From positions 643 through 64,642 of the forward strand of contig DATNGG010000167.1 in NCBI GenBank assembly GCA_035605975.1: a DNA stretch of 64,000 nucleotides, in the 5' to 3' direction. Shown here in pieces: positions 1 through 64,000 of the stretch. Position 1 is the first letter of the stretch. Each line of letters begins with the position of its first letter. Both the position numbers and the translations under genes were made by a program. Under the pieces are notes generated by a model, which saw only the letters and a program-made list of their open reading frames with translations, was not told the origin of the DNA and searched no databases. This DNA comes from Stellaceae bacterium (lineage in GTDB: Bacteria > Pseudomonadota > Alphaproteobacteria > ATCC43930 > CGMCC-115725).

Positions 1-480
1 TTTGCTGCACGCGGCCGGCACGCATGAAACTCAATGAGGAGCGAAATTCCAGTCGCCGTACCGACCTCGCCCCAGTCGACTGCCACGATGACTTGCATGT
101 CCGTGTCCGGCACGAACGCGAAGTACCGATGGCTCGCAATCAGGACCGCTTTTGACGGATAACCGGACCTAGTGAGCGCATCGCCAAACTGGCGCTAATT
201 TGACCCACAGCGGAAATCGTTTAGCCGCGCGATTGCGCCAAGAATGGTCCTCTAATCTCCTCGAATGGCTCAGCCCGCAGGGGTGAGATCGAGCCACCCT
301 CGCCTTGCATCTTTTGCCTCGGAAACGCTATCGTCGACCAGATAAAAGGGAGGTCATGAGATATGCGGGAGCGAGTACCACCGACTGGTCCCAGTCTCGG
401 CATTCGCATCGACAGGGATGACGTGGGCATGATTTTCAGCACGATGTCAGCTGCCTCATCGAACGCGCAAAGGCTGGAAT
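1..480 (+). mobile_element. Degenerate IS1380-family-like 3' remnant (copy A), no intact ORF
   Basis: nt 126-212 align by eye (~75% identity, same orientation) with nt 2279-2362 (ccgatggctcgc..gcttttga..ccggac..gcatcgcc..tggcgctaa). A downstream frame reads GIRIDRDDVGMIFS, weakly paralleling RIRIHLPTARPDAAIFRLL of copy B. Several stops in all frames. Confidence 0.3.
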
Positions 481-586
481 GACGGGCCAGACTATCAAAG
501 AGATAAGCAGAATTCCGAACAGCGACGGCTCCGTGCGTAAGCTAGAGGCTTAGCCGATCTGCCGCAGCAACACTTGGCGGTGGTGA

Positions 587-2071
587 TCACCAACTCGCTA
601 ACCGCCGGAGCTGAGGTGTCTTCTTGTGTAGGTGTTCACTCATCCGGGCTAGAAGCAAGTCTAGTTGGGCGATAGCCTCGAAGAGAAACGGCCCCTTATT
701 CAACATGACGCATTCGGCACGGGCGGACATAGCAGCGTCCGTCATTTCGCCACGCGATGGCACGCCCTTCTTGATGAAGTGCTCAAGCACCTCAGTTGCC
801 CAGATGACCGGGATCTGCGCCGCTTCACCAAGCCAGAGGATTTCCTCTTGCATCTCGGCAAGGCGAGCGAAACCAATTTCAACCGCAAGGTCGCCCCGTG
901 CGATCATGATTGCGGTGGGCTGACGCCCAGCGGCGCGAACAACAATGTCGGGTAGATTGGCGACTGCCCTGTTCGTCTCGATCTTCAACACGAGTCCGAG
1001 CTTGCGCCAATCGTCGGGGCGCATCTCGGCCAGGGCGTCTTGCAGCGCCGCGATATCTTCCACGCACTGGACGAAGGAAAACTCGATTCCATCGGCATGG
1101 TGGGCGACGAAAGTGAGATCTTCCAAGTCTTTCTCCGTCAAGGCCGAAACGGCAAAACCTGTGTCGGGGAAGTTGATCCCTTTCTCGGGCTTCAGCCGGT
1201 AACCCTTCTCTTTGGGACAGGTTTTCACTTCGGCGACGACGCCCCATGCTTCCGTGCGTTTCACCTCGGCGGCAACTTTGCCGTCGTCGATGAAGATGCG
1301 TTCGCCGGGCCGTGCGGCGGCAAGGGGTTCCTTCAGCGTGCATTCGATGGCAGCGAGCCCATCGCCGGCGGCACCGAGCTCGCCCGGCGCCATGATCGCG
1401 AATTCATCGCCGACCGCAATACGCTTTGGGCCGCCCGACTCTCGAATCGCGCCGGTGCGGATTTTCGGGCCGGCAAGGTCCATCAACACCTTCATCCGGC
1501 GCCCGGTTTTTTTCGCCGCGCCGTCGAGGCCCTCGATCATTCTCGCCCAGGCGTCCTGATCGTCATGCGCGCAATTGATGCGCACGGCCTCGACGCCCAG
1601 CTCGGCAAGGCGCAGCATGAAGCCGTCGCTTTCAGCCGCCTCACTCGGTGCTGTTATGAGGAAATGAACCGGTCGCCGCTCCGAGCTTGGTCCCAGCAAT
1701 TCGATCGTCCGGGAGATGAGTCGTTCCTCACCAGAAAAGAAAGCATTACTCGGCTCGGGTGCGGTTGTGGCCTTGCCCGCGAGAACGGTCAGCACTGCGG
1801 CCACGGCATCGAGCGTCGGCAGCACGCGGCTTTCGGCCCGTCCGAGCGAGGACAAGCCGCGCGCCATCAGCTCGAGCTGGAGCGGCCGTATGTCACGGCC
1901 CCGCAGCGCGAGATAATGGGAAAAGTTTTCTGCGCTCGGCGCAAAATCGGCGCGTTCGATCCAGCCGCCCCAGCTGTGGGCGATCGTCTCCGCCTTCATC
2001 AATACAGCAGCACGCAGGCGTTCGACCTCGTCGAGCAGTTCTGTGGCACTGCGGAGTTCCATGATAGTCAC
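587..2071 (-). CDS. Pyruvate kinase-like protein (barrel + cap domains only, N-terminal extension, no C-terminal domain)
   Basis: 494-aa ORF. PK motifs present: VRINCAHDD (cf. LNFSHG), MDLAGPKIRTG, KIETNRAV, IARGDLAVEIG, ATEVLEHF..PSRGEMTDAA, ECVMLNKGP. Confidence 0.75.
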   Translation of the reverse strand: MTIMELRSATELLDEVERLRAAVLMKAETIAHSWGGWIERADFAPSAENFSHYLALRGRDIRPLQLELMARGLSSLGRAESRVLPTLDAVAAVLTVLAGKATTAPEPSNAFFSGEERLISRTIELLGPSSERRPVHFLITAPSEAAESDGFMLRLAELGVEAVRINCAHDDQDAWARMIEGLDGAAKKTGRRMKVLMDLAGPKIRTGAIRESGGPKRIAVGDEFAIMAPGELGAAGDGLAAIECTLKEPLAAARPGERIFIDDGKVAAEVKRTEAWGVVAEVKTCPKEKGYRLKPEKGINFPDTGFAVSALTEKDLEDLTFVAHHADGIEFSFVQCVEDIAALQDALAEMRPDDWRKLGLVLKIETNRAVANLPDIVVRAAGRQPTAIMIARGDLAVEIGFARLAEMQEEILWLGEAAQIPVIWATEVLEHFIKKGVPSRGEMTDAAMSARAECVMLNKGPFLFEAIAQLDLLLARMSEHLHKKTPQLRRLASW

Positions 2072-2159
2072 TCTCCGGGCAACTCATCTAACTTGAGCAC
2101 ATCAGATGACATCTTGATGAACGTTGAGTGTGAGCCCATGCGTGTTCCGAACCGGCACG

Positions 2160-2547
2160 CGCTTAGCCTGGATCGGATGTTCGCTCTCTCGCGTCGTCTG
2201 TTTCCGGACGAAGAAAGACAGCGCGCGCGTAGACTAAGCATACTGTCGATTTCCGGGTTTGGCACCAATGAGAAGTCGCCGATGGCTCGCGATTAGGGCT
2301 GCTTTTGAACGAGAGCCGGACGTGGCCACGCATCGCCGAATTGGCGCTAATGACCCCAAGCCGACCTTCAAAGTTGCCATCGGCACGTGGTGCCGCCGCG
2401 CCCACGCTGCGACTCCGGCTGCTTAAAATCGCTGCCCGCGTGTTAGAGAGCGCCGCGCGCATTCGCATCCACCTGCCGACCGCTCGCCCTGATGCCGCAA
2501 TCTTCCGACTGCTCGCTGGCCGGCTCGCTGCGGCCGGACCATAAATC
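2160..2547 (+). mobile_element. IS1380-family transposase C-terminal remnant (copy B), pseudogenised
   Basis: Frame-broken translation ..GTNEKSPMARD*G..LLLNESRTWPRIAELALM.. then AAAPTLRLRLLKIAARVLESAARIRIHLPTARPDAAIFRLLAGRL*. This resembles the conserved C-terminus of IS1380/DDE group-1 transposases (recalled, not searched). No N-terminal or catalytic part is present. Confidence 0.5.
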
Positions 2548-2866
2548 CCGGGCGCTGTCGCCCCGTCGACCCCGTTCCGCAACCTCCAAGCGCTTCAAAA
2601 TCGAGAACCGATCAACGTCGCAATCGACGCCACACGATCAGCATGTTCTCTACCCCGCGATCCATCGTCCGACCATAAAACGCCCGCCGTCATGAATAGA
2701 TGCGGCTAGGAGTTGGCGCCCACGGCTAAAGAGTTTGGATCGTCCCAACCTTTATGGGTTGCCACGACTTAACCTGTGAAGATATGGTGCTTACGTCTGA
2801 TATATGAAAACCGGTTCAAGCGCAGACGCAGTTAAGCGCACCGGATTGAATAGGGGCGGAACGACC

Positions 2867-4258
2867 ATGACGGATATCGCGGCATCGAACACAAGCGGCG
2901 ACGCGCGCCATATCGTGGCGCGGCTCGAACGGCTTCCCTATTCTTCCTGGCACACGAACATGCGGCTCATTATCTGTACCGCATGGTTCTTCGACGCGTT
3001 CGATTCGATCGCCATCGCTTATGTGCTGCCGCCGCTGATCGGCCTGTGGCATCTCCATCCGCAACAGATCGGCTCGCTGATCGGCATCGGCTTCGCCGGA
3101 CAGCTTTTCGGTGCGCTCAGCTTTGGCTGGATCGCCGAGCGCTGGGGGCGCCGCAACTCGATGCTGGTGACGCTGTTGATTTATGCCCTCGGTTCCTTGG
3201 CCTGCGCCTTCTCGGCCAGCTACACCATGCTGTGGTGGCTGCGCTTCATCCAGGGTATCGGGCTCGGCGGCGAAGTACCTCTGATGGCCGCCTACGTCAA
3301 CGAGTTCGCGCACGCCAAGGGCCGGGGCCGCTTCTCGCTCAACGTGCAGGTCCTATTCGCGATCGGCCTCACGGCCGTGGCGCTGGTCGGCGTCTATGTG
3401 GTGCCGCATTTGGGCTGGCGCTGGATGTTCATTATCGGTGCGCTTCCCGCACTCGTCGCTTTGCCGTTGCGCCAGCTTCTGCCCGAATCGCCGCGCTGGC
3501 TCGCGAGCCAGGGCCGTTTCAGCGAAGCGGACCAGGCCCTGAAGCGGATCGAGGATATCGCCCTGCGCGAGGGCAAGAGCATCCCGCCCCTCCCGGCCAA
3601 TCTGCCGCCCGTCGTCGAGGTCCATCCGCGCATCATCGATCTCTTCAAGGGCATCTATCTGAAGCGCACGATTTCGGTCTGGCTGATTTGGATTGGAGCC
3701 TATTTCGTGTCCTACGGCGTCACCGCCTGGATGCCCACACTGTTCCGCACCGTCTATCATCTGCCGGTTCAGCTCTCGATCACCTATGGCTTCATTATCA
3801 GCGGCGTCGGCCTGTGCGGCTCCTTCCTCGCCATCTACCTGATCGAGGCGATCGGGCGGCGGAAGTTGCTCATTCTGAGCCTGACCGGGAGCTGCATCCC
3901 GCTCTTGGCCTTCGCATTCCTGCCGCATCTGGACTCAGGCTGGATCATTCGCATCGTTGCGCTGGGCTTCTTCTTCCTGACCATGTCGCTGCTCAGCCTC
4001 GCCACTTACACGGCGGAGATCTACCCGACGCATCTGCGTGCCCTCGGCGGGGGCGTCGCCTCCGCGTGGCAGCGCGGCGCTTCCACGGTCGGGACCATCA
4101 TGGTCGGCGTGATCCTGCCGCTCTGGGGAATCAATGCCGTCTTTGTCATGTTCGGCCTCTTCGCGGCGATGGGCGCCATCGTCGCTCTGGTCTCCGCCGT
4201 GGAGACCCGCGGCCAGGTGCTTGAAAAGGTTTCTCCGAGCTTGGTCCAAGCCGATTGA
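2867..4258 (+). CDS. MFS transporter (sugar-porter/aromatic-acid symporter-like)
   Basis: 12-TM-like hydrophobic pattern. MFS motifs: GWIAERWGRRNS (loop 2-3), PESPRWL, second half EAIGRRKL. ATG 2867 follows a GGGGCGGA SD-like box. The longest ORF starts at 2804. Confidence 0.85.
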   Translation: MTDIAASNTSGDARHIVARLERLPYSSWHTNMRLIICTAWFFDAFDSIAIAYVLPPLIGLWHLHPQQIGSLIGIGFAGQLFGALSFGWIAERWGRRNSMLVTLLIYALGSLACAFSASYTMLWWLRFIQGIGLGGEVPLMAAYVNEFAHAKGRGRFSLNVQVLFAIGLTAVALVGVYVVPHLGWRWMFIIGALPALVALPLRQLLPESPRWLASQGRFSEADQALKRIEDIALREGKSIPPLPANLPPVVEVHPRIIDLFKGIYLKRTISVWLIWIGAYFVSYGVTAWMPTLFRTVYHLPVQLSITYGFIISGVGLCGSFLAIYLIEAIGRRKLLILSLTGSCIPLLAFAFLPHLDSGWIIRIVALGFFFLTMSLLSLATYTAEIYPTHLRALGGGVASAWQRGASTVGTIMVGVILPLWGINAVFVMFGLFAAMGAIVALVSAVETRGQVLEKVSPSLVQAD

Positions 4259-4582
4259 CGGAGGGCGGATACGGCTGATCTGGGCGTTCATCAAGGATCC
4301 TGCTGGGCGAGCTTTCGTCGCTGGTCGGACCTTAACCGGCGCTTTGGGGCAATCGGACGAGCTCGGAGGAGAAAACGGATCGCCAACCATCCAGTGCGCA
4401 AGGCGCCACTCCGACCGCGTCGCGCTCGTGGCCACTGCTCCTTACGCGGCCGGGTAATGCCCGTTAGTGGCACTTCTCGGAAGTGTCACCAAGAGCGAGT
4501 GACAGCTGGTTGCGCGTCCAAAGCAGACTCCCCAAGCCGCGCAACATGTGCTTATGAGGTCACGCCCTAGCTAGTCCGTCCG

Positions 4583-5728
4583 TTAGTCTGCCGCTTCGAT
4601 GCGCGGCGCGACCCCATCGGCGATGCTTTCCGCTGAATCTTCGACCGTCCGTGTCTTCGCCGGGTGTTGTTCTATCCAGAATTGCTCTGCCACCGCTCTG
4701 GCATCGACCTTCCACTGCTCCCACCAAGCGACCTCATTACCGACATCGTGCAGCGCTCGGTGATGGATGACGCAGAGCGGGACGGTCCATTCATCGCTGA
4801 CCTTGCTGCCCATGGCGCGCGGCTGCATGAACCGGAGATGGTGCGCTTGCGCGGGTGTCCGGCCGCAAACGAGACAGGGCTGCGATGCGACGTATTTCAG
4901 ATGGTCGGTATCGCGCAGCCGGCGCGGCGAGGTGATCGGCAGGTCTGCATCGCTCGATTCGGCGGCGGCCGCCGATTGTTGTGCCGGATCTTGCGGCGGC
5001 TCTGTGAGCTTCAGCCGCTCGCGTTGCCGTTGATAGTGGCGTTGTAGCACTTCGCCATAGTGCGTGCCCCGCGCGGTTTTCAGATCCGGCACGGCCAGCT
5101 TGAGCTCGTTCAGCACCGCGCCGTTGAGGCCCCACAGCGCCTCGAGGTCACCTGCGCTTGGGGCGGTGCAAATGGCTTCCTTCAGAGCGCGGCAGAAGCC
5201 TTGAGGTGTGGGATGAGTCGCCAGAGCCTGGCCATCCACCCCAAGGACAATGAAGGGACCTAAATACGTGCCAAGCCCTTTGAGCTTGTTCACATGGCGC
5301 ACACCGCGTTGCTCGCGGTCATAAAGTGCGAGGCCGAAGAGATTGCCGAAGGTCATAAAAGCCCGCTTCATGGCGTCCGTCTCGGCTTCTTTCAATGCAC
5401 TCTCATGAGCTTCTCCCAGTGTGACGCCGGTGCCTTGGCCGACCCCGCTGCCATCGCGGCAGACGAGAGTCTCGCCTGCGCGAACCCGGACCCGCACCCG
5501 GGCCGCGTAAGCGCACGCCTTGGGGTCTCGCCTGCCATCCTCCCAGACACGCTCGGCCCAGACTGTTTCCCGATCCCAACCATCGAAGCCAAAAATGCGG
5601 TTGGCCTCCGCGATCACATGCCAGCCCTCGACGTAAGAGAGGGTCATGCCGCGCTGCTCGCGTGCCTTCACATGCTTCTCAAGCAGCTTGCCCTCAAGCA
5701 GTTTCAGCTGGTTCTCGGCGAAAGCCAT
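4583..5728 (-). CDS. Phage-type Rad52/Rad22-family single-strand annealing protein fused to a C-terminal DUF968/HNH-like Cys-His domain
   Basis: N-terminal SYVEGWHVIAEANRIFGFDGW..GSGVG..EAHESALKEAETDAMKRAFMTFGNLFGLALYD is typical of Rad52-like annealases. C-terminal motif: CLVCGR..AHHLRF..SDEWTVPLCVIHHRALH. ATG 5728 overlaps the upstream stop (TGATG). Confidence 0.7.
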   Translation of the reverse strand: MAFAENQLKLLEGKLLEKHVKAREQRGMTLSYVEGWHVIAEANRIFGFDGWDRETVWAERVWEDGRRDPKACAYAARVRVRVRAGETLVCRDGSGVGQGTGVTLGEAHESALKEAETDAMKRAFMTFGNLFGLALYDREQRGVRHVNKLKGLGTYLGPFIVLGVDGQALATHPTPQGFCRALKEAICTAPSAGDLEALWGLNGAVLNELKLAVPDLKTARGTHYGEVLQRHYQRQRERLKLTEPPQDPAQQSAAAAESSDADLPITSPRRLRDTDHLKYVASQPCLVCGRTPAQAHHLRFMQPRAMGSKVSDEWTVPLCVIHHRALHDVGNEVAWWEQWKVDARAVAEQFWIEQHPAKTRTVEDSAESIADGVAPRIEAAD

Positions 5729-6246
5729 CACTTGGTCCTCACCGAGAGGGTAATCCCGCCATTGCCCAGCTGGGCACCCGGGATACTCATCCCGGCATTC
5801 AACGCCGCCAGCAGCCCCCGCTTGTCGAGCTTGGGCAGCTGCGGCTTCCAGTAGTCTCCTGGGATGAGACTCTCATCCGCGACCACCAGCCCGGGTGGCA
5901 CGGCTCTCAAAGACGCCGTGAAGTCGGGCTGCTCCAGCTTCTTGATGTCGCCCTTCTCCATCACTGCGGTGATGGTCGCGCGCTTCTTCTCGACCCGGGC
6001 CTCGATTCGCGACAAGCGCGCCTGCATATCTTCGATCCGCATGCCCAAGGCCGCCGCCGCCATCAGATCGTCAAGATAGCTGCGCACGACCGCCGCCAAA
6101 GCCTCGGGCAACGAACTGATGCCTTCGAGCGTGTCCCTTAATGTCTCCTCATCAATGGTCTCACGGTATTCCGCGAGAAGATGCTCGCGCAGATAGGCGT
6201 GCTCGGCCAGGCTCCTCACCAACATGGGTTGCATCATGAGCTCCAT
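5728..6246 (-). CDS. Siphovirus Gp157-like protein
   Basis: 172-aa ORF. Coiled-coil N-terminus plus C-terminal SLIPGDYWKPQLPKLDKRGLLAALNAG..IPGAQL, as in Gp157-family proteins that sit next to phage recombinases. Coupled to the Rad52-like gene. Confidence 0.55.
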   Translation of the reverse strand: MELMMQPMLVRSLAEHAYLREHLLAEYRETIDEETLRDTLEGISSLPEALAAVVRSYLDDLMAAAALGMRIEDMQARLSRIEARVEKKRATITAVMEKGDIKKLEQPDFTASLRAVPPGLVVADESLIPGDYWKPQLPKLDKRGLLAALNAGMSIPGAQLGNGGITLSVRTK

Positions 6247-6251
6247 CTGAG

Positions 6252-6288
6252 TTGAATACCAATCAATGTGAGTATAATATACTCACAT
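6252..6288. promoter_or_regulatory. Divergent promoter with a perfect 23-bp palindromic operator
   Basis: TTGAAT (6252-6257), 17 nt, TAATAT (6275-6280). The palindrome ATGTGAGTATA-A-TATACTCACAT spans 6266-6288, between the divergent Gp157-like and XRE genes. Confidence 0.5.
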
Positions 6289-6624
6289 GAGCCCTGGATT
6301 ACCACCCGACCCGACGAAGTTATCCACTGGTTTGTGCAGCAAAATCAATGTCTTGTGGAACGTTCCGTGATCACCCGCGAACAGCTCAAAATGGCCCGCG
6401 CCGCCCTCGGTTGGAATGTCATCGAAACCGCCAAAGAGGCCGGAATCGCCGCCAATACCGTCTCACGCTATGAGAATGGGAGCGACGCCTATGGCGAAAC
6501 TCTGCTCAAGCTCCGCCGCGCGTTTGAGAAAGCCGGCCTCGCTTTCATCGACGGCAACGGCGAAGGGCCCGGCGTCCGCTTCAAGAAGACCCCGGGCGAG
6601 GTGAAGAGGCCGCACCGTCGCTAG
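6268..6624 (+). CDS. XRE-family helix-turn-helix transcriptional regulator
   Basis: HTH segment LKMARAALGWNVIETAKEAGIAANTVSRYENG. The longest ORF starts with GTG 6268 inside the operator palindrome. The real start is more likely GTG 6355/6367 or ATG 6391. Confidence 0.7.
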   Translation: MSIIYSHEPWITTRPDEVIHWFVQQNQCLVERSVITREQLKMARAALGWNVIETAKEAGIAANTVSRYENGSDAYGETLLKLRRAFEKAGLAFIDGNGEGPGVRFKKTPGEVKRPHRR

Positions 6625-6684
6625 CGGGCCTCTTTGGCAACAGACGCCAAATGGCGCGCCGGATCTCACCGGCGGCATGGGCGA

Positions 6685-7149
6685 TTATTCGGCTTGGGTG
6701 TTCAGCCGCTTCAGATCGGCGACGATCACCAAAAGCAATTGCTCTTCCACGGTGAGCGGCGTGCGCTGCTCGGCAGACTCGCCGCTGTAGCCCTGCAACT
6801 CGGCGCAAAACCGAAGCTTCAGAGTGACATCGTCCAATGTCTCGGCAGGCGTATCGGCAATTACCCATTCCAGTCGCTCGAGCGCCTGGCTCGCACGCAC
6901 TTCGGCGCGCCGCACGCAGCGCGATCGTTGCATAGGCCGAGAGCCGGCCGCCCTCAGCCGGTCCGCTTCATCGCCCAACCCCATCAGGAGCCGCTCGAGC
7001 TCGGCGCGCCGCCGCAGCAACAGCGCGAGACAGGATTCGCCGTTAGACCGCGCCACCAGCGAGGGCCGCAGCGCCAGCGTCGAGCCGGCCGCTAGCAAAA
7101 TATCTCTGCGGCTGGTGCGGGCGGGAAGAGCGTTTCGGCCTTGTCGCAT
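6685..7149 (-). CDS. Hypothetical protein with twin-arginine-like signal
   Basis: MRQGRNALPARTSRRDILLAAGSTLAL... resembles a Tat leader. The rest is helical and Arg/Leu-rich. No family recognised. Confidence 0.35.
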   Translation of the reverse strand: MRQGRNALPARTSRRDILLAAGSTLALRPSLVARSNGESCLALLLRRRAELERLLMGLGDEADRLRAAGSRPMQRSRCVRRAEVRASQALERLEWVIADTPAETLDDVTLKLRFCAELQGYSGESAEQRTPLTVEEQLLLVIVADLKRLNTQAE

Positions 7150-7321
7150 GGCGGGCCCGACACAGATCGCTCCTTTCGCCCGCGCCAGCAAGTCCAATGC
7201 CCGATCATCCTGTGGCGTAATTCGGCACTGTCGGAGCATTTTCTTGCTCGGTAGCGGGATGGCTGGGCGCTCGCCCTTCCTGGGTTGCCCTACCGCTTAG
7301 CCGCCCTCTTGCTACCGCGAC

Positions 7322-7493
7322 TTCCCTGGTCGAAAAGGGAAAATTCCCTGCTCACGTCTAACAATTCGCTGTTCGCTCGAATAGGGAATTCCGAGCCAAA
7401 CGCACGGTAATCCCCGCTCATCGGACAGCAATTGATGCCCTAAAAAGCGCAAAAACCACAAAATTCCCTGCAGATTCCCTGATTAACAGGGAA
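7322..7493. repeat. Cluster of TTCCCTG / CAGGGAA heptamers in non-coding DNA
   Basis: Exact TTCCCTG at 7322, 7344, 7464 and 7475. Inverted CAGGGAA at 7487, giving TTCCCTG-ATTAA-CAGGGAA at 7475-7493. GGGAA-AA-TTCCC at ~7337-7348 and GGGAATTCC at 7384-7392. Confidence 0.5.
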
Positions 7494-7947
7494 GCGAGCT
7501 TCGGGATCTGGCAGGCGTGGTGGCTCTCGACCGTATGGCTTGCGGCGGGGCTCTTCGTCGCGAGCGGCGGCACGGGCGACAGAGCAAGGCACGAGAGATA
7601 CGACAGGATGTAAGGACCTCGGCGGCCATGCGCCGCTCCATCTATCGACCAGCGTTGCTCCGGCCGGCGTGCTTCACTTTGATCTTTGATCCGGGGACAT
7701 GACCGAACCATTCCCGCATTGCGATGAGCCAGTGGCTCGGCGGCGACAGGTGGCTCAAATCCCTCCGGTTGCCCGAGATTCCAAAGGCGAGAAGTGGTCA
7801 TCACAGAGCGCCCGAGCGAGCCCGATATCAAATAGCCAGCGTCATGTCCGTACATGGCGCCTCTCGGAATTTGGCACTCGCCGCAGTGCCCAAGCCGCAT
7901 CGATATGCTACCGTGTGATTTCAACGGCCAACGGCTGGAAAAACTCC

Positions 7948-8250
7948 ATGAAGCCTGTTGACGCGATTCGTCGGAAACTGCGCGGCGTCGTTGCGGTGCT
8001 GATGGACTCGGGCGCGACCGAACATGAGAGAGAAAATGCCGCGACGCTGAAGGCGCGGCTGGAAAGGAGACTCGAACAACAGGGAGCTCCCAACGGAGAT
8101 TGGACCGACATCGTGTTTCGGTTGGGTCGCAAGATTCGTGAGATAAAGAAATCGGCAGCTCCTCTCTCCGCGACCGACGACTCGACGAAGATCGCGGTCC
8201 GACTCGGTCGGGCCGTCGGCCAGGGTCTCCGGAAATGGCGGGCGTCCTAA
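7948..8250 (+). CDS. Hypothetical protein (DUF2786-like N-terminus)
   Basis: IRRKLRGVVAVLMDSGATEHERENAATLKARLERRL resembles the KIxKLLAL..gate.EaeaA..KAqeL motif of DUF2786, a phage/plasmid-associated family. Weak SD. Confidence 0.35.
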   Translation: MKPVDAIRRKLRGVVAVLMDSGATEHERENAATLKARLERRLEQQGAPNGDWTDIVFRLGRKIREIKKSAAPLSATDDSTKIAVRLGRAVGQGLRKWRAS

Positions 8251-8320
8251 GGGCAATGGCGCTGAGACGCGGTCCCGCCGACCACGTCGCTCGCGAAATC
8301 GCCGAGGCCGATGCGAGGGC

Positions 8321-10150
8321 ATGACCGGTCTCATCACCAAGGCCCGATCGTGTCTCGAGACGGTGTTCGGCTTCCCATCATTCAGGCCGGGACAGGAAGA
8401 GGTCATCCAGGCGGTTCTCGACGGCGACGATGTTCTGGCGATCATGCCGACCGGCAGTGGCAAGTCGATGTGCTATCAGCTTCCAGCTCTTCTCCGTCCG
8501 GGAATCACGGTGGTGGTCTCGCCGCTGATCTCGCTCATGCGTGATCAGGTCGGCCAGTTGCGCGAATACGGCATCGAGGCCGCGAGCCTCAATTCGAGCA
8601 ACGATCCCTCCGAGAATCGCCGTATCCAGGCACTGCTCCGCGCCGGAACGCTGCGTTTGCTGTATGTGGCGCCGGAACGCCTCGTGCGCTCCGACACCGC
8701 CGCGATGCTGCGTGGGGCAGGCGTCGCGCTTCTCGCAATCGACGAGGCTCATTGCGTGTCGCAATGGGGGCACGATTTCCGGCCAGAATATCTGGCGTTG
8801 GGAAAAGTCCGCGCGGATCTCGGTGGCATCCAGACCATCGCGCTGACAGCCACGGCGGATGTTCCAACGAGAGCGGACATCAGCAAGAAGTTGTTCGACG
8901 CGCAGCCGCGAACCTTCATCGGGTCTTTCGATCGGCCCAACCTTCGGCTTGCGATGCGGCCGAAAGCGAACGCGAGGCGCCAGATCATCGATTTTGTTGC
9001 CACGCATCGCAACCGAAACGGCATCATCTATTGCAGCTCGCGCCGCCGCGCCGAGGAGTTCGCCGCCATGCTTTCCGAAGCCGGGCACAAGGCGCTTCCC
9101 TATCACGCCGGTATGGACGCGGAAACGCGGAACGCGAACCAGGACGTCTTTCTCCAGGACGACGGCATCGTCATCGTCGCAACCGTCGCCTTCGGCATGG
9201 GCATCGACAAACCCGACGTCCGGTTCGTCGGCCACGCCGATCTGCCGCAAAACGTCGAGGCTTATTACCAGGAGATCGGCCGCGCCGGCCGCGACGGTCT
9301 ATCTGCCGACACGCTCACGCTTTACGGTCTCGACGACATGCGTCTGCGCCGCGTTCAGATCGAGCAGAGCGGGGCGCCGGAGGAGCGAAAACGCATCGAG
9401 CGGCAGAGGTTCAATGCCCTGATCGCCTTGTGCGAGGCGACGCGCTGCCGGCGCCAGACTCTGCTGGCGTATTTCGGCGAAACCTCCTTGCCGTGCGGCA
9501 ATTGCGACCTGTGTCTCGAAGGCGTGGATGTCTACGACGGTACCGTCGAGGCGCAAAAGGCGATGTCGGCGATCCTGCGCACGGGCGAGAGATTTGGCAC
9601 CGAACACCTGATCGCCCTCTTGATCGGCAATTCGACCGAGGCCATTCGTCGCTGCGGCCACGAGACCCTTCCCACGTTCGGCGTCGGCCGCGACCGCAGC
9701 GCAAACGAGTGGCGATCGATCTTTCGGCAACTCTATGCTGCGGGCCTGACCTTCCTCGACATGGCTAAGTTCGGCCGCTGGACCGTGTTGGATCGCGGGC
9801 GCCGCGTGCTGCGCGGCGATGAGCGGCTCGAATTGCGCAAGGACATTCGTCCGCCCTCGGCAACGGCACGGGCCGCGCAAAGGCCGGCGGGCGGAGGGCC
9901 GGCAGACGAGAGGGATTCCGAATTGCTGGAGGCGCTCAAGGATTTGCGGCGCACGATCGCGAAGAGGATCCGACAGCCGGCCTATGTCGTCTTCTCCGAT
10001 CGAACGCTCGCGGAAATGGCCACCGTTCGGCCGACCGCGCTCGAAGAGATGCATCATATCTACGGTGTCGGCGAGGTTAAGCTCGAGAAATACGGTGCGC
10101 TTTTCTTGCAGATCATTGCAAGATATTCGCAAGCCGTGCGCCCGGCTTGA
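8321..10150 (+). CDS. recQ: ATP-dependent DNA helicase RecQ
   Basis: 609 aa. FRPGQEEVI, MPTGSGKSMCYQLPA (Walker A), DEAHCVSQWGHDFRPEY (DEAH), TATA, RQC Zn-finger CRRQTLLAYFGE..CGNCDLC, C-terminal HRDC (TLAEMATVRPTALEEMHHIYGVGEVKLEKYG). Confidence 0.95.
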   Translation: MTGLITKARSCLETVFGFPSFRPGQEEVIQAVLDGDDVLAIMPTGSGKSMCYQLPALLRPGITVVVSPLISLMRDQVGQLREYGIEAASLNSSNDPSENRRIQALLRAGTLRLLYVAPERLVRSDTAAMLRGAGVALLAIDEAHCVSQWGHDFRPEYLALGKVRADLGGIQTIALTATADVPTRADISKKLFDAQPRTFIGSFDRPNLRLAMRPKANARRQIIDFVATHRNRNGIIYCSSRRRAEEFAAMLSEAGHKALPYHAGMDAETRNANQDVFLQDDGIVIVATVAFGMGIDKPDVRFVGHADLPQNVEAYYQEIGRAGRDGLSADTLTLYGLDDMRLRRVQIEQSGAPEERKRIERQRFNALIALCEATRCRRQTLLAYFGETSLPCGNCDLCLEGVDVYDGTVEAQKAMSAILRTGERFGTEHLIALLIGNSTEAIRRCGHETLPTFGVGRDRSANEWRSIFRQLYAAGLTFLDMAKFGRWTVLDRGRRVLRGDERLELRKDIRPPSATARAAQRPAGGGPADERDSELLEALKDLRRTIAKRIRQPAYVVFSDRTLAEMATVRPTALEEMHHIYGVGEVKLEKYGALFLQIIARYSQAVRPA

Positions 10151-10486
10151 AATGGCACGAAGGCGAGGTGACAGCGCGAAGCCTGTTGTCCAGTTGTTTG
10201 TACCGCAATCGACTCTCTTCGCGTTAGAATGGCACGAACGCGACTTAGATCTTCGCCGAGGGCGTACGTCCGCTTCTAGGGCGAATAGTGAACTTGACCC
10301 GCTAACATCGATTAGGCCGCGATAATCGACGTGAGGCTAACGATTAAGCGGTAAATTGAATCGGCAAAGGGTCGGTTTTCATTAGGTACAGCGCGCATTG
10401 GTGCCCATCTATTGGATCAGGGCGTCCTCGTCCGAGGACAGCGGCCAGCCTGCCGGTCGGCAGGGATCAACGTGGAGCATTCTCCG

Positions 10487-10642
10487 ATGGCAGACAGTAG
10501 CCGCACCATTGAGAAGAACATTGCTGACCTTCGCGAACTGATGCGATGCACGCTCGACAGGACGAAACACCCTCACATCCGCGAGCGTATCATGACCGAG
10601 ATCGCGAAACTCAAGGCGCTCGGCTCGGGCGAGATGGACTGA
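10487..10642 (+). CDS. Small hypothetical protein (51 aa)
   Basis: ATG preceded by GGAG ~10 nt upstream. Helical charged sequence MADSSRTIEKNIADLRELMRC... No family recognised. Confidence 0.25.
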   Translation: MADSSRTIEKNIADLRELMRCTLDRTKHPHIRERIMTEIAKLKALGSGEMD

Positions 10643-11034
10643 ATGGGAGTCAGCTAACGAGCAGCACCTGGGACGTAGTCGCCTCGCAGAACCGCCTGGA
10701 AAAGCTCTGCTCACCGCCGAGTTTCGCTTCGACACGCTTCGCGACCTTCTCACAGTTGGCGGCGATATCTTGCATGTGGCGCTTCGCGGCCGGGTCCGCG
10801 ATCTGTTGCGCCATATTCCGCGCTTCCTCGACCCGCGAGTTACCGCAGCCTTGGCCTCGGCTGGCATCGCAGCCGCTAAGCGAGACGCTTCCCCTGAATC
10901 GCTGCGGCCTTTGGCCACGTATTCAGGCCCGCCTATGGCCGATGCGACGGCTCTTTAACATCGGTGGCTGCTTGTCAGCTAAGAACTACGCGCCGCGTGG
11001 TAGACTCCCGCAGTATGGCGGGATACTTTCTCAG

Positions 11035-11229
11035 ATGAGCTCCGAGTGGGCGGTTCACTATTTCGATCCGCAGCTCGGCCGCGAGATAGCGTCGGGTCCG
11101 TTCTCTAGCTTGGTCGAAGCGGTGAGCTTCGCTGAGACCTACGAACGCCAAGGCCGCTTAGTTCGCTTTCTCGCCACTCCACACGGGAAGATGCACTGGC
11201 CGCTCAGCAAGCGACTGCCGGGCGGGTGA
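11035..11229 (+). CDS. Small hypothetical protein (64 aa)
   Basis: MSSEWAVHYFDPQLGREIASGPFSSLVEAVSFAETYERQGRLVRFL... Non-Arg-rich composition, unlike the upstream part of the 227-aa track ORF. No clear SD. Confidence 0.25.
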   Translation: MSSEWAVHYFDPQLGREIASGPFSSLVEAVSFAETYERQGRLVRFLATPHGKMHWPLSKRLPGG

Positions 11230-11264
11230 ATCGTCATAATATTTGCTAATTACTCCGGAGGCGT

Positions 11265-11618
11265 GTGTCGATGGCGCGATGGTCGAAACAGAAAGCCGAT
11301 TTAGAGACCAGGCTTCCGCCGCTAACGACCGATCACGGCTCGGCGGGGCCGGATTGGCATTCAATCAATAAGGCCGAAACCCCCGAGGCGAAAGTGCAGT
11401 GGACCGTGACCTGGGACACGGCCCGCCACGCGGATGCCTTTAACACCTCCTATCACAAGAGTGAGCCGGAAGCGATCGAGAGCGCCAGGCGGTTTTTGCG
11501 CTTGGGCTTCGTCGTCTATTCGATCAAGGACGGATCCGGGCTCGAAACGATGGACGAAAGAACGATCAAGGAGCGACTCGCCCCCGCCCCACTTCCCCAA
11601 ACAGCCGCGCGATTCTAA
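11265..11618 (+). CDS. Hypothetical protein (117 aa)
   Basis: ORF with ordinary composition. C-terminal theme SEPEAIESARRFLRLGFVVYSI is loosely similar to the preceding small ORF. Confidence 0.3.
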   Translation: MSMARWSKQKADLETRLPPLTTDHGSAGPDWHSINKAETPEAKVQWTVTWDTARHADAFNTSYHKSEPEAIESARRFLRLGFVVYSIKDGSGLETMDERTIKERLAPAPLPQTAARF

Positions 11619-11690
11619 TTCTAAGAGCGTTCAACGCAAGAACAGGCCAGCGGCGCGCACCTTGGCGGAAGCTGTCTCCAACGTTGCGGG

Positions 11691-12053
11691 TTAGTTTGCG
11701 CTGGTCAATTTGACGCCATTGAGTTCCGTGAGAGCCAGAAGCTTGGTGGCGCAGGAGTTGGCAACAGCCGATGTAATATCGGAATCGAGCTTTTGGCCGG
11801 ATACCGCCGCCCAGCCACCCTTTTTGATGTAGTCGCTCTGGTCGTAGTCTTTCTCGCTCTTCTTGAGCTCTTGCCACCATGCAACCGCGTTCGGCTGCTG
11901 CTCGAAGCGCGCAATACAATAAGGCGTCGCTGCCGCGACGACTGCGGTTTGCGTCTGATTGTCCGCCAGCCGTTTGGCGGCTCCCGCGCTTACCCAGCCG
12001 AAACCAAATGCGAGTACGCCCACCACGCCACGGCGCCCAACACGACGCCCCAA
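11691..12053 (-). CDS. Membrane-anchored hypothetical protein (5' end possibly frameshifted; see finding)
   Basis: ORF with hydrophobic N-terminus VVGVLAFGFGWVSAGAA. An upstream out-of-frame ATG (12085) encodes MKIPSWVKPGLWGVVLGAVAWW..., which looks like the true N-terminus. Confidence 0.4.
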   Translation of the reverse strand: MGRRVGRRGVVGVLAFGFGWVSAGAAKRLADNQTQTAVVAAATPYCIARFEQQPNAVAWWQELKKSEKDYDQSDYIKKGGWAAVSGQKLDSDITSAVANSCATKLLALTELNGVKLTSAN

Positions 12054-12250
12054 AGACCTGGTTTAACCCATGAAGGAATCTTCATCGCGTTGCCCCTGTT
12101 CATTTCGAGAGAAAATATTTCTTATTGGTACCTAGACTACCATCAGAAACTAAGGCGCCGTCCATTGAATGCACTTCATGAAATTTTGTCGAACCGCAAA
12201 GACTTTTCAGATCATCGTCCGAACTCCTTTATGAGAGGGGAGCGCGCGAC

Positions 12251-12487
12251 CTAACGGACTCTACGCCGTTGCTCTCCGTTCTCGGCACGACGTTCATATT
12301 CTGTTGCCAAGCGCAACATCATGTCGCGATCGCAGCTATCCGGCATTGACGCCGCGCTCTGACGTAGCTCCCGCGCGGTTTGCCGCATGCCATCGGGCGA
12401 ATTTTTGACTCGTTCAGATGCTCTGCGATACGCCGCTTCCATTGCCCTGCGACGCTCAGTCTGTGTTGCGAGATCTTGCGGTGTCAT
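12251..12487 (-). CDS. Hypothetical protein (78 aa)
   Basis: Charged helical ORF located 10 nt downstream of the desaturase stop. No family recognised. Confidence 0.3.
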   Translation of the reverse strand: MTPQDLATQTERRRAMEAAYRRASERVKNSPDGMRQTARELRQSAASMPDSCDRDMMLRLATEYERRAENGEQRRRVR

Positions 12488-12496
12488 GATTGTGAT

Positions 12497-13567
12497 CTAC
12501 ACGCAAGGAGTGAGGGGGGTCGAAGATGAGCTCCGAGTGGGCATGCCGACGATTTGGCGGAACGACACGAGTCGTCGCCCCTCCTCATCCCAGAGCGCCA
12601 GCCGCGCCGATTTGATGCTGCCCCAAAGGGTCAGGCGCTTGGTGCGCTGCAATTCTCGGTTCTGCTCCAAGCATGCCCGCAAGTGGTAATTCGGGATCCG
12701 GCTTGCGAGATGATGGACATGGTGCAGGCCGATATAGCCCGTAAACCAGTGGAGGATGCGCGGCAGATCGTAAAAGGAGCTTCCTTCGATCGCGGCTGTC
12801 TGAAAGGCCCAGCGTCCCGAACGCTCCCAATACGTGTCCCCGAATTGATGCTGGACGCAAAAGAGCCAAATCCCGATCACGCTCGCGAGGTAAAGCACCG
12901 AAAACCATGCGGCCAAGAAGACGAGCGGCGTGATAATCAAAGATGCTCCCATAACAATCACGGCGGCGCCCACGTCGGTGCCGATCACGCTGGCCCAATT
13001 TCGCCAATCGCGGCGCAGCGTGCGCGCAGGTATGCGATTTTGAACCAAGAGCAGATAGAGAGGGCCCAGTCCAAGCAGAACGAACGGGTTGCGATAGGCT
13101 CTGTAGAGCATTCTTCGCCAGGTCGATTGCGACAAATATTCGGCCACGGTGAGCGTTGTGATATCGCCCGTACCGCGTTGATCGAGATTGCCGGTCGTCG
13201 CATGGTGGACCGCATGCGCCCGGCGCCAGGAGCCAAAAGGCACCAGCGTCATTAGGCTGATGACGCGGCCGACCGTTTCATTGCAGCGACGCGATCTCAG
13301 GAACGAGACATGTCCACAATCATGCTGAATGACGAACAATCGCACCGCGAAGAGCGTCGCGGGGATTGCCATTAGCCAGGCAAACCAATCAGCGTGGCCG
13401 GCGCCATAGAGCAGAACCGCCATGCTTCCTAGGAACGGCAATACCGTGTTCAGGAGTTGAAAGCTCGCCCGCAATGTATTCGGCTTGGCATAGCCTGCCA
13501 GGCACTTGCGCCACTCCCGCGAGGAGAGATCGTGGAGTGAAATGTTGGCGGCCTCGGGGCGCAGCAC
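12497..13567 (-). CDS. Membrane fatty-acid desaturase family protein
   Basis: Three His boxes: HDCGH, HAVHHATTGN, HHVHH. Hydrophobic TM pairs between the boxes. Confidence 0.9.
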   Translation of the reverse strand: MLRPEAANISLHDLSSREWRKCLAGYAKPNTLRASFQLLNTVLPFLGSMAVLLYGAGHADWFAWLMAIPATLFAVRLFVIQHDCGHVSFLRSRRCNETVGRVISLMTLVPFGSWRRAHAVHHATTGNLDQRGTGDITTLTVAEYLSQSTWRRMLYRAYRNPFVLLGLGPLYLLLVQNRIPARTLRRDWRNWASVIGTDVGAAVIVMGASLIITPLVFLAAWFSVLYLASVIGIWLFCVQHQFGDTYWERSGRWAFQTAAIEGSSFYDLPRILHWFTGYIGLHHVHHLASRIPNYHLRACLEQNRELQRTKRLTLWGSIKSARLALWDEEGRRLVSFRQIVGMPTRSSSSTPLTPCV

Positions 13568-13605
13568 CGGCGTTGTGCATCCAGGATGGTCTCGAGGAGA
13601 TAGTC

Positions 13606-13632
13606 AGACAAGAAGGGCGGCCGAAGCCGCCC
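13606..13632 (-). terminator. Rho-independent terminator downstream of cspA
   Basis: On the minus strand: GGGCGGC-TTCG-GCCGCCC (7-bp GC stem, tetraloop) followed by TTCTTGTCT. Confidence 0.55.
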
Positions 13633-13640
13633 CGCGCGAT

Positions 13641-13847
13641 TCAGGCGTTCTTCAGATTGACTGCCGATACTTTGCCTTGTTGGCCGCGCTCCACGTCGTA
13701 GCTCACCTTCTGTCCTTCGCGAAGACTGCCGAGGCCGGAGACTTCGACTGCGGAGATATGGACGAACACGTCTTTGGCGCCATCATCCGGCTGGATGAAG
13801 CCATAACCCTTCGCTGAATTGAACCATTTGACAGTTCCAGTGGACAT
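13641..13847 (-). CDS. cspA: Cold-shock protein (CspA family)
   Basis: [34 protein letters not shown]... carries the canonical RNP1 (KGYGFI) and RNP2 (VFVHI) motifs. Confidence 0.95.
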
Positions 13848-14075
13848 GAAGTCCCTCCAAAAACAAATGCCGCGACACGGATGTGCCCGCGGATCAACTA
13901 CGATTTTGGATAGGACCGAGTCTGGCTCGCAGGAGCGTGGAGCGGGGCCGACCCAAGGTCGATTTGACTTAAACAGTATGCTCCTGCTGGCGCTCTATTT
14001 CAAGGTGAACCCCTTGGGCTTCGTGAGGGCGCCCGCAATCACACGAGATCACCCTTCATCCCGGCCCCCTATCAA

Positions 14076-14279
14076 TCAATAGCCTTGGCGTTCCATGCGT
14101 TTGCGCATGGCCTTGCGGTAACGTCGGACAGCTTCGGCCTTCTCGCGTGCGCGTCGTTCGGAGGGCTTCTCGTAGGCGCGACGCCGCTTCATCTCGCGAA
14201 AGATGCCTTCGCGCTGCATTTCCTTTTTAAGAATTCGGAGCGCGCCATTCATATCATTGTCGCGGACAAAAACCTGCAT
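14076..14279 (-). CDS. rpsU: 30S ribosomal protein S21
   Basis: [53 protein letters not shown]... is a typical bS21. Confidence 0.95.
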
Positions 14280-14427
14280 GCCTCACCGGCTCGTTGAATG
14301 AACAGACGATCGAATGACGCTCGTTGGATGGCAGACATAACCAAACATGGGGCTTACTCGTGCCACACCGAGTACACTCGTCGATGCGTAAAAATTCCGC
14401 TCGCGGTGCGGCGGGCTCTATCTGTAC

Positions 14428-14604
14428 TCACGAGCTCGATTCCGTCGTATCGCCGTCCGTAGAGTGGCTCTCCGGTGCATCGGCGGAAATGGTTTCTTGC
14501 GTCGCCGCTTTTTCGGCGCGACGCTGCATTTTTGCCTGCTTCCTCTGTTCCTTCGCGCGCTCTCGATCGGCGCGCTGCATGCGATAGTTCGGCTTGAAAG
14601 GCAT
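14428..14604 (-). CDS. Small basic protein (58 aa), absent from the supplied ORF track
   Basis: AAGGAG SD 4 nt before ATG 14604. Translation: MPFKPNYRMQRADRERAKEQRKQAKMQRRAEKAATQETISADAPESHSTDGDTTESSS*. GC-rich third codon positions. Confidence 0.45.
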   Translation of the reverse strand: MPFKPNYRMQRADRERAKEQRKQAKMQRRAEKAATQETISADAPESHSTDGDTTESSS

Positions 14605-14834
14605 TGTACTCCTTAGTGCTCTCGCTAGCGCAGATGAACTTCGGTTCGCATTCTGCGATCGGGCGTTACCCGTCCGTCAAAATAATGAAAAGGAGATCGA
14701 AGGTCACTCGCAGAGAGCAAAGGGCCAGTGATTCGTCGAATCCAACTTAGATAATATCGGTCGTTCCAACGTTGCTTGCAACCTCGCAGTTTTGACCGCC
14801 CGCAAGCGCCTCCAGGCCCTTTGCCGATGCGAGG

Positions 14835-15104
14835 CTAGGGGAAATCCGACGTGCGTAAAAGAATCGATGTTTTTTGGTCTTGCACGTCATATTTGTCGCT
14901 GGCTTTTTGTTGGATCGCCGTGCGCCATTTGTCGAAGGCGGCCAGGCAGGATTGCTTGCTGCCGCGACCGGCGCCGAAATGATCGATGAGTGCTTCCATC
15001 GAGATCGCGCAGGGCCGCGGATTGCCGGAATCCTCGCCAAGAAAATTGACAATGTTTCTTCTTAGATCCCAGCCCCGAATTTGCTTTGGGAACATAAGTG
15101 GCAT
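14835..15104 (-). CDS. DUF1488-like small protein
   Basis: 89 aa. Pattern ..WDLRRNIVNFLGEDSGNPRPCAISMEALIDHFGA...CLAAFDKWRTAIQQKASDKY resembles DUF1488 (recalled). Confidence 0.4.
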   Translation of the reverse strand: MPLMFPKQIRGWDLRRNIVNFLGEDSGNPRPCAISMEALIDHFGAGRGSKQSCLAAFDKWRTAIQQKASDKYDVQDQKTSILLRTSDFP

Positions 15105-15165
15105 CTCACCGCCCCATTGCTCGCGTCAAGTGACGCGATTTCGAAATCTCAATCGGTCACTTTCC

Positions 15166-15645
15166 TCAACGTCTGGGAAAGATTCGCTTGGCGACGGGCC
15201 AAAAGATCTCGTCATGCAGATCAAGCAGCGATTCGTGAAGCCAATAATGAGTATTCAGCAAGGCATGAAGCGGCGTTTCCTGCGCGGGCAATCGGGGTTG
15301 CCTTTCGACGTCTTCCATCCAGCATCCGGCTGCGTCAAAAGCGTCGCGTGCGACATCTGTCAGGCGTTGCTCATCGAGGTGTTCGATTGGGCCGAATCCA
15401 TATTGATCCGAAACGAACTGCAAAATGCGGCCGAGAGCTTGGTCGCGTTGGTTTCTTGCGGTCGCTATTCGCCGCCTCGCCACCTCCGGATCACCCCCGC
15501 TGTCCGCGTAGGCGGTGTAGATCACCTCGTAATCTTCTGCGTTTAACGGGTGAGCATCGTTACGGTCCCGATCTTCTCGTTCGATCGACTCGACGGTGGA
15601 AGCTAGCCGGCTCAAGAAGGCGGCGTCGAAGATTTTCTCATTCAT
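15166..15645 (-). CDS. Hypothetical protein (159 aa)
   Basis: AGGA 6 nt upstream of ATG 15645 (MNEKIFDAAF...). Acidic, ordinary composition. No family recognised. Confidence 0.4.
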   Translation of the reverse strand: MNEKIFDAAFLSRLASTVESIEREDRDRNDAHPLNAEDYEVIYTAYADSGGDPEVARRRIATARNQRDQALGRILQFVSDQYGFGPIEHLDEQRLTDVARDAFDAAGCWMEDVERQPRLPAQETPLHALLNTHYWLHESLLDLHDEIFWPVAKRIFPRR

Positions 15646-16408
15646 CGTCATTCCTGTTGAAATGGTCCAAGGCATTTTGTTGAGGCGCTTGAGTACGCAA
15701 CGGGGTTCTTAACTCCGTTTGAAATTTATTTTCGCCCCGAAAGAAATGTGCAATATCCGCAGATTCTCTCCGCTTGGAATTATCGCGGTTCCAAAAGGCC
15801 CAGCCATGCAATGAGCATAGCCATTATTGCGTTAATTGTTGGATTTTCGCGAAGACAAGTCCCATATAGCACGAACGAGATCAGGTCAATGGCCGCGGCG
15901 ATCCAATGCCAGCTCGCAATAAAGAGAGACGCCGAGAATCGCGAGCGGTGGCCGCTCTTTGGGACGCGACACGGAATGGTCGCAATATGGCGATGGAAGA
16001 ATTCGAGACCACGGCCATCGATGGGGTGCTATTGGGCCCCATCGTCTGGGCGCTCCGCTACTCGGCCGGCGAGGTTTACCTCAGGGAGGTTGAAACGAGC
16101 TCCATCTCGGCATGAGCACTTCCAGTGCGGGCACGAGCGCGCAGACCCGCCGTAAGTGGCAAGACCCGTCGTCCGCAGTCATGAATTCCGAGTCTCTCGA
16201 CAATGAGGCACTAACGCGCGGCATCATTGGTGTGCGCGGGCGAGATGTTTCAGCAATCGCCCGAGAAAATACGCGGAGATCGGCGCTCGCGGGAAGGGCC
16301 GAAGAAACGCGGAATTGGCTCAGGGTGCTCAAGCTGATTCAGCAGCAAGAGTAGGCGCTGCCAGCATAATCAGTCTTTCCCCAATTGAAACGGGGGGATT
16401 GGCCTGCG

Positions 16409-16675
16409 TCAGCGCTCGATGACCTTACCCTCCGGATCGATCGCCACATCGACGCGCCGGCCGTCCTTGCTTGCTGAACCGATCCACGAGCCCGGCGAGA
16501 CTGCGGATTGAATAATGATCACGTGCGTGTAGCCATCGTTCTGCAGCAAGAGAATTGAGCGCGACCATGTCGTCGCGTTGCCGGAGACGGGAGGCCCGAG
16601 GCGGTCGGCAAACGCGGCCGAACTTGCGATACATGCAAGCGGGATCGCCGCAAGGACAAAAACCTTCCAGATCAT
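16409..16675 (-). CDS. Small secreted PepSY-like protein
   Basis: AAAGGAG SD before ATG 16675. Signal peptide MIWKVFVLAAIPLACIASSAAFA. C-terminal ..GSASKDGRRVDVAIDPEGKVIER is PepSY-like. Confidence 0.5.
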   Translation of the reverse strand: MIWKVFVLAAIPLACIASSAAFADRLGPPVSGNATTWSRSILLLQNDGYTHVIIIQSAVSPGSWIGSASKDGRRVDVAIDPEGKVIER

Positions 16676-16690
16676 CGCGCAAACTCCTTT

Positions 16691-17074
16691 ATGAGGCGGG
16701 AGCGCGCTCCGAATGGCGATCCTTCGGACCTCGATCCCTTTGCGAATGGACTCATCGTGGCACGAGCCGAGACGTGCCGGCAGCGTCCTGCGATTTGCGC
16801 CGCCATGGGACATAGCTTCGTTGAGGCGGAAGCGTATCTTCACGATCATCCGCGCGAATCGCTTTCCCTCTTAAAGCATCGATTTCCGAAAATCGAGGAC
16901 AAGGTCCTCGCCGCGGCGTTCGACGTGATCCTGAAAATCAGCCCAAATCCGCCACGCGTCACGGCGAAGGCCATCGAGAATACGGAACGGCTAAACATCG
17001 AGGCCGGCCTGCTGAAGCCACAAGACAAGCTAGACTCTTACGACGGCATCACGACCGACGAATTTCTCAGATAA
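16691..17074 (+). pseudogene. Truncated paralogue (C-terminal third only) of the adjacent NMT1-type SBP
   Basis: DPSDLDPFANGLIVARAETCRQRPAICAAMGHSFVEAEAYLHDHPRE...GITTDEFLR aligns residue for residue with the C-terminus of the 17164-18192 protein (DPADLDPFATSIVATRPETCQQRRSVCMAMGHSFAEAEAYIHDRPKE...GIVTDEFVK). No N-terminal two-thirds and no signal peptide. Confidence 0.7.
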
Positions 17075-17163
17075 TCCTCACCTCTGCACCGAGCGAGCGC
17101 CCAGCTTGCCCGTCACCGCATGTGATGCAGGTGGCAGGCTCGATATCCTAACCGTTCAAGAAT

Positions 17164-18192
17164 TCACTTTACGAATTCGTCTGTGACGATTCCCGCGAAC
17201 GATTTGAGCCTCTCTTCAGGCTTGAGCAGACCGGCGTCGATATTGAAACGTTCAGCATTTTCCAAGCCCTTTTGGCTCACGAGGGGCGGACTGGGGCTGA
17301 TTTCATGCAATACATCGAATGCTGCGGCGAACACCTTGGCATCGAGTTTTGGAAAGCGCTTCTTCAACACCTCCGCCGCCTCTTTCGGCCGGTCGTGAAT
17401 ATAGGCTTCCGCTTCGGCGAAACTATGGCCCATTGCCATACAGACGGATCGGCGCTGCTGACAGGTCTCAGGCCGCGTCGCAACAATGCTGGTGGCAAAG
17501 GGATCGAGATCGGCGGGATCGCCCTTAGGACCGCTTGCGACCGTTACCGCGGCTCCCTGAGTGACCGGTATCAGCGGCCAGGGCGGGGCCATTGCGAAGC
17601 CATCGATTTGCTTCGTCTGAAACGATGCAAGCATATTGGCAGGCTGCATGGTCGGAATTTGCATTCCGCTCGGATCGATTCCTGCGCGTTTGAGGATTAG
17701 GAGCAGATAGCTGTCGATCAACGACCCGGTCGAATCCACGGCGATCGTGCGATTGCGCAGTATCGCGGCACGCTTCTTCAAGGGCGCTCCAGGGTCGAAG
17801 CCTGCGGCGTCGGCCAGATCTTTGCGCAGAACGATGATCGTGCTCGGCTTATCGATCGTCTCGGCAATAACAAGCAGCTTCTGTCCCTTGGCGATCGCGC
17901 GCGTAATCGAAGTGGAAGCGGCCTCCACGAAATCCGCACTGCCCGAAATAACGGCGTTGGTCGCGCCGACGCCGTGGATGAGCACGGTTTTCACATTGAG
18001 GCCATTCTTCTTGTAGATCCCGAGGTCCTCGGCCAGATAGTTGGCCCCGAATGAGATGGTAAAAGCCGGATTTGCCATGACGACGTCGGTGAGTTTTCCC
18101 GTCTCGGCGGCAGACGCCGGAGACGAGACAACTGCCATGGCGATCGATAATGCGGCCGTTACGAACCGCAGATCCGTCCCTAACATCTTCAT
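17164..18192 (-). CDS. ABC-type substrate-binding protein, NMT1/TauA (NitT/TauT) family
   Basis: Signal peptide MKMLGTDLRFVTAALSIAMAVVSSPASA. Typical class of periplasmic binding fold, with paralogues at 40455, 41628 and 52543. Confidence 0.85.
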   Translation of the reverse strand: MKMLGTDLRFVTAALSIAMAVVSSPASAAETGKLTDVVMANPAFTISFGANYLAEDLGIYKKNGLNVKTVLIHGVGATNAVISGSADFVEAASTSITRAIAKGQKLLVIAETIDKPSTIIVLRKDLADAAGFDPGAPLKKRAAILRNRTIAVDSTGSLIDSYLLLILKRAGIDPSGMQIPTMQPANMLASFQTKQIDGFAMAPPWPLIPVTQGAAVTVASGPKGDPADLDPFATSIVATRPETCQQRRSVCMAMGHSFAEAEAYIHDRPKEAAEVLKKRFPKLDAKVFAAAFDVLHEISPSPPLVSQKGLENAERFNIDAGLLKPEERLKSFAGIVTDEFVK

Positions 18193-18202
18193 GACCTCCC
18201 CG

Positions 18203-18748
18203 TCATTCTTGGTTTAGTTGATCTCCAGCCGGCGCCTCGGCCAGCAGCGCTGAAATCAGCTTATCGATCGCCTTCGAGAACGTCGCTCGCTCGCTTTCGC
18301 TTAAAAGCAATTCCAGGCGGCGTTGCCGCTTGCGCGATAGCCGCATCACCGAGCGATATAGCTGCAAACCTTTCTCGGTGATGGAGAAAAACGGAGCCCG
18401 AGCATCTTCGGGATCCTCTTCGCGCACGACGTAGCCGCTCTTGATCAAGGGCGGCAGCGCGGAAGATATTTGCGGCTTGGCCAGAAGACTGCGTGAATGG
18501 ATTTCACTGATCTTCGACGGTGATACGTGCTCGAGTTGAATGAGAACGCGCCAATCCATCTGCGATAGCCCGAACGGCTCTGCCAGCATCTGGCGCGTCT
18601 CGCGGGCAATCAACCGACTGAGAAGCGACAAACGATGGGTGTAAAACGCTTCCGATTCATAGGAGCCGGTGCGTTGCAGCCCGAGCGCCCGACCGCCCTC
18701 CGGCGGCGCCGGACGAAGTCCCTTTTCGGCGATCGCCGTCGCCTTCAC
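18203..18748 (-). CDS. MarR-family transcriptional regulator
   Basis: Winged-helix segment LSQMDWRVLIQLEHVSPSKISEIHSRSLLAKPQISSALPPLIKSGYVVRE. The GTG 18748 start gives a GTGA overlap with the upstream GST stop. Confidence 0.85.
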   Translation of the reverse strand: MKATAIAEKGLRPAPPEGGRALGLQRTGSYESEAFYTHRLSLLSRLIARETRQMLAEPFGLSQMDWRVLIQLEHVSPSKISEIHSRSLLAKPQISSALPPLIKSGYVVREEDPEDARAPFFSITEKGLQLYRSVMRLSRKRQRRLELLLSESERATFSKAIDKLISALLAEAPAGDQLNQE

Positions 18749-19551
18749 CACGCACCTGCCTCCTTGAGAATTTCGCGGACTTCGGGCCAATACCCGCTGC
18801 CGCGCGTGCCCATATCAGCCATGAATTTCGACGGCATCACATCGATCATCGCCGGTCGAAAACTCGGACGCGCCTTTATCCTTTCATACCAATCGTCGAG
18901 GCGCGGGCGGAAATGGCGCCACCATTCCTGATAATTGAGCATATCGAGCCGCACCAGATAGGGTGTCGCGGCGGCATCGGCGATCGAATAGCTCTTGCCG
19001 GTGAGCCAAGCCCCCGACTTGGCGAGCTGGTCCTCCAGCTTCGTCAGAAAGCGGTCATAGACGAGCACCGCGTGCTTTGCGTCTGGGGCTTGATAGCCCT
19101 GCTCGATAAGCCGCTTGCGCCGCGCAAGTTTGTCCTTATCGGTGTGGCCGTCATAGAAGCGCTGCAATTCTTCGGGCGATAACTTCAGCACCTCATGCCG
19201 ATGCGTGGCCGGATAGGTGATGCCGGCACAAATGCCGTTCATATAGGTATCGACGTCACTCGCCCAGATGCGCATCACCGAACGATCGACGAGATCGGCG
19301 GGACGTAACGGCGGGTCCGCGAAAACGTCGTCGAGATATTCGCAGATCACCGCGGATTCGACGATCGCCTGGTCGTCGTGCACCAATGTCGGGACGACCG
19401 CATTCGGATTGAGAGCCACATACCAAGGCTGGAATTGCTCTCCTTTCAGGATCTCGATAATCCTGCTCTCCCAGGGCAGCTCCTTCTCGTGGAGAACGAG
19501 ACGCACCTTTGCCGCACAGACCGAGGACGGAAAGTGATAGAGCGTCAGCAT
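18745..19551 (-). CDS. Glutathione S-transferase family protein
   Basis: MLTLYHFPSSVCAAKVRLVLHEKELPWES..VVPTLVHDDQAIVESAVICEYLDD has the GST N-domain signature. Paralogue of the next gene. Confidence 0.85.
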   Translation of the reverse strand: MLTLYHFPSSVCAAKVRLVLHEKELPWESRIIEILKGEQFQPWYVALNPNAVVPTLVHDDQAIVESAVICEYLDDVFADPPLRPADLVDRSVMRIWASDVDTYMNGICAGITYPATHRHEVLKLSPEELQRFYDGHTDKDKLARRKRLIEQGYQAPDAKHAVLVYDRFLTKLEDQLAKSGAWLTGKSYSIADAAATPYLVRLDMLNYQEWWRHFRPRLDDWYERIKARPSFRPAMIDVMPSKFMADMGTRGSGYWPEVREILKEAGAW

Positions 19552-19563
19552 GACCCGTCTCTC

Positions 19564-20406
19564 CTAAAGCGCTTCGGCGCGCATCGCCCAGGGCGATTTT
19601 CCATTGAACGGCTCGGCCGTGGCGATGATCGCCTCCACCTCGGGCCAAATCTCCGCACCGCGTTTTGCCATATCACGCCGGAGCTGATCCGGCACGATGT
19701 TGAGATGGGCGCGCTGGAACGCCGGACGTGCCTTGATGCCGCTGTACCAACGTTCGACATGGGGTAACCTGCCGACCCACCATCTCTGAAACTGAAGCAA
19801 TTCCAAAACCGCGACATAGGGGGCGGTTTCGACGTCAGCGAGGCTGAGGAAATCACCGACGAGCCACTCTGATCGGCCGAGCTGCAATTCCATCTTCTGA
19901 AGGAATTTATGGTAGGTCAGCACCGCGCGACGCGCATCGGGTGACGCGTAGCCTTCCGCCATCCAGGCCCGTTTCCTTTCCGCGAGTCTCTTGTTCGGGT
20001 GATGCTCGAAATAGGCGTTCAGTTGTTCAGGCGCGAGCTTGGCAAGCTCGTGTCGGTCGTTCGCCGGGAAGATCGTTCCAGCAAGCGATACGCTCATGAA
20101 GGTCTCGATGTCCTTGCACCAGACCCGCATCCGCGCGCGCAGCGCCAAATCGGCGGGGGCGAGCGGCCCTTCCGGAAAGGCTTCCTCGAGATATTCGCAA
20201 ATGACGAGAGATTCGCGCACCGGCCGACCGTTATGGACCAATGTCGGGACGACGGCGGCTTCGTTGATCGCGAGGTACGCGGCCGAAAATTGCTCGCCCT
20301 GGTAAAGATCGACGATCGCGCTTTCCCACGGGATTTCCTTTTCCTGAAGCACAAACCGCACTTTCGCGGACGAAGGCGATGCAGGGTGATGGTAGAGGGT
20401 CAGCAT
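19564..20406 (-). CDS. Glutathione S-transferase family protein
   Basis: MLTLYHHPASPSSAKVRFVLQEKEIPWES..VVPTLVHNGRPVRESLVICEYLEE. Clear tandem paralogue of 18745-19551. Confidence 0.85.
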   Translation of the reverse strand: MLTLYHHPASPSSAKVRFVLQEKEIPWESAIVDLYQGEQFSAAYLAINEAAVVPTLVHNGRPVRESLVICEYLEEAFPEGPLAPADLALRARMRVWCKDIETFMSVSLAGTIFPANDRHELAKLAPEQLNAYFEHHPNKRLAERKRAWMAEGYASPDARRAVLTYHKFLQKMELQLGRSEWLVGDFLSLADVETAPYVAVLELLQFQRWWVGRLPHVERWYSGIKARPAFQRAHLNIVPDQLRRDMAKRGAEIWPEVEAIIATAEPFNGKSPWAMRAEAL

Positions 20407-20521
20407 TGATACCGTCCCGGCATTGTGAATGTTCTATTATTAACGTTTTTCGTTCACTTGTAAACGATCTCGTGGCGTTGCGACTGCGTGTGTCTCTAGC
20501 GGAGCGGCGCTAAGCACGGCG

Positions 20522-21598
20522 CTATGAGGATTCTTGCTGGATAAACCAGTTGCTGGGCAGCTCTCGACCGAGTCCGGCGCGACGTGCGTGCTCGAGGACG
20601 ATAGCGCCTACCGCTGCGTAGGCTGTCCCCGGGCCCGAGCTGTCGAAGCCCCCAAAGATCGTGACCTGTCCCAAATCGCTGCGGCCTCGATCCTTGCCCG
20701 CGATGATGTCGCCGAGAAGAGCCAGCCCGCGAGGCGGCGACGGCTCTTGAGCCGTTGCCGGCCGCGAAGGCGGCCGTTGCGCTGCGAGCCGCGCCGGTTG
20801 CCAGCGTAAGGTTTGGTCCTGGGTTTGCACGACGATGAGGGAGGCCCGCTCGTAGGCGAACCGATCACCTTTGCCCGGTCCGGCAAAGCTGACGTGCTGA
20901 CCGGGTTCGATCCATTCTCCCAAGACCACAGGGTCGAGTGAGCTGGTGGCGGTGGCCACGATATCGGCGCCGCGCATTGCCTCGCGCGCCGAATCGCATA
21001 CGCTAATCTTCACCCCCAGCCGCTCGGCCATGTTCCTTGCAAACGCTTCGCGATGCGCTTTTGTTGGGCTGAACACTTGCACTTTCTCGAGATGCCGCAC
21101 GGCGGCGATGGCGGCCAGTTGCTCGCGGGCCTGCCCGCCCGAGCCCAAGAGACCGACGATTTTGGCGTCTTCCCGCGCCAGATACTTCGCCGCCAGGCCA
21201 TAAGTGGCGCCGGCCCGCATCACTTGCAAACGCGCATCCTGGATGATTGCGAGCAACTCGAGAGTTTGGATATCGAATAGCAGAATTAGGCCGACATATC
21301 CGGTACCGCCCCCTGCAAGCGGCAACGGATCGAGGCGCGACGAGGAGCCATTGCCCCCGCGCTGCATCATATTCGATGTGACGCGCGTCGCTGCCAAACC
21401 GATCGACGGGAGCGCCGCATCCCAGCTTTTGAGAAGGTAATGACGGCCTGCTTCCGGCTGCGGGACGATCAGCTCTGAACGCGGACGGCTTGCCGCATCG
21501 CCCTTGCCGAGCTCCAAAAAGGCCCTCTCGACTGCTGCAAGGCAGTCATCCATTGTCAGGATGCGGATGACATCTTCGTTCGAAATAATGAGCGGCAT
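20522..21598 (-). CDS. Ornithine cyclodeaminase / mu-crystallin family protein
   Basis: Rossmann segment KIVGLLGSGGQAREQLAAIAAVR within the typical OCD_Mu_crystall layout. 358 aa. Confidence 0.8.
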   Translation of the reverse strand: MPLIISNEDVIRILTMDDCLAAVERAFLELGKGDAASRPRSELIVPQPEAGRHYLLKSWDAALPSIGLAATRVTSNMMQRGGNGSSSRLDPLPLAGGGTGYVGLILLFDIQTLELLAIIQDARLQVMRAGATYGLAAKYLAREDAKIVGLLGSGGQAREQLAAIAAVRHLEKVQVFSPTKAHREAFARNMAERLGVKISVCDSAREAMRGADIVATATSSLDPVVLGEWIEPGQHVSFAGPGKGDRFAYERASLIVVQTQDQTLRWQPARLAAQRPPSRPATAQEPSPPRGLALLGDIIAGKDRGRSDLGQVTIFGGFDSSGPGTAYAAVGAIVLEHARRAGLGRELPSNWFIQQESS

Positions 21599-21612
21599 AA
21601 TCCTCTCCGCTC

Positions 21613-22350
21613 TCAGCTGCGCCCCTGGGTGACCGGATCATGCCCGAACGCCTTGGCAACTTCCTTGCGAGCGCTTGGACCGGCGCGATTCAACACGCGC
21701 TCATGGACGAGGGGATTGATGCCTAACTGCAGCCAGCTTTCCGAGTACATCTGCCGGACACGTAATCCGCGGGCCTTCAGCGCATCGGCTTCAAGAACAG
21801 TCTCCAACACGAGCTCGAGGTCGCGAGCGATCAGGCTCGTCGCCTTATAAAAGATGAGTCCATCCTTGTTCACGCCCCAGACCATATTCGGACGAATCCC
21901 GTAGAGCTGATGCGCGTCGCCTTCCAAAGAGTCCGCCACCAGGTGCGGCTCGACACCTTCGAGCCGCTGAAGCTCGCGGGCGCGGTCCAACTTTTCCTCG
22001 AGACTGGTATGCGGCGGATAATTCTCTGCGGCATGCGCCTCTCTTACATAGATGATGAGGATTGAAATATCCGTGCCGGCGAATTTTCGATGCAGCCGAT
22101 TGAGCTCCGGAATATCGTTTATAAAGATCGGCGCTGTGAGGCAGCCAAAAGCGAACGCGACATGCTTCTTGCCACGAATATCGGAGAGTTTCAGCATCGT
22201 TCCATCGAGCTGGTACGCGGTGAAATCGGGCGCCAGCGCGCCGACGCGCAATCTCGGATGAAAATCGAGCCCCGCCTCGTCTTGGACCTTGCGTATTTCC
22301 GGTGTGAATTCGCGGTTGTTATAAATGGCTGCACGTTCCGACAACGTCAT
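21613..22350 (-). CDS. Iodothyronine-deiodinase-like thioredoxin-fold protein
   Basis: APDFTAYQLDG..KLSDIRGKKHVAFAFGCLTAPIF...ILIIYVREAHAAENYP parallels the deiodinase motifs NFGS(C/A)T(U/C)PPF and YIxEAH. GGAGA SD before ATG 22350. Confidence 0.6.
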   Translation of the reverse strand: MTLSERAAIYNNREFTPEIRKVQDEAGLDFHPRLRVGALAPDFTAYQLDGTMLKLSDIRGKKHVAFAFGCLTAPIFINDIPELNRLHRKFAGTDISILIIYVREAHAAENYPPHTSLEEKLDRARELQRLEGVEPHLVADSLEGDAHQLYGIRPNMVWGVNKDGLIFYKATSLIARDLELVLETVLEADALKARGLRVRQMYSESWLQLGINPLVHERVLNRAGPSARKEVAKAFGHDPVTQGRS

Positions 22351-23093
22351 TCGAGGTCTCCCCAAGAGCTTGAGCTCATTTGATTCGCATAAGCTGCACG
22401 ACCAAGCAGGATGGCGCAAGTTACCGAGCAGTCAGAGCGAGAATTTGCCTGCAGCTTCGTTACGTTAGATGCGACCAATTCGCACCTCAGATCACGCGAT
22501 CGAGCGCCATCGCGATCGGCGCCGGACGAAGGGGCAAGAATGGCGCTTTCCGCGCCGCCGGACAGGTGGTTGCCGCTCTTTGGGAAGGCATGCCGATCGA
22601 GTCTGTCGACACAGCCGACATTGCGCTAAAGGGCAGCGATCGCCCGCAGCTTCCCGCCCGGCGCTGCGATGTCCTCGCCGAGCTCGCGATCGGCCTCGCC
22701 GGAATTGCCGCCGAAGCGCGTTACAGCTTCGGCACGCCTACACCAGAGCAAGCCGGACGAATTTCGGTCTGCGTCCACTCGTCCTTCAGCGCTCGGCAAC
22801 TTGCAGCTTTTGCGATCGTACGGGAACTCATCGCGGCGATCGATTCCCACGACGGTCAGGACATTCTGTTGCAAGGGTGGACGCAGGCGCTTTCATTCGT
22901 CGCCGAAGAGGCCAACTGGGAAGCCATTGAATTCTTCGCGCCTTGGGGTCTAGCAGGCCTAGTTGCTCTCGACCTGTGTGGCTCGCAGTCGGGCTTTTCG
23001 GCGCGACCGGGAAATCTGGCTCAGCCGCCACGGATGCCGCGGCAGGGCTCGCTAAGGCACGAGTCTCGCTTCGCGGACGGGTTGGCTCATAGC

Positions 23094-24161
23094 TCAGCCG
23101 GCCATCCGCACCGCTTCGCAGCGATCGCTTGCGCCGGCAACCAGAGCGCCGACGCCGGTGAAGTCCATGCTGTGCGCCGGGGCCGGCCGCGAGGGGGCAA
23201 AGCCGCGCGCGGACGGGCGCCGCTCGATCGAGGTCACGATCTCGCCGGCGCGCGCCGCCTGAGGCGCGGCCGGGCCGCTCTCGCGCAAGCGCTCGATCAT
23301 GAAATCGAGAAAGCTGCGAATCCGCGTCGCGAGGTGCCGCCCGGACGGGTAGAGCGCATGGATGATCCGAGGCGCGGCGTCATAGCCGGGCAACAGGCGA
23401 ACGAGCATCCCGCGCGCGAGATCATCGGCGACGCAGGAAAGCGGCAGGAGGCAAATGCCCTGTCCCGCGAGCGCGCCCGCCCGCAACCCCTCGATGCTGT
23501 TGCTGCGCAAATTGCCCGCGACATCGACCGCGTGCTCGCCATCCTTCCCGGCAAAGCGCCAATGACTAACGGCGAGGCTGCCGACAAGATCGAGGCAATT
23601 GCGCGCCGCGAGGTCGCGCGGATGCTCGGGCGAGCCATGCACGGCGAGATAGGCGGGCGCGGCGCAGAGCGCCAGCCGCGCAACCCCGAGACGCCGGCTG
23701 ATCAAAGAGCAATCGCGCAACGGGCCGGCGAAGATCGCCAAATCGAACTTCTCCTCGACCATGTCGCCCAGCGTTTCCGCGACGATGAGCTCGCAGGAGA
23801 TCTCGGGATAGAGCGCCGCGTATTCGCCGACCAAGGGGGCGATCACATGCGCCAGGCGGATATCGGCATTGAGCCGCAAAGTCCCGTTCGGCTTCGCTTG
23901 CAGCGCGCCGGCGAGGCTTTCGACCTCGGCGAGCTCGGCGAGGATGCGGCTGCAGCGCTCGTAGAACGCCTCTCCTTCCTCGGTGAGGCTCACCTTCCGC
24001 GTGGTGCGGTTGAGCAGCCGAACCCCCAATTGCTGCTCGAAGGATTGGACGCGCGAGGTCACGCTGGTCGGCGATATCTCGAGGCGCCGGGCGGCGCCCG
24101 TGAAGCTGCCGGCATTCACGACCTGGACGAAGGCCGACATGCTGCTCACCTGGTCCATCAC
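23094..24161 (-). CDS. LysR-family transcriptional regulator
   Basis: N-terminal HTH MSAFVQVVNAGSFTGAARRLEISPTSVTSRVQSFEQQLGVRLLNRTTRKVSLTEEG, followed by a LysR substrate-binding domain. Confidence 0.9.
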   Translation of the reverse strand: MMDQVSSMSAFVQVVNAGSFTGAARRLEISPTSVTSRVQSFEQQLGVRLLNRTTRKVSLTEEGEAFYERCSRILAELAEVESLAGALQAKPNGTLRLNADIRLAHVIAPLVGEYAALYPEISCELIVAETLGDMVEEKFDLAIFAGPLRDCSLISRRLGVARLALCAAPAYLAVHGSPEHPRDLAARNCLDLVGSLAVSHWRFAGKDGEHAVDVAGNLRSNSIEGLRAGALAGQGICLLPLSCVADDLARGMLVRLLPGYDAAPRIIHALYPSGRHLATRIRSFLDFMIERLRESGPAAPQAARAGEIVTSIERRPSARGFAPSRPAPAHSMDFTGVGALVAGASDRCEAVRMAG

Positions 24162-24182
24162 ACCCTCCCCTCTTCGAAAGCT

Positions 24183-24566
24183 TTACGCCGCGATGCCGCA
24201 GCATTGGGGCGAGGCCGCTCTCTCGCGGCGCGACCTGGGCGAAAAATATTCGCATCCGCCCGCGCCCTGCGCATCGGCGCGCCAAGCCTCGTCCGCCTCG
24301 CACCCTTGCGCCTCCGGCGTAATCCAGAAGGCGGCGAAGTCGCGCCGGCCTTGCCCGTCCCAGCCGCGCTCCGTCACCTCCTGATAGGCGACGACAAGGA
24401 TGGCGAGCTTTCCGGGTCTGCCCATCATCTCGGCGCGATCGATGCCGAGCGATGAGACCAAGGCGTTGATCGCCTGGGTCGCCGCGAGATGCGGGTTGTG
24501 AGCCTGGCCGGTTCCCGAACAGAGACCGCACACCAACCAACGGCGGATGAAGCTTCGGACACTCAT
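24183..24566 (-). CDS. Hypothetical protein (127 aa)
   Basis: ORF with GC-rich third positions immediately upstream of the LysR gene on the same strand. N-terminal MSVRSFIRRWLVCGLCSGTGQA could be a signal. No family recognised. Confidence 0.3.
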   Translation of the reverse strand: MSVRSFIRRWLVCGLCSGTGQAHNPHLAATQAINALVSSLGIDRAEMMGRPGKLAILVVAYQEVTERGWDGQGRRDFAAFWITPEAQGCEADEAWRADAQGAGGCEYFSPRSRRERAASPQCCGIAA

Positions 24567-25003
24567 TCTCATCTCCCTCGGCGAGCACTTCGGAAGTGCC
24601 GCTCTCAAACGCGTGCCGTGTTGCGAGGTGCTTTCCGTTCGAGCCCAATCCGTCTCGGTAGGGGCGGGCTTGGCGATACTGATATCAGGCTTCGAAAGGC
24701 CGGGCTGTGACGGGTGTCACAGGCAATTCTCCCTCCGCGAGATCACCCTTTCGGCCATCGACGAGGATGCCCGGTTTGGCTCAAGCGCCTGAAAAATTTG
24801 CTTTTCTCGACGATGACAGCCGCGACGTATAATCTCCGGCAGGCTGTCTCGGGCGCGACCGGCTGAAAAGGAGATGGCCCGATGCGATGGCATGCGCAGT
24901 GTGATTTCGGACGCCTCGTGAGCACGAGGCCGGATGTATCGCGCGCCGCTCCCGGCCGCCGCGCCTGCGCGATGCCTTTGCCGCGATTTGCCGGGGTGGC
25001 CGA

Positions 25004-27412
25004 GTGACGCCGCCCGATGGGAATCGCGCCGCGCCGCGGCCGGCCCGGGCACCGCGCGTGCGCGGGCGCCTCTTCCGCAAATATGTCGTGCTGTTCGCCG
25101 CGGTGGTCTCGATCGTCCTTCTCGCCAACGGCTTGCTCGAGATCTGGTTCTCATACCAGGACCACGAGGCCTCGCTCATCCGCTTGCAGCAGGAGCAGGC
25201 GGAATCGGCCGCGGCCAAGCTCGGCGAATTCGTCACCGAGATCGAAAGCCAGGTCGGCTGGACGACGCAATTGTCGTGGTCGGCGAACAGCCTCGAGCAG
25301 CGCCGCTTCGACGCGCTGCGGCTGCTGCGGCAGGTTCCGGCGGTCACGGAGCTGGCTTTGCTCGATTCGGCCGGCAAGGAAAGGCTGCGCGTCTCGCGCA
25401 TCGCCATGGACGTCGTCGGCAGCGAGCGCGACTTTTCGCAGACGCCCGAATTCACCGAGGCCGTTGCGCACAAAATCTATATCAGCCCGGTCCATTTCCT
25501 GCGCGAGTCCGAGCCCTATATCACCCTGGCGCTCGCCGGAACGCGGCGCGAGAACGGCGTCAGCGTCGCCGAGGTCAATCTCAAATTGATGTGGGACGTG
25601 GTCTCGCACATCAAGGTCGGCACGCACGGCGTCGCCTATGTCGTCGATCGGCAAGGCCGGCTGATCGCGCATCCCGATATCAGCCTCGTTCTGCGCAACA
25701 CCGACATGTCGCGCCTCGCGCAATTTCGCGCGGCGCGCGACGCAACCGACAACAGCAGCGCTGACGCCGTCCAGATCGCGGATGACATCCACGGTCGCCG
25801 CGTGCTGACCGCCTACGCCGTCGCCGCCCCCATGGGTTGGCTCGTCTTCGTCGAGCTTCCGGTCGCCGAGGCCTATGGCCCGCTCTACACCGCGATCCTT
25901 CGCTCGATCCTTCTCCTGTCGGCGGCTCTCGTCCTTGCCGGCCTCGCCGGATTTTTCCTTGCCCGCCGGATGGTCGGGCCGATCCTCGCCTTGCGGGCCG
26001 GCGCCTTGCGCATCGGCAGCGGCGACTTCGCCCAGCGCATTGCGATCAAGACGGGCGACGAGCTCGAAGTGCTCGCCGACCAGTTCAACGACATGGGCAG
26101 CCGGCTCCAGCAGTCCTATGCCGATCTCGAGAAAAAGGTCGAGCTGCGCACCCGCGAGCTGGCGCAGTCGGTCGAGGAGCTCCGTGCCTTGGGCGAGGTC
26201 AGCCAAGCCGTCAACTCGACGCTCGATGTGTCCTCGGTCCTCGCGACCATCGTTGCGAAAGCCGTCCAGCTTTCCGAGACGGATGCCGGCGCGATTTATG
26301 TCTTCGACGAGCCTCGCCAGGAATTCGCGCTGCGCGCGACGCATGGCATGTCCGACGATCTCATCGACGCCATCACCCGCCATCAGGCGGAGCTCGGCGA
26401 CACCACCATCGGCGAAGCCGCCCAAACCGGCAAGCCGACCCAGATTCCCGATCTCCTCGAAACGCCGCATCTCCCGCTCCAACAGCTCGTCCTCCAGGCG
26501 GGCTTCCGGGCGCTGTTGGTGGTGCCTCTCCTTCGCGGCAATCGTATCATCGGCGCGCTTGTCGTCCGGCGCCGCGCACCCGGCTCCTTTCCCTCGGCCA
26601 TTGTCGAGTTGCTCGAGACCTTTGCGGCGCAATCGGCGCTCGCCATCCACAATGCCAGCCTCTTCACCGAGATCGACGAGAAGAGCCGCGAGCTCGAAGT
26701 CGCGAGCCAGCACAAATCGCAGTTCCTCGCTAATGTCAGCCATGAGCTGCGCACGCCGCTCAACGCCATCCTTGGCTATACCGAACTGGTGCTCGACGAC
26801 ATCTATGGCCAGGTGCCGAATAAGATCCGCGAGGTACTGAAACGCGTGCAGACGAACGGCCAGCATCTGCTGGGGCTGATCAACGACGTGCTCGATCTCT
26901 CGAAGATCGAAGCGGGGCAGATGGCGCTCTCGGTTACGGCATATTCGCTCGACGACATTCTTCACGGCGTCGTCGCGTCGCTCGAGCCGCTCGCCGCCGA
27001 AAAGCGGCTGAAGCTCGCGCTCGATCTCGCGCCTGGCCTGCCGATCGGCCATGGCGATGCCCGGCGCATCGCGCAGGTCCTGCTCAATCTCGTCGGCAAC
27101 GCCATCAAATTCACCGATCGCGGCGAGGTTGGGGTGGCGGCCATGGCCGAAAATGGGCGCTTCCGCATCGCGGTGCGCGACACCGGTCCGGGGATCCCGC
27201 CCGCCGAGCAGAAAAGGGTGTTCGACGAATTTCACCAGGTCGACAATTCCACCACCAAAGCCAAAGGCGGAACGGGTCTTGGCCTCGCCATCGCCAAGCA
27301 GATCATCGACCTGCATGGCGGCAAAATCTGGCTCGACTCGAAGCCCGGCCAAGGCTCGACCTTCACGATCAGCCTTCCGGTCGTGGTGGAACGGCAGATG
27401 GAGCGCGTATGA
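25004..27412 (+). CDS. Sensor histidine kinase (TM - Cache-like - TM - HAMP - GAF - HisKA - HATPase_c)
   Basis: 802 aa. HAMP: ARRMVGPILALRAGALRIGSGDFAQRI. GAF: ALGEVSQAVNSTLDVSSVL... H-box: FLANVSHELRTPLNAILGY. N and G boxes: LLNLVGNAIKFT, DTGPGI, GTGLGLAIAK. Confidence 0.9.
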   Translation: MTPPDGNRAAPRPARAPRVRGRLFRKYVVLFAAVVSIVLLANGLLEIWFSYQDHEASLIRLQQEQAESAAAKLGEFVTEIESQVGWTTQLSWSANSLEQRRFDALRLLRQVPAVTELALLDSAGKERLRVSRIAMDVVGSERDFSQTPEFTEAVAHKIYISPVHFLRESEPYITLALAGTRRENGVSVAEVNLKLMWDVVSHIKVGTHGVAYVVDRQGRLIAHPDISLVLRNTDMSRLAQFRAARDATDNSSADAVQIADDIHGRRVLTAYAVAAPMGWLVFVELPVAEAYGPLYTAILRSILLLSAALVLAGLAGFFLARRMVGPILALRAGALRIGSGDFAQRIAIKTGDELEVLADQFNDMGSRLQQSYADLEKKVELRTRELAQSVEELRALGEVSQAVNSTLDVSSVLATIVAKAVQLSETDAGAIYVFDEPRQEFALRATHGMSDDLIDAITRHQAELGDTTIGEAAQTGKPTQIPDLLETPHLPLQQLVLQAGFRALLVVPLLRGNRIIGALVVRRRAPGSFPSAIVELLETFAAQSALAIHNASLFTEIDEKSRELEVASQHKSQFLANVSHELRTPLNAILGYTELVLDDIYGQVPNKIREVLKRVQTNGQHLLGLINDVLDLSKIEAGQMALSVTAYSLDDILHGVVASLEPLAAEKRLKLALDLAPGLPIGHGDARRIAQVLLNLVGNAIKFTDRGEVGVAAMAENGRFRIAVRDTGPGIPPAEQKRVFDEFHQVDNSTTKAKGGTGLGLAIAKQIIDLHGGKIWLDSKPGQGSTFTISLPVVVERQMERV

Positions 27413-27771
27413 CAAAGCGCGTACTCGTGGTCGAGGACCACGAAGACAACCGGCAAATCCTGCGCGACCTTTTGGGCAGCGCCGGATTCGAGATCATCGA
27501 GGCCGAAAACGGCGAAGAGGCGGTGACGCTCGCCGAGACCGGCCGGCCCGACGTCATTCTGATGGATATTCAACTGCCGGTTCTCGATGGCTATGAGGCG
27601 ACGCGGCGCATCAAGGCCAATCCCCGCTCGCGCTCGATCCCAGTGATCGTCGTGACCTCCTATGCGCTGAGCGGCGACGAGGAGAAGGCCCGGCTCGCGG
27701 GATGCGATGATTACGTCTCGAAGCCCTTCAGCCCGCGCGACTTGCTGGCCAAGATCAGGCGTTATGTGTGA
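27409..27771 (+). CDS. Single-domain response regulator (CheY-like receiver)
   Basis: VLVVEDHEDNRQIL..PDVILMDIQLPVLDG..SIPVIVVTSYA..DDYVSKPF. ATGA overlap with the kinase stop. Confidence 0.9.
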   Translation: MTKRVLVVEDHEDNRQILRDLLGSAGFEIIEAENGEEAVTLAETGRPDVILMDIQLPVLDGYEATRRIKANPRSRSIPVIVVTSYALSGDEEKARLAGCDDYVSKPFSPRDLLAKIRRYV

Positions 27772-27789
27772 GGGAGCGACCGGAACGCG

Positions 27790-28902
27790 ATGCAGGATCC
27801 GCCGCGCATATTGATCGTCGACGACAACGAGGCCAACCGCGACATCGTCAAGACGCGTCTCGCGGTGAACGGCTACGAATTTCTCGAGGCCGCGGATGGC
27901 GAGCAGGCGCTCGATGCGGCACGGCGCTTTGCGCCGGACCTGATCCTGCTCGATGTGATGATGCCGAAGATCGACGGCATCGAGGTCTGCCGCCGGCTGA
28001 GGGCCGAGGCGGGTGCGCCGTTCGTTCCGATCATCCTGGTGACGGCGCGCACCGACAGCCGCGACGTGGTGGCGGGGCTCGAAGCCGGGGCGGATGAGTA
28101 TCTAACCAAGCCTGTGGACCAGATCGCGCTGGTGGCCCGCGTCAAATCGATGCTGCGCCTCAAAGAGCTGCATGACCGCGTCACCGCTCATGCGCGCGAC
28201 CTCGCGGACTGGAACCGGGCCTTGGAGCAGCGTGTCGCCGATCAGGTCGGCGAGATCGAACGCATCGGCCAGCTGAAGCGGTTTCTCTCGCCGCAGATCG
28301 CGGAGATGATCGTCTCGACTGGCAATGAGAAAATCCTCGAAAGCCATCGCCGCGAGATCACCGTCGTCGTCTGCGACCTGCGCGGCTTCACCGCCTTCTC
28401 CGACACGGCCGAGCCCGAAGACGTCATGACGCTGCTGCGCGAATACCAGGCAACGCTCGGCCGGCTCATCGATAAATACGAGGGAACCCTCGAGCGGTTC
28501 ACGGGCGACGGGCTCCTCGTCTGGTTCAACGATCCCGTCCCCTGCCTCGATCCTTGCAGCCGCGCCGCGCGCATGGCGATCGACATGCGGGATTCGGTCT
28601 CGCGCATGACGGCGAAATGGCGCGACCTCGACCACAATCTCGGATTTGCGATCGGGATCGCCCATGGCTACGCGACGCTTGGCCGGATCGGCTTCGAGCG
28701 GCGCTTCGACTATGCCGCCGTCGGGGTGGTCGTCAACCTCGCGGCGCGGCTTTGCGCCGAGGCGAGCGACACGCAAATCTTCATCGACAGCAAGGTCTTT
28801 GCCGCGATTTCGGCGCAGGCAACGGCGGAGCCGGTCGGCGAGCTGGCGCTGAAAGGTTTCAACCGCCCGGTGAAGGCTTATAATCTTCTGGCGGCGCGAT
28901 GA
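27790..28902 (+). CDS. Response regulator receiver fused to a class III adenylate/guanylate cyclase
   Basis: Receiver: ILIVDDNEANR..DLILLDVMMPKIDG..DEYLTKP. Coiled linker. Cyclase: ITVVVCDLRGFTAFSD...ERFTGDGLLVWFNDP...IGIAHGYATLGRIG. Confidence 0.9.
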   Translation: MQDPPRILIVDDNEANRDIVKTRLAVNGYEFLEAADGEQALDAARRFAPDLILLDVMMPKIDGIEVCRRLRAEAGAPFVPIILVTARTDSRDVVAGLEAGADEYLTKPVDQIALVARVKSMLRLKELHDRVTAHARDLADWNRALEQRVADQVGEIERIGQLKRFLSPQIAEMIVSTGNEKILESHRREITVVVCDLRGFTAFSDTAEPEDVMTLLREYQATLGRLIDKYEGTLERFTGDGLLVWFNDPVPCLDPCSRAARMAIDMRDSVSRMTAKWRDLDHNLGFAIGIAHGYATLGRIGFERRFDYAAVGVVVNLAARLCAEASDTQIFIDSKVFAAISAQATAEPVGELALKGFNRPVKAYNLLAAR

Positions 28903-29618
28903 TGTCGGAAGAAAGGCGGCGCGCTGTGGCAGCCGATGCGATCTCGCAGGATTTAGTCCGGCATTTGGGCAAATGCCTGTTGTTCCGCGCGCTCGACGAT
29001 GCGGCGCGCGAAGAGCTTGCCTCGCGCGTGCACCACCGCCAGTTCAAATCGGGCGAGCCGATCTTCCATGTCGGCGCTCCCGGCCAAAGCATGATGGTGA
29101 TCCTCAAAGGCACAGTCAGAGTGTCGCTCCCCGGCCCCACCGGCAAGACCGTCATCCTCGCCGATCTCACCACCGGCGACATTCTCGGCGAGGTCGCTCT
29201 GCTCGATGGCGGGGGCCGCTCCGCCGATGCGACGGCGCTGACCAATTGCACGGTGGCAACGCTCGAGCGGCGCGAGGTTCTGCCGCTGATCGAGAAGCGG
29301 CCGGAAGTCTGCCTGAAGCTGCTCGAGCTGATGTGCGCGAGGCTGCGAAAATCGGACGAGCGCATGGCGGAGATCGCGTTCTTCGAGCTGCCGGCGCGGT
29401 TGGCGAAAGTCCTGCTCGAGCGGATCGGCCAAGCCGGCGGCAGCGCACCGAAATTGTCGCTATCGCAGAGCGAGCTCGCGAGCATGATCAATGCGAGCCG
29501 AGAGAACGTCAATCGCTGTCTCAAGGATTGGCAGCGCCGCGGCCTGGTGAGCCTCGACGAGCGCTGGATCAGCATCCTGCAGCGCGACGCCCTCGGCGAT
29601 ATCGCAAGCCGCCTTTGA
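28899..29618 (+). CDS. Crp/Fnr-family cyclic-nucleotide-binding transcriptional regulator
   Basis: cNMP-binding domain (FKSGEPIFHVGAPGQSMMVILKGTVRV..GDILGEVALLDGGGRSADATA) plus C-terminal HTH (LSQSELASMINASRENVNRCLKDW). ATGA overlap with the cyclase stop. Confidence 0.9.
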   Translation: MMSEERRRAVAADAISQDLVRHLGKCLLFRALDDAAREELASRVHHRQFKSGEPIFHVGAPGQSMMVILKGTVRVSLPGPTGKTVILADLTTGDILGEVALLDGGGRSADATALTNCTVATLERREVLPLIEKRPEVCLKLLELMCARLRKSDERMAEIAFFELPARLAKVLLERIGQAGGSAPKLSLSQSELASMINASRENVNRCLKDWQRRGLVSLDERWISILQRDALGDIASRL

Positions 29619-29849
29619 CTGCTTCGGCTGCCGCGCCCCGCGGGGCTGGCCCCGTCACGCTAAACGAAAATGTTGCCGCGCACGATCATTCATAATGATT
29701 ATTGTCTCGTTTTTCGCGTCACGGTATAGTCAAACGAAATCAAAGTACGGATTGCGGACGCAGACAAAATCTTCGCCGTAAAGCCGTGGGTGGCACAAGC
29801 GTCAGATCAAGTGGCATGAACGTGTTGCCAGCGAGGGCTGGTTCTGCGA

Positions 29850-30764
29850 ATGCGTTTGCAACGGCTTTGTTCGCCTTTGCGGCTTGCCATCCCTGCCTCG
29901 GCGCGGATGCGGTGGTTGGCGCGCGCGCGCAGCGACAAACACCGCGCCACTCCTGAGATCACGATCCGCTTCGACTTCCAAGGAACCAGCGAGCAGAGCT
30001 TATCGGCGGGCGAGCGCGCATCCTTCTGCGCCGCATTTCGCCGCGAACTGACAAGTCTCCGAACGTGGCTGGCTAACTGGCAAGACCCGCCGGACGAGTT
30101 GTCCGTTCCCACACTGCAGGTGCTGGTCTCGGATGGCTACAAAATTTCGCGGGCGCTGGTGCCGGCCTGGGAGCGCCGCAGCGGCGTGCTGGAATTCCCG
30201 ACCTCGCGGGTGGTGAGCGGCAAGGCGGCGATCCTCCATGAGCTGACACATGTCTACCTGCCGAACGGCAACCGGTTTCTTGCGGAAGGTCTCGCGACTT
30301 ACCTTCAAGCGCGTCTCGGGGGCAATCCCGCCTTTCCCGATTTCGGCCGGCCGTTGCACGGCTTGGCGCGCGACGGTCTGCTCGAAATCGCTTCGGGGAA
30401 AGCGGAGACTTTCGCGAGCGTCGGGCTCGGCGAGCTCGATGCAACGCCGACGCCCAATCCCTTGACGCTCGCCGCGGCGGGGCGGCGCTATCGACGGCAA
30501 GCCGATATCCAGGCGGCCATCTATGCGATCGTCGGCTCCTTCGTCGAATTCCTCATCGCAGCGCAAGGGCTCGAGCGGTTTCAGCGACTCTATCGCGCAA
30601 CGCCGCTGACGCCGGGACGGCTCGAAGCCGGCGCGACCGAACGATGGTCCGAAATTTACGGCCGCAGCCTCGCCGATCTCGAAGCCGACTGGAAATCGCT
30701 GATCGTCGGCGAGCATCGGCACGGCGGACCGAACGCACAAGCGCGGGCCCGTCGGCTCGCGTAG
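29850..30764 (+). CDS. Peptidase MA-like zinc metallohydrolase (HEXXH..E); N-terminus uncertain
   Basis: AAILHELTHVYLPNGNRFLAEGLATYLQ matches the Peptidase_MA_2-type motif HExxH...(W/F)LxEGLAxY. An out-of-frame ORF (ATG 29816) encodes a lipoprotein-like signal; see finding. Confidence 0.6.
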   Translation: MRLQRLCSPLRLAIPASARMRWLARARSDKHRATPEITIRFDFQGTSEQSLSAGERASFCAAFRRELTSLRTWLANWQDPPDELSVPTLQVLVSDGYKISRALVPAWERRSGVLEFPTSRVVSGKAAILHELTHVYLPNGNRFLAEGLATYLQARLGGNPAFPDFGRPLHGLARDGLLEIASGKAETFASVGLGELDATPTPNPLTLAAAGRRYRRQADIQAAIYAIVGSFVEFLIAAQGLERFQRLYRATPLTPGRLEAGATERWSEIYGRSLADLEADWKSLIVGEHRHGGPNAQARARRLA

Positions 30765-30787
30765 AAACCCGAACGAGGAGGACGACA

Positions 30788-31105
30788 ATGCCGGAAATCA
30801 ACCCGAAGCTCAGCCGCGCGGCGGTGAAACGCTCGGCTCGCAAGACAGCGGCGGGCAAGGGCCGCGTGCCGCTTCCCGGCGTCAAGACCGACGCCAAGCA
30901 CGTCGACGCTTCCGACAAATGCGCTTATGCGGAAAACCGCGAACTGGCGCGGCTGATCGAGAAGGCGATGCGCACCGTCAAGAAGCACGACAAGAACGGT
31001 CAGCACTTCGTCCTCGGCTGGCGGCTCTATCCCAATCGCGATCATCCGCGGTGGAAGAACAAGGATGTTCATTCCTGCGGATGCGGCTGCGGCTGCGGCT
31101 CCTAG
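30788..31105 (+). CDS. Candidate RiPP precursor peptide, 105 aa, C-terminal (Cys-Gly)4-Ser
   Basis: GAGGAGGA SD 6 nt upstream of ATG 30788. Translation: MPEINPKLSRAAVKRSARKTAAGKGRVPLPGVKTDAKHVDASDKCAYAENRELARLIEKAMRTVKKHDKNGQHFVLGWRLYPNRDHPRWKNKDVHSCGCGCGCGS*. GC-rich third positions. Sits directly upstream of a DUF692 operon. Confidence 0.6.
   Translation: MPEINPKLSRAAVKRSARKTAAGKGRVPLPGVKTDAKHVDASDKCAYAENRELARLIEKAMRTVKKHDKNGQHFVLGWRLYPNRDHPRWKNKDVHSCGCGCGCGS
31076..31099 (+). repeat. Coding hexanucleotide tandem repeat TGCGG(A/C) x4
   Basis: tgcgga tgcggc tgcggc tgcggc, encoding CGCGCGCG at the 3' end of the precursor ORF. Confidence 0.95.
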
Positions 31106-31172
31106 ACCGCGCCGCGCCGTGAACTGAGTACGAGAGAAAAGAGCGAAGCACCGTTCGAAGGGGAGGTCCCAG

Positions 31173-32027
31173 ATGCCAGCATCGCCGACGCAGGGCATTG
31201 GCGTGTTGTCGAGTATTTCCTTCAGCGGAACGAGGCTGGCAGATGCCTTCCTCAAAGGGCTCGGCCGCGAGGTCTATCTCAATGTGAAAGACAATCGCGG
31301 CTACGACGCGAAATCGCTGAACGAGGCTCTGCAAGCGCTGAACAACGACATCAAGATCGGCTTGATCGTGACGGCCGGCGGCCTGGTGGTGGCGCAGGAA
31401 GCGGGGAAGGATACGGGCGCGACCCTGCCCTTCATCTCGCTGGTTGGCGGCACGCCCGGCCCCTTCCCAAGCCGCGGCCAGGGATATTTTCGCGGCGGCG
31501 TGAGCCTCGAATCCTTTGCCGAAAATCCGCACCGGCTCGCTCACCTCGCCGGTCTCGGCATTCCCGAAAGCAAAACCTGCCTCCTCTCCAATCCCAATTC
31601 CTCGATGGCCGCCGCCGAAACCGCAGCATGGACGGCAGGCAAGCGCGGCCCGGTGATCAAGGCGGGAAGCGTCAGCAAGGGCAGCGCCAACAGTGCCGCG
31701 ACCTATCGGCCGGCTTTTGCCGAGATCGAGAAAGCCGGAATGATGGCCGTCGTCGTCAGCGCCGATCCCTTCTTCCAGGAAACCATGGAAGAGCTGATCG
31801 ACGCGGCTAATCGCTGGATCGCGCAGGGCAAGGGCCGGCGGATCAGCTATCCCTTGCACGAATATGAAAATCCCGCCGGGAAGTGCAAGCCCGCGCCCGG
31901 TTACACACTGCACGGCCCGGTTCTCGAAGAGGCCTATGAGGCGTTGGGCCGGATGGCGGCCGATTTCCTCGCCGATCAGCCCATTCGGCTGCAAACCCTC
32001 GGGCTCAGCGCGCCGCGCGATCGATGA
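31173..32027 (+). CDS. Signal-less (cytoplasmic) PF04392/ABC_sub_bind-like protein
   Basis: GGGGAGG SD 6 nt before the ATG. Alignable by eye with the secreted SBP at 35700: LIVTAGGLVVAQEAGKDTGATLPFISLVG vs LIAATGGVVSAKAALKATTSIPVVFVVG; VVVSADPFF vs LIVSADPYF; YPLHEY vs YPLRQY; HGPVLEEAYEALGRMAADFL vs YGPNLEHAYRDAGIYAGRIL. No N-terminal hydrophobic signal. Confidence 0.65.
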   Translation: MPASPTQGIGVLSSISFSGTRLADAFLKGLGREVYLNVKDNRGYDAKSLNEALQALNNDIKIGLIVTAGGLVVAQEAGKDTGATLPFISLVGGTPGPFPSRGQGYFRGGVSLESFAENPHRLAHLAGLGIPESKTCLLSNPNSSMAAAETAAWTAGKRGPVIKAGSVSKGSANSAATYRPAFAEIEKAGMMAVVVSADPFFQETMEELIDAANRWIAQGKGRRISYPLHEYENPAGKCKPAPGYTLHGPVLEEAYEALGRMAADFLADQPIRLQTLGLSAPRDR

Positions 32028-33679
32028 AGCCTGGACGTTCGGCGCAACGGATCGGAACGGCATCGCAAGCGAATGCTGGCCCGGACGCCGCGCCGCTTGT
32101 GGGGATCGGGTACCGCGCCGTGCTCGCGGATTGGACGCGCGCTCATCTGGCGCGCTTCGATGTGCTCGAAATCACCGTCGATCACTGCCTCTATGCCGGG
32201 CCGGCGCAGCGCCGACACATCGACGAGCTCGTCGAGCGCGTTCCGCTCACCGCGCACGGCATCGGGCTATCGATCGGCACGGATTGTCCGCTCGATCCTG
32301 CCTATCTCGACCAAGTCGGCATCGTCATCGAGCGGCTGAAGGCGCCCGCCTATAGCGAGCATCTCGCCTTCACGCGCGTCCCGGGCCGCGATCTCGGCAA
32401 TCTCTTGCCCGTGCCGCGAACCGAGGCGGCGGCAGCGCAGATCGTCGCGAAAATCCGCGACATCCGCGCGCGGCTCGGCGTGCCGTTCCTCATCGAGAAT
32501 ATCGCCAATATTTTCGAATGGCCGCAATCGACCCTGTCGGAAGCCGAATTCATCAGCCTGATTTGCCGCGAATCCGGCGCCGGGCTGCTGCTCGATATCG
32601 AAAACCTGCGCCTCAACGCGCGCAATCATCATGTCGATGCCCGCGCATTTCTCGACGCCTTGCCGCCGGGTCTGGTGCGAGAGATGCACATGGCGGGCGG
32701 CATCGCGGTGCGCGATGCAAGCTCCGGCGCCTCGATCCTCGCCGATTCGCACTCGCATCCGGTCGGCGAGGAGACGCTCGCCCTTCTCGATTATGCGCTG
32801 AAGCGGCATCGCCCGCAGACGCTCATCCTCGAGCGCGACGACCGGCTCGAGGCCGGCGACGAGATTCTGGCCGATGTCGCGCGGATTCGCGCGCTGCTTG
32901 CCGAGCGTAATGCTGCGATCGATCCGGCGCCCGAGCATCGGCGGGAGACGCTCCTCGCTCGGCAGACCCAATTGCTCGCCTATCTCACCAGCGCGCCGGC
33001 CATTTTCGGCGGCGGCCCGGCGGCGGCGCTTCCGCCGCTGCTCGAAGGTATCGATCCCGTCCGGCTCGATTTCGAGGCGCGCTTCTCGCATGAGAAACGC
33101 ATGGAAAAGCTTGCAAGAATCTTCCCGCGCACGCTCGATCTGTTGGAAGCACAACGAGCGGAGCTCCTCCAAGCCTTTGCCGAGGCTTGCCCGCCGGCGA
33201 GCATCGGATTGTTGGAAACGGCGCAGCAATTCTTGGATTTCCTGTCGGCGCGCCCGCCGCGCGCGGGCCGCTCGAACTATGCGTGCGATGTTGCCCGATG
33301 CGAGCTCGCCCTCGCACAGGCGCGCTTTCGCCGAGGCGAGCCGCCAAAGCGCACGCGGCGCAGCGCGCCGGCGCATGGCGCCCCGCATGCCGTACGACGC
33401 GCCGAATCCGTCGCGCTTGTCCGGTGCGCGCACGATGTCCGAAGCCTTTTTGAGAGCGCGGCCGTCTCGGCCGCGCCGCAAAGGCGCGACACGCCGCTGG
33501 TGATCGCCCAGAGCCGCGCGGCGTTGGAGCCCGAAATTTTCGAGATTCCCGCGGCGCTCTTCGATCTCCTTGCGTCACTCGAGCATTGGACCGAGCGGCG
33601 TTGCCTTGGCCGCAATCCCGGCGCCGACGCCCTCATCGCCGATCTCGTGACGCGCGGCCTGCTGGAGGTGCGCGCTTGA
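32024..33679 (+). CDS. DUF692 / MNIO (MbnB-like multinuclear non-heme iron oxidase) fused to a DUF2063-like C-terminal domain
   Basis: N-terminal ~290 aa match the DUF692 pattern: VGIGYR..FDVLEITVDH..PLTAHGIGLSIGT..PAYSEHLAFT..LLPVPRTEAA..PFLIENIANIF..GLLLDIENLRLNARNH..EMHMAGG..LADSHSHPV..TLILERDD. C-terminal ~250 aa (..RLDFEARFSHEKRMEKLARIFPRTLDLL..LLQAFAEACPPAS..AQQFLDFLSA..) resemble DUF2063 partner proteins. ATGA overlap with the upstream gene. Confidence 0.85.
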   Translation: MKPGRSAQRIGTASQANAGPDAAPLVGIGYRAVLADWTRAHLARFDVLEITVDHCLYAGPAQRRHIDELVERVPLTAHGIGLSIGTDCPLDPAYLDQVGIVIERLKAPAYSEHLAFTRVPGRDLGNLLPVPRTEAAAAQIVAKIRDIRARLGVPFLIENIANIFEWPQSTLSEAEFISLICRESGAGLLLDIENLRLNARNHHVDARAFLDALPPGLVREMHMAGGIAVRDASSGASILADSHSHPVGEETLALLDYALKRHRPQTLILERDDRLEAGDEILADVARIRALLAERNAAIDPAPEHRRETLLARQTQLLAYLTSAPAIFGGGPAAALPPLLEGIDPVRLDFEARFSHEKRMEKLARIFPRTLDLLEAQRAELLQAFAEACPPASIGLLETAQQFLDFLSARPPRAGRSNYACDVARCELALAQARFRRGEPPKRTRRSAPAHGAPHAVRRAESVALVRCAHDVRSLFESAAVSAAPQRRDTPLVIAQSRAALEPEIFEIPAALFDLLASLEHWTERRCLGRNPGADALIADLVTRGLLEVRA

Positions 33680-35703
33680 AGATTTGCATCATCGGCAAGT
33701 TTCCTCCGATCGAGGGTGGGGTGAGCATGCGCACCTATTGGTCGGCGCATCGGCTCGCGGCGCGCGGACATGAGGTCCATGTCGTGACCAACGCAAAAGA
33801 GGCGGCGCCGCCCTTTCGCATGCATATGCGCGCGGAGGATTGGGCGCGCTGCGCGGCCGATTACGGCGAAGGCCGGGTGACGGTTCACTGGAGCGATCCG
33901 GTCGACGCCTCGCAGCTTTACCTGCCGATGGCGAGCGCCTTCGTCTCGAAGCTCTCCTCCCTTGCCGCGCGCCTCTGCACGGAGCGCGCGATCGATGTGG
34001 TCTTCTCCCATTACCTCGAGCCTTATGGCGTCGCCGGACATTTGGCTGCCGAGATGGCGGGTTTGCCCCATGTCGTCCGTATGGCGGGAAGCGATTCGGG
34101 TCGCCTCTGGCGCCATCCGCAATTCGAGCCGCTTTACAACCACGTCTTGCGCTCGGCGGCCATTGTCGTCGCGACGGGCGTGGTCGCCGAACGAGCGGTG
34201 GCGCGCGGCGTCGATCCGGCGCGCATCGCCGCCGCGGGTTTCAGCCTGCCGGACGAGCTCTTCACCCCCTTCGGGCCTGCGCTCGATTACGCCGCTTTGC
34301 GCGCGGAAATCGCGGGAGCCGACGAGCCGCAGCGTCTTTGGGGTGGCTTCGCCTTGGACCGGCCGTTCTTTGGAATTTACGGCAAGCTCGGCGAGCGCAA
34401 AGGCTCCTTCGCGCTCCTCGCGGCGCTGGAGCGATTGAAGTGCGCGGGCATCGAGATTGGCCTCGTCGCTCTGGCGCATGGGCATGCGGCGACCGAAGCG
34501 GAATTTCGCCGCCACGTCGAAAGCCGCGGCCTCTTCGACCGGGTGTTGCAGCTTCCGTTTCTGCCGCATTGGCGCGTGCCCGAGTTCCTGCGCAGCTGCC
34601 TCGCTGTCTGCTGCCTCGAGCAGGATTTCCCGATCGCTCATCACACGCCGATCACGCCGCTCGAAGTCCTGCTCTGCGGCAAATGCCTCGTCGGCTCGGC
34701 GGAGCTCATCCGCAAGCTTCCGGATCATCGCCTCTTGCCGAGCGGCTATAGCTGCGTCGAGATCGCGGACGTCAACGATATCGACCGGCTGGCGGCACAG
34801 CTTGCCGCGATCGCCGAAGACCCGGCGCCGGCGGCGGCGATCGGCGCGCGCGGCTATGCGTTTGCGTGCGAATGCCAGGAGCAGGCCGAGTTTCCGGCCA
34901 AGCTGGAGCGCATTCTCGAAGTGGCGGCGGCGCGCCGAAACCTGGTCTCGTCACAAGAGGTATTGGCAGAGAGCGAGAGCGAGGAAGAGCGGAGCTTTCC
35001 CTTTGCGCGAATCGCGGCCGCCGCGCTCGCCGCGACGGAGTCGAAACCCGCCAAGACGAACGGCGCGCGGTTCGAACTCTCGGATGCGCAGACGGTTTTG
35101 GCGGCGCTCGATCGCGGGCGGCTCGCGGATCACCCAAAATCGGCATCGCTCGCTTCGGCCGTGTGGGCCGAAGTCGCGATCGCGCTTGCTCAAGGCGCGA
35201 CGCGAGAGCCCGAAGACATCGGAGCGGAACCGCCGCCGCTCGCCGCGTCCCGACGCTGGGGCTTGGCCGAGGGCGATCTCGCCAAGCTTTTTCCCCATCG
35301 CCGCCGGGATATAAAAGTGCTCACTTTCGACTGCGACATTGCCGCATTCCGGACAGCGAGGAACCTCGAGGAACTGCCCGACGCGCCGCGCCGCCATCCG
35401 AGCTATGTGATCGTGTTCAGCGGCCGCGGCTCGTCGCCGGCCGATCCGCTGCTGGTCGACCGCGCCACCGCGCGTATCCTCGAGCTCAGCGACGGAACGC
35501 GAACGACCCGCCAGATCATGGATCAATTGAAATGCGAGACGCAGCGCGGCGATACGGACGAGAATCTCGACTGGATCGAGGCCCTCTTCGTTGATGGGCT
35601 CATCCGCTTCACCGACTCGCCCGCGAGGCCCTCAGACGGTAGCATGATGCTGCGGCTGCGACATCCCCGCGCCAGCGGGACGGATGACAGGATGGCACAG
35701 TGA
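33676..35703 (+). CDS. GT4-type (GT-B) glycosyltransferase fused to a C-terminal PqqD-like RiPP recognition element
   Basis: TTG 33676 (GGAGG 7 nt upstream; TTGA overlap with the MNIO stop). N-terminus: KICIIGKFPPIEGGVSMRTYWSAHRLAARGHEVHVVT. C-terminal GT lobe: GIYGKLGERKG..PLEVLLCGKCLVGS. Last ~75 aa: YVIVFSGRGSSPADPLLVDRATARILELSDGTRTTRQIMDQLKCE..NLDWIEALFVDGLIRF, which follows the PqqD pattern. Confidence 0.8.
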   Translation: MKICIIGKFPPIEGGVSMRTYWSAHRLAARGHEVHVVTNAKEAAPPFRMHMRAEDWARCAADYGEGRVTVHWSDPVDASQLYLPMASAFVSKLSSLAARLCTERAIDVVFSHYLEPYGVAGHLAAEMAGLPHVVRMAGSDSGRLWRHPQFEPLYNHVLRSAAIVVATGVVAERAVARGVDPARIAAAGFSLPDELFTPFGPALDYAALRAEIAGADEPQRLWGGFALDRPFFGIYGKLGERKGSFALLAALERLKCAGIEIGLVALAHGHAATEAEFRRHVESRGLFDRVLQLPFLPHWRVPEFLRSCLAVCCLEQDFPIAHHTPITPLEVLLCGKCLVGSAELIRKLPDHRLLPSGYSCVEIADVNDIDRLAAQLAAIAEDPAPAAAIGARGYAFACECQEQAEFPAKLERILEVAAARRNLVSSQEVLAESESEEERSFPFARIAAAALAATESKPAKTNGARFELSDAQTVLAALDRGRLADHPKSASLASAVWAEVAIALAQGATREPEDIGAEPPPLAASRRWGLAEGDLAKLFPHRRRDIKVLTFDCDIAAFRTARNLEELPDAPRRHPSYVIVFSGRGSSPADPLLVDRATARILELSDGTRTTRQIMDQLKCETQRGDTDENLDWIEALFVDGLIRFTDSPARPSDGSMMLRLRHPRASGTDDRMAQ

Positions 35704-36692
35704 TCCGGCGGAATTTCCTCGCTCTTCTCGCCTCGCTGGCGCTGTGCCCGCCCGCGGCGCATGCGGATCAAGCCCCGGACCAGGCGGCAATGCCGGTCAT
35801 CGGCTTCCTGAACAGCGGCTCGCCGGCGGCGTTTGGGAATCTCGTTGCCGCCTTCCGCCAAGGCTTGGGCGATCAAGGCTATGCCGAAGGCTCGACCCTG
35901 CGGATCGATTACCGTTGGGCGCAGGGCCGCTACACCGATCTCGACGGCATGGCCGCGGAGCTGGTGCGCAACCGCGTGAGCCTTATCGCCGCCACGGGCG
36001 GCGTGGTCTCGGCCAAGGCCGCGCTCAAAGCGACGACGTCGATTCCGGTGGTGTTCGTCGTCGGCTTCGACCCGGTCGGATTGGGCCTCGTCAAAAGCCT
36101 CAACCAGCCCGGCGGCAACGCCACCGGCGTCAGCATCTTCACGACGGAATTGATCGCAAAGCGCGTCGAGCTGCTTTACGACCTCTCGCCCGGCATCAGC
36201 ACCGTCGCCATCCTGGTCAACCCCAAGGCGGTCGTCACCGACATCGAAATCCAGGAGACCATCGCGGCGATCCAGCGTTCCGGCCGCAAATTGCTCACGC
36301 TCAACGCGAACAACGAGAGCGAGATCGACGCCGCCTTCGCCTTGGCGGCCGAGCAGAAAGCCGGCGGGCTGATCGTCAGCGCCGATCCCTACTTCACCAG
36401 CCGCAGAGCGCAAATCGTCGCCCTCGCCGCGCGCCACGCAATCCCCGCGATCTATCCCTTGCGCCAATACGCCGATGCCGGCGGCCTCGTCAGCTATGGG
36501 CCCAATCTCGAGCACGCCTATCGCGACGCCGGGATTTATGCGGGCCGGATTCTGAAAGGCGCCAGCCCCAAGACGCTTCCGGTGGCGCTGCCGACGACCT
36601 TCAATCTCGTCATCAACCTCAAAGCCGCCAAGGCCCAAGGCCTCAAAGTGTCGCCGCTTCTCCTCGCCATCGCCAATGACGTGATCGAGTAA
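35700..36692 (+). CDS. Secreted ABC-type substrate-binding protein, PF04392 (ABC_sub_bind) family
   Basis: GTG start with a GTGA overlap on the GT stop. Signal peptide MIRRNFLALLASLALCPPAAHA. Family pattern: PVIGFLNSGSP..FRQGLGDQGY..IAATGG..PVVFVVGFDPV..GNATGVS... Confidence 0.85.
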   Translation: MIRRNFLALLASLALCPPAAHADQAPDQAAMPVIGFLNSGSPAAFGNLVAAFRQGLGDQGYAEGSTLRIDYRWAQGRYTDLDGMAAELVRNRVSLIAATGGVVSAKAALKATTSIPVVFVVGFDPVGLGLVKSLNQPGGNATGVSIFTTELIAKRVELLYDLSPGISTVAILVNPKAVVTDIEIQETIAAIQRSGRKLLTLNANNESEIDAAFALAAEQKAGGLIVSADPYFTSRRAQIVALAARHAIPAIYPLRQYADAGGLVSYGPNLEHAYRDAGIYAGRILKGASPKTLPVALPTTFNLVINLKAAKAQGLKVSPLLLAIANDVIE

Positions 36693-36717
36693 GGCGCCCT
36701 GCAAGGGCTTCGCGCGT

Positions 36718-37896
36718 CTAGGCTGGGCTCTCGTCGCGCAACGGCGCGAGAAAATAGGCGGAGGGCAGCAGCGTGTGACCTGGCGCATCGACCCGATCGG
36801 CAATCCGCATATAAGAATTGACCCGAGACGATTTGCCGATCGCCCAGATCACCGCATTGCGCAAGGGATAGGCCGAGCGCGGCCATTCCGAGGTGATCCA
36901 GTCGTAGCGGCGGGACCAGGTTTGCGTCCGGTCGGCGACCCAGCGCCATGCGCCTTGCCAGGCGGTGAGGGCTTCCGGCACATCGCTGCGCGCGGACACA
37001 TAATCCGACAGCAGCAAACCATTCATCAAGGAGAGGCCGGCGCCTTGGCCAAGCGTCGGCGGCAGCGCATGGGCGGCATCGCCGAGCAAAGCGACGCGGC
37101 CTTTCACCCAGGACACCGCCCGCACGAAGGGATAGGGGTGGTGAACGCCGCCAGCTGCGTAAGCGCGCGCGAATAATCCCTCCGCGGCGAGTTTCGGAAA
37201 CCGCGCGCTCCAATAGTCGCGATCGATCGGCGTTTGCATGCCGCGTTGATCATCGAGAGGGGCGATGAAATAGCAGAAGGCCTCGGTCGGCGTGCAGGGG
37301 CAGACCCCCACCCGCAGCCGGCCCGACCAAAATTCGCGCACCATATCGTCCTTCTCGGGCGCGGTCCTCGAAACCAAGAGACGGATCGCGCCGCTCGAGG
37401 GCGGGCGAACCGGCTCATCAAGCGCCAGCGCGCGGCGCGCGAGCGAACTCACGCCGTCGGCGGCGATCACCAGCTCGGCTTGGTGAATTTCGCCGCGCAC
37501 GCGGATCGCGCCGCGCGCCTCGATGGCATCGACCGGAGAATCCGTGTGCACCCTCGCGCCGAGGGAGGTCGCGCGGTCGCACAGGGCGCGGATCAGCAAC
37601 TCGCGCTTGACGTTCCAGATCGAGGTCGTGTCGCGCAGCAAGCGCCGCTGCAGCAGCCGGCCCTCGCGGTCGAGCGTCCGCGCCTCGGCAAGCGCCACGC
37701 AATCGCCGCGGATCGCATCGATGACCCCGAAGCTTTCGAGAACGCGCAGAGCATTCCCTTTGACGAAGATGCCGGCGCCGATTTCCCGGATGGTTGGGCT
37801 GCGCTCATAGACATCGACGGACCACCCGTTTCGCGCCAAGCCGATCGCCGCGCCAAGCCCGGCAATGCCGCCCCCGCAGATGATTGCCTGTCGCAT
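36718..37896 (-). CDS. FAD-dependent aromatic-ring monooxygenase (salicylate hydroxylase/UbiH-like)
   Basis: GxGxxG: AIICGGGIAGLGAAIGL. Also DGVSSLAR and LLGDAAHALPPTLGQGAGLSL. Convergent with the RiPP-like operon. Confidence 0.85.
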   Translation of the reverse strand: MRQAIICGGGIAGLGAAIGLARNGWSVDVYERSPTIREIGAGIFVKGNALRVLESFGVIDAIRGDCVALAEARTLDREGRLLQRRLLRDTTSIWNVKRELLIRALCDRATSLGARVHTDSPVDAIEARGAIRVRGEIHQAELVIAADGVSSLARRALALDEPVRPPSSGAIRLLVSRTAPEKDDMVREFWSGRLRVGVCPCTPTEAFCYFIAPLDDQRGMQTPIDRDYWSARFPKLAAEGLFARAYAAGGVHHPYPFVRAVSWVKGRVALLGDAAHALPPTLGQGAGLSLMNGLLLSDYVSARSDVPEALTAWQGAWRWVADRTQTWSRRYDWITSEWPRSAYPLRNAVIWAIGKSSRVNSYMRIADRVDAPGHTLLPSAYFLAPLRDESPA

Positions 37897-37997
37897 GCCG
37901 TCGAACGCCTATCGCCTTCGCCCGCCCCGTCACGCCATCCGGCGTGTGGGCGTTCGCGGCCAATGATACCCGCCGGGCGGCAAAACGCGACAATCGC

Positions 37998-38237
37998 CTA
38001 CCAATGCCGGCGGGCGAGGCTGTCGTCCCCGCCACGCGATCCATCATCGGCGAAGGGCGTGGCGGCATTGGGGTCGTAGAGCCCGCCTCCAGTCAGCGCG
38101 CCGTGACGTTGTGCGAGCTCGAGCGGGCTTTCATGCAGCCCGCCCGGCACCGCCTCATCGACGAGCGGTTGCGGCGTCAGGATTGCCGCGAGCACCCTCA
38201 ACAGCAAATAAGAAGTGCGGAGATTGGGAACGGTCAT
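37998..38237 (-). CDS. Small hypothetical protein (79 aa), possible signal anchor
   Basis: MTVPNLRTSYLLLRVLAAILTPQPL.. with GC-rich third positions. Shares a G(V/L)YDxPN-like motif with the upstream small gene. Confidence 0.25.
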   Translation of the reverse strand: MTVPNLRTSYLLLRVLAAILTPQPLVDEAVPGGLHESPLELAQRHGALTGGGLYDPNAATPFADDGSRGGDDSLARRHW

Positions 38238-38307
38238 GACACGCGCTTTCGTGCTTGCCGGCTTGGACCGATGGCGTCGATTCATCGGCCCAAGCGTCGG
38301 GCTCCGG

Positions 38308-38511
38308 TCAACCGAAGGTCTGGTCGAGAGGCAGAACGAAGTTGGGGCTGTCGTAAACGCCGCGCGAGGAGTCCTGGGTCTTGTTCTGCTCCAGCTTGTG
38401 CTGGGCCGAGGCTCCGATGCCGTCATCGGCGAAAGCGACGCCGACGAGACCGGTGGTGGCCGCAAACGCGAGCGCGACTGCCGCCGTACGAAGGATCGAG
38501 GTGATACGCAT
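38308..38511 (-). CDS. Small secreted protein (67 aa)
   Basis: GGAGAG SD upstream of ATG 38511. Signal peptide MRITSILRTAAVALAFAATTGLVGVAFA followed by a ~39-aa polar mature part. Confidence 0.4.
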   Translation of the reverse strand: MRITSILRTAAVALAFAATTGLVGVAFADDGIGASAQHKLEQNKTQDSSRGVYDSPNFVLPLDQTFG

Positions 38512-38810
38512 CTTTCTCTCCATGATTGCTGGGCGCCGGGATTGGCCCCATCACGGGAGAAGAGATGGGCGCGCTTTGCGCCGGGATAATTGCTGGCGCA
38601 CGGCATGGCCAATTCCGCCACGCCAAACAATCCGCACGCCGCGCGCCCGCGCCGGCCGCGTTTTCTGCCCCGTAAAATAAGGGTTATCGCCGTCAGGAAG
38701 CCGCTTGACGCTAACCGCCGGATTACCGCCGCGACCGATTATTGCCCCATGTGTTTATCGCGGAAACGGCGGCCGGGTTGAGCCGCTCCTTCTTCACGCG
38801 AGGCATGATC

Positions 38811-39092
38811 ATGCGAGAGGTTTATGCAATCTTCGCGGGCGATCCTCACCGGGCCGTGTGCCTTTGCGGCGGCAGCGACGCCGTTCATGCGCAATGGTTC
38901 CGGGAAGCGCAGAAATTCGGCACTGTCGGGGCTCGCGAAATCATCGGCCTGTGGCGTATCGATCTCGGCACGCCGGACGAGCATGTGATCGAAATTTTCG
39001 GCAGCGTCCCGGTCGATATTCGGCTGCGCTACGATTTGGGCAAGTCCATGCAGCGGCTCTCCGAGAACGCCAAGGAACCGGCCGTGGCCTAG
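38811..39092 (+). CDS. Hypothetical protein (93 aa)
   Basis: GAGG 7 nt upstream of ATG 38811. MREVYAIFAGDPHRAVCLCGGSDAVHAQWFREAQKFG... No family recognised. Confidence 0.3.
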   Translation: MREVYAIFAGDPHRAVCLCGGSDAVHAQWFREAQKFGTVGAREIIGLWRIDLGTPDEHVIEIFGSVPVDIRLRYDLGKSMQRLSENAKEPAVA

Positions 39093-39173
39093 AGACCGGC
39101 CGCGCCGAGCGCGGTTGCGGCGACCCTTCTCCCGGGTGCAAGCTGGCACCTCGAGGAAGGGAGAGGAGAGGCC

Positions 39174-40406
39174 ATGGAAGAACTCGATCTTCGCGCAACG
39201 CCCAGCGGCGAGGTTCTGCGCGGCATCATCGCCGCTTATGAGCGGATTCCGCGCGGGGAGCGCATCGCGATCGCCCTCGCCGCCTATAGTCCCGGGTTGC
39301 GCATGGGCTTGATCGAGGCCGGCGCCAAGCACGAAGCCGAGCGAACGCCGGGCGGCGATTGGCGTCTCGTCGTCCACGGCGCCTCGCGCTCGCTCAGCAC
39401 TGCGCCCGGCCTCCATCACATTGTCGCCGGCCCGGATGGGAGCGTGTGGACCTGCGAGCGCGCGCGCCGCGCCGCCCGCATCGATGGCGCCGCGCGCCAG
39501 GTGGCGGCCGTGCGCGAGGTCGCGCAAGCCGCCTCGCATATGGCACTCGATGCCGCAGCGGGCCGGCTCTACGTCGGCGACGCGCGGGGCAATGCGCTGA
39601 TCTGCCTGCGCGCGAGCGATCTCGAGCCGCTGGAGCGCTGGGACGTGCCCGGCTCGCCGCAGCTGCCGATCGTCAGCGAGGAGGGCATCGCTTGCGTCAC
39701 CGGCGGCGGCGCGGGCGTGCTGGCCATTGTGTGGCCCGGCCGGAACGGCTTTCGCACCAAGCTGGTCGAGGTCGGCGCGGGCCCCCATGATCCGCTTGCC
39801 ATGCCCGACGGATCCGCCGTGCTCGTGCCCTGCGCCGGCGACGGCGTGATCGTTCGGGTGAGCCTCGCCGACGGAGCAGTGAGCGGCCGTTTCCCGGTCG
39901 GCGATGGGCCGGCCCATCTCGCGCTTCATCCCGACGGCACGCGCATTTACGCCGCCAACAGCTTCGACGGCACCCTCGCCTGCCTGTCGCCAGACGGCGA
40001 TGTGCTCGGCCGGGTGTGGAGCGGCAACTGGGCGCATGTGCCGAAGGTGACGCCGGACGGAAAGCTGGTCTATGTCGCGAATTTCTATGACGACACGCTT
40101 GCCGTGTTCGATGCGCAAACGCTCGAGCGCGTCGCCGAGCTGAAGACCGATCCCTATCCGCACGGGCTCGATATCAGCCCCGACGGGACGAGCGTGGTCG
40201 CCACCGGATTTTGCGGCGATCATGCGCGCGTTTTCGACGGCGCCACCGGGCGCGAGCGCGCGCATATCGCGGTCGGCGAGGGTTCGGCGCACACCGCCTT
40301 CCTGCCGGATGGCAGCGCCGGCTTCGTCGGCTGCTCGATCAGCGATCACATCGCCGTCATCGATCTCGGCACGGGAGAAAGAAGCGGCGTCCTTCGCCTC
40401 GCCTGA
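39174..40406 (+). CDS. DUF2249-like N-terminal domain fused to a YVTN/YncE-type beta-propeller
   Basis: N-terminus LDLRATPSGEVLRGIIAAYERIPRGERIAIALAAYSPGL...GGDWRLVVHG is DUF2249-like. Then repeated xDGxxxYVAN-type blades: HPDGTRIYAANSFDGTL, TPDGKLVYVANFYDDTL, SPDGTSVVATG, LPDGSAGFVGC. Confidence 0.65.
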   Translation: MEELDLRATPSGEVLRGIIAAYERIPRGERIAIALAAYSPGLRMGLIEAGAKHEAERTPGGDWRLVVHGASRSLSTAPGLHHIVAGPDGSVWTCERARRAARIDGAARQVAAVREVAQAASHMALDAAAGRLYVGDARGNALICLRASDLEPLERWDVPGSPQLPIVSEEGIACVTGGGAGVLAIVWPGRNGFRTKLVEVGAGPHDPLAMPDGSAVLVPCAGDGVIVRVSLADGAVSGRFPVGDGPAHLALHPDGTRIYAANSFDGTLACLSPDGDVLGRVWSGNWAHVPKVTPDGKLVYVANFYDDTLAVFDAQTLERVAELKTDPYPHGLDISPDGTSVVATGFCGDHARVFDGATGRERAHIAVGEGSAHTAFLPDGSAGFVGCSISDHIAVIDLGTGERSGVLRLA

Positions 40407-40454
40407 GGCGCCGCGGGAGCGCCAGGGCGCAGGCCCGGGCGCTCGCGTCTCACC

Positions 40455-41435
40455 TCAGGATGTGTGCCCGGGCAGGAACTTCTCGGTATAGAGCTTGCTC
40501 ATATCGGGCTTCGCGGGCAGCGTCTTCATCTCGACGAAAGAGCGCTGCAGCACCGTCAGCGCCTCGGGATCGAACTTTCCCGTGTCCGAGAATTCCGGCA
40601 TCACCGCGTCATAGGTCTTGGCGACGATCTCGGGAGATTTCTGCATGATCGGCGTGACGATCTTCACCGTCTCGTCCTCGTGGCTGCGCATCCAGCGCAC
40701 CGCCTCGAACCAGCCCGCGTTGAAGCCGCGGACTTCGTCGGGATGCTGGGCGATGAGCTTGTTGGTCGCGAAAGTCACATGGACGATGAAATGCGGCACG
40801 ACATGGCCGAAATTCACCACCGCATGGGCGACGCCGAGCTCTTCGAGGCGCAGCGCCGATGCGACGTCCTGCGTCGCGGCGGCGACATTCTTGCTGCGCA
40901 GGCCGGCGACTTCCGCGCTGATGCTGCCGAGATAGACGACGTCGACGCCGTTCGTGCCCCAGCCTTGCTGGCGCGACAATTCCCGCACCAGCCAGTCGGT
41001 GAGCCCGCCGACCGTCGAGACGCCGACCTTGCGCCCCTTCAGATCGGCGCCGCTCTTGATCGGCAGATCCATGCGCGCCGCAATGGTGAGATCGTAAGGC
41101 GCGCCGGCAAAAGCCGCGATCGCCAGCACCGGCGCGCCCTTGGCGATGAAGGCGAGTTCCGGCCCCGAGCCCAAGCCGATATCCGCGGCGTCGGCCGCGA
41201 GTCCCTGCTGCAGCTTCGCGCTGCCGGCGAAATTGATGACCTGGATGTCGAGCCCGTGCTCCTTGAAGAAGCCTTGCGCGACGCCGACATCGACGGGCGT
41301 GAAATCGAGCGGCTGAGCCTGCGCCTTGCCGACGCGCAGCGTAACCGATTCCGCGGCGCCGGCCGCATTCGCCAGCGAAAGCGCCGCGAGCGCCGCGAGC
41401 GAGGCAACCCCCAATTTTCCCAACGTCCCTACCAT
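40455..41435 (-). CDS. ABC-type substrate-binding protein, NMT1/TauA family
   Basis: Signal peptide MVGTLGKLGVASLAALAALSLANAAGA. C-terminus PDMSKLYTEKFLPGH is shared with the divergent paralogue. Confidence 0.85.
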   Translation of the reverse strand: MVGTLGKLGVASLAALAALSLANAAGAAESVTLRVGKAQAQPLDFTPVDVGVAQGFFKEHGLDIQVINFAGSAKLQQGLAADAADIGLGSGPELAFIAKGAPVLAIAAFAGAPYDLTIAARMDLPIKSGADLKGRKVGVSTVGGLTDWLVRELSRQQGWGTNGVDVVYLGSISAEVAGLRSKNVAAATQDVASALRLEELGVAHAVVNFGHVVPHFIVHVTFATNKLIAQHPDEVRGFNAGWFEAVRWMRSHEDETVKIVTPIMQKSPEIVAKTYDAVMPEFSDTGKFDPEALTVLQRSFVEMKTLPAKPDMSKLYTEKFLPGHTS

Positions 41436-41627
41436 ACTTCCCCTCCGTCACAATGCTTGTCACACCTCTGCCGAGCTTGCCCCCGCCCTCGGCCGGACCC
41501 CGCCCTTCGATGCCAAGCCAAATTTGCATTTTCGCGCGGCTTCGTCGAGACTCATGATGGAACGCGCGCCCGGGCGAGCACCTTGCTCGCATCAAGGGAC
41601 GCCGCGCCGACGACAGAGGAGGAAGCT

Positions 41628-42614
41628 ATGGCCAAGACTCTCGCCCGCGTTCTTGCCCGCGCACAATGTTTCCTTGCGCTCGCGCTCAGCGTCTTCGTTG
41701 CAGCGGGGCCGACGGCGAGAGCCGCCGAGACGATCAATGTCGGCAAAGCCGATGCGAACTCGACCGCCTTCCTGCCCGTCCATGTCGGCGACCGGCTCGG
41801 CTTCTTCAAGAAACGCGGCATCGAGGTCAAGATCGCCGACTTCACCGGCGGCAGCAAAATGTCGCAGGCGATGGCGGCGGGCAGCATCGATATCGGGCTC
41901 GGCGCCGGCACCGAGATGGCGCTGGTCGCCAAGGGCGCGCCGATGCTCGCCGTGTGCGATATCATGCCGCCGATTTCGATCATCGGCATTGCCGTGCCGT
42001 GGGATTCGCCGGCTCGGAAAATCGATCAGCTCAAAGGCAAGCGGATCGGCATTTCGAGCGCCGGCTCGCTGACCGATTGGCTCGCCAAGCAGCTCGCCGC
42101 GCATGAGGGATGGGGAGCCGATGGCGTCAAGCCGGTCGCGATCGGCAACGGCGCCGCGGCGGCGATCGCGGCCTTTCGCACCCATGCGATCGACGCCGAC
42201 ATCGCCGTCACGTCCAATATCTTCAACTGGGAAGAAAAGAAGGAGGGGCGGCTTCTCGTTCCGGCGACGAGCTTCGTCGGCAATATCGCGGCAGGCGCGA
42301 TCTACGCAACGCGCCATTTGATTTCCGACAAGCCCGACGCGCTGCGCGGATTCCTCGCCGCCTGGCTTGATACGATCGGCTATATCGAGACGCACAAGAA
42401 AGAGACGATCAAAATCGGCAGCGAGGTCACCGGCTATTCCGAGAGCGTGATGACGAAGGAATACGACCTCTCCGCGCCGAATTTCAGCCGGGACTGCAAA
42501 TTCGACGCCGCCTCCCTTGCCAATCTCAAGCGCGCCTTCGTCGATCAGAAGCTGGTCGAGACTCCGCCCGACATGTCGAAGCTTTACACCGAGGCCTTCC
42601 TGCCCAAGCACTAG
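41628..42614 (+). CDS. ABC-type substrate-binding protein, NMT1/TauA family
   Basis: GGAGGAAG SD before ATG 41628. Signal peptide ..ALALSVFVAAGPTARA. C-terminus PDMSKLYTEAFLPKH. The track ORF (40464-) is extended antisense through the neighbouring gene. Confidence 0.85.
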   Translation: MAKTLARVLARAQCFLALALSVFVAAGPTARAAETINVGKADANSTAFLPVHVGDRLGFFKKRGIEVKIADFTGGSKMSQAMAAGSIDIGLGAGTEMALVAKGAPMLAVCDIMPPISIIGIAVPWDSPARKIDQLKGKRIGISSAGSLTDWLAKQLAAHEGWGADGVKPVAIGNGAAAAIAAFRTHAIDADIAVTSNIFNWEEKKEGRLLVPATSFVGNIAAGAIYATRHLISDKPDALRGFLAAWLDTIGYIETHKKETIKIGSEVTGYSESVMTKEYDLSAPNFSRDCKFDAASLANLKRAFVDQKLVETPPDMSKLYTEAFLPKH

Positions 42615-42727
42615 GTCGCTGCGGCCCGCTTGACTCGGCGCGCCGCCTCAACGAGGCTTGAACACCGCCGCACCGCATGCGCCGGGCAACGGCCGCGGAA
42701 TGCAGCACTTATCCAGGGAGGCATCGC

Positions 42728-43738
42728 ATGATGCGCAGCACTCTCCTTCCGCTCGCGGCCGCGGCCGCGCTGACGGTCGCTTCGGCGGCGTTCGCCGAGC
42801 CGCTCCTGCTAAAATATGGCGATCCCGGCCCGCCCACCGCTTCGATCCACACCGATCTGATCCAGCCTTGGTCCGACAAGGTGAGCAAGGAAAGCGGCGG
42901 CACGCTCAATGTGCGGGTTTATGCCGGCTATTCGCTGGTCGACATGCGCAACACGCTCGACCGTGTCGAGAACGGCGTCGCCGATTTCGCCTTCTGCGTC
43001 TTGGGCCCGGTCTCCTCCCAATTCCCCAAGACGCTCGTCGCCACCCTGCCCTTCGAAGCCGAAAGCGCGCATGAGGCGGGGCTCGCGCTGCAGCGCCTTT
43101 ACGACAAAGGGATCATCGCCGACGAGTGGAAGAGGGTGAAGCCGATCGCGTTCGGGGTTTTCGCCAATCTCACCTATCACACCGTGCCGCCGGTAAAGAT
43201 GCTCGAGGATCTCAAAGGGCTCAAGATCAGCGTTCAGGGCCGCATCGCCGGCCAGACCCTTGAAGCGCTCGGCGGCACGCCGATCACGCTGCCGATCAAC
43301 GATGTCTATGCGGCGCTGCAGCGCGGCACGATCCAGGGCTCGGCGATCGGCTGGCCCGCGACCGTCGCCTTCAAGCTGACCGACATCGTGCACAACCACG
43401 TGCAAGCCTCGCTCGGCGGCGAAGCGGCGATCATGATCATGAACAACAAGACCTATGGGCGTCTCTCCGGCGCGGGAAAGCGGGCGATCGACGCCAATAT
43501 CGGCACCGGCTACACGAACCGCTTCAACAAGGTGATCGACGACACCGAGGACGGCAACATCGCCGCCACCGAGAAGATGGGAAACCAGACGATCGTCAAA
43601 TTGCCGGCGGCGCAGCTCGCGGCCTGGAAGGCAAGGATCGCGCCGGTGATCGCCGATTGGGAAAAGCGTACCCCCGACGGCGCCAAGGTTCTGGCCGCCT
43701 TCCGCAAGGAGATCGCGGCGATCCGGGCAGGATCCTGA
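42728..43738 (+). CDS. TRAP transporter substrate-binding protein (DctP family)
   Basis: Signal peptide MMRSTLLPLAAAAALTVASAAFA. DctP-like pattern: ..LKISVQGRIAGQTLEALGGTPITLPINDVYAALQRGTIQG.. No dctQ/dctM nearby. Confidence 0.8.
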   Translation: MMRSTLLPLAAAAALTVASAAFAEPLLLKYGDPGPPTASIHTDLIQPWSDKVSKESGGTLNVRVYAGYSLVDMRNTLDRVENGVADFAFCVLGPVSSQFPKTLVATLPFEAESAHEAGLALQRLYDKGIIADEWKRVKPIAFGVFANLTYHTVPPVKMLEDLKGLKISVQGRIAGQTLEALGGTPITLPINDVYAALQRGTIQGSAIGWPATVAFKLTDIVHNHVQASLGGEAAIMIMNNKTYGRLSGAGKRAIDANIGTGYTNRFNKVIDDTEDGNIAATEKMGNQTIVKLPAAQLAAWKARIAPVIADWEKRTPDGAKVLAAFRKEIAAIRAGS

Positions 43739-43939
43739 GCCCAAGATCAAACGGGTAAGGCAGCACGCTGGAGAGTCCAAAAGGGGCTCGCCGCCGCTTT
43801 GCCATGCCGTCATCACAAATTTAACACAGCATGAGCGCCGGAACTCCGCGCGGAAGCTGAACCGGCGACGCCTCTTCGTCATTCCCACATGTGGATGGAA
43901 GCTGGACGGCAGCGGCAAAAGCAAGGGGAGAACAAAGCG

Positions 43940-45781
43940 ATGCCGGAGCGATTCGCGCCGAGCGGCCCGGAGGCATTGCTAGAGGCGTTGCGCGCGCGGG
44001 AGCGCTTCGCGCCGGCTGAAATTCTCGCAACAGCGCTCGCCGGCCTTCGCCCGCCCTGGTCCGTCTATCGCCACCACCAGCTCTCGGCCTTCGAGGCGGG
44101 GCGCGACGGCGGCTATGGCGGCCTCTACATCGTCCTCCACCCCGGCAAAGGCATCGCGCTGGTAGACCTCGAGCTGGCCGCTCCCTTCAGCGCCCTGCTT
44201 CGCCTGCGGCGCCTGCTTCAGGCGACGCAGTTCGAGCCTTTCCTGCGCGACCAGCCGCCCATCGTGGCACTGGCGCTCAATCGCGGCGACCTGCGCAATC
44301 TCGAACGGCGCCTTGCCGACGCGCTTGCCTGCGCCGGGGCCTGCCACATCGCCGAAGCCGATTGGACGGGCACCGCGATCTCGGCGATCGCATCGGTCGA
44401 TTTCGGACTGACCCAGGTGAAAGGCGGCGCGCCGCTCGCCCTGCCGCATCTAGGGCCGAGCCCGAGCGCTTTCCCGCCGCTCCCGGCCCTGGCGATGGCG
44501 GCAGGCCAGGTGGGACAGGCGCTCATGCGCGTCGCCGAGATGCGCGACCGCGCCTCGACGGCGCTGGCCCTCCCGCTCATCTCGGAGCTTGGCGCGCGCA
44601 CGGGGCGGGCCCTGGTCATCTGCAGCCGGCTGCCGCCGCTGGCGCGGCATAGCCTCGCTCGGCTCTGCATTACGCCGGAAAGCCAAAGGAGGTATGCCGC
44701 CGCGATCTTGGTCCAAGCGACGACCCGAGCGCTCGTCCCGGCAGGCACCGGCCTGCGCAAGCTTTGGGCGGCGCGGGGCGACGCGCAAATCACCATTGCG
44801 CAGGCTTGGGAAAGCGCTTCCCCTGGTTTCTGCCGCATGCGGACCGAAAGCCGCGACGCGTTGCGCTTGGCGGCAGCGGGGTTGCGTCTTGGCGCGCAGC
44901 AGGCCTATGCGCTCGCCGCTCGCCATGCATTATTGGCCACTGCCGCGGTGCGTGCATCGCTCGACAGCGTTCGCGGCACAATTGGCGCCGGTGCTCTCGC
45001 GCCGAGCCGTCTCGCCGTAGCGCTGCCTCTTCGCATCAGCCAAGCGCTGCCGCGGCTGCCCGCCGCTCGCCGCATCGAAGGGCGCGGAAGGCAGTTTGCG
45101 CTGGGAATTGGCGGTGCCGCGCTCTGCGCGATTGCCGCAGGTTTTCTTGTCGCGGCGCATGGACCGCTCACGCCGAGGGAAGCGCCGCCCGCGCGCGCAC
45201 AAGAAGAAATGACCGCGAGCGCGGCGAAGCCGCCTCAGGCGGCACCGGCACAATCCTCCCTCGCGCAAAACCAACCCGGAGACGCCGTGGTGATATCGCC
45301 AAACCACGCGCCGCCACGCGCCATCCTGGCGCAGCAAGCCGCCGGCGCTGCGGAGCGGGTGGCGCCGGCGGAGCCGGCAAAGCTCGCTGCTCCCGCCGCG
45401 ATCGAGGCTTCGAGCAAAGCGCGAAACGATGCGGCAGCGCGGACATCTCCGGCAACGCTTTCGGCGCTTCTCCTCGAGCCGGCCGCGATCCCCGAGCCCG
45501 AGTTCGAAGCGCCCGCGCCGAAGCCGCCAGCGGCGGCCGCGATCGCCAGCGCCTCCCCTGCCCTCCAAGCCAAACCCCTCGCCATCACCCCGAAGAGCGC
45601 CATCCAAAGCGCGATCATTGCCACGCCTTTGCCATGGCAACCCAGCCGGCTCCCCTACGGACCGCGGCCCCGCACGGAATGGGTGGCGACCGAGCCGACA
45701 CGCGCGATATCGGCGCGCGAGCGATGGTACAGCCCTTATGACGGCCCGGAATACGATTACGCCAATCGCCAATCCCAATGA
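43940..45781 (+). CDS. Large hypothetical protein with an Ala/Pro-rich low-complexity C-terminal half
   Basis: AAGGGGAG SD before ATG 43940. The N-terminal ~170 aa have ordinary composition; the remainder is Ala/Pro/Arg-rich. No family recognised. Confidence 0.4.
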   Translation: MPERFAPSGPEALLEALRARERFAPAEILATALAGLRPPWSVYRHHQLSAFEAGRDGGYGGLYIVLHPGKGIALVDLELAAPFSALLRLRRLLQATQFEPFLRDQPPIVALALNRGDLRNLERRLADALACAGACHIAEADWTGTAISAIASVDFGLTQVKGGAPLALPHLGPSPSAFPPLPALAMAAGQVGQALMRVAEMRDRASTALALPLISELGARTGRALVICSRLPPLARHSLARLCITPESQRRYAAAILVQATTRALVPAGTGLRKLWAARGDAQITIAQAWESASPGFCRMRTESRDALRLAAAGLRLGAQQAYALAARHALLATAAVRASLDSVRGTIGAGALAPSRLAVALPLRISQALPRLPAARRIEGRGRQFALGIGGAALCAIAAGFLVAAHGPLTPREAPPARAQEEMTASAAKPPQAAPAQSSLAQNQPGDAVVISPNHAPPRAILAQQAAGAAERVAPAEPAKLAAPAAIEASSKARNDAAARTSPATLSALLLEPAAIPEPEFEAPAPKPPAAAAIASASPALQAKPLAITPKSAIQSAIIATPLPWQPSRLPYGPRPRTEWVATEPTRAISARERWYSPYDGPEYDYANRQSQ

Positions 45782-46461
45782 GCGCCGGGCTGTTTGGCAT
45801 CATCGAGCGTCCGCTCTCCCGCGAGCGCGTGCCCGGAATTGCCGCCGCGCGCTGTCGCCGATAGGCAGAACAGCTTCGATTGCCCCGGCGAGCGCGCTTC
45901 GGCGACGCGGTTCTTCGCAACGGTCAGATAGTGGCAGCGATCAACGGCAAAGCCGGCGGTGGCCGCGCAGGCCATGACCTGATCGACCGGCCATTTGCGG
46001 TAGCGCGCATGGGCGTTGATTTGCGCGGAATAGGAGGTGACGATTAGCCGGCCTTCGGGCTTCAGCACGCGGCGCGCTTCCGCAAAGACCGCATCGAGAT
46101 CGAGATAGCCGATCGATTCGATGAACATCGCGATGTCGAAGCGCCGTGGGCCAAATGGCAGGCGGGCCGCGTCGGCCTGCACCGGCAAATCGAGGCCGTT
46201 GCGCCCCGCCCGGCGCAGCATCGCGAAGGAAAGATCGAGACCGACGACCGCGCAACCGGCGGCGCTCAGCTCGCCTTCCAGCTCTCCGGCACCGCAGCCG
46301 ACCGACAGGATCGCCTGGCGCGGCGGCAGAAGCGATCGCATCCATTGGCGAAACGCGGGGGATCGATAGGCAAAGGTGTCGTAGCCGCTATCGCGCCAGC
46401 CGCGCGTCCCGATCCGCGCATAAAAGCGAGAGCGCTGGGAAGCCTTGGATTGCGTCGGCAT
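45757..46461 (-). CDS. Class I SAM-dependent methyltransferase
   Basis: Motif I ILSVGCGAGELEGEL, post-I VVGLDLS, and a Methyltransf_11-like layout. Confidence 0.8.
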   Translation of the reverse strand: MPTQSKASQRSRFYARIGTRGWRDSGYDTFAYRSPAFRQWMRSLLPPRQAILSVGCGAGELEGELSAAGCAVVGLDLSFAMLRRAGRNGLDLPVQADAARLPFGPRRFDIAMFIESIGYLDLDAVFAEARRVLKPEGRLIVTSYSAQINAHARYRKWPVDQVMACAATAGFAVDRCHYLTVAKNRVAEARSPGQSKLFCLSATARGGNSGHALAGERTLDDAKQPGAHWDWRLA

Positions 46462-46558
46462 GTTTGGGACGGTCGATCGGCTGTGGATGCTGGCAGAGAG
46501 GGGCCCTCCGCCATCTTACTTGTCCCGCCCGCAATCCGCAGCTATCGCCTGGGGCCTA

Positions 46559-46822
46559 TCACCATTTTTTCGCCGCGAGGTCGCGCAGGGTCGCGTTGTC
46601 CTCTTGCGCCGCCGCCAGCTGCTTCTTCAGCTTCGCATTTTCCTTCTGCAGCTTGACGAGGCCGGCGGTATCGGGGCTTGGCGCCTTGCAGGATGGCGGC
46701 GCCGCTTCGGGTGAGCCGAAGAGGCCGGCGAACGGGCCGCCGGACGAGCTCTGGCACGCGGCAAGACCGAGCGCGGCCGCGCAGAGCAGCGGAATGACCC
46801 GGAAAGCTTGCTGATTCACCAT
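46559..46822 (-). CDS. Small lipoprotein with a coiled-coil tail
   Basis: Lipobox: RVIPLLCAAALGLAAC|QSS. C-terminal LVKLQKENAKLKKQLAAAQEDNATLRDL. Confidence 0.55.
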   Translation of the reverse strand: MVNQQAFRVIPLLCAAALGLAACQSSSGGPFAGLFGSPEAAPPSCKAPSPDTAGLVKLQKENAKLKKQLAAAQEDNATLRDLAAKKW

Positions 46823-47002
46823 GATCGAACTCTCCCCCGGGATGCGGCGCCAGCCGATCCTCGCCCGGGTCTTTTTAACGCCTGCTTAAAGTTCCGCCGC
46901 GGCGGGCGGCGGCCGGCAACGGGACCGATCCCGGCCATTTGGCGAAAATCCCATCCAATATTCAGCAAGGCTTGGTGCACAATCGCTTATTCTAGCGCGC
47001 CC

Positions 47003-48853
47003 ATGAGCCCTCATCTCGACATCGATCCGGCCGGCCGCGCGCGAACCCTGGGATTGGGTATCGCCGCCGTGGTCGTCGCCGTGATCATCTCGATGTGGGC
47101 GGCGGTCGCCATCTCGATCGTGCAGTCGCGCGACACCGCCCTCAAGGACATGGGGGCGACAGCCACCAACCTCGCCTTTGCCTTCGACGAGGAGGTGACG
47201 CACACGCTGGACAATGTCGCGGGCACGATCGACGCCGTCGCCAATCGCATGCGCGCTCAAGCGCCCGAGATGAACCTCTATGCGTGGTCGCGGCAGTTTC
47301 CGATTGTCGCCGGCCCGATCGTCGCCGTCGGCATCGCCGCGCCCAACGGGACGCTCGTCGCCGACACCACGGGACCCAAAGCGAAGCATGTCGATCTGGC
47401 GCAAAAATCCTATTTCCGCGTTCCGCTCGACCGCAGCTTCAGCGGGCTGTTCATCGGCGGTCCGGTCAAAGGCTGGGTTGGCGACCAAATGCTCATTCCA
47501 GTCTCGCAGCGCGTCGAGACGCAGAGCGGACGCAGCCTGGGCGTGTTGATCTTCCTGGTCTCGCCGGCGAAGCTGACACGGCTCTACCGCTCGATCGATA
47601 TCGGCGAGAACGGCCGGATCACGTTGGTCGGCAGGCACGGCATGATTCTCTCGCGGTTCGGCAAGCGCAGCCCGGACGGACTCGACGGCGTCGGCGAGAC
47701 CGCGCCGGAGAGCACCAATCCCGACTTCGTTGCCGAAAACAGTCGCGGCTCTTTCGTCGCCGAGGACGCGCAGGACCACGTCAAGCGCCTCTTCAGCTTC
47801 CGGCGCGGCGCCGACTATCCGCTGGTCGTGTCGGTGGGGCTCGACTACGATTCCGGCCTCGCGGTGGCGCGGGCCCATGCGATGACCATCTCCGCCCTCG
47901 CCGCCGTCGCGACGATCCTCCTCGCCGGCCTCGCCTTCTATCTCATCCGCGAGATCGCCAGCCGCGCGCGGCGCGACATGGAGCTCGCGGCCGAGCGCAG
48001 CAAGCTCCACGCCGCCAATCTCGAGCTGCAATCGGCCAATGCCGAGCTGAGCACGAGCAAGCAGGCCGCCGAGGTCGCGAGCGAGGCGAAATCGCTCTTT
48101 CTCGCCAATATGAGCCACGAGCTGCGCACGCCCTTGAACGCGATCATCGGCTTCTCGCAGCTCATCCGGGACGAGGCCATGGGTCCGGGGAAGCCGGTCT
48201 ATGCCGACTACGCGAGGGACATTTTCGGCGCCGGCGAGCATCTGCTCGAGATCATCAACAATCTGCTCGACATCTCGAAAATCGAGGCGGGCAAGACCGA
48301 GATCCGCGACGAGGTCATCGATCTCGACGAGTTGCTCGGCGCGAGCCTCGCCGCGGTGCGCATCCAGGCGCAGCGAAAGCAGCTCGCGCTGGTCCTCGAC
48401 ATGCCGCCCGGCATTCCGCGGCTGCGCGGCGATGCGCTGCGGCTGCGCCAAGTGTTGATCAACCTCCTCTCCAACGCGGTCAAATTCACCGAAGCCGGCG
48501 CGATCACGGTGACGGCGGCATGCGATGCCGCGCATGGCTTGACGGTCATGGTCATCGATACCGGCATCGGCATGTCGGAAGACGAGATCGCGGTCGCCTT
48601 GGAGCCGTTCGGCCAAGTCGAGAACGCGATCACCAAGCGTCATGAAGGGACGGGACTGGGGCTTTCGATCGCACGGCGGCTCGTCGAGCTGCATGGCGGC
48701 GGCCTTTCGATCGCGAGCGTCAAGGGCCAGGGCACCACCGTCAGCATCCGCTTTTCGCCCGAGCGTCTCGTTCTCTCGCTCGCGGAAATCGGGCCGGATA
48801 GTACGACGCTCCGCCAATTGCCGCGCGAGCGCCGGTCGCAGCGCTCGGCCTGA
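47003..48853 (+). CDS. Sensor histidine kinase (TM - Cache-like - TM - HisKA - HATPase_c), orphan
   Basis: H-box FLANMSHELRTPLNAIIGF, N-box LINLLSNAVKFT, G-boxes DTGIGM and GTGLGLSIARR. ATG 47003 precedes the first TM segment (LGIAAVVVAVIISMWAAVAI). Confidence 0.85.
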   Translation: MSPHLDIDPAGRARTLGLGIAAVVVAVIISMWAAVAISIVQSRDTALKDMGATATNLAFAFDEEVTHTLDNVAGTIDAVANRMRAQAPEMNLYAWSRQFPIVAGPIVAVGIAAPNGTLVADTTGPKAKHVDLAQKSYFRVPLDRSFSGLFIGGPVKGWVGDQMLIPVSQRVETQSGRSLGVLIFLVSPAKLTRLYRSIDIGENGRITLVGRHGMILSRFGKRSPDGLDGVGETAPESTNPDFVAENSRGSFVAEDAQDHVKRLFSFRRGADYPLVVSVGLDYDSGLAVARAHAMTISALAAVATILLAGLAFYLIREIASRARRDMELAAERSKLHAANLELQSANAELSTSKQAAEVASEAKSLFLANMSHELRTPLNAIIGFSQLIRDEAMGPGKPVYADYARDIFGAGEHLLEIINNLLDISKIEAGKTEIRDEVIDLDELLGASLAAVRIQAQRKQLALVLDMPPGIPRLRGDALRLRQVLINLLSNAVKFTEAGAITVTAACDAAHGLTVMVIDTGIGMSEDEIAVALEPFGQVENAITKRHEGTGLGLSIARRLVELHGGGLSIASVKGQGTTVSIRFSPERLVLSLAEIGPDSTTLRQLPRERRSQRSA

Positions 48854-48870
48854 GGCCGCTTCCGCCCGAC

Positions 48871-49866
48871 TCAGCCCAGAGTCTCGCGCGCGAACAGCTC
48901 TTCGACCGACCAGTCTCGCGTGAGCAGGCCTTGCTCGCGGTGATAGCGCAGTACGGTCTCGAGCACCTTGCGGTTGCGCTCGATCCCATAGGGCCAGAAA
49001 TCATCGCCGAGCAAAGCACGATTGCGCTCCTGCAAGGACGCAACCCAGGGGATCATCAGGCTCGGCGTGAAGAAGACCGATCCGGCGCGGTAGGCGTTCT
49101 CGGCGATCGCTTTCGCCTTTCGGAAGGCTTCGACCAGGGCCATCGCGACCCAGGGATTGCGGTCATACACCTCGCGCCGGATCACGACCGTATGCATGAT
49201 CGGAAAAATCCCGGTGCGGCGGAAATAATCGCGCTCGACCGCTTCGTAATCGACGAAGAGCCGCGCGACATTCGGCGATCCCGCGCGCAGGCTTGGCGGA
49301 ATCCAGGCCGAGAACAGCGCATCGATCTCGCCCTGCTCCAGCATCCCATCGAGCGTCTGGCCGGGGCCGAGCGGATGAATCTTAACGCCCTCCGGTGCGG
49401 CAGGCGCCGCCCAATCCTCCTGCGCCGCCGGCTTGTCGAGCGCGCCGACGTAATAGGTAAAGCTTTTGGCAGGCACGCCGTAATCGTCGCTCAAGGCGCC
49501 CTTCGCCCAGATGCCGGCATCGTGGCCGTAGCGATGCAGCTCGCCGACCTTTTTGCCGATGAGGTCACGCGGCTCGACGATCCCGGCGCGCGTGTTGACG
49601 AAGATCGCGCCATGGCGGAACAGCCGGTTGGGAAAGACCGGAATGGCGATGAAGGGCGGGTTCGGCGCCTCGAGGCTGCGCAAATAATAAGTGAAGCCGA
49701 GCTCGGCGACGTCGTATTCGCCTTTGAGGACGCGCTCCATGATCTCGCCGACCTGGACCCGCGTGCTGTAGGAGAGCTCGATCCCCTCGGGCTGCACGGT
49801 CCCGTCGGCAAGAGCGCGGGTGCGGTCGTAGTGCCAGCAACCGAAACGAAGCTTGAGCGGCGCCAT
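48871..49866 (-). CDS. 4,5-dihydroxyphthalate decarboxylase (PhtD)-like protein (NMT1-fold, no signal peptide)
   Basis: MAPLKLRFGCWHYDRTRALADGTVQPEGIELSY...YDVAELGFTYYLRSL matches the recalled PhtD-family N-terminus. The track ORF is over-extended upstream (Arg/Gly-rich). Confidence 0.7.
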   Translation of the reverse strand: MAPLKLRFGCWHYDRTRALADGTVQPEGIELSYSTRVQVGEIMERVLKGEYDVAELGFTYYLRSLEAPNPPFIAIPVFPNRLFRHGAIFVNTRAGIVEPRDLIGKKVGELHRYGHDAGIWAKGALSDDYGVPAKSFTYYVGALDKPAAQEDWAAPAAPEGVKIHPLGPGQTLDGMLEQGEIDALFSAWIPPSLRAGSPNVARLFVDYEAVERDYFRRTGIFPIMHTVVIRREVYDRNPWVAMALVEAFRKAKAIAENAYRAGSVFFTPSLMIPWVASLQERNRALLGDDFWPYGIERNRKVLETVLRYHREQGLLTRDWSVEELFARETLG

Positions 49867-49895
49867 TGATGCCTTCCTTCCGCGAGACGCGCTCT

Positions 49896-50642
49896 TCAGA
49901 GCGGCACGCCGTCCGTCACGACCTTGCGCTCGTGATACTCCCAAATGACTTTCGCGACCTGCACCTGACCGCGCAGCCGCATCGCGTCCTCGATCACCGC
50001 GCGCGGAAACGGCACGGCGCCGCCGAACGGCTCGGCGGCGATCTGCAGCCGCGCGTTCTCCTCGATCGAAATGCAGTTCATCAGCGCGATCTCGGCCGTC
50101 TCCCCGAGCACGACCGAGCCGTGGCCGCGCATCTGGCAGGCGAGCTTGTCGCCCAGCGCCTTCGACAGATCGGCGGCCATCGCGTCGTTCAGGACGAGGC
50201 GCGGATCGTCCCAGGTCGGAACCCCGGCGCCGAACATGAAGGCTTGGTTGAACACCGGCACGATCGGCCGATTGACGACGCCCAAAAGCGTCGAATGCGG
50301 CGAGTGCAGATGCGCGATGCACATGATTTCGGGCCGGTCGCGATGAATCTGCGTGTGGATGCGATATTCGGCGGGAATGGTGATCGGAAAATCGCCGCCG
50401 GGGTGATGAAGGATCGTTCCGTCGAGGGCGAAGACGAAAATCTGGTCGGCACGCACCGCGGTCTTTTCAGCGCCGGCGCCGGGCGTGACGAGGACGAGAT
50501 CGGTGCCGGGAATCCGCAGCGAGATATGGCCGAAGATCCCGATCAGCCCGTGCTGCCCGGCGATGCGGCAGAGGATCGCAAGCTTGCGGCGATGCGCCCA
50601 ATCCTCGTCCCTCGCAAGTCCAGATTTCGCCGCCTCGCTCAT
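49896..50642 (-). CDS. Class II aldolase/adducin-family protein
   Basis: ..GHISLRIPGTDLVLVTPGA..IHTQIHRDRPEIMCIAHLHSP..MRGHGSVVLGE.. gives the metal-binding His pattern of the family. Confidence 0.8.
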   Translation of the reverse strand: MSEAAKSGLARDEDWAHRRKLAILCRIAGQHGLIGIFGHISLRIPGTDLVLVTPGAGAEKTAVRADQIFVFALDGTILHHPGGDFPITIPAEYRIHTQIHRDRPEIMCIAHLHSPHSTLLGVVNRPIVPVFNQAFMFGAGVPTWDDPRLVLNDAMAADLSKALGDKLACQMRGHGSVVLGETAEIALMNCISIEENARLQIAAEPFGGAVPFPRAVIEDAMRLRGQVQVAKVIWEYHERKVVTDGVPL

Positions 50643-50694
50643 CGCGCTGCTCTCCTTGCCGCTAAGGCCCCTTGCCCTTCTTGCCGCGATCCCT

Positions 50695-51732
50695 TTAGGC
50701 CGCGACGACGAGCGGCTCGAGCCGCGGCGCCACCTCGCCCATGAAGCGGCGCATCGATTGCGCGCGCTGCTCTTGCGTCGCCCAATCCTTGCCGACAACG
50801 AGAAGCAACGTGCCGAAGCCGCCGACCTCCTCGAACAGCTCTGTCACCTGACGATAGACCCGCTCGGGCTCGCCGCAGAATAGGAGCCCGCGGTCGATCA
50901 GATCATTGATCGTGACATCCTCGATCGTGCCGCCGGGCGGAATGAAGGCATCGAGGCGGCGGCCCGAGCGGATCGGCACGAGATCGGCGTTGCGTAAATC
51001 CTCGCGCGCCTGCGCCAGCGAGTCGGCGACATAGACGAAGCGCGCCAAGCGAATGCGGCTGCGGCGCGGTGGATCGTCGGGGTTGGGAACGCCGAGATAA
51101 GTCTTGATCATGCCGGTGAGCTGGGCCGAGGGGTTGGTCCAGGACATCAGCGGAAAGAATCCCTTCTCGGCGGCGAGCTCGAGCGTGCTGTCGGTGCGGG
51201 CGCAGGCGATGCCCACATCCATGCGCGGCTTCGTCAAAGGCTTCGGGATGATCGTCCAATTCTTGCCCTGCCACACCTCGCCGTCCCAATCGAAGGGCGC
51301 GGGCGACGACCAGGCTTTGAGGATGATGTCAATCGCCTCGCGCATCATCACGCGCTGCGGCGCCGGCAGCTTGCCGCGCAGGCCGCCGCCATCGCCGATG
51401 CCGAGGCCGAAGCCGGCCATATAGCGGCCATCGGTCAGGTGATCGCACACGGCCGCGTCGGTCGCGACCTGAAGCGGATGGAAATAGGGCAAGGCGCGAA
51501 TCCCCGGCCCCATCTTGATCCGCTTGGTCAGCGCCGCCGCCTTGCAGATGAACGGATCGGCCGAAGGCAATTGATCGGGCGCGTGAAACGAGACGAACAC
51601 GCCGTGCTCGCTGATCCAGGCCTCCTCGATGCCGAGCTGGTCGGCGAGGATGACCTCCTGCAAATCATCCTCATAGCTGAGCTTGGCGATCTGGTTGCGC
51701 CTTTGCCCGTTGGAGAAGAGCCCGAATCTCAT
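50695..51732 (-). CDS. LLM-class (luciferase-like) flavin-dependent oxidoreductase
   Basis: MRFGLFSNG...LGIEEAWISEHG...RIKMGPGIRALPYFHPLQVA.. is typical of LLM monooxygenases. Confidence 0.85.
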   Translation of the reverse strand: MRFGLFSNGQRRNQIAKLSYEDDLQEVILADQLGIEEAWISEHGVFVSFHAPDQLPSADPFICKAAALTKRIKMGPGIRALPYFHPLQVATDAAVCDHLTDGRYMAGFGLGIGDGGGLRGKLPAPQRVMMREAIDIILKAWSSPAPFDWDGEVWQGKNWTIIPKPLTKPRMDVGIACARTDSTLELAAEKGFFPLMSWTNPSAQLTGMIKTYLGVPNPDDPPRRSRIRLARFVYVADSLAQAREDLRNADLVPIRSGRRLDAFIPPGGTIEDVTINDLIDRGLLFCGEPERVYRQVTELFEEVGGFGTLLLVVGKDWATQEQRAQSMRRFMGEVAPRLEPLVVAA

Positions 51733-51772
51733 GCCGTCCTCCGCCTTGCGACGCCGCTGCCGTGCAGAGCGA

Positions 51773-52501
51773 TCATGGAAACAAATCCATCCGGCCGGAT
51801 GCGGGCTGGCGATCCCAGCGCGCCTCGAGCAGCGCGAAATAGGTCCAGGTCCGCTGCGCGATGACCTCGAGTTTGATCTCTTGATTGACGATCCGGCATT
51901 CTTCCGCGCTGAGCGTGCCGACGCCGCCCAGCGCCTCGGCCTGCAAGGTTTTGCACGCGTCGTTCTCGAGCGCGAGCGTCGCATGGAGCAGCTCGCGCAG
52001 ATTGCGCCCGATGACGGTGATGCCATGCGCGCGCAGAAATGCCGCGCGCTTATCACCGATGATCTTCAAGAGCTTCTGGCCGCGCTCCGGCGTCTCGATC
52101 AAATGCGCCTCGGGATAGATTGGAATGCCGTCGGCGAAGATTGCGCTATGGACGGTGATCGGCCGGTATTCGCGCTTGGCAACCGCGAAGAGCGTCGAAT
52201 AGGGCGGATGAAGATGCGCGATCGCCAGCGCATCGGGACGTGCCGCGTGCAGTGCCATGTGGATCGGCCATTCGAGCGGCGGCCTCGCCTTGCCCTCGAG
52301 CGGCTTGCCATCGAGCCCCGCCGCGATCATGTGCTCGGCGCGCAGATTGGCCTTGTCGGAGCCGGAGCCCGGGGTGATCAGCACGCGCTTGGTCTCGGGA
52401 TCGAAGACGCTCACATGGCCGTGCAGGCCGATGAGGCCCTGCATCGCGAAAATCCGCGTGCAGGTGGCGAGGTCTTCGCGCAGCTCCGTCTCGGATGTCA
52501 T
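51773..52501 (-). CDS. Class II aldolase/adducin-family protein (paralogue)
   Basis: ..GHVSVFDPETKRVLITPGS..IHMALHAARPDALAIAHLHPP..LRAHGITVIGR.. Confidence 0.8.
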   Translation of the reverse strand: MTSETELREDLATCTRIFAMQGLIGLHGHVSVFDPETKRVLITPGSGSDKANLRAEHMIAAGLDGKPLEGKARPPLEWPIHMALHAARPDALAIAHLHPPYSTLFAVAKREYRPITVHSAIFADGIPIYPEAHLIETPERGQKLLKIIGDKRAAFLRAHGITVIGRNLRELLHATLALENDACKTLQAEALGGVGTLSAEECRIVNQEIKLEVIAQRTWTYFALLEARWDRQPASGRMDLFP

Positions 52502-52542
52502 CGCTCCGGCCTTGTCTCTCCGCCGCGGGTCACAAGCGGCTC

Positions 52543-53574
52543 TTATTGAAGGACGACGGCGTAATGCTTGTCGATCAGCCGCTCGGCGGTGATGTCGCCT
52601 TTCACCATGCCATGCGCCTTGTACCATGCGATCTGCCGGCGCACATCCTTGACGTCGAGGCGGAGCTGCGGATCGACATAGGGCATCTGGTGGTCGAGGT
52701 CCTGGGGCGGTTTGCCGATATATTTGGCGATGATCGCGAGCATCGCCGGTGCGTTCGGCCCGTCCGCGCGCTCACCCTTTGCGTCGGTGAAAGCGTCGTG
52801 ATAGTCGCGCGCGCCGCGGCGCAGTGCCTTAAGGAAGCGCGTGTTGCGATCGCGCTGCGCGGCTGCGTTCTTCGCGGTCATGAACACCGCGCCGATCTGC
52901 CACGGCGTTTCGTCGCCGACCCAGCCGAGATTATGCGCGCCCGCCTTGTCCATCTCGGCATTCAAGGTGCTGGGGATCATGCCGACATCCGCTTGCCCGC
53001 CGACCACCGCCGCCGCGCTGTTGGGGATCGACTGCAGCGGCAGGATGCGCACGCTCTCGATGGGAAACCCGTATTTCATCGCCAGCAACCCGACCGCGTA
53101 ATGGGTGGTCGAGCCGATCGTCGTCAGCGCGACCGAATGGCCCTTGATGGCGGCGAGCGATCGGAGCCCCGCATCCCAGGCGCGCTTCGAGGCGAAATAG
53201 CCGAGCATGTGAAAGCCATGCGCCTCGCGGTGCAGCCCCGCGATGACGCGAATCTGCCCGCCGCTCGCAAGGTTGTAGAGACCCGCGGTCAAGCCGGTGA
53301 CGCCGATATCGACATCGCCCGCGACCACCGCGACGGCGACGGCCTGACCCGCGCCGAAGCTCGAGAATTGGACGTCGAGCCCCTCGGCGGCGAAATAGCC
53401 GCGGTCTTGCGCGATATAGAGCGGACCCGAGGCGCCGACTTTGAGAATCCCGACCTTCAACGGCTCGGCCTGCGCCGCGCCGGCGGCGGCAAGGCACGCC
53501 AGCGCCAGCAGGGTTCTTCGCCAGAGCTCCCGGCAAGGCCGGTAGAGATCACGCGACACGGGTTTCCTCTCCAT
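52543..53574 (-). CDS. ABC-type substrate-binding protein, NMT1/TauA family
   Basis: Signal-like WRRTLLALACLAAAGAAQA followed by EPLKVGILKVGASGPLYIAQDRGYFAAEGLDVQF. Start is uncertain (overlaps the upstream gene by ~26 nt). Confidence 0.8.
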   Translation of the reverse strand: MERKPVSRDLYRPCRELWRRTLLALACLAAAGAAQAEPLKVGILKVGASGPLYIAQDRGYFAAEGLDVQFSSFGAGQAVAVAVVAGDVDIGVTGLTAGLYNLASGGQIRVIAGLHREAHGFHMLGYFASKRAWDAGLRSLAAIKGHSVALTTIGSTTHYAVGLLAMKYGFPIESVRILPLQSIPNSAAAVVGGQADVGMIPSTLNAEMDKAGAHNLGWVGDETPWQIGAVFMTAKNAAAQRDRNTRFLKALRRGARDYHDAFTDAKGERADGPNAPAMLAIIAKYIGKPPQDLDHQMPYVDPQLRLDVKDVRRQIAWYKAHGMVKGDITAERLIDKHYAVVLQ

Positions 53575-54502
53575 CCGAATAGTGCGGCAACAACCCGGCG
53601 AGATTGGTGCGGTCGATGGCGCGCAGCTCCCAATTGTCGAAGACGCCGCATTGCCGCAGACCTTCGACATGCTCGGCCGCGCCGCGATAGGGATAGTCGG
53701 TTCCGAAGACGAAATGCGAAGCCGGGATGACCATACGCGCGGCGGTCAAGGCGACGCGGTTCGAGGCCTGGGCGGTGTCGTAGAAGAAACGCTGCGCCTC
53801 GGGCAGGAAACCGCCCGGCAGAAGCTTCACATAGTGCGGCATGCCGGCGGTGCGCATGAAGCGCTCGACGAGGAACGGCATGGTGCCGCCGGCATGCGAC
53901 CAGATGATGCGCAGATCGGGATAGGTTTGCGACGCACCCGAGAACACCATGCGCGCGATCGCGCGCGTCGTGTCCGTGCCGTATTCGATATTCGCGTCCT
54001 GCTGGCCCGGCACGAAATTGAGACAGCAATCCGGCACCGCCGGATGCACATAGATCACCGCCTTGCGCCGGTTGAGCTCCTCGAACACCGGCGCGAAGAC
54101 GGGATCGCCCAGCCATTTGTCGTGATAGCTGGTATAGAGGCCGACACCATCGGCCTTCAGCACGTCCATGCCGTATTCGATCTCTTTGAGGCTGCCCTCG
54201 ATATCGGGCATGGGCAGTGCCGTGAACATGCCGAAGCGGCCGCGGTGATCCGCCACCATGCGCGCCGCATAGTCGTTGCAGGCACGCGCGAGGCGCCGCA
54301 CCCGCGCCTGGTCATCGAGCCGCATCGCGATCTGCGTCACCGAGACGATCGCGGTCGCGACCCCGCCCTCGTCCATATCTTCGATGGACTTGGCAAGCGA
54401 CCAGCTTCGCAAGGGGGCGTTCACGGCGCTGCCGATCTCGGCAAGATATTCGGGCGGTGCGATATGATGATGAACATCGATGCGGCGATTGGCATTCGTC
54501 AT
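53549..54502 (-). CDS. Amidohydrolase-2 family enzyme (ACMSD/LigW-type decarboxylase or hydrolase)
   Basis: MTNANRRIDVHHHIAPPEYL... plus ..IWSHAGG..FGTDYPY. The track ORF is over-extended upstream. Confidence 0.85.
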   Translation of the reverse strand: MTNANRRIDVHHHIAPPEYLAEIGSAVNAPLRSWSLAKSIEDMDEGGVATAIVSVTQIAMRLDDQARVRRLARACNDYAARMVADHRGRFGMFTALPMPDIEGSLKEIEYGMDVLKADGVGLYTSYHDKWLGDPVFAPVFEELNRRKAVIYVHPAVPDCCLNFVPGQQDANIEYGTDTTRAIARMVFSGASQTYPDLRIIWSHAGGTMPFLVERFMRTAGMPHYVKLLPGGFLPEAQRFFYDTAQASNRVALTAARMVIPASHFVFGTDYPYRGAAEHVEGLRQCGVFDNWELRAIDRTNLAGLLPHYSDGEETRVA

Positions 54503-54513
54503 TGCCGGTACGC

Positions 54514-55452
54514 CTAGCGATAGCGCGGCAGCAGCCGCAGCGCGTTGTCGCGATCGATCGCCTTGAGATCGCTCGGGCTGAAGACGCCGCTGTCCATGAC
54601 CGCCGTCGCGATCTCGTTGGGATCGCCCCAAGGCACGTCGGTGCCGAAGAGAATCCGCTCGACCGGCACGACTTTGGCAAGCGCCTGCAGCGGTCCCGTG
54701 TCGTAGATCGCGGCGGTGTCGTAATAGAAGCGCCGCGCCTCGTGGAGGAAGCCTTGCGGCAGGAGCCGGGCGATATGCGGCGCGCGCGCGACGCGCATGA
54801 AGCGCACGATGAGGAAGGGCATCGCGCCGCCGCCATGCGACCAAATGAGGTTCAAATCGCTGAACCGCGCCGAGCGGCCGGTCAAGATCATCTGCGCCAA
54901 CGCCCGCGTCGTGTCGGTGCCGTATTCGATCAGCGAATCGTTGACCACCTTCAGCACATTGGTGCAGCAGGTCGCGGTCGTCGGATGGGTGTAGACCAGC
55001 GCCTTGCGCCGGTGGAGCTCCTCGAACACCGGATCGAAGGCCGGATCGCCGAGCCATTTGTCGCCATAGCTCGTGAAGAACACGACGCCGTCGGCTTTCA
55101 GCACGTCGAGCCCGTATTCGATCTCCTTGAGGCTGCCCTCGACATCGGGCATCGGCAGGTTGACGAACATGCCGAAGCGCTTGGGGTGATCCGAAACCAG
55201 CTTCGCCGCGTAGTCATTGCACGCCCGCGCCAGCCGGCGCGAGACCGCGGCATCGCCGAACCACAGGCCCGGCGTGGTGATGGAGGTGAGCGCGACCTCG
55301 ACCCCGCCCTCGTCCATCAGCTCGATCGACTGCGCCGGCGTCCATTCGCGCGTCTCGCGCGTCAGGGGAATGCCCTTGGGATCGAGCTCCGCGATATAGG
55401 CAGGCGGCGAGATGTGATGATGCACATCGATGCGATGCGGTGCGGCCGCCAT
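54514..55452 (-). CDS. Amidohydrolase-2 family enzyme (paralogue)
   Basis: MAAAPHRIDVHHHISPPAYI... plus ..IWSHGGG..FGTDVPW. Confidence 0.85.
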   Translation of the reverse strand: MAAAPHRIDVHHHISPPAYIAELDPKGIPLTRETREWTPAQSIELMDEGGVEVALTSITTPGLWFGDAAVSRRLARACNDYAAKLVSDHPKRFGMFVNLPMPDVEGSLKEIEYGLDVLKADGVVFFTSYGDKWLGDPAFDPVFEELHRRKALVYTHPTTATCCTNVLKVVNDSLIEYGTDTTRALAQMILTGRSARFSDLNLIWSHGGGAMPFLIVRFMRVARAPHIARLLPQGFLHEARRFYYDTAAIYDTGPLQALAKVVPVERILFGTDVPWGDPNEIATAVMDSGVFSPSDLKAIDRDNALRLLPRYR

Positions 55453-55611
55453 GCTGATCTCCTCCCTCGTCGTCTCTCGTTCGATGCCGCAGAACAGCAG
55501 AACCGGCGGCGAAAAGCAAACGGAGAGGTCGGCGCATGCGGCAGCTTGACGGCGCCGCGAATCCAGGGCTCACTCCGGCCAAACGCGGCGCGAAGCAACG
55601 GGAGGTCGATC

Positions 55612-57336
55612 ATGGCGACGGTACTGCGCGAGGCCTTTGGCGGGCAGAAGATGGCGCTCGACAAGGACGTGCCGATCACGCTCAGCGACGGCACGGTGCT
55701 TCGCGCCGATATCTACCGGCCGGAAGCGCCCGGCAAATATCCGGCGGTCATGACCTACGGGCCTTACGGCAAGGACTCCCATATCTCTCAGTTCATGGGC
55801 GAGGGCTGGGGCAAGCTCAAAGCGCGTCATCCCGAGATGGTCGCCAATTCCACCAGCCAGCACATGGTGTTCGAGCGCCCGGATCCCGAGGTCTGGGTGC
55901 CGCATGGCTATGCCGTGATCCAGGTCGATTGCCGCGGCGCCGGCCGCTCGCCCGGCAAGCTCGACGTCAACTCGCCGCAAGAGTTCAAGGACTTCAAGGA
56001 AGCGATCGAATGGGCCGGGGCGCAGCCCTGGAGCAACGGCAAGATCGGCCTGCTCGGCATCTCCTATTACGCGGCGGGCCAATGGATGGTCGCGTCGTAT
56101 AAGCCCAAATACCTCGCGGCCATCCTGCCCTGGGCCGGCACCTGCGATTTCTATCGCGATCGCACGCGCCATGGCGGGATATTCTGCGCCGGCTTCGTCG
56201 GCCGCTGGTGGCAGAACAGCGTCCTCAACAACCAGCATGGCAAGCCGGATTCGACCTTGACCGACTTCGTCAATGGCGAGCGCTCGACCGGACCCGAGAG
56301 CCTGACACCCGATCAGCTCAAGGCGAACCGGCTAGACTATGTCGACAATGTGCGCGCGCACCCGCTGCTCGACGATTGGTACAAGGCGCGCTCGGGCGAT
56401 CTCTCGCAGATCGAGGTGCCGGCGCTCGTCGTCTCGAATTGGAGCGCGCTCGGTCTTCATTTGCGCGGCACGATCCAGGGCTTCATCGGCATCGCATCGA
56501 AGGACAAATATCTCAAAGTGCAGACCGGCCCCTATTTCGCGACCTTCTTCGCGCCGCAATCGGTCGCGTTCCAGCGCAAATTCTTCGATCGCTATTTGAA
56601 AGGCCTCGACAATGGCTGGGAGAAGGAGCCGCGCGTCGAGGTGGTGATCCGCGCGCCCGGAGACACGGTGCGCCGCCAGGTGCAATCGCGCACCTGGCCG
56701 CTCGAGGGGACGCAATTCGTCAAGATGCATCTCGATGCCGGCAAGAAGACGCTCGAATGGAAGGCGCCCGCGGCGGCGGGCAGCACCACCTATCCCGCCT
56801 TGAGCGAAGGCGCGACCTTCACCTCGGCACCGCTCGATCGCGACATGGAGATCGCGGGACCGCTGCTCGCCAAGCTGCAGCTCGCCTGCTCCAAGCCGGA
56901 TATGGATATGTTCTGCACGCTGCTCGCCTTCGATCCATCGGGCAAGGAGATCAACTTCGCGACCAATTTCGACCCGATCCCGATCTCGCAAGGCTGGCTG
57001 CGCGTCGCGCTGCGCGAGCTCGATCCCGAGCGCAGCTCCAACTGGCAGCCGGTGCATCGCTTCCGCGAGCCAAAGCCGCTGAAGCCCGGCGAGGTGGTCG
57101 AGGCGCAAGTCGAGGTCTGGCCGACCGCCGTGTTCCTGCCCAAAGGCTCGCGCCTCGCGCTGATCCTTTCGGGCCAGGACTATAAGGGCACGGGCGAGCC
57201 GAACTCGTCGAGCTCGGGCTTCTTCCTCCACAACGATCCGGTGGACCGCCCGCCCGAGAAATACAATGGCGAGCACACGATCCACACCGGCGGCGGCCGC
57301 GACTGCTATCTACAGCTTCCGGTCCTGCCCGGCTGA
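55612..57336 (+). CDS. CocE/NonD-family alpha/beta hydrolase (S15 X-Pro dipeptidyl-peptidase-like)
   Basis: DGTVLRADIYRPEAPGKYPAVMTYGPYGK..GYAVIQVDCRGAGRSPG..GLLGISYYA (GxSYxG nucleophile elbow), followed by a C-terminal beta-sandwich domain. Confidence 0.85.
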   Translation: MATVLREAFGGQKMALDKDVPITLSDGTVLRADIYRPEAPGKYPAVMTYGPYGKDSHISQFMGEGWGKLKARHPEMVANSTSQHMVFERPDPEVWVPHGYAVIQVDCRGAGRSPGKLDVNSPQEFKDFKEAIEWAGAQPWSNGKIGLLGISYYAAGQWMVASYKPKYLAAILPWAGTCDFYRDRTRHGGIFCAGFVGRWWQNSVLNNQHGKPDSTLTDFVNGERSTGPESLTPDQLKANRLDYVDNVRAHPLLDDWYKARSGDLSQIEVPALVVSNWSALGLHLRGTIQGFIGIASKDKYLKVQTGPYFATFFAPQSVAFQRKFFDRYLKGLDNGWEKEPRVEVVIRAPGDTVRRQVQSRTWPLEGTQFVKMHLDAGKKTLEWKAPAAAGSTTYPALSEGATFTSAPLDRDMEIAGPLLAKLQLACSKPDMDMFCTLLAFDPSGKEINFATNFDPIPISQGWLRVALRELDPERSSNWQPVHRFREPKPLKPGEVVEAQVEVWPTAVFLPKGSRLALILSGQDYKGTGEPNSSSSGFFLHNDPVDRPPEKYNGEHTIHTGGGRDCYLQLPVLPG

Positions 57337-59127
57337 GGCGGCGGGCGCGAGGCCCGGCGCCGTGCCGAGGCGTCGCGCGATCGCCCAATAGAGGGCGAGA
57401 ACCGGGATCATAAGCCCGAGCATGATGATTGCGACCGCGGAGCTCGCGCCGTAGGACGAGGAGGAGATGAGGCCCCAGACCACGACCGAGAGCGGCTCGT
57501 TTTCGGTCGTCGAGAGGAGGCTCGGCAGCGTCAGCTCTCGATAGGAGAGGAGCGCGATCCAAATCCAGGCATAGCTGATCGCCGGGGTCAGAAGCGGCAG
57601 CAGCACATGCCGCATCGCGGTGCCTTGCGTTGCACCGCTGATTACTGCCGCTTCCTCGAGCTCGTTGTGGATCTGGATCACCGCACCATTCGTCATGCGC
57701 GTGCCGTAGCTCAGCATCGTTACGACATAGACCAGCACCAGCACCCAGATCGTGCCATAGATCGGCAGCACGTCGCGCAGCACGAAGAGCGCGAGCAGCC
57801 ATGCCGCGACGCTGAAGACGATCCGCGGCACGGTGTGCGGCAGGAAGGCGAAGAAATCGAACACAGCGCGAAAGCGCAAGCGCGAGCGCAGCACGACCCA
57901 CGACACGGCGAGGCTGAGGCCCACCGTGATCGTCGGAACGATCACCATGAGCAGCGCCGTGTTGCGGATGGCGCCGCCGAGCAGGCCCTGCGGCAGGTTG
58001 CGGAAGTTTGCGAGCGACAGGCTGGCGAAAGCATGGGCGCTGACGGGCTGAAGATAGGGCAGCCCCGCCGACCACAGCAGCGTCAGAACCGGCAGCAGCT
58101 CGCTCAGGATGAAATAGACAGCGACGAAGCCGAAGGCCAGCCAGCGAAACCGGCCGAGCTTCACGAGCGCCGGGCGGTAGCCTTTGCCTGTCACCACGGC
58201 ATAGCGCGGTGCGCGCGCCTGCATCTTGCCGTACCACCAGCTGAAGCCGAGCGCGAGGACGATCATCACGACGCTCAGCGCCGCAACGCCCCCGTAATCC
58301 GGCTGGCCATAGGTCGGGCTCACCTGCAGATAGACATAGGTCGAGAAGGTGAAGATGCGGCTGCCGAGGCCGAGAACCGCCGGCACGTCGAAAGCGGCGA
58401 AGCCGATGGTGAAAATATAGATGCTGGCGGCGAGCACGCCCGGCCAGGCGAGCGGCAAGGTCACGCGCGCGATCCGGCGCCACAGGCCCGCGCCGCCGAT
58501 GCTGGCCGCCTCTTCCAGCGCCGGATCGATCGCGCGCAGCACGACGGCGGTCATGGTGAAGGTCACCGGCGCGAGGCTGAGGCCTTCAACAAGGCCCATG
58601 CCCCAGAGCGTCGAGATATTGAAAGGCGCGGCAGGGAGGCCAAACGCGGCCTTGAGGGCGAGATTGATGACGCCGATCCGCGGGCTGAGGAGGAAGAGCC
58701 AGCCGAGCGCCACCGAAAACCCGGGGATGAGCAGCGCCGCCGTCACCAAGGTAAGGCTCAGCTTCTTCCAGGGAAAATCCGTGCGCTCGATGAGCCAGGC
58801 CAGCGGCAGGCCGAAGCAGAGCGCGACGACGAGGGTGATCGCCGAGAAGAGGAAGGTGTTCCCCAGCACGCGGTAGGTGAAGGGGTTCAGGAAAATATCG
58901 CGGTAGTGGCCGAGCGTGTAGCGCGCCGTAAGCTCGCCCGGCCCGCCCTCGGCAAGGCTGAGCCACAGCACGGTGGCGAGGAGCACGAGCACGACGAGGC
59001 TCGCAACCAGGGAAAGACTCAGCATCGCCGCCGGGAAGCAGGCGAAGCGCTCCGCTCGCTTCGATCGCGGCGGCGCAGCGGCAGCCGCCGGCATGCCTCC
59101 GCCCGCGGCGATCCCGCGCAGCCGCAT
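57310..59127 (-). CDS. ABC transporter permease, fused double BPD_transp_1 (iron(III)/polyamine-type)
   Basis: ~12 predicted TM segments with two EAA-like loops (EEAASIGGAGLWRRIARVTLP and EEAAVISGATQGTAMRHVLLP). ATG 59127 overlaps the SBP stop (ATGA). Confidence 0.85.
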   Translation of the reverse strand: MRLRGIAAGGGMPAAAAAPPRSKRAERFACFPAAMLSLSLVASLVVLVLLATVLWLSLAEGGPGELTARYTLGHYRDIFLNPFTYRVLGNTFLFSAITLVVALCFGLPLAWLIERTDFPWKKLSLTLVTAALLIPGFSVALGWLFLLSPRIGVINLALKAAFGLPAAPFNISTLWGMGLVEGLSLAPVTFTMTAVVLRAIDPALEEAASIGGAGLWRRIARVTLPLAWPGVLAASIYIFTIGFAAFDVPAVLGLGSRIFTFSTYVYLQVSPTYGQPDYGGVAALSVVMIVLALGFSWWYGKMQARAPRYAVVTGKGYRPALVKLGRFRWLAFGFVAVYFILSELLPVLTLLWSAGLPYLQPVSAHAFASLSLANFRNLPQGLLGGAIRNTALLMVIVPTITVGLSLAVSWVVLRSRLRFRAVFDFFAFLPHTVPRIVFSVAAWLLALFVLRDVLPIYGTIWVLVLVYVVTMLSYGTRMTNGAVIQIHNELEEAAVISGATQGTAMRHVLLPLLTPAISYAWIWIALLSYRELTLPSLLSTTENEPLSVVVWGLISSSSYGASSAVAIIMLGLMIPVLALYWAIARRLGTAPGLAPAASAGQDRKL

Positions 59128-60212
59128 CAGCGCTCGGCGACGATCTTGATCAATTTTTTCAAATTGTCCTCGATGCCTTTCTCCGCGCTCCACCATTTGA
59201 TGGTGACGTCGCGGAACACGACGCCGCTCTTCTGAAGCGAGGCGATTTCGTCATGGGTGATGGTCTCGGGATAGCTGTCGAGGCCATTGCCGAAGAGATC
59301 GACGAGGATGCGCTTCTGTCCCTCGACCGACGACGCATAGAGGGCGAACAGGATCCCGGCATTGGGGTGGGCGGCGTTCTCGGGGATGCAGAGATAGTCG
59401 TAGCGCCGCATGGCGGCGTCGCGCATGATCTGCAGCCCCAGCACGTCGCGGTACTTCGCGAGATTCTGTTCGGTTCCGGTGCAGTCGATCGCAAGCGCCG
59501 GCACTTCGCCGGAAGCGATCCGATCGGGCTCGCCGCAGCGAAGCAGGCCGCCGATCTGCGCCGAGAATTTGCGCACATAGGCTTCGGTCTTGGGATAGCC
59601 CCAGACATCGCTCGCCACCAGCACATCGAACCCGGCGAGATAGGGCTGGGTATAGATCTTGCCCTTGTATTCCGGCTTCAGCATGTCGGCCGTGGTTTCG
59701 ATCTTGGCGAATTGCGGATAGGTGCGCTTGTTATAGAGGACGCCGGGAAGCCCGGTTGCGATGCGCAGCGCCTGCCCCTCGCCTTCGACGATCTCGGGCG
59801 TGATCCGGCCGGGCGATAACGCCGTCCAGTCGATCTTGCGGAAGAGACCGCGCGTCAGATAGGGCGTGATCTGCACCGCCGTGCCGTAATAGACGTCGGT
59901 CGAGGCCTTTTGCTTTGCTTGCAGCTCGGTATAGAGCCGGCTCGCCATCGGCGCGAAGGACGGGCCCGGCGCATAGGTCGCTTTGAGATCGACGCCGAAC
60001 ATTTTTTTAATCCCGTCGGCCGCCACCTGCGCTCCCTCGGCGGTGCCGAGAATGCCGCCGCCATATTGCAGCGAGAGCGCGCCTTCCGCTTTGGCGCCGT
60101 CGATGATCTTTTGCAGCGCCGCCGGCATTTGCGCCGCGGCCGGTGTCACGATGAGCGCCGGAGCCGCCAAGAGGCTCGCCACCAGCGCCAAAATTCGCAC
60201 ACTTGCCGTCAC
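59127..60212 (-). CDS. ABC transporter substrate-binding protein (family 1, iron(III)/polyamine-like)
   Basis: Signal peptide MTASVRILALVASLLAAPALIVTPAAA. Coupled to the permease gene. Confidence 0.8.
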   Translation of the reverse strand: MTASVRILALVASLLAAPALIVTPAAAQMPAALQKIIDGAKAEGALSLQYGGGILGTAEGAQVAADGIKKMFGVDLKATYAPGPSFAPMASRLYTELQAKQKASTDVYYGTAVQITPYLTRGLFRKIDWTALSPGRITPEIVEGEGQALRIATGLPGVLYNKRTYPQFAKIETTADMLKPEYKGKIYTQPYLAGFDVLVASDVWGYPKTEAYVRKFSAQIGGLLRCGEPDRIASGEVPALAIDCTGTEQNLAKYRDVLGLQIMRDAAMRRYDYLCIPENAAHPNAGILFALYASSVEGQKRILVDLFGNGLDSYPETITHDEIASLQKSGVVFRDVTIKWWSAEKGIEDNLKKLIKIVAER

Positions 60213-60409
60213 TGTCCACCTCCCTGCCTGATCTCGCCGGCTTCCGGCACATTCCGGCCGGTTCGCCCAACAGTAAGAGATGTGACGGCGGATTTGAAGT
60301 CCGATCGCGCGGCGCGCACCATTGACACAGCGTCGGGCGCGCGCCTCTATTCGCTCAACGCAGCAGCGTGCCCGAGGCCAGGGCGCGCGAGCAGAAAGTC
60401 CGCCGCGCC

Positions 60410-62467
60410 ATGAGCTTCACCGTCGCCGTTGATATCGGCGGTACTTTCACGGATCTGGTCGCTTACGATCATCGCACCGGCGAGGTTCGCTCGACCAAGA
60501 GTCCGACGACCTATGGCGATCTCGCGGCCGCGATCTGGGAGTGCCTGCGCAAGGTGCGGATCGAACCGCGCGACGCCGAGTTCGTCTATCACGGCACGAC
60601 GCTCGTCATCAACGCACTGATCCAGCGCCAGGGCGCCAAATGCGCGCTGCTGACGACGCAAGGATTCCGCGACGTGCTCGAAATCGCGCGCGGCAACCGG
60701 CCCGACCCGTTCGATCTGCATTATCGCCGCGACGAGCCTTTGATCCCGCGCGAGCGGCGCTTCGAGATCGCCGAGCGTGTCGCCCCGGATGGGAGCATCC
60801 TGACGCCGCTCGACGAGACGGCGATCGAAACGCTGGTGCCGCGACTGCGCGAGGATGGTATCGAAGCGCTGGCGATCTCCTTCATGAACGCCTATGCCAA
60901 TCCGATCCACGAGGAGCGCGCGGCGGCGCTGTTGCGCGCGCGCTTGCCCGGCCTCTACATTACCCACGGCACGGCGCTGTCGCGCGAATGGTACGAATAT
61001 GAGCGGACCGCGACCGCCGCCGCCAACGCCTATGTCGGACCGCAAGTCGCGGGCTATATCGCCGGCCTCGAGGGCGCGCTGCGCGCCAAAGGTTTTGACG
61101 GCACCGTTTTCATGATGGGCTCCAATGGCGGCGTCGCCTCGACCGAGCGCGCGACGCGCCAGCCGATCCTCCTCGTCGAATCAGGGCCGATCGGCGGCTG
61201 TATCGGCGCCGCCTCTCTCGCCGAGACGCTGGGCTTTGCCAATGTCATCGCCTTCGACATGGGCGGCACGACCGCGAAATGCGCGCTGGTCGAGGACGGG
61301 CGCTTCTCGGTCGATCTGATTTATTACGCCGGCGGCTATATCAAGGGCTTTCCCATCAAATCGCCGGTGATCGACATCATCGAGGTGGGCTCGGGCGGCG
61401 GCTCGATCGCATGGCTCGATGAGGAGCAGCGCCTTCATGTCGGACCGCGCTCGGCGGGATCCAGCCCCGGTCCCGTCGCCTATGGGCGCGGCGGCACCGA
61501 GCCAACCGTGACCGACGCCAATCTCGTGCTCGGCCGCCTCGATCCGACGCGCTTCCTTGGCGGCGAATTGGCGCTCGACGCGGAGGCGGCGCGGCGGGCC
61601 ATTCTCGCGCAAATCGCCGAGCCGCTTGGCTATTCGGGCGATCGCGGCCTCGTCGACATGGCGGAGGGAATTCTCTCGATCGCCACCGTGACGATGGCCG
61701 GCGCGATCCGCCGGCTTACCATCGAGCATGGCCGCGATCCGCGCGATTTCGTGCTGTTCAGCTATGGCGGCGGCGGTCCGCTCCATGCCAATGCGCTGGC
61801 GCGCGAATTGTCGATCCCGATGGTCGTCGTACCGCGAGAGCCCGGCAATTTCTCCGCCTCGGGCATGGCGATGGCGGATGCGCGGCTCGACACCTCGCAA
61901 ACCTTCGTCGGCGATCTCGGTGAAGCATCGCTCGCCAAGATGATGGCGGCCTATTCGGCGATGGAAGCCGAGACGCGCACGGCGATCGAGCGCGAGATCG
62001 GCCAGGGCGAAATCCTGTTTGAGCGCGCCGCGGAAATGCGCTATCGCGGCCAACGCCACAACATCAAGGTGCCGATCGGCGCGCTGAGCGACCCCGCGGG
62101 TCTGCGCGACGCCTTCGACCGCGACTATCGCCGGCGCTACGGTCACGCCGATCAACGCGCCAAGGTCGAGGTGCAGGCCTTGCACCTCTCGGCGATTGCC
62201 CGGCTTGCGCGGCACGGAGGGGCGCTCGCAGCGCCGCGCGACAGCCGCGGCGGGCGGCGGACGCGGGCGGTCTATTTCGGCAAGGCCACCGGGCAACTCG
62301 AGACGGCGATCTTCGATCGCGCGGCGCTGGCTCCGGGCTTCTCGGCCGAAGGCCCGGCGATCATCGAAGAATATGGCTCGACCACCGTGATCCTGCCGGG
62401 CGATCGTTTTGAGATCGGCGCTCGCGGCGAGATTCGCATCCATGTCGGGCCGCGGAGGGAGCCATGA
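60410..62467 (+). CDS. Hydantoinase/oxoprolinase family protein, A subunit (HyuA-like)
   Basis: MSFTVAVDIGGTFTDLV... plus ..VIAFDMGGTTAKCALVEDG.. and ..SPGPVAYGRGGTEPTVTDANLVLG. Confidence 0.9.
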   Translation: MSFTVAVDIGGTFTDLVAYDHRTGEVRSTKSPTTYGDLAAAIWECLRKVRIEPRDAEFVYHGTTLVINALIQRQGAKCALLTTQGFRDVLEIARGNRPDPFDLHYRRDEPLIPRERRFEIAERVAPDGSILTPLDETAIETLVPRLREDGIEALAISFMNAYANPIHEERAAALLRARLPGLYITHGTALSREWYEYERTATAAANAYVGPQVAGYIAGLEGALRAKGFDGTVFMMGSNGGVASTERATRQPILLVESGPIGGCIGAASLAETLGFANVIAFDMGGTTAKCALVEDGRFSVDLIYYAGGYIKGFPIKSPVIDIIEVGSGGGSIAWLDEEQRLHVGPRSAGSSPGPVAYGRGGTEPTVTDANLVLGRLDPTRFLGGELALDAEAARRAILAQIAEPLGYSGDRGLVDMAEGILSIATVTMAGAIRRLTIEHGRDPRDFVLFSYGGGGPLHANALARELSIPMVVVPREPGNFSASGMAMADARLDTSQTFVGDLGEASLAKMMAAYSAMEAETRTAIEREIGQGEILFERAAEMRYRGQRHNIKVPIGALSDPAGLRDAFDRDYRRRYGHADQRAKVEVQALHLSAIARLARHGGALAAPRDSRGGRRTRAVYFGKATGQLETAIFDRAALAPGFSAEGPAIIEEYGSTTVILPGDRFEIGARGEIRIHVGPRREP

Positions 62468-62473
62468 AAGGCG

Positions 62474-64000
62474 ATGCGCATGGATAGCACTCAAGCCTCG
62501 ACCCGCGTCGATCCCGTCACCCTCGAAGTGATCCGACACGGCATCGTCTCGGTCACCGACCAGATCGACGCCAATATCACCCGCACCGCCTTCAGCCCCT
62601 ATATCTATGAATACAAGGACTATGCCGTCGGCATGACGGACGAGACCGGCCGGCTGGTCGCGCAATGCAATGGCGGCATGCCGATCTTCGTCGCCGACGC
62701 CGTCGGCAGCGCGGTGCGCGACGGGTTGAAGCTCTACGGTCCCGAGCGGCTGCACGAGGGCGACGTCATCATCTGCAATGCGCCCGGCGTCCAGGGCCAG
62801 CATCTCAACAACACGGTGATGTATACGCCGATCTATGCCGGCACGCCGCGCGAGCTCATCGGCTTCTTTGCCGTCAACATGCACTGGATCGACATCGGCG
62901 GCGCCGCGGTCGGCTCCGCCTCCTATTCCTCGACCGATATTTTCATGGAAGGCATTCAGTACCGCACCGTCAAGATCTGGTCGAAAGGCGAGCCGATCGA
63001 GGAGGTACTGCGCATCATCGAAGACAATACGCGCTTTCCTTTGGAGCTGATGGGCGATATCGAGGCGCAACTCGCAGGCTGCCTGTTGGGCCGCGACCTG
63101 ACGCGAAACCTCGCCGAGAAATTCGGCATCGCGACCTATCGCGCGGCGATCGATCTCATTCTCGACCGCTGCGAGGCGGCGATCCGCGCCCGCATCGCCC
63201 GGATTCCCGACGGCGTCTATAGCGCCGAATCCTTCCTCGATAATGACGGCGTGCGCGACATGCGCATTCCGATCAAGATCAAGGTCGTCGTCGCGGGCGA
63301 CGACATGACCATCGACTATTCCGACATTTCGCCCGAGGTTCAGGGCTGCATCAATTCGGGCTATCACGGCGGCGGCGTGACGACGGCGCGCGTCGCCTTC
63401 ATGTATCTCATCGCGGCCGGCGAGCCCGCCAATGAGGGTACGTTTCGTCCGCTGAAGCTCGTGTTGCCGCCGGGCAAGATTGTCAGCGCCAAGCCGACCG
63501 CGCCGATGGGAATGTACGGCACGCCCTTCCCCACCATCGTCGACACCATCATCAAGGCGCTCGAGCCGGCGCTGCCCGAGCGCGTCACCGGCGCGCATTT
63601 CGGCACCTATTCCTCGGTCGGCTTCACCGGCCGCCGGCCCGACGGCTCGTTCTTCAACTGCCATGATTCGGGCCATGGCGGTTGGGGCGCTTGCGCCACC
63701 CATGACGGCGCCGGCCCGTTCCGCACCATGGCGCATGGCGATACGCGCATCATTCCGATGGAGTTGCAGGAGACGCTCTATCCCTACCGCTATGAGCGGC
63801 TGTCGCTACGGCCCGATTCCGGCGGGCCCGGGCGCTTTCGCGGCGGGCTCGGCTTCGTCAAGCATTACCGCATTCTCACCCCATGCGCGCTGCGCACCAA
63901 TCTCGACCGCACCGGCTGCGCGCCGTGGGGCGTGTGCGGCGGCGGAGCGGGCGCAACCGGCCGCGTCACGGTGATGCGCGATGGCGCAAGTATCGATGCC
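62474..64000 (+). CDS. Hydantoinase B/oxoprolinase family protein (HyuB-like), 3' end outside the window
   Basis: Open frame from ATG 62474/62480 to the window end: MRMDSTQASTRVDPVTLEVIRHGIVSVTDQIDANITRTAFSPYIYEYKDYAVGMTD..GDVIICNAP..GQHLNN. It is not in the ORF track because no stop lies inside the window. Confidence 0.85.
   Translation, partial: MRMDSTQASTRVDPVTLEVIRHGIVSVTDQIDANITRTAFSPYIYEYKDYAVGMTDETGRLVAQCNGGMPIFVADAVGSAVRDGLKLYGPERLHEGDVIICNAPGVQGQHLNNTVMYTPIYAGTPRELIGFFAVNMHWIDIGGAAVGSASYSSTDIFMEGIQYRTVKIWSKGEPIEEVLRIIEDNTRFPLELMGDIEAQLAGCLLGRDLTRNLAEKFGIATYRAAIDLILDRCEAAIRARIARIPDGVYSAESFLDNDGVRDMRIPIKIKVVVAGDDMTIDYSDISPEVQGCINSGYHGGGVTTARVAFMYLIAAGEPANEGTFRPLKLVLPPGKIVSAKPTAPMGMYGTPFPTIVDTIIKALEPALPERVTGAHFGTYSSVGFTGRRPDGSFFNCHDSGHGGWGACATHDGAGPFRTMAHGDTRIIPMELQETLYPYRYERLSLRPDSGGPGRFRGGLGFVKHYRILTPCALRTNLDRTGCAPWGVCGGGAGATGRVTVMRDGASIDA

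Follow-up and report, generated by a model that had tools for sequence, protein, structure and literature searches.

Does a row of six same-strand genes, found in a 64,000-nucleotide stretch of DNA from Stellaceae bacterium (the window), encode a pathway that modifies a ribosomal peptide, and if so, is the pathway a known one? A preliminary description, made from the sequence alone, read the genes as a RiPP pathway. All six open reading frames it listed are confirmed in the window, in the order HExxH protein (pep), 105-aa basic open reading frame (the precursor), p3, fused MNIO and partner, GT4-PqqD and secreted substrate-binding protein (SBP) (Table 1). Its three 4-nt overlaps, ATGA at 32024, TTGA at 33676 and GTGA at 35700, are exact when checked base by base. 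The promoter consensus scan gives 2 sites against 1.0 expected, which is not significant by itself. The operon is real and widely conserved in uncultured soil Alphaproteobacteria. The closest subfamily is seen in MAGs only and thus no organism is at hand for it. The likely reading, at a probability of about 0.75, is that this locus makes ribosomal peptides or small proteins that are modified by an MNIO and belong to a family not described before.

Table 1. Features of the operon and their positions in the window
Feature	Position	Strand	Basis
Promoter-like site, weak, 9/12 match	29702..29730	+	Upstream of first gene, consensus scan
Six-gene operon	29850-36692	+	Same-strand ORFs, all six present in window sequence
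HExxH...E protein pep, putative gluzincin-type metallopeptidase	29850..30764 (start possibly 29907)	+	Invariant motif residues, weak Peptidase_MA_2
Shine-Dalgarno GAGGAGG of precursor gene	30775..30781	+	Direct sequence reading
Precursor, 105-aa basic protein, pI 9.99	30788..31105	+	Conserved family; C-terminus HSCGCGCGCGS
Putative core CGCGCGCGS (Cys97, 99, 101, 103), invariant His95 before it	31076..31102	+	Four alternating Cys invariant in close family and superfamily
p3, signal-less (cytoplasmic) PF04392-fold binding protein	31173..32027	+	Profile-profile match to operon SBP family
MNIO (DUF692) catalytic domain	32024..32923	+	PF05114, E = 5.5e-71
Fused MNIO partner domain, DUF2063-like / HvfC-like	32924..33679	+	Sub-threshold DUF2063 and HvfC matches
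GT4 glycosyltransferase domain, GT-B fold, retaining-type	33676..34935	+	Pfam GT families, AF2, Foldseek
PqqD-like RRE (winged-helix) module at GT C-terminus, behind helical linker	35290..35613	+	AF2 topology, sub-threshold family matches
Exported PF04392 substrate-binding protein (SBP)	35700..36692	+	PF04392, 1.5e-47; RRNFL twin-arginine-like signal

The small Cys-tailed open reading frame is a true gene family. As first described, it lies behind a Shine-Dalgarno sequence, situated 7 nt upstream, and ends in HSCGCGCGCGS. The superfamily consists of 116 clusters at 50% identity; WR-x-YPN and the four invariant alternating Cys are common to all of these and to the close homologues. The 314 close homologues carry a near-invariant H[SA]CGCGCGC tail and are nearly all 105 aa long. 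Conserved motifs are LPGVKTD, an NRELA-helix and FVLGWRLYPN..HP.W. The tail Cys are separated by G, S, A or N throughout the close family and superfamily, and C-x-C-x-C-x-C is placed at or near the C-terminus; this is the conserved unit, and the (Cys-Gly)4 tail originally proposed is specific to the window. The precursor shows no Pfam or NCBIfam match, no match to DUF2282 or EGKCG, and no signal peptide. Its AF2 model has low confidence (pLDDT 51), i.e. no confident globular fold. Identity of the close homologues is 68–94% over the whole 105 aa, which is unusual for a leader and a better fit to a functional small protein; this counts against the main reading.

The gene at 32024 falls firmly within PF05114. 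Nine predicted Fe ligands (H78, H113, E158, D191, N194, H222, D241, H243, E270) are invariant in 19/19 MNIO homologues. Both checks set for this gene, DUF692 membership and presence of the metal-ligand residues, are therefore passed, and from these two lines of sequence evidence the enzyme is likely to be competent. Its nearest relatives are BufB (202 bits, cut-off 310) and HvfB (177 bits, cut-off 360), yet no equivalog cut-off is reached. The best PDB match is 3BWW (E = 2.8e-31). The extension of about 250 aa noted earlier on this gene matches a DUF2063-like partner, but below the cut-off (24.0 bits vs 27.2; E-value = 1.4e-4 in the fusion, 4.7e-5 for the region alone). Among 14 members of the partner family, DUF2063 matches 10 and HvfC matches 6 (best 9.7e-6). 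In many other loci the partner is a separate gene, e.g. 295-aa and 240-aa genes in L002.

The glycosyltransferase matches Glyco_trans_4_4 (3.9e-15) and Glycos_transf_1 (2.8e-9), and has more than 900 homologues of approximately 650–700 aa. The AF2 model (pLDDT 78.8) gives Foldseek top matches to GlgM, MshA and BshA (E-values 1e-18 to 1e-15), with LmbT lower, and the best NCBIfam match is BshA at only 22.6 bits. Residues 539–646 form a beta-beta-beta-alpha-alpha-alpha module in the model. Pfam does not detect PqqD in the window protein alone; the PqqD-like end assigned in the preliminary description holds at the level of the family and of the AF2 topology. At the C-terminus of 19 family members, TIGR03859 PqqD is matched in 16 (best 1.9e-5), ApyI in 11, Pfam PqqD in seven and HvfC in four, all sub-threshold, as is the best PDB profile match of the module (PqqD 5SXY, E = 0.18).

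The start first proposed for pep, 29816, is in a different frame (open reading frame 29702-29956) and fails; the conserved HExxH protein is the one listed in Table 1. With numbering from 29907, residues H111, E112, H115 and E127 do not vary among 19 homologues. The MA-type peptidase assignment is weak and no more than possible from sequence alone: Peptidase_MA_2 is below threshold in the window protein (E = 0.02) and matches weakly in 9/19 family members (best 2.4e-4). No signal peptide is found in pep, which is taken as cytoplasmic. None of its 688 homologues is annotated. It occurs in most cassettes, and whole subtypes lack it.

Searched alone, p3 gives no Pfam match. Profile-profile comparison (hhalign) with the operon SBP family gives a probability of 99.7% (E = 1.5e-26), and the alignment begins downstream of the SBP signal peptide, so that the earlier label of a signal-less PF04392-like protein is right. 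The last gene is a secreted PF04392 SBP, as was also proposed, with the N-terminal signal MIRRNFLALLASLALCPPAAHA. Nearly all precursor copies of the window subtype are followed by a p3 copy, including tandem duplications, and p3, like pep, is absent from whole subtypes.

Recurrence of the small open reading frame beside DUF692 in relatives was a further check, and it is passed: MNIO, partner, GT-RRE and PF04392 genes co-occur with it in dozens of independent loci. In species-representative genomes and metagenome contigs combined, an MNIO lies within 4.5 kb of the precursor in 39/51 loci having at least 3 kb downstream, the glycosyltransferase is present in 28/37 loci having at least 6 kb downstream, and 45/51 loci have a PF04392-like gene no more than 8 kb from the precursor. 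The order pep-precursor-p3-MNIO-partner-GT is found in 20/27 loci of the species-representative genomes; five of the seven exceptions are additional copies, and the MAGs in which they lie have a full cassette as well. Another five exceptions, from metagenome contigs, are precursor and SBP pairs. The association of precursor and MNIO persists without pep and p3 (the A-M-C-G-S subtype) and also when precursor identity falls to about 35%, and in subtypes without everything else the precursor is directly upstream of MNIO-partner-GT. Tandem precursor duplications, which are typical of RiPP clusters, are seen in L015, L024, L102 and L114. No other small Cys-containing open reading frame is conserved in the cassettes, nor is any exporter, importer, TonB receptor, or homologue of a Cys ligase or deacetylase.

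The small gene lacks a nearby MNIO in 12/51 loci. The count of loci in which the precursor is accompanied by a PF04392 gene only is also 12/51, and this observation speaks against the main reading.

No family model or paper for such an operon was found in NCBIfam (June 2026) or the literature searched, which supports the earlier view of the combination as a candidate undescribed one. The closest known systems are the Cu-binding captophorins (BufABC bufferins, HvfABC oxazolin, FonABC fontiphorin, gonophorin), in which an MNIO and a DUF2063-RRE partner (PME1) form 5-thiooxazoles on Cys. The operon shares with them the BufB/HvfB-like MNIO with 3BWW as best structure, the DUF2063/HvfC-like partner after it, and a Cys-rich substrate in which every Cys precedes a small residue, a context that PME1-dependent, 5-thiooxazole-installing MNIOs are reported to prefer (PMC13097082). 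Unlike captophorins, it misses all three cut-offs (BufB, HvfB, DUF2063), its precursor lacks a Sec signal peptide, DUF2282 and EGKCG, Lys-Cys or Cys-Lys motifs, the core is one contiguous C-x-C-x-C-x-C, DoxX is absent, MNIO and partner are fused in the window, and the GT4-RRE, HExxH protein and PF04392 paralogues are extra.

A bufferin as defined was considered and rejected on the BufB score and the missing precursor features, as the preliminary description had concluded. It had likewise excluded a canonical methanobactin (MbnABC, MbnE binding protein, MbnT TonB receptor, MbnM exporter), and this also holds: the MbnB score is 48.5 bits where 325 are required, MbnC has no match, and a TonB receptor or MATE exporter is neither present nor conserved. 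The methanobactin precursor is about 25–30 aa, compared with 105 aa here, and the binding protein here is PF04392. The likeness is limited to an MNIO whose target Cys precedes a small residue, a periplasmic binding protein encoded nearby and a conceivable metallophore role. Glycosylated RiPPs, among them the glycocins (sublancin SunS, thurandacin ThuS), resemble the inferred glycosylation of a ribosomal Cys-containing peptide. Their enzymes are GT2 (GT-A fold) and are not known to be accompanied by an MNIO, whereas the operon enzyme belongs to GT4 (GT-B fold) and ends in a PqqD-like module. A survey of RREs reports their fusion to PF00535 (GT2) glycosyltransferases, with GT4 families absent from the retrieved passages (PMC12710340). 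PME-type-2 systems (pearlins TglHI, aminopyruvatide ApyHI) also show a signal-less precursor, modification at or near the C-terminus and a divergent partner, and the GT C-terminal domain weakly matches the ApyI RRE region. However, the MNIO scores 100 bits with ApyH where 400 are required, 3BWW is closer to it than TglH, and TglHI and ApyHI do different chemistry on one C-terminal residue.

The proposed mechanism starts from the gene arrangement, taken as shown: one transcription unit of six genes, the last four translationally coupled through the 4-nt overlaps. The remaining steps are inferred. The 105-aa product would be the substrate, its first 90 or so residues acting as leader or scaffold, with conserved motifs docking two RRE-type domains, the DUF2063-like partner and the GT4 end. 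The multi-iron MNIO would oxidise the four tail Cys by four electrons each, probably to 5-thiooxazole as by BufB, HvfB and FonB, with a predicted loss of 4 Da per Cys. By analogy, since the enzyme pair is closest to BufB/HvfB and DUF2063, this product appears likelier than the oxazolone/thioamide of methanobactin, which refines the Cys-derived heterocycle or thioamide first suggested. The leader-guided GT4 may attach a sugar to an unidentified acceptor on the peptide, and the HExxH protein, where present, may trim or free the modified C-terminal segment. More speculatively, the product would be a thiolate-rich, probably Cu-binding ligand handled by cytoplasmic p3 and by the exported SBP, the latter like a metallophore-binding protein. 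A secreted metallophore role is unsupported, because the precursor lacks a signal peptide and the cassette conserves neither exporter nor importer. The RiPP reading is supported, and Cys oxidation, the heterocycle formed, glycosylation, metal binding and the role of the binding proteins remain inferred. Against it stand BufB, HvfB, DUF2063 and PqqD scores all under curated cut-offs, the weak peptidase assignment, the subtypes without pep and p3, and the lack of biochemical data.

Of the rival explanations, the strongest keeps the enzymes and changes the end product: the 105-aa protein is neither cleaved nor exported and remains a modified full-length cytoplasmic protein, a "cytoplasmic bufferin" or metallochaperone, whose thiooxazole tail buffers or delivers metal with p3 as stoichiometric partner. 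It is less likely than not. In its favor are strong conservation of the full length, including M1, P2, I4 and P6, the absence of a signal peptide and of a conserved transporter, the p3-like gene accompanying each window-type precursor copy even in tandem duplications, the subtypes without pep, and the accepted modification of bona fide proteins by MNIOs (PMC12452194). However, the exported SBP is also conserved, with PF04392-like genes near most precursors, orphan precursors are paired with Tat-signal SBPs, most cassettes carry the HExxH protein, and the AF2 fold is not confident. It is unlikely that the Cys-tailed protein binds metal or regulates without being modified, with MNIO, partner and GT acting on another substrate and co-located through shared regulation only. 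There is no direct evidence of modification, C-x-C repeats are able to bind metals unmodified, and the loci without a nearby MNIO fit this view. It is countered by the lack of any other conserved small Cys-containing open reading frame, the precursor directly upstream of MNIO-partner-GT in stripped-down subtypes, the small residue after each Cys, as MNIOs prefer (PMC13097082), and the two RRE-type domains, which imply a peptide substrate.

Very unlikely is that GT4 and metalloprotein make a small glycosylated thiol or non-ribosomal glycoconjugate bound by the PF04392 proteins, the small open reading frame being incidental. This rests on the Foldseek matches to MshA and BshA (mycothiol and bacillithiol GT4), with LmbT lower, and on the low BshA score, but MshA/BshA/GlgM likeness is true of any GT4, the enzyme bears a PqqD-like peptide-binding module and always adjoins the MNIO and its peptide-binding partner, and the cassettes have no conserved homologue of a Cys ligase or deacetylase. 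A spurious open reading frame or chance arrangement is all but excluded: many long spurious open reading frames arise in high-GC DNA, but this one has a Shine-Dalgarno sequence and hundreds of fixed-length homologues conserved at the protein level, in an arrangement that recurs in dozens of loci. The MNIO-modified peptide or small protein thus remains the preferred reading. If it is true, the operon would add an undescribed MNIO-dependent RiPP family, whose products are modified and probably metal-binding peptides.

Six consecutive open reading frames on the + strand lie between positions 29850 and 36692 when the window is read for ORFs. The preliminary description had reported six genes here, the last four of them chained by overlaps at ATGA 32024, TTGA 33676 and GTGA 35700; the six-gene observation holds and a base check confirms the overlaps exactly. 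Its sole error of observation concerns where the first gene begins: the position given, 29816, belongs to another reading frame. The sequence GAGGAGG is read seven bases 5′ of the precursor start. The exact proteins of the window have been deposited from a Stellaceae MAG, with no labels other than "hypothetical protein", "DUF692 domain-containing protein" and "ABC transporter substrate-binding protein".

Open reading frames of the operon, with window coordinates
Feature	Coordinates	Strand	Description
pep (HExxH protein)	29850-30764	+	~300-aa protein with HExxH motif
precursor (Cys-tailed open reading frame)	30788-31105	+	105 aa, basic, pI 9.99, C-terminal end HSCGCGCGCGS
p3 (signal-less PF04392-fold protein)	31173-32027	+	284-aa protein
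MNIO-partner fusion (DUF692 enzyme and DUF2063-like domain)	32024-33679	+	551 aa; PF05114 at residues 26-292, DUF2063-like C-terminal 250 residues
GT (glycosyltransferase)	33676-35703	+	675-aa GT4 glycosyltransferase
SBP (exported PF04392 protein)	35700-36692	+	PF04392 substrate-binding protein, E = 1.5e-47, RRNFL-type signal peptide

An 84-aa open reading frame at 29702-29956 (+) overlaps the pep start in a different frame, and from 29816 it holds a signal-peptide-like stretch, MNVLPARAGSANAFATALFAFAACHPCLGADA, which accounts for the mistaken start; no evidence was found that this open reading frame is a gene. A signal peptide on pep starting at 29816 is rejected, as the frame is wrong and homologues vary at the N-terminus, with no hydrophobic character there.

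Directly 5′ of the operon, positions 25004-29618 encode a dCache/HAMP/GAF histidine kinase, a response regulator, a fusion of response regulator and nucleotidyl cyclase, and a Crp-family regulator. This signalling set is kept in three Stellaceae MAG loci (L005-L007) and is absent beside other cassettes; it is thus probably not part of the system. The segment 12001-18000 shows a G+C content of 0.55-0.59 vs. approximately 0.65 elsewhere, with long open reading frames scarce, and could be foreign or non-coding DNA. No second cassette, further precursor copy, tRNA or Rfam element was found in the window, and no plasmid match was found.

The precursor open reading frame represents a real gene family. 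Its homologues number 314 in a search of 5.8 billion proteins, nearly all exactly 105 aa in length and 68-94% identical, and the close homologues hardly vary in the tail H[SA]CGCGCGC[SGH][AS]. When 1.84 billion cluster representatives are searched with a profile, 116 clusters at 50% identity emerge. An NRxLA helix and the motif F[VIL]L-x-WR-x-YPN..HP.W are common to these clusters, as are four invariant, alternating cysteines (C-x-C-x-C-x-C, where x = G, S, A or N). Some subfamilies display a Lys/Arg-rich extension after the Cys block, and thus the block is not always at the extreme C-terminus. The N-terminal sequence, MPEINPKLSRAAVKR, is not hydrophobic, and the precursor has no match in Pfam or NCBIfam. 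An AlphaFold2 model made with the family alignment shows two helices, a hairpin and a disordered tail with a pLDDT of 51, a confidence too low for a fold search to be made. The precursor thus combines strong conservation with the lack of a confidently globular fold, a pattern that would fit a peptide needing recognition by several partners.

Long Lys/Arg/Ala/Pro-rich C-terminal extensions, e.g. CGCSCGNVAPLPGRKKKKKTTSKKK, follow the Cys block in homologues P0245, P0248, P0252, P0257 and P0259 and in loci L044-L048, L063 and L074, among others. They resemble polyanion- or nucleic-acid-binding tails, and no more than a resemblance is claimed. The 190-aa homologue P0305 carries an N-terminal extension, MKRREFVKSMTVLAAGGVLPAPTVGSPANALS, that resembles a Tat signal. 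As its relatives begin downstream of the extension, P0305 is treated as a single case, which may stem from faulty gene calling or be a rare exported form.

The placement of the 32024-33679 product in DUF692, as the preliminary description had proposed, is upheld by profile search: PF05114 (MbnB_TglH_ChrH) matches the TIM-barrel domain with an E-value = 5.5e-71 and 239 bits vs. a cut-off of 25. Matches in the PDB are 3BWW, TglH and MbnB; the best by sequence is 3BWW, assigned in the literature to the PME1-dependent group. VcMbnB has as iron ligands H55, H91, E135, D165, N168, H194, D209, H211 and E238 (PMC8888699). The equivalent residues, H78, H113, E158, D191, N194, H222, D241, H243 and E270, are kept without exception by 19/19 cassette MNIO homologues; the catalytic residues are intact. 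Missing metal ligands had been named beforehand as an outcome that would refute the proposal; all nine are present. The partner domain alone gives a score for DUF2063 just below threshold (24.0 bits vs. 27.2). Among 14 partner members, DUF2063 is matched in 10 and HvfC in six (best 9.7e-6, far below its cut-off of 142), all sub-threshold, and the partner profile found no match among PDB sequences.

The GT shows matches above cut-off to PF13579 (3.9e-15), PF13439 (8.8e-10) and PF00534 (2.8e-9). Its AlphaFold2 model (pLDDT 78.8) displays a GT-B fold and a helical linker, followed by three strands and three helices at residues 539-646. Foldseek matches are GlgM, MshA and BshA, with GT4 structures at 1e-18; as the search with the full model returned GT-B matches only, it did not probe the C-terminal module. 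Taken member by member, this module matches PqqD TIGR03859 in 16/19 (best 1.9e-5, all below the 46-bit cut-off), the RRE-containing ApyI in 11/19, Pfam PqqD in 7/19 and HvfC in 4/19, and its best PDB profile match is PqqD 5SXY with an E-value = 0.18. None of the PqqD, ApyI or HvfC matches is at a curated threshold. Since the matches are consistent and the topology fits, the module is best read as a PqqD-like recognition element, with peptide binding an inference. An hhalign comparison of the GT C-terminal domain with the MNIO partner domain shows no relationship.

Two of the gene products belong with PF04392. The SBP scores 162.7 bits vs. a cut-off of 25.9. A lipobox in the SBP is rejected: the LALC sequence has Leu at −1 and the Cys is absent from the family consensus. 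The p3 protein has no match in Pfam or NCBIfam and its profile found nothing useful among PDB sequences. It is homologous to the operon SBP family (hhalign probability 99.7%, E-value = 1.5e-26), with the alignment starting after the SBP signal peptide.

The pep family has 688 homologues, all unannotated. The HExxH motif and a Glu eleven residues on are invariant in 19 homologues. Peptidase_MA_2 gives 15 bits vs. 32.4, with weak matches in 9/19 members that cover the C-terminal part only. The pep profile found no match among PDB sequences, nor did the NCBIfam HExxH-modification models give a match at E ≤ 0.1. The HExxH-x11-E pattern, together with the weak Peptidase_MA_2 matches, favors a gluzincin over the alpha-KG HExxH oxygenase of other RiPP clusters; an oxygenase is not excluded.

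The GTDB scan took one genome per species and used only close-subfamily patterns. It gave 28 loci, of which L037, a tail-only match, was set aside. All are in MAGs, from uncultured Alphaproteobacteria, Xanthobacteraceae, Stellaceae and Rhodoplanes, and the closest subfamily is found only in uncultured soil bacteria. A tblastn census of these species-representative genomes shows the full HExxH-precursor-p3-MNIO-partner-GT set, with or without the SBP, in 20/27 loci. Of the seven exceptions, five are additional pairs of a precursor and a PF04392 gene, in MAGs where a different contig holds a full cassette: CAWBSI (L014 and L036, with L016), CAVSSN (L023 and L031, with L027) and CAVWOV (L018, with L020). 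The MNIO and partner are separate genes in many loci, e.g. 295 aa and 240 aa in L002, and their fusion in the window is a local variation.

A further 80 loci came from a metagenome scan that used a distant-precursor profile. When both collections are combined, an MNIO is found ≤4.5 kb from the precursor in 39 of the 51 loci with ≥3 kb downstream, and a PF04392-like gene ≤8 kb away in 45 of the same 51. A GT is present in 28 of the 37 loci with ≥6 kb downstream. Written as P (pep), A (precursor), b (p3), M (MNIO), C (partner), G (GT) and S (SBP), the window subtype is P-A-b-M-C-G(-S), with the tail HSCGCGCGCSA. A subtype without the HExxH protein and p3 is A-M-C-G-S, with the tail EGCGCNCGCYAPK; another carries Lys-rich precursor extensions, and in an orphan-pair subtype a Tat-signal SBP accompanies a precursor whose tail is degenerate (CGCGFGD). 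From this comparison the invariant core consists of precursor, MNIO, partner and GT, with a PF04392 protein almost always close by. No transporter or any other gene was found to be conserved in the cassettes.

Orphan precursor homologues with an SBP immediately 3′ are seen on the metagenome contigs L050, L053, L055, L058, L096 and L098. Their tails are degenerate (QHACGCGFGDVS or CGCSFGGVCP) with only two Cys in the block, the SBP displays a clear twin-arginine signal (MRRREFITLLGG), and no MNIO or GT was found near these six pairs. In L008 / L009 (1-7400) an orphan pair of a precursor and a PF04392-like gene adjoins resolvase, ArdC-like, VapE-like and HTH genes, neighbors which suggest carriage on a mobile element. 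Tandem precursor duplications are situated 5′ of a single MNIO-partner-GT set in L015 (10001-12970), L024 (10001-12650), L102 (2806-3688) and L114; p3 is duplicated along with the precursor in L015 and L024, and one L114 copy has the tail CCGCCCGCC. The closest public locus, L010 (DASTAU010000007.1), has a precursor with 94% identity and is binned as "Sphingomicrobium sp."; the window proteins are from a Stellaceae MAG, which suggests an inconsistency of binning or taxonomy between MAGs.

The closest likeness in the working of the operon is to the captophorins (bufferins, oxazolin, fontiphorin), and the chemistry is probably captophorin-like, although this is inferred. However, the best NCBIfam matches of the operon MNIO, BufB (202.2 bits vs. 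310) and HvfB (177.4 vs. 360), miss the equivalog cut-offs, and MbnB, ChrH and ApyH score far lower. Captophorin/bufferin precursors have a Sec signal peptide and a DUF2282, EGKCG, Lys-Cys or Cys-Lys motif; the operon precursor lacks all of these and displays C-x-C-x-C-x-C. The class is also marked by a PME1 partner (DUF2063 and RRE) beside the MNIO, of which the operon gives only the sub-threshold signs described above, and by 5-thiooxazole on Cys and Cu binding, which for the operon are respectively inferred and speculative. The operon is not a methanobactin system: its MNIO reaches 48.5 bits vs. 325 for MbnB, there is no MbnC match, the precursor is 105 aa as against the short MbnA, and no conserved TonB receptor or exporter is present.

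None of the NCBIfam models (June 2026) covers the precursor, p3 or the HExxH protein. A GT4-RRE, PF04392 genes and a C-x-C-x-C-x-C precursor go unmentioned in the searched parts of PMC12452194 (2025 MNIO landscape), PMC13097082 (2026 captophorin) and PMC12710340 (RRE survey); the last of these describes RREs fused to glycosyltransferases of PF00535 (GT2). Nothing relevant came from full-text searches that paired MNIO/DUF692 with glycosyltransferase or thiooxazole with glycosyl, and the family was not found in two recent surveys of MNIO substrates and partners, one of them covered by targeted term searches only. The earlier interpretation of the operon as a RiPP pathway is supported to the extent that computation allows. 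The computational evidence supports an MNIO-dependent RiPP whose precursor family and accessory set are new; its chemistry remains an inference.

Gene content, coupling, conservation and co-occurrence are shown, and the steps that follow are predicted. The 105-aa product would be the substrate. The MNIO-partner pair would oxidize the four alternating Cys, most likely to 5-thiooxazole with a predicted −4 Da per Cys, since the PME1-type MNIOs characterized so far install 5-thiooxazole and favor a small residue after Cys (PMC13097082). The GT, steered by its own recognition element, would glycosylate the peptide and the HExxH protein, where present, would trim it. More speculatively, the product may bind Cu or another soft metal, and the cytoplasmic and exported PF04392-fold proteins may bind the product.

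In the main alternative the chemistry is unchanged, and the protein remains full-length and cytoplasmic. The high conservation of the whole precursor sequence, the lack of a signal peptide and a transporter, and the one-to-one pairing of precursor and p3 all speak for it; we lean against it. A bolder reading is a new RiPP class in which the four alternating Cys become a contiguous array of thiooxazoles or other Cys-derived groups, glycosylated by the first leader-guided GT4 and passed between cytoplasmic and Tat-exported PF04392-fold proteins. This is improbable as it stands. Because no transporter is encoded, it includes the possibility that a signal-less modified peptide or protein leaves the cell by "hitchhiking" on the Tat-signal SBP. 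If true, it would give the first ligand class for the very large orphan PF04392 family of soil Alphaproteobacteria. The reading preferred here remains that of an operon for an undescribed family of MNIO-modified ribosomal peptides or small proteins, with a probability of roughly 0.75.

MNIO enzymes are among the fastest-growing sources of new peptide chemistry and new families are predicted regularly; for this operon no cultured host is known. The hypothesis is open to direct testing in E. coli, using three or four synthetic genes. If true, it would describe a new substrate logic, in which one C-x-C-x-C-x-C block sits on a 105-aa scaffold that is conserved and signal-less, and a combination of MNIO oxidation with glycosylation that was not found described in the literature searched. 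It would also provide a GT4 fused to a peptide-recognition element, of use in engineering leader-directed glycosylation, and a first functional handle on the PF04392 binding proteins, the cytoplasmic paralogue included.

Follow-up and report, generated by a model that had tools for sequence, protein, structure and literature searches.

The window, a stretch of 64,000 nucleotides from a Stellaceae bacterium, contains a conserved operon that encodes, in this order, the HExxH peptidase-like protein U304, the small protein P105, U284, an MNIO fused to a partner domain, a GT4 glycosyltransferase (GT) and an exported substrate-binding protein (SBP; Table 1). The MNIO gene lies two genes 3′ of P105. 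The U284 and MNIO genes, the MNIO and GT genes and the GT and SBP genes overlap by 4 nt each, and the strongest ribosome-binding site of the operon is that of P105. A scan for promoters and terminators gave a single weak promoter-like site (29702-29730) and nothing 3′ of the P105 gene, and no RNA hairpin or attenuator was found between the P105 and U284 genes (z-score 0.70). No exporter gene is present in the cluster.

Table 1. Features of the P105 locus and its surroundings, in window positions
Feature	Position	Strand	Description
Regulatory module, often syntenic	25004..29618	+	Pfam matches: sensor kinase (dCache-HAMP-GAF-HisKA), response regulator, response-regulator/nucleotide cyclase, Crp-type cNMP-binding regulator
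U304, HExxH+E metallopeptidase-like protein (MA clan)	29850..30764	+	Candidate leader peptidase
Shine-Dalgarno GAGGAGGA	30775..30782	+	5 nt before the P105 ATG; read from sequence
P105 precursor-like gene	30788..31105	+	105 aa, basic, without signal peptide; the member on which an unannotated family is founded here
W78-R-L-Y-P-N83 motif	31019..31036	+	Best-conserved motif family-wide, ~14 residues before the Cys tract; candidate enzyme-recognition motif
Core H95-S-C-G-C-G-C-G-C-G-S105	31070..31102	+	Four Cys, spaced i,i+2, presumed to be modified by the MNIO
U284, divergent ABC_sub_bind (PF04392) homologue without signal	31173..32027	+	Gene paired most tightly with the precursor gene
MNIO (residues ~26-292) fused to a divergent DUF2063-type partner (~300-551)	32024..33679	+	PF05114 E 5.5e-71; DUF2063 22.5 bits
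GT4-family glycosyltransferase (N-terminal ~400 aa) with a ~275-aa C-terminal module resembling an MNIO partner plus RRE	33676..35703	+	Glyco_trans_4_4 1.9e-13; Glycos_transf_1 2.7e-9
Exported ABC_sub_bind substrate-binding protein	35700..36692	+	PF04392 E 1.5e-47; twin-arginine-like RRNFL in the signal peptide
FAD-dependent monooxygenase	36718..37896	-	PF01494; conserved neighbour, possibly a tailoring enzyme; cluster membership uncertain

The C-terminal end of P105, ...KDVHSCGCGCGCGS, reads HSCGCGCGCGS. As the earlier note had described, the protein contains five Cys, C45 and the four Cys of the His-preceded terminal Cys-Gly repeats (C97, C99, C101 and C103), and the tail DNA (31076-31099) is tgc gga tgc ggc tgc ggc tgc ggc. 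No second C-[GSA]-C-[GSA]-C-[GSA]-C tract occurs in any of the six frames of the window. The same note had called the protein rich in Lys, Arg and His; it is indeed basic (K+R = 23, D+E = 10), but with 5 His among 105 residues, of which H86 and H95 are invariant, it is not His-rich. The absence of a hydrophobic signal segment was borne out: the maximal Kyte-Doolittle hydropathy within residues 1-40 is 0.11 (11-residue window), versus 2.63 at the hydrophobic N-terminus of the SBP, which is found in or beside the cluster at most loci. P105 had no match in Pfam or NCBIfam even at E ≤ 10. Its AlphaFold2 (AF2) model (pLDDT 43) contains two helices, the remainder being disordered; P105 is thus predicted to be peptide-like, without a confident autonomous fold, which we count in favour of a precursor.

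We found 314 relatives of P105 at E ≤ 0.01, nearly all of 105 aa. Among 63 distinct 105-codon genes, nucleotide diversity at codon positions 1, 2 and 3 is 0.18, 0.12 and 0.46. P105 is therefore a real gene on which purifying selection acts, a conclusion to which its strong ribosome-binding site adds. The entire 105-aa protein is conserved (~70%, zero indels), a property beyond the tail itself that had been overlooked. In 57 diverse family members W78 and R79 are invariant and P82 and N83 nearly so, and the median distance from this motif to the Cys tract is 14 residues. Cluster representatives of the family number ~300 among close and ~100 among distant members, and uncultured bacteria are the source of all of them. 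All 28 genome matches are Alphaproteobacteria MAGs and the metagenome matches come mostly from soil. No description of the family was found in literature on MNIO/DUF692 with glycosyltransferases, on glycosylated thiooxazoles or on PF04392 with RiPPs. Furthermore, CGCGC-type cores and glycosyltransferases are absent from the MNIO landscape papers, whose large supplementary data sets were searchable only in part. P105 thus defines an apparently undescribed family of uncultured, mostly soil, bacteria.

The earlier note had also suggested that the hexanucleotide repeat slips, giving (CG)n tails that vary between strains. This was not borne out. Exactly four tail Cys are present in 119 of 120 close relatives, and tract length differs, from two to six Cys, only between deeply diverged subfamilies. 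Within the close clade, H[S/A]CGCGCGC is invariant while its codons drift: 30 distinct tail DNAs encode this same peptide, with GGC used 43 times, GGA 31, GGG 27 and GGT 6, and TGC 107 times and TGT 17, and the tail-codon diversity by position is 0.04, 0.00 and 0.46. No more than two identical hexamers follow each other in 20 of 31 tails, and the near-identical, strain-level contigs L001 and L003 differ by a synonymous GGC/GGA change at equal copy number. These data show that the four-Cys tail is fixed by selection, not varied by DNA slippage. The three perfect TGCGGC units in the window and the range of lengths among deep subfamilies could be read as a slippage-prone contingency tract, but such a locus has DNA-identical units whose copy number varies among close relatives, and with the scrambled codons and constant copy number of these tails we regard that reading as having almost no chance of being correct. 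The two residues at the very end vary freely (SA, SS, GS or HA). In the close clade the spacer residue within the tract is Gly; distant members use G, S, A, N or T at these places. In 33 of 77 distant members at least 10 residues follow the tract, which is thus often not C-terminal; the earlier note had overlooked this.

Among NCBIfam models, the MNIO scored best with BufB (NF050167; 202 bits, cut-off 310) and HvfB (NF003818; 177 bits, cut-off 360), reaching equivalog level for neither, whereas the MbnB model TIGR04159 gave 48.5 bits (cut-off 325). In the PDB its nearest match is 3BWW (E 2.8e-30), followed by TglH (3.7e-15) and MbnB (2e-5). The metal and catalytic motifs H-x-AGG, D-S-H and L-E-R-D are intact. 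The residue after the catalytic Asp, a position linked to selectivity around Cys (PMC13097082), is Asp in this enzyme (ERDD) versus Phe in 3BWW (ERDF). By sequence the MNIO is nearest to the 5-thiooxazole-forming, captophorin-type clade while scoring under its family cut-offs, and because of these scores its reaction may differ. The fused partner domain has 251 aa. DUF2063 was matched in 10 of 19 orthologues (best E 4.7e-5), always below threshold (22.5-24 bits, gathering score 27.2), and a partner-domain profile found no relative in the PDB, 3DEE included. PMC12452194 defines partners of 'type 1' and 'type 2', and the domain is intermediate between these definitions. In L005 and P0154 it is a separate gene of ~240 aa.

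The C-terminal module of the GT was modelled by AF2 with a pLDDT of 73, exceeding 90 across most of residues 140-240. The best Foldseek match of this model in the PDB is TglI (8HI7_A; E 2.8e-4, 269 columns), followed by PqqD, TbiB1, TruD and NisB. Sequence support is weak: PqqD is the sole PDB match of the sequence profile (E 0.2-0.3), and Pfam PqqD was matched in 3 of 18 members (best E 0.002). The fold suggests that the GT carries a peptide-recognition domain (a PqqD-like winged helix), as do RRE-dependent RiPP glycosyltransferases. We also considered that this module and the MNIO-fused partner might be sequence paralogues; this was rejected, since at an hhalign probability of 1.3% there is no detectable homology between the two.

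U304 orthologues share an invariant H130-E-L-x-H134...N141-R-x-L-A-E146-G motif, and 6 of 17 match Peptidase_MA_2 (best E 7.6e-6, all under the gathering cut-off). Assignment to the alpha-KG-dependent HExxH RiPP oxygenases (IPR026337) was rejected in view of these Peptidase_MA_2 matches and the lack of any NCBIfam match at E ≤ 0.01. Of the metagenome loci that could be assessed, 38 of 43 have the U304 gene 5′ of the precursor gene, and 39 of 42 metagenome loci have U284 immediately 3′ of it; P105 and U284 are duplicated in tandem in L015 and L024. U284 aligns with the SBP of the cluster by hhalign with a probability of 99.7% (E 3.5e-27). Single-sequence PDB searches with U304 and U284 gave no match, and profile searches gave chance-level matches only. 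The monooxygenase adjoins the cluster in L008, L013, L015, L016, L020, L024 and L027 (63-77% identity). The regulatory module is syntenic with the cluster in L008, L010 and L013 and inverted in L016, L025, L032 and L107.

Genes for the MNIO, its partner and the GT are located within 10 kb of the P105 gene at 20 of 27 genome loci, and the full gene set is present in almost every long locus from metagenomes. Five of the seven 'orphan' P105 copies come from MAGs with a full cluster on another contig, while in two MAGs (L019 and L030) P105 and a U284-like gene were present and the MNIO was not detected. No other Cys-rich small ORF was found in P105 clusters. Moreover, MNIO and partner are found beside relatives of just 31-48% identity (P0154, L118, L119, L107, L109 and L117), and in P0154, L109 and L119 the precursor gene directly adjoins the MNIO gene. 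Gene contexts for the most distant members come from only four loci, because the metagenome scan gave mainly close relatives. The persistence of the linkage at such low identity supports the precursor reading. P105 shows the general traits of an MNIO-dependent RiPP precursor, namely a conserved, co-directional MNIO gene in its proximity and a partner domain fused or adjacent to the enzyme.

The best explanation of the locus is that P105 is a RiPP precursor or a small modified protein and the substrate of the neighbouring MNIO/DUF2063-like enzyme. That P105 is a genuine MNIO substrate whose (Cys-Gly)4 core is fixed by selection we consider probable, and the PF05114 gene in the operon and its linkage across divergent relatives favour the MNIO-substrate reading of the earlier note. 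Some observations point the other way. The partner stays below the Pfam DUF2063 threshold in every orthologue and has no sequence-level PDB match; a signal peptide, present in nearly all captophorin precursors described, is missing from P105, and no exporter accompanies it; ~70% conservation without indels is unusual for a disposable leader; and L019 and L030 have P105 and a U284-like gene with no MNIO detected.

Captophorins (bufferins, oxazolin (HvfA) and fontiphorin) are copper-binding RiPPs with 5-thiooxazoles, made by pairs of MNIO and PME1 (DUF2063-RRE) (PMC13097082, PMC11626156, PMC12452194). FonB favours a Cys-Gly dyad, and such MNIOs prefer a small residue after Cys (PMC13097082), a preference which the earlier note had cited correctly. 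The P105 locus shares with these systems the MNIO, most similar to their clade and with L-E-R-D and metal motifs kept, the DUF2063-like partner that follows or is fused to it, and a Cys-rich core with a small uncharged residue after each Cys. In contrast, P105 lacks a Sec signal peptide, falls outside the DUF2282, Lys-Cys (EGKCG) and Cys-Lys groups and has no Lys flanking its Cys; by sequence it matches no described precursor group. Captophorins have 5-residue repeats (PMC13097082), whereas the Cys of P105 are spaced i,i+2, which agrees with the earlier view of an unusually dense core. Here the MNIO and partner score under the family cut-offs and DoxX is absent. Additional components of the cluster are a GT4 bearing a partner-like/RRE module of its own, an HExxH peptidase-like protein and binding proteins of the PF04392 type. 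Methanobactin (MbnA/MbnB/MbnC) likewise combines an MNIO with a C-terminal core in which Cys is followed by Gly, Ser or Ala, a metal-binding peptide product (here predicted) and an operon-encoded periplasmic binding protein (MbnE there, a PF04392 protein here). However, the MNIO fell far short of the MbnB model, the annotated neighbourhoods contain no MbnC, TonB receptor or MATE, and methanobactin precursors have ~25-30 aa versus 105 here.

We propose the following pathway, in which the enzyme roles and the order of steps are inferred. The conserved ~95-residue N-terminal part of P105 would serve as the recognition region, chiefly through W-R-L-Y-P-N. Two separate recognition modules, of which the MNIO and the glycosyltransferase each carry one as a fusion, would bind this region. 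The MNIO would oxidise the four Cys of H-S-C-G-C-G-C-G-C, most probably to 5-thiooxazoles by analogy with captophorin-type MNIOs, and the resulting four heterocycles would be separated by -C(O)NH-CH2- links alone. The GT4 enzyme would glycosylate the peptide, U304 would trim it, and the PF04392-like proteins (cytoplasmic U284 and exported SBP) would bind the peptide or the product. The product is likely a glycosylated, poly-thiooxazole, metal-binding peptide. Taken separately, 5-thiooxazole formation has, by this analogy, a little under an even chance, and much the same, between tentative and even, can be said of the product being a thiolate-rich metal (copper) ligand.

If P105 is an MNIO substrate, the chemistry could also be another one, such as oxazolone/thioamide pairs as found in methanobactin, C-beta excision or Cys-derived cross-links; the closely abutting Cys may also force a new outcome. 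The scores under the BufB and HvfB cut-offs (202 vs 310 and 177 vs 360 bits), the ERDD in place of ERDF at a position tied to Cys-flank selectivity (PMC13097082) and a Cys spacing outside the described repeat types are all compatible with this, and MNIOs are chemically diverse. However, the nearest characterised relatives by sequence all belong to the 5-thiooxazole-forming clade, and a DUF2063-like partner is the type associated with that reaction; we consider a different chemistry unlikely.

Runs of C-x-C are classical thiolate ligand motifs, as in metallothioneins. P105 could accordingly be an unmodified metallothionein- or metallochaperone-like protein whose H-x-(C-G)3-C tail is a direct ligand of Cu(I) or Zn, the MNIO and GT acting elsewhere or on another part of P105. 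Like the Cys/His-rich, metal-binding inserts and tails of SlyD-type chaperones, P105 has a His followed by an alternating tract of Cys and small residues, and the identical DHSCGCGCGCDSH is found in a SlyD-like FKBP protein (L037) with no MNIO nearby; since HSCGCGCGC occurs there, the unmodified motif can serve alone. The conservation of the whole protein, which is protein-like and not leader-like, the orphan P105-U284 pairs and the absence of an exporter fit this as well. Unlike metallothioneins and SlyD, however, P105 has a genetic link to a family of Cys-modifying enzymes that persists across deep divergence: MNIO and partner stay adjacent down to ~31% identity without another Cys-rich small ORF, most orphans share a MAG with a full cluster, and disorder is predicted for most of P105. 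An unmodified metal binder is thus quite improbable.

Still less credible is that P105 is a reusable scaffold of the pearlin/3-thiaglutamate type, on or from whose C-terminal residues a small molecule is built and then released by the HExxH peptidase. The long, highly conserved leader, the C-terminal core, the adjacent peptidase gene and TglI, a protein of that pathway, as best fold match of the GT module recall such a system. Yet a gene for the PEARL (LanB C-terminal-like) aminoacyl-transfer enzyme is found at no locus (L001-L009 and the window), 3BWW matches the MNIO better than TglH does, the TglI-like module sits on the glycosyltransferase and is not the partner of an MNIO, and the last two residues vary freely while many distant members extend beyond the tract. 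We regard a scaffold as very improbable.

With P105 as an MNIO substrate, the locus may represent a new RiPP class, although this broader proposal is tentative and rather unlikely as a whole. It would comprise a glycosylated peptide or small protein with four contiguous MNIO-derived sulfur heterocycles from (Cys-Gly)4, an MNIO and a GT4 each with its own partner/RRE-type module, and dedicated PF04392 binding proteins that replace a transporter. Within this proposal it is a possibility that the product stays in the cytoplasm and buffers metal or redox state there, or that it is sensed by the circuit of binding protein, sensor kinase, cyclase and Crp encoded at the same locus.

Few sources of new peptide chemistry are growing as fast as the MNIO enzymes, most of whose substrates are still unassigned. 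The P105 family offers a clean, conserved and apparently undescribed set of candidate substrates, with a core that is unusually dense, Cys occupying every second position, four in all. The combination of a signal-less precursor with a DUF2063-like partner runs contrary to the reported correlation between signal peptide and partner type (PMC12452194). RRE-glycosyltransferase fusions have so far been noted for PF00535 only (PMC12710340), and the fusion of a GT4 to a TglI/RRE-like module would widen them past that family. In addition, precursor genes pair one to one with paralogues of PF04392 binding proteins, for which known RiPP logic offers no counterpart. The locus could be used to test whether MNIOs are able to act on adjacent Cys-Gly dyads, what poly-thiooxazole ligands do, and how binding-protein folds contribute to the maturation of peptides.

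An earlier note had proposed a precursor-like ORF with a basic leader and a Cys-Gly tail. The ORF is present on the forward strand (its product, P105, has 105 aa and ends in ...KDVHSCGCGCGCGS) and a Shine-Dalgarno sequence, GAGGAGGA, is located 5 nt upstream of its ATG. The five Cys (C45 and C97/99/101/103), the basic composition (K+R = 23, D+E = 10) and the tail DNA, tgc gga tgc ggc tgc ggc tgc ggc, were found as described. The proposed lack of a signal segment was likewise observed, with a maximum hydropathy in the first 40 residues of 0.11 versus 2.63 in SBP, the exported binding protein of the operon. The label 'His-rich' was overstated, as only 5 of the 105 residues are His. When all frames were searched, the C-small-C-small-C-small-C tract was unique to the P105 tail within the window.

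A search of ~5.8 billion proteins (E <= 0.01) returned 314 relatives of P105. Among the 120 listed, none has a functional name and 100 are exactly 105 aa long, with identities of 67-94%. The alignment contains 0 indels and 42 invariant columns, including C45, W78-R-L-Y-P-N83, H86, W89, H95 and the four tail Cys. For 63 distinct 105-codon genes taken from contigs, the three codon positions showed nucleotide diversities of 0.18/0.12/0.46 (0.04/0.00/0.46 in the tail codons), a pattern characteristic of translation under purifying selection. The earlier note would have dropped the ORF if it were not conserved; the relatives and the third-position-biased variation identify a real gene. The precursor is matched by no model in Pfam or NCBIfam. 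When 1.84 billion cluster representatives were searched exhaustively with a profile, 114 family representatives were recovered at 50% clustering, which extends the family well beyond the close clade. P105 is conserved along its full length as in folded proteins, at odds with its AlphaFold model (pLDDT 43, from a shallow alignment). One relative, P0187, is a 128-aa ORF in which the final ~30 residues of a P105-like protein (…WRLYPNEEHPAWKDKAVHSCGCGCGCST) are attached to the C-terminal half of a U304-like HExxH protein, probably through a deletion or an assembly artefact.

Slippage of the hexanucleotide repeat had been suggested to give variable (CG)n tails, which was not borne out: the number of alternating Cys is exactly four in 119 of the 120 listed close-clade proteins, and the two residues after them vary (SA, SS, GS, HA and others). 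All 30 distinct tail DNA versions encode H[S/A]CGCGCGC, using mixed codons for Gly (GGC 43, GGA 31, GGG 27, GGT 6) and Cys (TGC 107, TGT 17), and the majority contain at most two consecutive identical hexamers. Between the near-identical contigs L001 and L003, the tail differs synonymously and the copy number is unchanged. Given the scrambled codons and the constant four Cys, the perfect hexamer run in the window is incidental; as judged from these codons, selection is directed at the peptide, not at the DNA repeat. Among 77 representatives of deeply diverged members, the tract contains two (6), three (12), four (46), five (12) or six (1) Cys, and spacers in the family are G, S, A, N or T. At least 10 residues, often Lys/Arg/Pro/Ala-rich, follow the tract in 33 of these 77. 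The W-R-[LM]-Y-P-N motif is constant across the distant members, at a median distance of 14 residues upstream of the tract, and His is usually found two residues before the first tract Cys. In P0128-P0138, P0136, P0149 and other distant relatives, long Lys/Arg/Ala/Pro-rich, histone-H1-like extensions place the tract internally; these proteins may bind polyanions.

The P105 gene is at the head of an operon whose members are joined by 4-nt start/stop overlaps, indicating translational coupling.

Features of the P105 locus in the window
Feature	Position	Strand	Description
Signalling module	25004-29618		Sensor kinase (dCache-HAMP-GAF-HisKA), response regulator, response-regulator/nucleotide cyclase, Crp-type regulator
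U304	29850-30764		Invariant H-E-L-x-H...N-R-x-L-A-E-G block
P105	30788-31105	+	Putative precursor
P105 tail repeat	31076-31099	+	Four Cys-Gly codon pairs
U284	31173-32027		ABC_sub_bind (PF04392) homolog by hhalign (99.7%, E 3.5e-27)
U284/MNIO overlap	32024-32027		4 nt, ATGA/TTGA/GTGA-type
MNIO-partner fusion	32024-33679		MNIO (PF05114, E 5.5e-71) fused to DUF2063-like domain
MNIO/GT overlap	33676-33679		4 nt, ATGA/TTGA/GTGA-type
GT	33676-35703		GT4 enzyme with 275-aa C-terminal extension
GT extension	34876-35700	+
GT/SBP overlap	35700-35703		4 nt, ATGA/TTGA/GTGA-type
SBP	35700-36692		Exported ABC_sub_bind protein
FAD-dependent monooxygenase	36718-37896	-	PF01494; downstream, opposite strand to operon

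The 185,579 species genomes searched contain 27 true P105 loci. All are from MAGs of uncultured Alphaproteobacteria (Xanthobacteraceae, Stellaceae, Rhodoplanes and others), and certain MAGs have two or three P105 copies. MNIO, partner and GT lie within 10 kb in 20 of the 27. Seven loci are 'orphan' pairs of P105 and a U284-like gene, and five of these come from MAGs in which a different contig bears the full cluster. Among assessable metagenome contigs, the gene immediately after that of the precursor is U284/SBP-like in 39 of 42, and U304 lies ahead of the precursor gene in 38 of 43. MNIO-partner-GT is found downstream in nearly all long metagenome loci. Tandem P105-U284-P105-U284 arrays occur at L015 (10001-12976) and L024 (10001-12668); there, and inverted at L025 (7066-7341, -), precursor and U284-like genes are duplicated ahead of a single MNIO-partner-GT set. 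To our knowledge, the tight one-to-one pairing of the precursor gene with a binding-protein paralog is unprecedented in RiPP logic. Among distant relatives, P0154 (tail CGCGCGCGCG) is directly followed by MNIO and a 241-aa partner, P0132 (with a Lys-rich extension) is flanked by a U304 homolog and MNIO, and the gene for P0201 (31% local identity, tail CGCGCSCACGCS) is transcribed divergently from SBP-MNIO-partner-GT genes with 45-67% identity to those of the window. Distant members thus keep the enzyme linkage; conservation is far stronger in the enzymes than in the peptide, and the peptide-MNIO association is ancient.

MNIO and partner are encoded by one fused gene in the window, L008, L010 and L013, and by separate genes in most other loci; the DUF2063 score is sub-threshold in all orthologs. 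The top family models for the window MNIO were BufB (202 bits, cut-off 310) and HvfB (177 bits, cut-off 360), followed by ApyH, MbnB and ChrH. Its nearest solved structure is 3BWW (E 2.8e-30; TglH 3.7e-15, MbnB 2e-5), and its H-x-AGG, D-S-H and L-E-R-D motifs align with all three. 3BWW has been assigned to 5-thiooxazole-installing MNIO-PME1 systems (PMC13097082). The residue following the catalytic-motif Asp, a position tied to selectivity around Cys (PMC13097082), is Asp in the window MNIO (ERDD) versus Phe in 3BWW. The premise that MNIOs modify Cys followed by a small residue agrees with the preference of FonB for a Cys-Gly dyad and its rejection of a charged residue after Cys (PMC13097082); a (C-G)n core fits that specificity. 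At L022, L061 and L065, an MNIO-like fragment of ~70 aa (45% identity; ~5518-5706 in L022) lies between two U284-like genes, 5′ of the intact MNIO, and may be a remnant of duplication.

The last ~70 residues of GT appeared PqqD-like on inspection by eye. Sequence support for this is weak: PqqD was the sole match of the extension in a PDB profile search (E 0.2-0.3), and Pfam PqqD was found in 3 of 18 orthologs (best E 0.002). In the AlphaFold model of the extension (14 sequences, pLDDT 73, >90 over most of residues 140-240), beta-strands and then three helices come after a helical bundle. The best Foldseek match in the PDB was TglI, the partner protein of the MNIO TglH (8HI7_A, E 2.8e-4, all 269 residues aligned). 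Lower matches were PqqD, TbiB1 bound to its leader, TruD, NisB, TbtB and MibB, all leader-peptide-binding modules. GT thus carries a partner-like (TglI-like)/RRE module of its own, which argues for GT acting on a leader-bearing peptide. Sequence homology between this extension and the MNIO-fused partner was undetectable.

Peptidase_MA_2 was matched by 6 of 17 U304 orthologs (best E 7.6e-6). An alpha-KG HExxH oxygenase was ruled out, as U304 matched no NCBIfam model at E <= 0.01. U284 alone had no Pfam match; it starts at the beginning of the mature domain, without a signal peptide, and lacks the additions seen elsewhere. These are a Tat signal on U284-like proteins encoded 3′ of the precursor gene (L007 8380-9408, L016 10358-11437, L031 10407-11438), a Lys-rich N-terminal extension (L005, L024, L028, L029) and an extra N-terminal domain of ~100 aa (L015, L018). 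Synteny between the upstream signalling module and the cluster recurs in many loci, in some with the module inverted, and suggests cNMP-dependent control of the operon. The FAD monooxygenase, which may be a tailoring enzyme, also borders the cluster in at least seven further loci (63-77% identity).

Methanobactin and pearlin identities were both rejected. Closest in working are the captophorins, 5-thiooxazole copper-binding RiPPs made by MNIO and PME1, from which the P105 system differs in MNIO equivalog scores, precursor group and the missing signal peptide; the cluster also lacks an exporter. DUF2063-type partners accompany exported precursors (PMC12452194), a pattern that P105, without a signal peptide despite its DUF2063-like partner, does not fit. 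RRE-glycosyltransferase fusions have so far been reported only for PF00535 (PMC12710340). In the literature searched, including the two MNIO landscape papers, we found no description of a (Cys-Gly)n precursor, a GT4-partner fusion or PF04392 in RiPP clusters.

The earlier note had allowed for an unmodified, metallochaperone-like tail. The P105 tail motif DHSCGCGCGCDSH recurs identically in the insert (...DDDHSCGCGCGCDSH...) of a 165-aa SlyD-like FKBP protein from a Geobacteraceae MAG (L037 6608-7105, +), and no MNIO was found within that 16.7-kb locus; hence the unmodified motif can serve in metal handling. We nevertheless consider it likely that P105 is an MNIO substrate. P105 would be translated in the cytoplasm, and its conserved N-terminal ~95 residues would dock onto the recognition modules that the MNIO-partner fusion and GT each carry. 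The tail Cys would then be oxidised by the MNIO, with 5-thiooxazoles as the most probable outcome, although their presence in the product is itself a tentative assignment. Each such ring would draw on the carbonyl of the residue before it, leaving only -C(O)NH-CH2- units between the four rings. GT would add a sugar, U304 may cut off part of the leader, and the PF04392-type proteins would bind peptide or product. By analogy to captophorins and methanobactin, a thiolate-rich, His-assisted metal (copper) ligand would be the most plausible product, metal binding as its role being at best an even call. The P105 cluster is clearly worth experiments, yet it falls within an enzyme superfamily known to hide many unassigned substrates.

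Follow-up and report, generated by a model that had tools for sequence, protein, structure and literature searches.

The window, a stretch of 64,000 nucleotides from a Stellaceae bacterium, contains a gene for a three-part enzyme, consisting of a GT4-type glycosyltransferase (aa 1-400), a helical linker and a C-terminal RRE (aa 526-652). We consider it rather probable that this protein, named GT4-RRE here, is a leader-guided glycosyltransferase which works together with an MNIO on the same precursor peptide. The combination of GT4-RRE, MNIO and a Cys-rich peptide in six phyla suggests that there is a family of sugar-decorated ribosomal natural products which has not been described so far.

Gene cluster and conservation

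A PF05114 enzyme, its partner domain and a Cys-containing precursor are encoded together in the window (Table 1). The MNIO pathway context given in the initial annotation is supported by Pfam as well as by conserved loci. MNIO and partner domain are fused in the window (PF05114, E=5.5e-71; PF09836, E=1.4e-4) and are encoded by separate genes in the homologous locus L001. The NCBIfam matches of the fusion were BufB (9e-60, 202.2 bits vs. a cutoff of 310), HvfB (4e-52, 177.4 bits vs. 360) and HvfC (0.016). Since the equivalog cutoffs of both BufB and HvfB were missed, the window's MNIO is, judged by these scores, a distinct subfamily closest to BufB and HvfB.

Table 1. Features of the GT4-RRE locus (positions in the window).
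Feature	Position	Strand	Evidence or remark
HExxH (HELTH) protein, 304 aa	29850..30764	+	sequence; weak Peptidase_MA_2 match, E=0.021; synteny
Precursor (putative), 105 aa	30788..31105	+	motif FVLGWRLYPN, end HSCGCGCGCGS; conserved in loci
PBP-like cytoplasmic protein, 284 aa	31173..32027	+	paralogue of the 35700-36692 product; synteny
MNIO (aa 26-292) fused to DUF2063/HvfC-like partner domain (aa ~300-551)	32024..33679	+	PF05114, PF09836
GGAGG Shine-Dalgarno sequence	33664..33668	+	7 nt 5' of TTG, within the end of the MNIO-partner gene; direct reading
GT4-RRE fusion gene, 675-aa protein	33676..35703	+	TTG start overlaps stop of upstream gene
GT-B N-terminal Rossmann lobe, aa 14-185	33715..34230	+	PF13579 E=3.9e-15, PF13439 E=8.8e-10, BshA alignment
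GT-B C-terminal nucleotide-sugar-binding lobe (predicted), aa 226-393	34351..34854	+	PF00534 E=2.8e-9, GlgM alignment, Foldseek
Linker, mostly helical, aa 405-525	34888..35250	+	AlphaFold2 secondary structure/pLDDT
RRE-type recognition module (predicted), aa 526-652	35251..35631	+	AlphaFold2, Foldseek, hhalign, PqqD matches of orthologues
Periplasmic ABC substrate-binding protein, 330 aa, signal peptide	35700..36692	+	PF04392 E=1.5e-47
FAD-dependent monooxygenase, 392 aa	36718..37896	-	PF01494 E=2.4e-20; convergent with operon

The precursor has no signal peptide, and its cysteines 97, 99, 101 and 103 are encoded at 31076-31096. Its homologues form 314 clusters, nearly all of exactly 105 aa and all annotated as 'hypothetical'. 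The HELTH protein, syntenic across the alphaproteobacterial clade, is a candidate leader peptidase. In the same clade the PBP-like gene is kept between precursor and MNIO; its product lacks a signal peptide, shows 28% identity (BLASTP, E=6e-10) to the substrate-binding protein encoded behind GT4-RRE and gave no match in Pfam, NCBIfam and PDB searches. The gene for this substrate-binding protein overlaps with its start the stop codon of the GT4-RRE gene and comes after the glycosyltransferase in many loci. The FAD monooxygenase is syntenic in L001-L003, L005, L009, L017, L041, L043, L047 and L052. Genes for nucleotide-sugar biosynthesis were not identified beside the cluster.

The GT4-RRE gene is located 2.6 kb downstream of the precursor gene. 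Its longest open reading frame extends from 33586 to 35703 on the plus strand; homologues start later, at the TTG in position 33676. Homology begins at residue 1 of the protein (MKICIIGKFPP) in 80 loci (tblastn), and the 675-aa homologue P0001 is 99% identical at 100% coverage. The reading frame of about 675 aa in the initial annotation is real and its start is backed by these homologues. All motifs quoted there (KICIIGKFPPIEGGVS...HVVT, GERKG, PLEVLLCGKCLV, LLVDRATARILELSDGTRTTRQIMDQL...LDWIEALFVDGLIRF) were located in the protein. The gene is translationally coupled to the MNIO-partner fusion gene, whose TGA stop overlaps the TTG start as TTGA. More than 900 homologues of the protein exist and the full architecture of ~650-700 aa is kept in the best 120 of them, so the GT4-RRE gene is not a product of chance. 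In public annotation the label is 'glycosyltransferase involved in cell wall biosynthesis'.

Sufficient flanking DNA was available for 53 long-form homologues from six phyla, and 51 of them have an MNIO in the locus. The median distance is 771 nt, usually with just the partner gene in between, and many of the loci contain poly-Cys precursors, too. The two remaining long-form loci stayed below the threshold for an MNIO match, and their partial matches to MNIO and partner are read as incomplete detection, not as absence. The co-occurrence of MNIO and long-form glycosyltransferase is near-obligate. The four homologues without an MNIO match in the fetched flank (L058, L078, L079, L080; the flank of two of them is short) comprise 399-452 aa and have no C-terminal extension. 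Apart from L058, which gave no MNIO match, the set of MNIO, partner and precursor is found across L001-L077. A longer cassette, running from the HExxH protein through precursor, PBP-like protein, MNIO and partner to the glycosyltransferase, is present in L001 and in about 40 loci of the Alphaproteobacteria.

The glycosyltransferase domain

Residues 1-400 of GT4-RRE form a GT4-type GT-B glycosyltransferase, as had been proposed for the N-terminal ~400 aa; the Pfam matches exceed the gathering scores and the predicted fold agrees. The N-terminal lobe matched Glyco_trans_4_4 (PF13579) with 57 bits (gathering cutoff 29.7) and PF13439 with 39.3 bits (cutoff 28.5), the C-terminal lobe Glycos_transf_1 (PF00534) with 37.2 bits (cutoff 26.4). 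No NCBIfam equivalog was matched by the domain, the best being BshA with 22.6 bits vs. a cutoff of 273.7. The whole monomer was modelled with AlphaFold2 (pLDDT 77.8) and the model was searched with Foldseek. It exhibits the two Rossmann-like lobes of the GT-B fold, and the leading matches were GT4 retaining enzymes, with GlgM (E=1e-16) followed by BshA, MshA and PimB' (TMt 0.6-0.76 for these three). GlgM (6tvp), BshA (3mbo, 6d9t), MshA (3c4q) and PimB' (3oka) have the two-lobe fold, the Pfam pair, the phosphate-binding G-K/R-x4-K-G motif, a Gly-rich loop in the N-terminal lobe and the Glu that binds the ribose in common with GT4-RRE, but identity is only 16-20% and none of them carries the ~270-aa C-terminal RRE extension.

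The N-terminal lobe contains a Gly-rich loop (G14-G15) and an invariant AGSD (137-140) at the usual H-G-x-D position of GT4 enzymes, the C-terminal lobe contains GKLGERKG (K237, K242), CCLEQ (E315), H323 and E330. Conservation of G14, G15, K237, K242, E315, H323 and E330 is at least 97% in 71 homologues from six phyla. G236-K237-L-G-E-R-K242-G243 aligns with the phosphate-binding GRxxxxKG of GlgM (K237 and K242), and E330 is the counterpart of the second glutamate of the GlgM EX7E motif, which binds the ribose. On this alignment the phosphate- and ribose-binding residues are retained, and the donor-binding residues whose lack would have spoken against the initial annotation (K237, K242, E330) are present.

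The active site differs from that of GlgM, BshA, MshA and PimB' in two respects. The canonical EX7E spacing is replaced by E315-x14-E330, with the first Glu displaced and an inserted loop holding the invariant H323; the first EX7E Glu of GlgM faces F318 in the HMMER alignment. Furthermore, the His of H-G-x-D is absent from the N-terminal lobe, where the invariant Ala137 (A137-G-S-D) stands opposite the H-G-T-D of BshA. With this atypical site, ordinary glycosyl transfer is not guaranteed. Cysteines are conserved near the donor site, C308 in the whole family and C312, C313 and C337 also in close homologues.

The displaced Glu, Ala137, the cysteines and H323 near the donor site as well as the missing equivalog might also indicate a diverged GT-B enzyme, which uses another activated donor or acts on a small molecule or on another pathway protein, with the RRE only tethering it; that sugar-nucleotide genes were not seen nearby would fit, too. 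We regard this alternative as fairly unlikely in view of the strong conservation of the phosphate-binding lysines, the ribose-binding Glu and the Gly-rich loop. Moreover, every one of the closest structural neighbours is a bona fide Leloir GT4 enzyme, and enzyme-fused RREs normally bring the peptide to the active site of the enzyme that carries them.

Linker and recognition module

The linker contains two loops of low confidence (AlphaFold2 pLDDT). Its initial description as a region without recognised family agrees with the Pfam search of aa 401-675, which gave zero family matches, but it holds only in part: hhalign gave 150 collinear columns with the MNIO partner of the same clade (E=1.6e-4), the C-terminal part of the linker matching the helical region of the partner domain encoded just upstream.

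The RRE module comprises about 125 aa instead of the ~75 aa assumed initially, and contains the motif LLVDxxTARILELSDGTRTxxEI. In the AlphaFold2 model (pLDDT 84) a beta-hairpin precedes a winged helix of beta-beta-alpha-alpha-alpha-beta topology. AlphaFold2 and Foldseek yield a winged helix of three strands (51-56, 67-69, 118-121) and three helices (71-79, 86-97, 102-114; numbering of the 127-aa construct) resembling known RREs. The first Foldseek match was TglI (E=2e-3, TMq 0.61), followed by NGO1945 (E=0.16), TbiB1, MadB, MibB, NisB and ThcOx. RRE-bearing RiPP proteins are enriched among the matches, and the TbiB1 structure has a bound leader. Weak matches to generic winged helices (PKMT winged helix, MJ223) were obtained, too.

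The profile search suggested with the initial annotation returned the glycosyltransferase families above cutoff but not PqqD in this copy, Pfam PqqD giving no match at E<=10 with aa 401-675 or aa 551-675. Sub-threshold NCBIfam matches of the C-terminus were PqqD (TIGR03859, E=0.046, 13.6 bits vs. a cutoff of 46) and ApyI (E=0.066), and PqqD 5sxy was the top PDB sequence match (E=0.03). PF05402 (PqqD) was matched directly by 7 of the 21 equivalent glycosyltransferase C-termini from other phyla (best E=3e-7). In hhalign, the module was homologous to the C-termini of MNIO partners, an established RRE-containing family (98.2%, E=4e-14), as were the distant glycosyltransferase C-termini (99.1%, E=1.2e-18). 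An HMM of the module retrieved MNIO partners in distant loci (iE 1e-7; 13,443 ORFs searched), which match HvfC, ApyI, NGO1945_C and PqqD. Predicted fold, hhalign and the Pfam matches of orthologues support that the C-terminus is an RRE of the PqqD superfamily. Of the PqqD-like RRE proposed initially, fold and homology therefore stand, while the window's own copy remains below the PqqD models.

According to these profile comparisons the module and the domain with which MNIO partners bind peptides at their C-terminus (PqqD/NGO1945_C/HvfC/TglI group) are paralogues. The closest relatives of the module are such domains of the HvfC/NGO1945_C/TglI type and not stand-alone PqqD, which had served as template. 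A homologous C-terminal module of ~125 aa is found in TglI (8hi7), in HvfC/BufC (DUF2063 with NGO1945_C, 3dee) and in ApyI. The motif L-x-L-(S/C)-D-G-T-R-T-x-x-E-I is common to MNIO partners and the GT4-RRE module, and they occur in the same gene clusters. In GT4-RRE the module is fused to a glycosyltransferase instead of the DUF2063 N-terminal domain or an MNIO, and it represents a second copy in the cluster, besides the MNIO's own partner. The predicted winged helix is similar to that of PqqD (PF05402, TIGR03859), and PqqD 5sxy can be aligned with it over the helix-DG-helix signature; the GT4-RRE module differs by an additional N-terminal beta-hairpin, by being enzyme-fused instead of free-standing and by scores below the Pfam/TIGRFAM thresholds.

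An RRE paralogous to that of the partner, in a protein coupled translationally to the partner gene and nearly always accompanied by an MNIO, could likewise belong to a scaffold or chaperone, i.e. a catalytically inert protein with GT fold that uses the second RRE to help deliver the long precursor to the MNIO. This is quite improbable, since the GT lobes are highly conserved (57% mean column identity, many donor-binding positions invariant), which would be unexpected in an inert protein, and since the MNIO already has a partner domain of its own. An ordinary cell-envelope glycosyltransferase that neighbours the MNIO by chance and uses its winged helix for DNA binding or oligomerisation would agree with the public annotation and with the generic nature of winged helices, including the PKMT and MJ223 matches, but this reading is already disfavoured and most improbable given the MNIO in 51 of 53 long-form loci of six phyla, the start/stop codon overlap, the homology of the module to MNIO-partner RREs (98-99% probability) and the missing extension in the few homologues without MNIO match.

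Proposed role and comparison with known pathways

If GT4-RRE is a leader-guided glycosyltransferase cooperating with the MNIO, the two related recognition domains of MNIO partner and glycosyltransferase would bind the conserved leader segment of the precursor (FVLGWRLYPN; VEWTxRP or FELRAMKP in other phyla). The MNIO would oxidatively convert Cys residues of the C-terminal CGCGCGC core, probably into groups of the thiooxazole or oxazolone-thioamide type like those of bufferins and methanobactins, and the tethered GT domain would move a sugar from a nucleotide-sugar onto the same peptide. As no core residue other than Cys is common to the precursors of all phyla, the sugar would most likely be accepted by a Cys sulfur or by a group that the MNIO has generated. 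Points against this role are that no universally conserved Ser or Thr was found in the cores when loci were compared across phyla, and that to our knowledge there is no GT4 peptide S-glycosyltransferase. Poly-Cys precursors adjoin an MNIO in Acidobacteriota, Actinomycetota, Myxococcota and Bacillota. Binding of the leader, transfer of a glycosyl group to the peptide, the atom that accepts it, the identity of the donor sugar and the sequence of events are inferred.

For GT4-RRE a ribosomal peptide is predicted as acceptor, whereas GlgM, BshA, MshA and PimB' act on malate, inositol phosphate, lipid or glucan. Ribosomal peptides are also the substrates of the glycocin S-/O-glycosyltransferases SunS and ThuS, which glycosylate Cys. 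Fusions of an RRE to GT2 (PF00535) have been reported by structure-based RRE mining (PMC12710340). These fusions as well as SunS and ThuS are of the GT2/GT-A fold and none of them has been reported in an MNIO cluster, whereas GT4-RRE is of the GT4/GT-B type and nearly always paired with an MNIO. No report of an MNIO paired with a GT4 or other glycosyltransferase was found in the searchable literature, in line with the unusual combination noted initially, and no glycosyltransferase is described there for bufferin, HvfB-type or methanobactin pathways.

The cluster resembles the bufferin (BufB) and HvfB pathways in its Cys-rich precursor, DUF2063-like partner and related MNIO. The precursor, however, differs from those of the bufferin, HvfB and methanobactin pathways by the lack of a signal peptide, its length of 105 aa and its CGCGCGC motif. 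The nearby FAD monooxygenase and periplasmic binding protein recall MbnF and MbnE of methanobactin operons.

Gene context and distribution

The glycosyltransferase gene with a RiPP recognition element (RRE) lies in an ORF on the forward strand with its stop at 35703, the longest version of which begins at 33586. Judged from the sequence, the true start is the TTG at 33676, because four features agree. The nearest database protein (P0001, 99% identity, 100% coverage) comprises 675 aa as well, the tblastn alignments to 80 genomic loci start with residue 1 (MKICIIGKFPP), and the TTG overlaps the upstream gene's TGA stop (as TTGA) and has a GGAGG motif in front of it. More than 900 homologues of the protein were found. 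The best 120 of them are 625-746 aa long and cover 91-100% (mostly 95-97%) of the query, indicating that the three-part architecture of glycosyltransferase (GT) lobes, linker and C-terminal module is conserved and not accidental. Mean column identity was 57% in an alignment of 43 of the best homologues.

Features of the cluster in the window
Feature	Position	Strand	Remarks
HExxH protein, 304 aa	29850-30764	+	weak Peptidase_MA_2 match
Precursor, 105 aa, no signal peptide	30788-31105	+	ends HSCGCGCGCGS
PBP-like protein, 284 aa, no family match	31173-32027	+	paralogue of the downstream binding protein, without signal peptide
MNIO fused to DUF2063/HvfC-like partner domain	32024-33679	+	PF05114, E=5.5e-71
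GGAGG	33664-33668	+	precedes the TTG start; read from the sequence
GT-RRE gene	33676-35703	+	
Periplasmic binding protein	35700-36692	+	PF04392
FAD monooxygenase, convergent	36718-37896	-	

The MNIO (PF05114 enzyme) of the window is nearest to BufB and HvfB, yet it stays under both equivalog cutoffs. The 284-aa PBP-like protein shows 28% identity (E=6e-10) to the PF04392 substrate-binding protein (SBP) encoded downstream, and phmmer searches of the PDB sequences with this protein and with the 304-aa HExxH protein gave no match. A cytoplasmic PBP-like protein within a RiPP operon is unusual. Its homologue in L001, a 489-kb metagenome contig, carries a Lys-rich extension at the N-terminus.

A scan with one genome per species yielded 80 loci, which were compared by tblastn with the window proteins. 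The cassette of HExxH protein, precursor, PBP-like protein, MNIO, partner and GT was detected, whole or missing some members, in about 40 alphaproteobacterial MAGs. The hosts belong to Xanthobacteraceae, Stellaceae and Hyphomicrobiales, and the cassette is often followed by the genes for the SBP and the FAD monooxygenase. L001 contains the same cassette with MNIO and partner as two genes; there, a UbiD-family decarboxylase gene (9177-10889) follows the GT gene in the place of the SBP, and the FAD monooxygenase is retained. More remote GT homologues, 31-49% identical in the GT domain, likewise adjoin an MNIO. This applies to Acidobacteriota (Bryobacteraceae, Thermoanaerobaculia), Actinomycetota (Catellatospora, Mycobacterium, Kitasatospora, Nonomuraea, Spongiactinospora, Actinoallomurus), Myxococcota (Sorangium, Nannocystis, Corallococcus), Chloroflexota (Ktedonosporobacter) and one MAG of the Bacillota. 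In the Catellatospora locus L053 a gene resembling asparagine synthetase (N-terminus ...CGIVGY; 4307-6124, reverse strand) is located just upstream of the precursor-MNIO-GT set and may encode an extra tailoring enzyme of the actinobacterial version. Longest-ORF calling was too noisy to identify sugar-nucleotide genes in the distant loci of high GC content.

For a census of long-form GTs we considered homologues of at least 580 aa with enough flank and counted MNIO matches of 150 aa or more within the locus. Such a match was present for 51 of the 53 long-form GTs, with a median separation of 771 nt. Of the other two loci, one had a shorter MNIO match and one a partner match. The four loci with no MNIO match (L058, L078, L079, L080) encode GTs of 399-452 aa without the extension, and two of them had too little fetched flank to exclude an MNIO. 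The initial annotation had placed the gene in an MNIO pathway with a neighbouring precursor, and both the window genes and the census bear this out.

The glycosyltransferase half

All motifs quoted in the initial annotation were found in the 675-aa protein, and the GT-B/GT4 assignment of the N-terminal half was supported by Pfam, the predicted fold and its structural neighbours. Glyco_trans_4_4 matched aa 14-185 (E=3.9e-15) and Glycos_transf_1 aa 226-393 (E=2.8e-9), both above the gathering score. An AlphaFold2 model of the whole protein, built from the 43-sequence alignment (mean pLDDT 77.8, pTM 0.72), retrieved GT-B enzymes only in a Foldseek search against the PDB, led by retaining GT4 transferases (GlgM with 1e-16, then BshA, MshA, PimB' and HepE). 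No NCBIfam equivalog matched the GT, the best being BshA with 22.6 bits against a cutoff of 273.7.

Loss of the donor-binding residues would have spoken against a GT; these residues are retained. In the HMMER alignment the diphosphate-binding motif GRxxxxKG of GlgM lies opposite G236-K237...K242-G243, and its second EX7E glutamate opposite E330. Among 71 homologues from six phyla G14, G15, K237, K242, E315, H323 and E330 are each kept at 97% or more. The first glutamate of EX7E is displaced in CCLE315-QDFPIxxH323xPIxPxE330, which reads E-x14-E with a 4-residue insertion, and Ala137 (A-G-S-D) replaces the His of the H-G-x-D motif in the BshA N-lobe. Both departures from canonical GT4 enzymes are conserved as strongly as the donor-binding residues. 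Taken together, these alignments indicate a retained donor-binding framework with an unusual sugar pocket.

The displaced EX7E loop in the GT C-lobe is flanked by Cys308, Cys312, Cys313, Cys334, Cys337 and His323 (aa 308-337), which could form a metal or redox site. Cys308 and His323 are kept at 97% or more in all 71 homologues; Cys312, Cys313 and Cys337 are invariant and Cys334 is nearly invariant among the 43 close homologues.

The C-terminal recognition module

The initial annotation had described the C-terminus as a PqqD-like RRE behind a linker of about 200 aa belonging to no family. At E<=10 no Pfam match was obtained for aa 401-675, and aa 551-675 gave no PqqD match, the sole Pfam match being PKMT_2nd (E=0.11). 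Because of these direct scans we rejected the window copy as a member of Pfam PqqD. Below threshold, the module matched PqqD (TIGR03859, E=0.046) and the MNIO partner ApyI (E=0.066). A profile of the last 80 aa had PqqD 5sxy as top match among PDB sequences (E=0.03), followed by chance matches, e.g. to chemokines; the PqqD match is suggestive, a pointer and not decisive.

In an AlphaFold2 model of this segment by itself, aa 526-652 (pLDDT 84) form a beta-hairpin followed by a beta-beta-alpha-alpha-alpha-beta arrangement. Each Foldseek match of this model is weak on its own (E between 1e-3 and a few), and RRE-bearing RiPP proteins dominate among them: TglI of the TglHI MNIO holoenzyme (E=2e-3, TMq 0.61, 117 columns), NGO1945 (DUF2063), leader-bound TbiB1, MadB, MibB, NisB and ThcOx. 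Two carbamoyltransferases, GdmN and NovN (E~1e-3, TMq 0.55), head this list and rank level with or above the known RRE proteins.

When 13,443 ORFs of the fetched loci were searched with an HMM of the module, the matches fell into two groups, namely the C-termini of distant GT homologues and the MNIO partners of the same loci (L062 with iE=1.3e-7, L069 with 1.7e-7, L066 with 6e-7, L064 with 4e-6). These partner proteins match HvfC, ApyI, NGO1945_C and PqqD, and share the signature L-x-L-C-D-G-T-R-T-x-x-E-I with the GT module. In profile-profile comparison the module aligned with the last 135 aa of the distant-locus partners over 123 columns (98.2% probability, E=4e-14), and the distant GT C-termini matched these partners with 99.1% (E=1.2e-18). 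Seven of 21 distant GT C-termini matched Pfam PqqD directly (best E=3e-7). With the partner domain of its own clade, aa 400-655 gave an hhalign probability of 50% (E=1.6e-4), collinear over 150 columns. The partners from distant loci, and not the own-clade partner, gave the decisive evidence of homology.

We conclude that the module belongs to the RREs of the PqqD / NGO1945_C superfamily and is most closely related to the peptide-binding domains of MNIO partners. The earlier RRE assignment therefore stands, with MNIO-partner-type instead of PqqD as the better description, and the supposed linker, devoid of Pfam matches, is in part collinear with the own-clade partner domain.

A profile search of 1.84 billion representative proteins returned the module in only 214 clusters. 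In the 150 of these that were listed the match was nearly always near the C-terminal end; most were short metagenome fragments of the same GT family, the full-length matches had 631-676 aa, and no new architecture appeared. We conclude that this RRE subtype is specific to the GT fusion.

Precursors and proposed function

The alphaproteobacterial precursor forms 314 clusters, nearly all of exactly 105 aa and about 70% identity, annotated as 'hypothetical' throughout and without Pfam domain. F74, L76-N83 (LGWRLYPN), H86, W89, H95 and C97-G-C-G-C-x-C103 are invariant, and N-terminal positions including T20 and T34 are also conserved. Conservation extends from end to end in P0271-P0390, including the N-terminus MPEIYPK and LPGVKTDAKH, and resembles that of a small protein more than that of a disposable leader with a core. 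Several loci (L007, L017, L034, L047) contain two precursor copies. Homologues in L006, L014, L018, L028-L031 and L039 have Lys/Arg/Pro-rich tails beyond CGCGCGC (e.g. KKGKKKKKGAAKKKK), which means that the Cys motif need not stand at the C-terminus.

In other phyla the small MNIO-adjacent ORFs end in different poly-Cys motifs (CGCFCACGCSCIA, CVTNCGCSCIA, CVVCLICIVC, CIVCFVCFVCVVC, CICNGCNCLC, CSGCGSCSGCAHSGCSGCAH, CCCCCCCC, CVGCAGCAGCA), which are preceded by leader motifs of the VEWTxRP or FELRAMKP type. Poly-Cys motifs among the precursors include CGCGCGC, CGCFCACGCSC, CVVCLICIVC and CSGCGSCSGC. NCBIfam and Pfam hold no model for any precursor, and no NCBIfam match exceeded the threshold.

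The protein combines the three-part architecture, a module homologous to partner RREs and retained donor-binding residues; its gene is translationally coupled and almost always paired with an MNIO gene. It is probably a peptide-directed glycosyltransferase. The precursor leader would be bound by two paralogous RREs, that of the MNIO partner and that of the GT. By analogy with BufB, HvfB and MbnB, the MNIO would oxidise Cys of the presented peptide, and the GT lobes would move a sugar from a nucleotide-sugar onto the same peptide. The most plausible acceptor would be a Cys sulfur or an MNIO-derived group, since Cys is the sole residue type shared by all cores; in the alphaproteobacterial clade the invariant Thr residues might serve alternatively. 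The HExxH protein may act as leader peptidase. The leader-guided GT4 initially proposed for an MNIO pathway is partly supported, in that architecture and context agree with it; guidance would fall to a partner-type RRE rather than PqqD.

An activity that has diverged, either non-glycosyl or non-peptide, has to be weighed with the unusual sugar pocket on one side and the retained donor framework on the other, and we consider it rather unlikely. A scaffold role, to be set beside the RRE as well as the strictly kept donor residues, is more improbable still. That an envelope GT lies beside an MNIO cluster by coincidence is hardly credible next to the MNIO pairing of the long forms.

Beyond peptide-directed glycosylation, we tentatively propose that GT4-RRE, MNIO with partner and poly-Cys precursors might constitute an undescribed RiPP class in at least six phyla, with a retaining GT4 glycosylating the Cys sulfur or an MNIO-generated thiol or heterocycle, and an RRE derived from a duplicated MNIO-partner RRE. 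If true, no GT-B peptide S-glycosyltransferase and no glycosylated MNIO product would have preceded it; were the acceptor sulfur or a heterocycle derived from the MNIO reaction, the chemistry would be new as well.

MNIO enzymes supply a rapidly expanding range of unusual peptide chemistry (methanobactins, bufferins, pearlins), to which a GT as near-obligate third partner would bring a new modification type. Tailoring enzymes with a fused RRE are established, as are glycosylated RiPPs, and the S-glycosyltransferases of glycocins are GT2 enzymes. Fusions of RREs with GT2-type glycosyltransferases (PF00535) and with carbamoyltransferases have been reported from structure-based RRE mining (PMC12710340). 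In contrast to these GT2 fusions and to the glycocin enzymes, the present enzyme is a GT4/GT-B protein with a partner-type RRE. A survey of MNIO clusters covers partners, precursors and several accessory families; its text and the supplements searched mention no glycosyltransferase (PMC12452194). No relevant report came up when the literature was searched for MNIO or DUF692 together with glycosyltransferases or glycosylation. Hence, such an enzyme as constant member of an MNIO pathway appears to be undescribed in the searchable literature. It would also illustrate a route to substrate targeting in which a tailoring enzyme copies the recognition domain of the core enzyme's partner. For genome mining, a GT4 with partner-type RRE beside PF05114 offers a handle selecting poly-Cys precursors, none of them in any curated family model, in soil Alphaproteobacteria, Acidobacteriota, Actinomycetota, Myxococcota, Chloroflexota and Bacillota.

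The DNA directly upstream of the cluster (25004-29618, forward strand) encodes a sensor histidine kinase-like protein of 802 aa and contains an ORF of 120 aa, followed by genes for a 370-aa protein with response-regulator and cyclase-like parts and for a Crp-family regulator (cNMP_binding and HTH_Crp_2); these genes may control the cluster. The G+C content is 0.59-0.64 in the first 12 kb of the window, 0.55-0.57 at 12001-16000 and about 0.65 at 24-64 kb, and the region 12001-16000 may be a foreign insertion.
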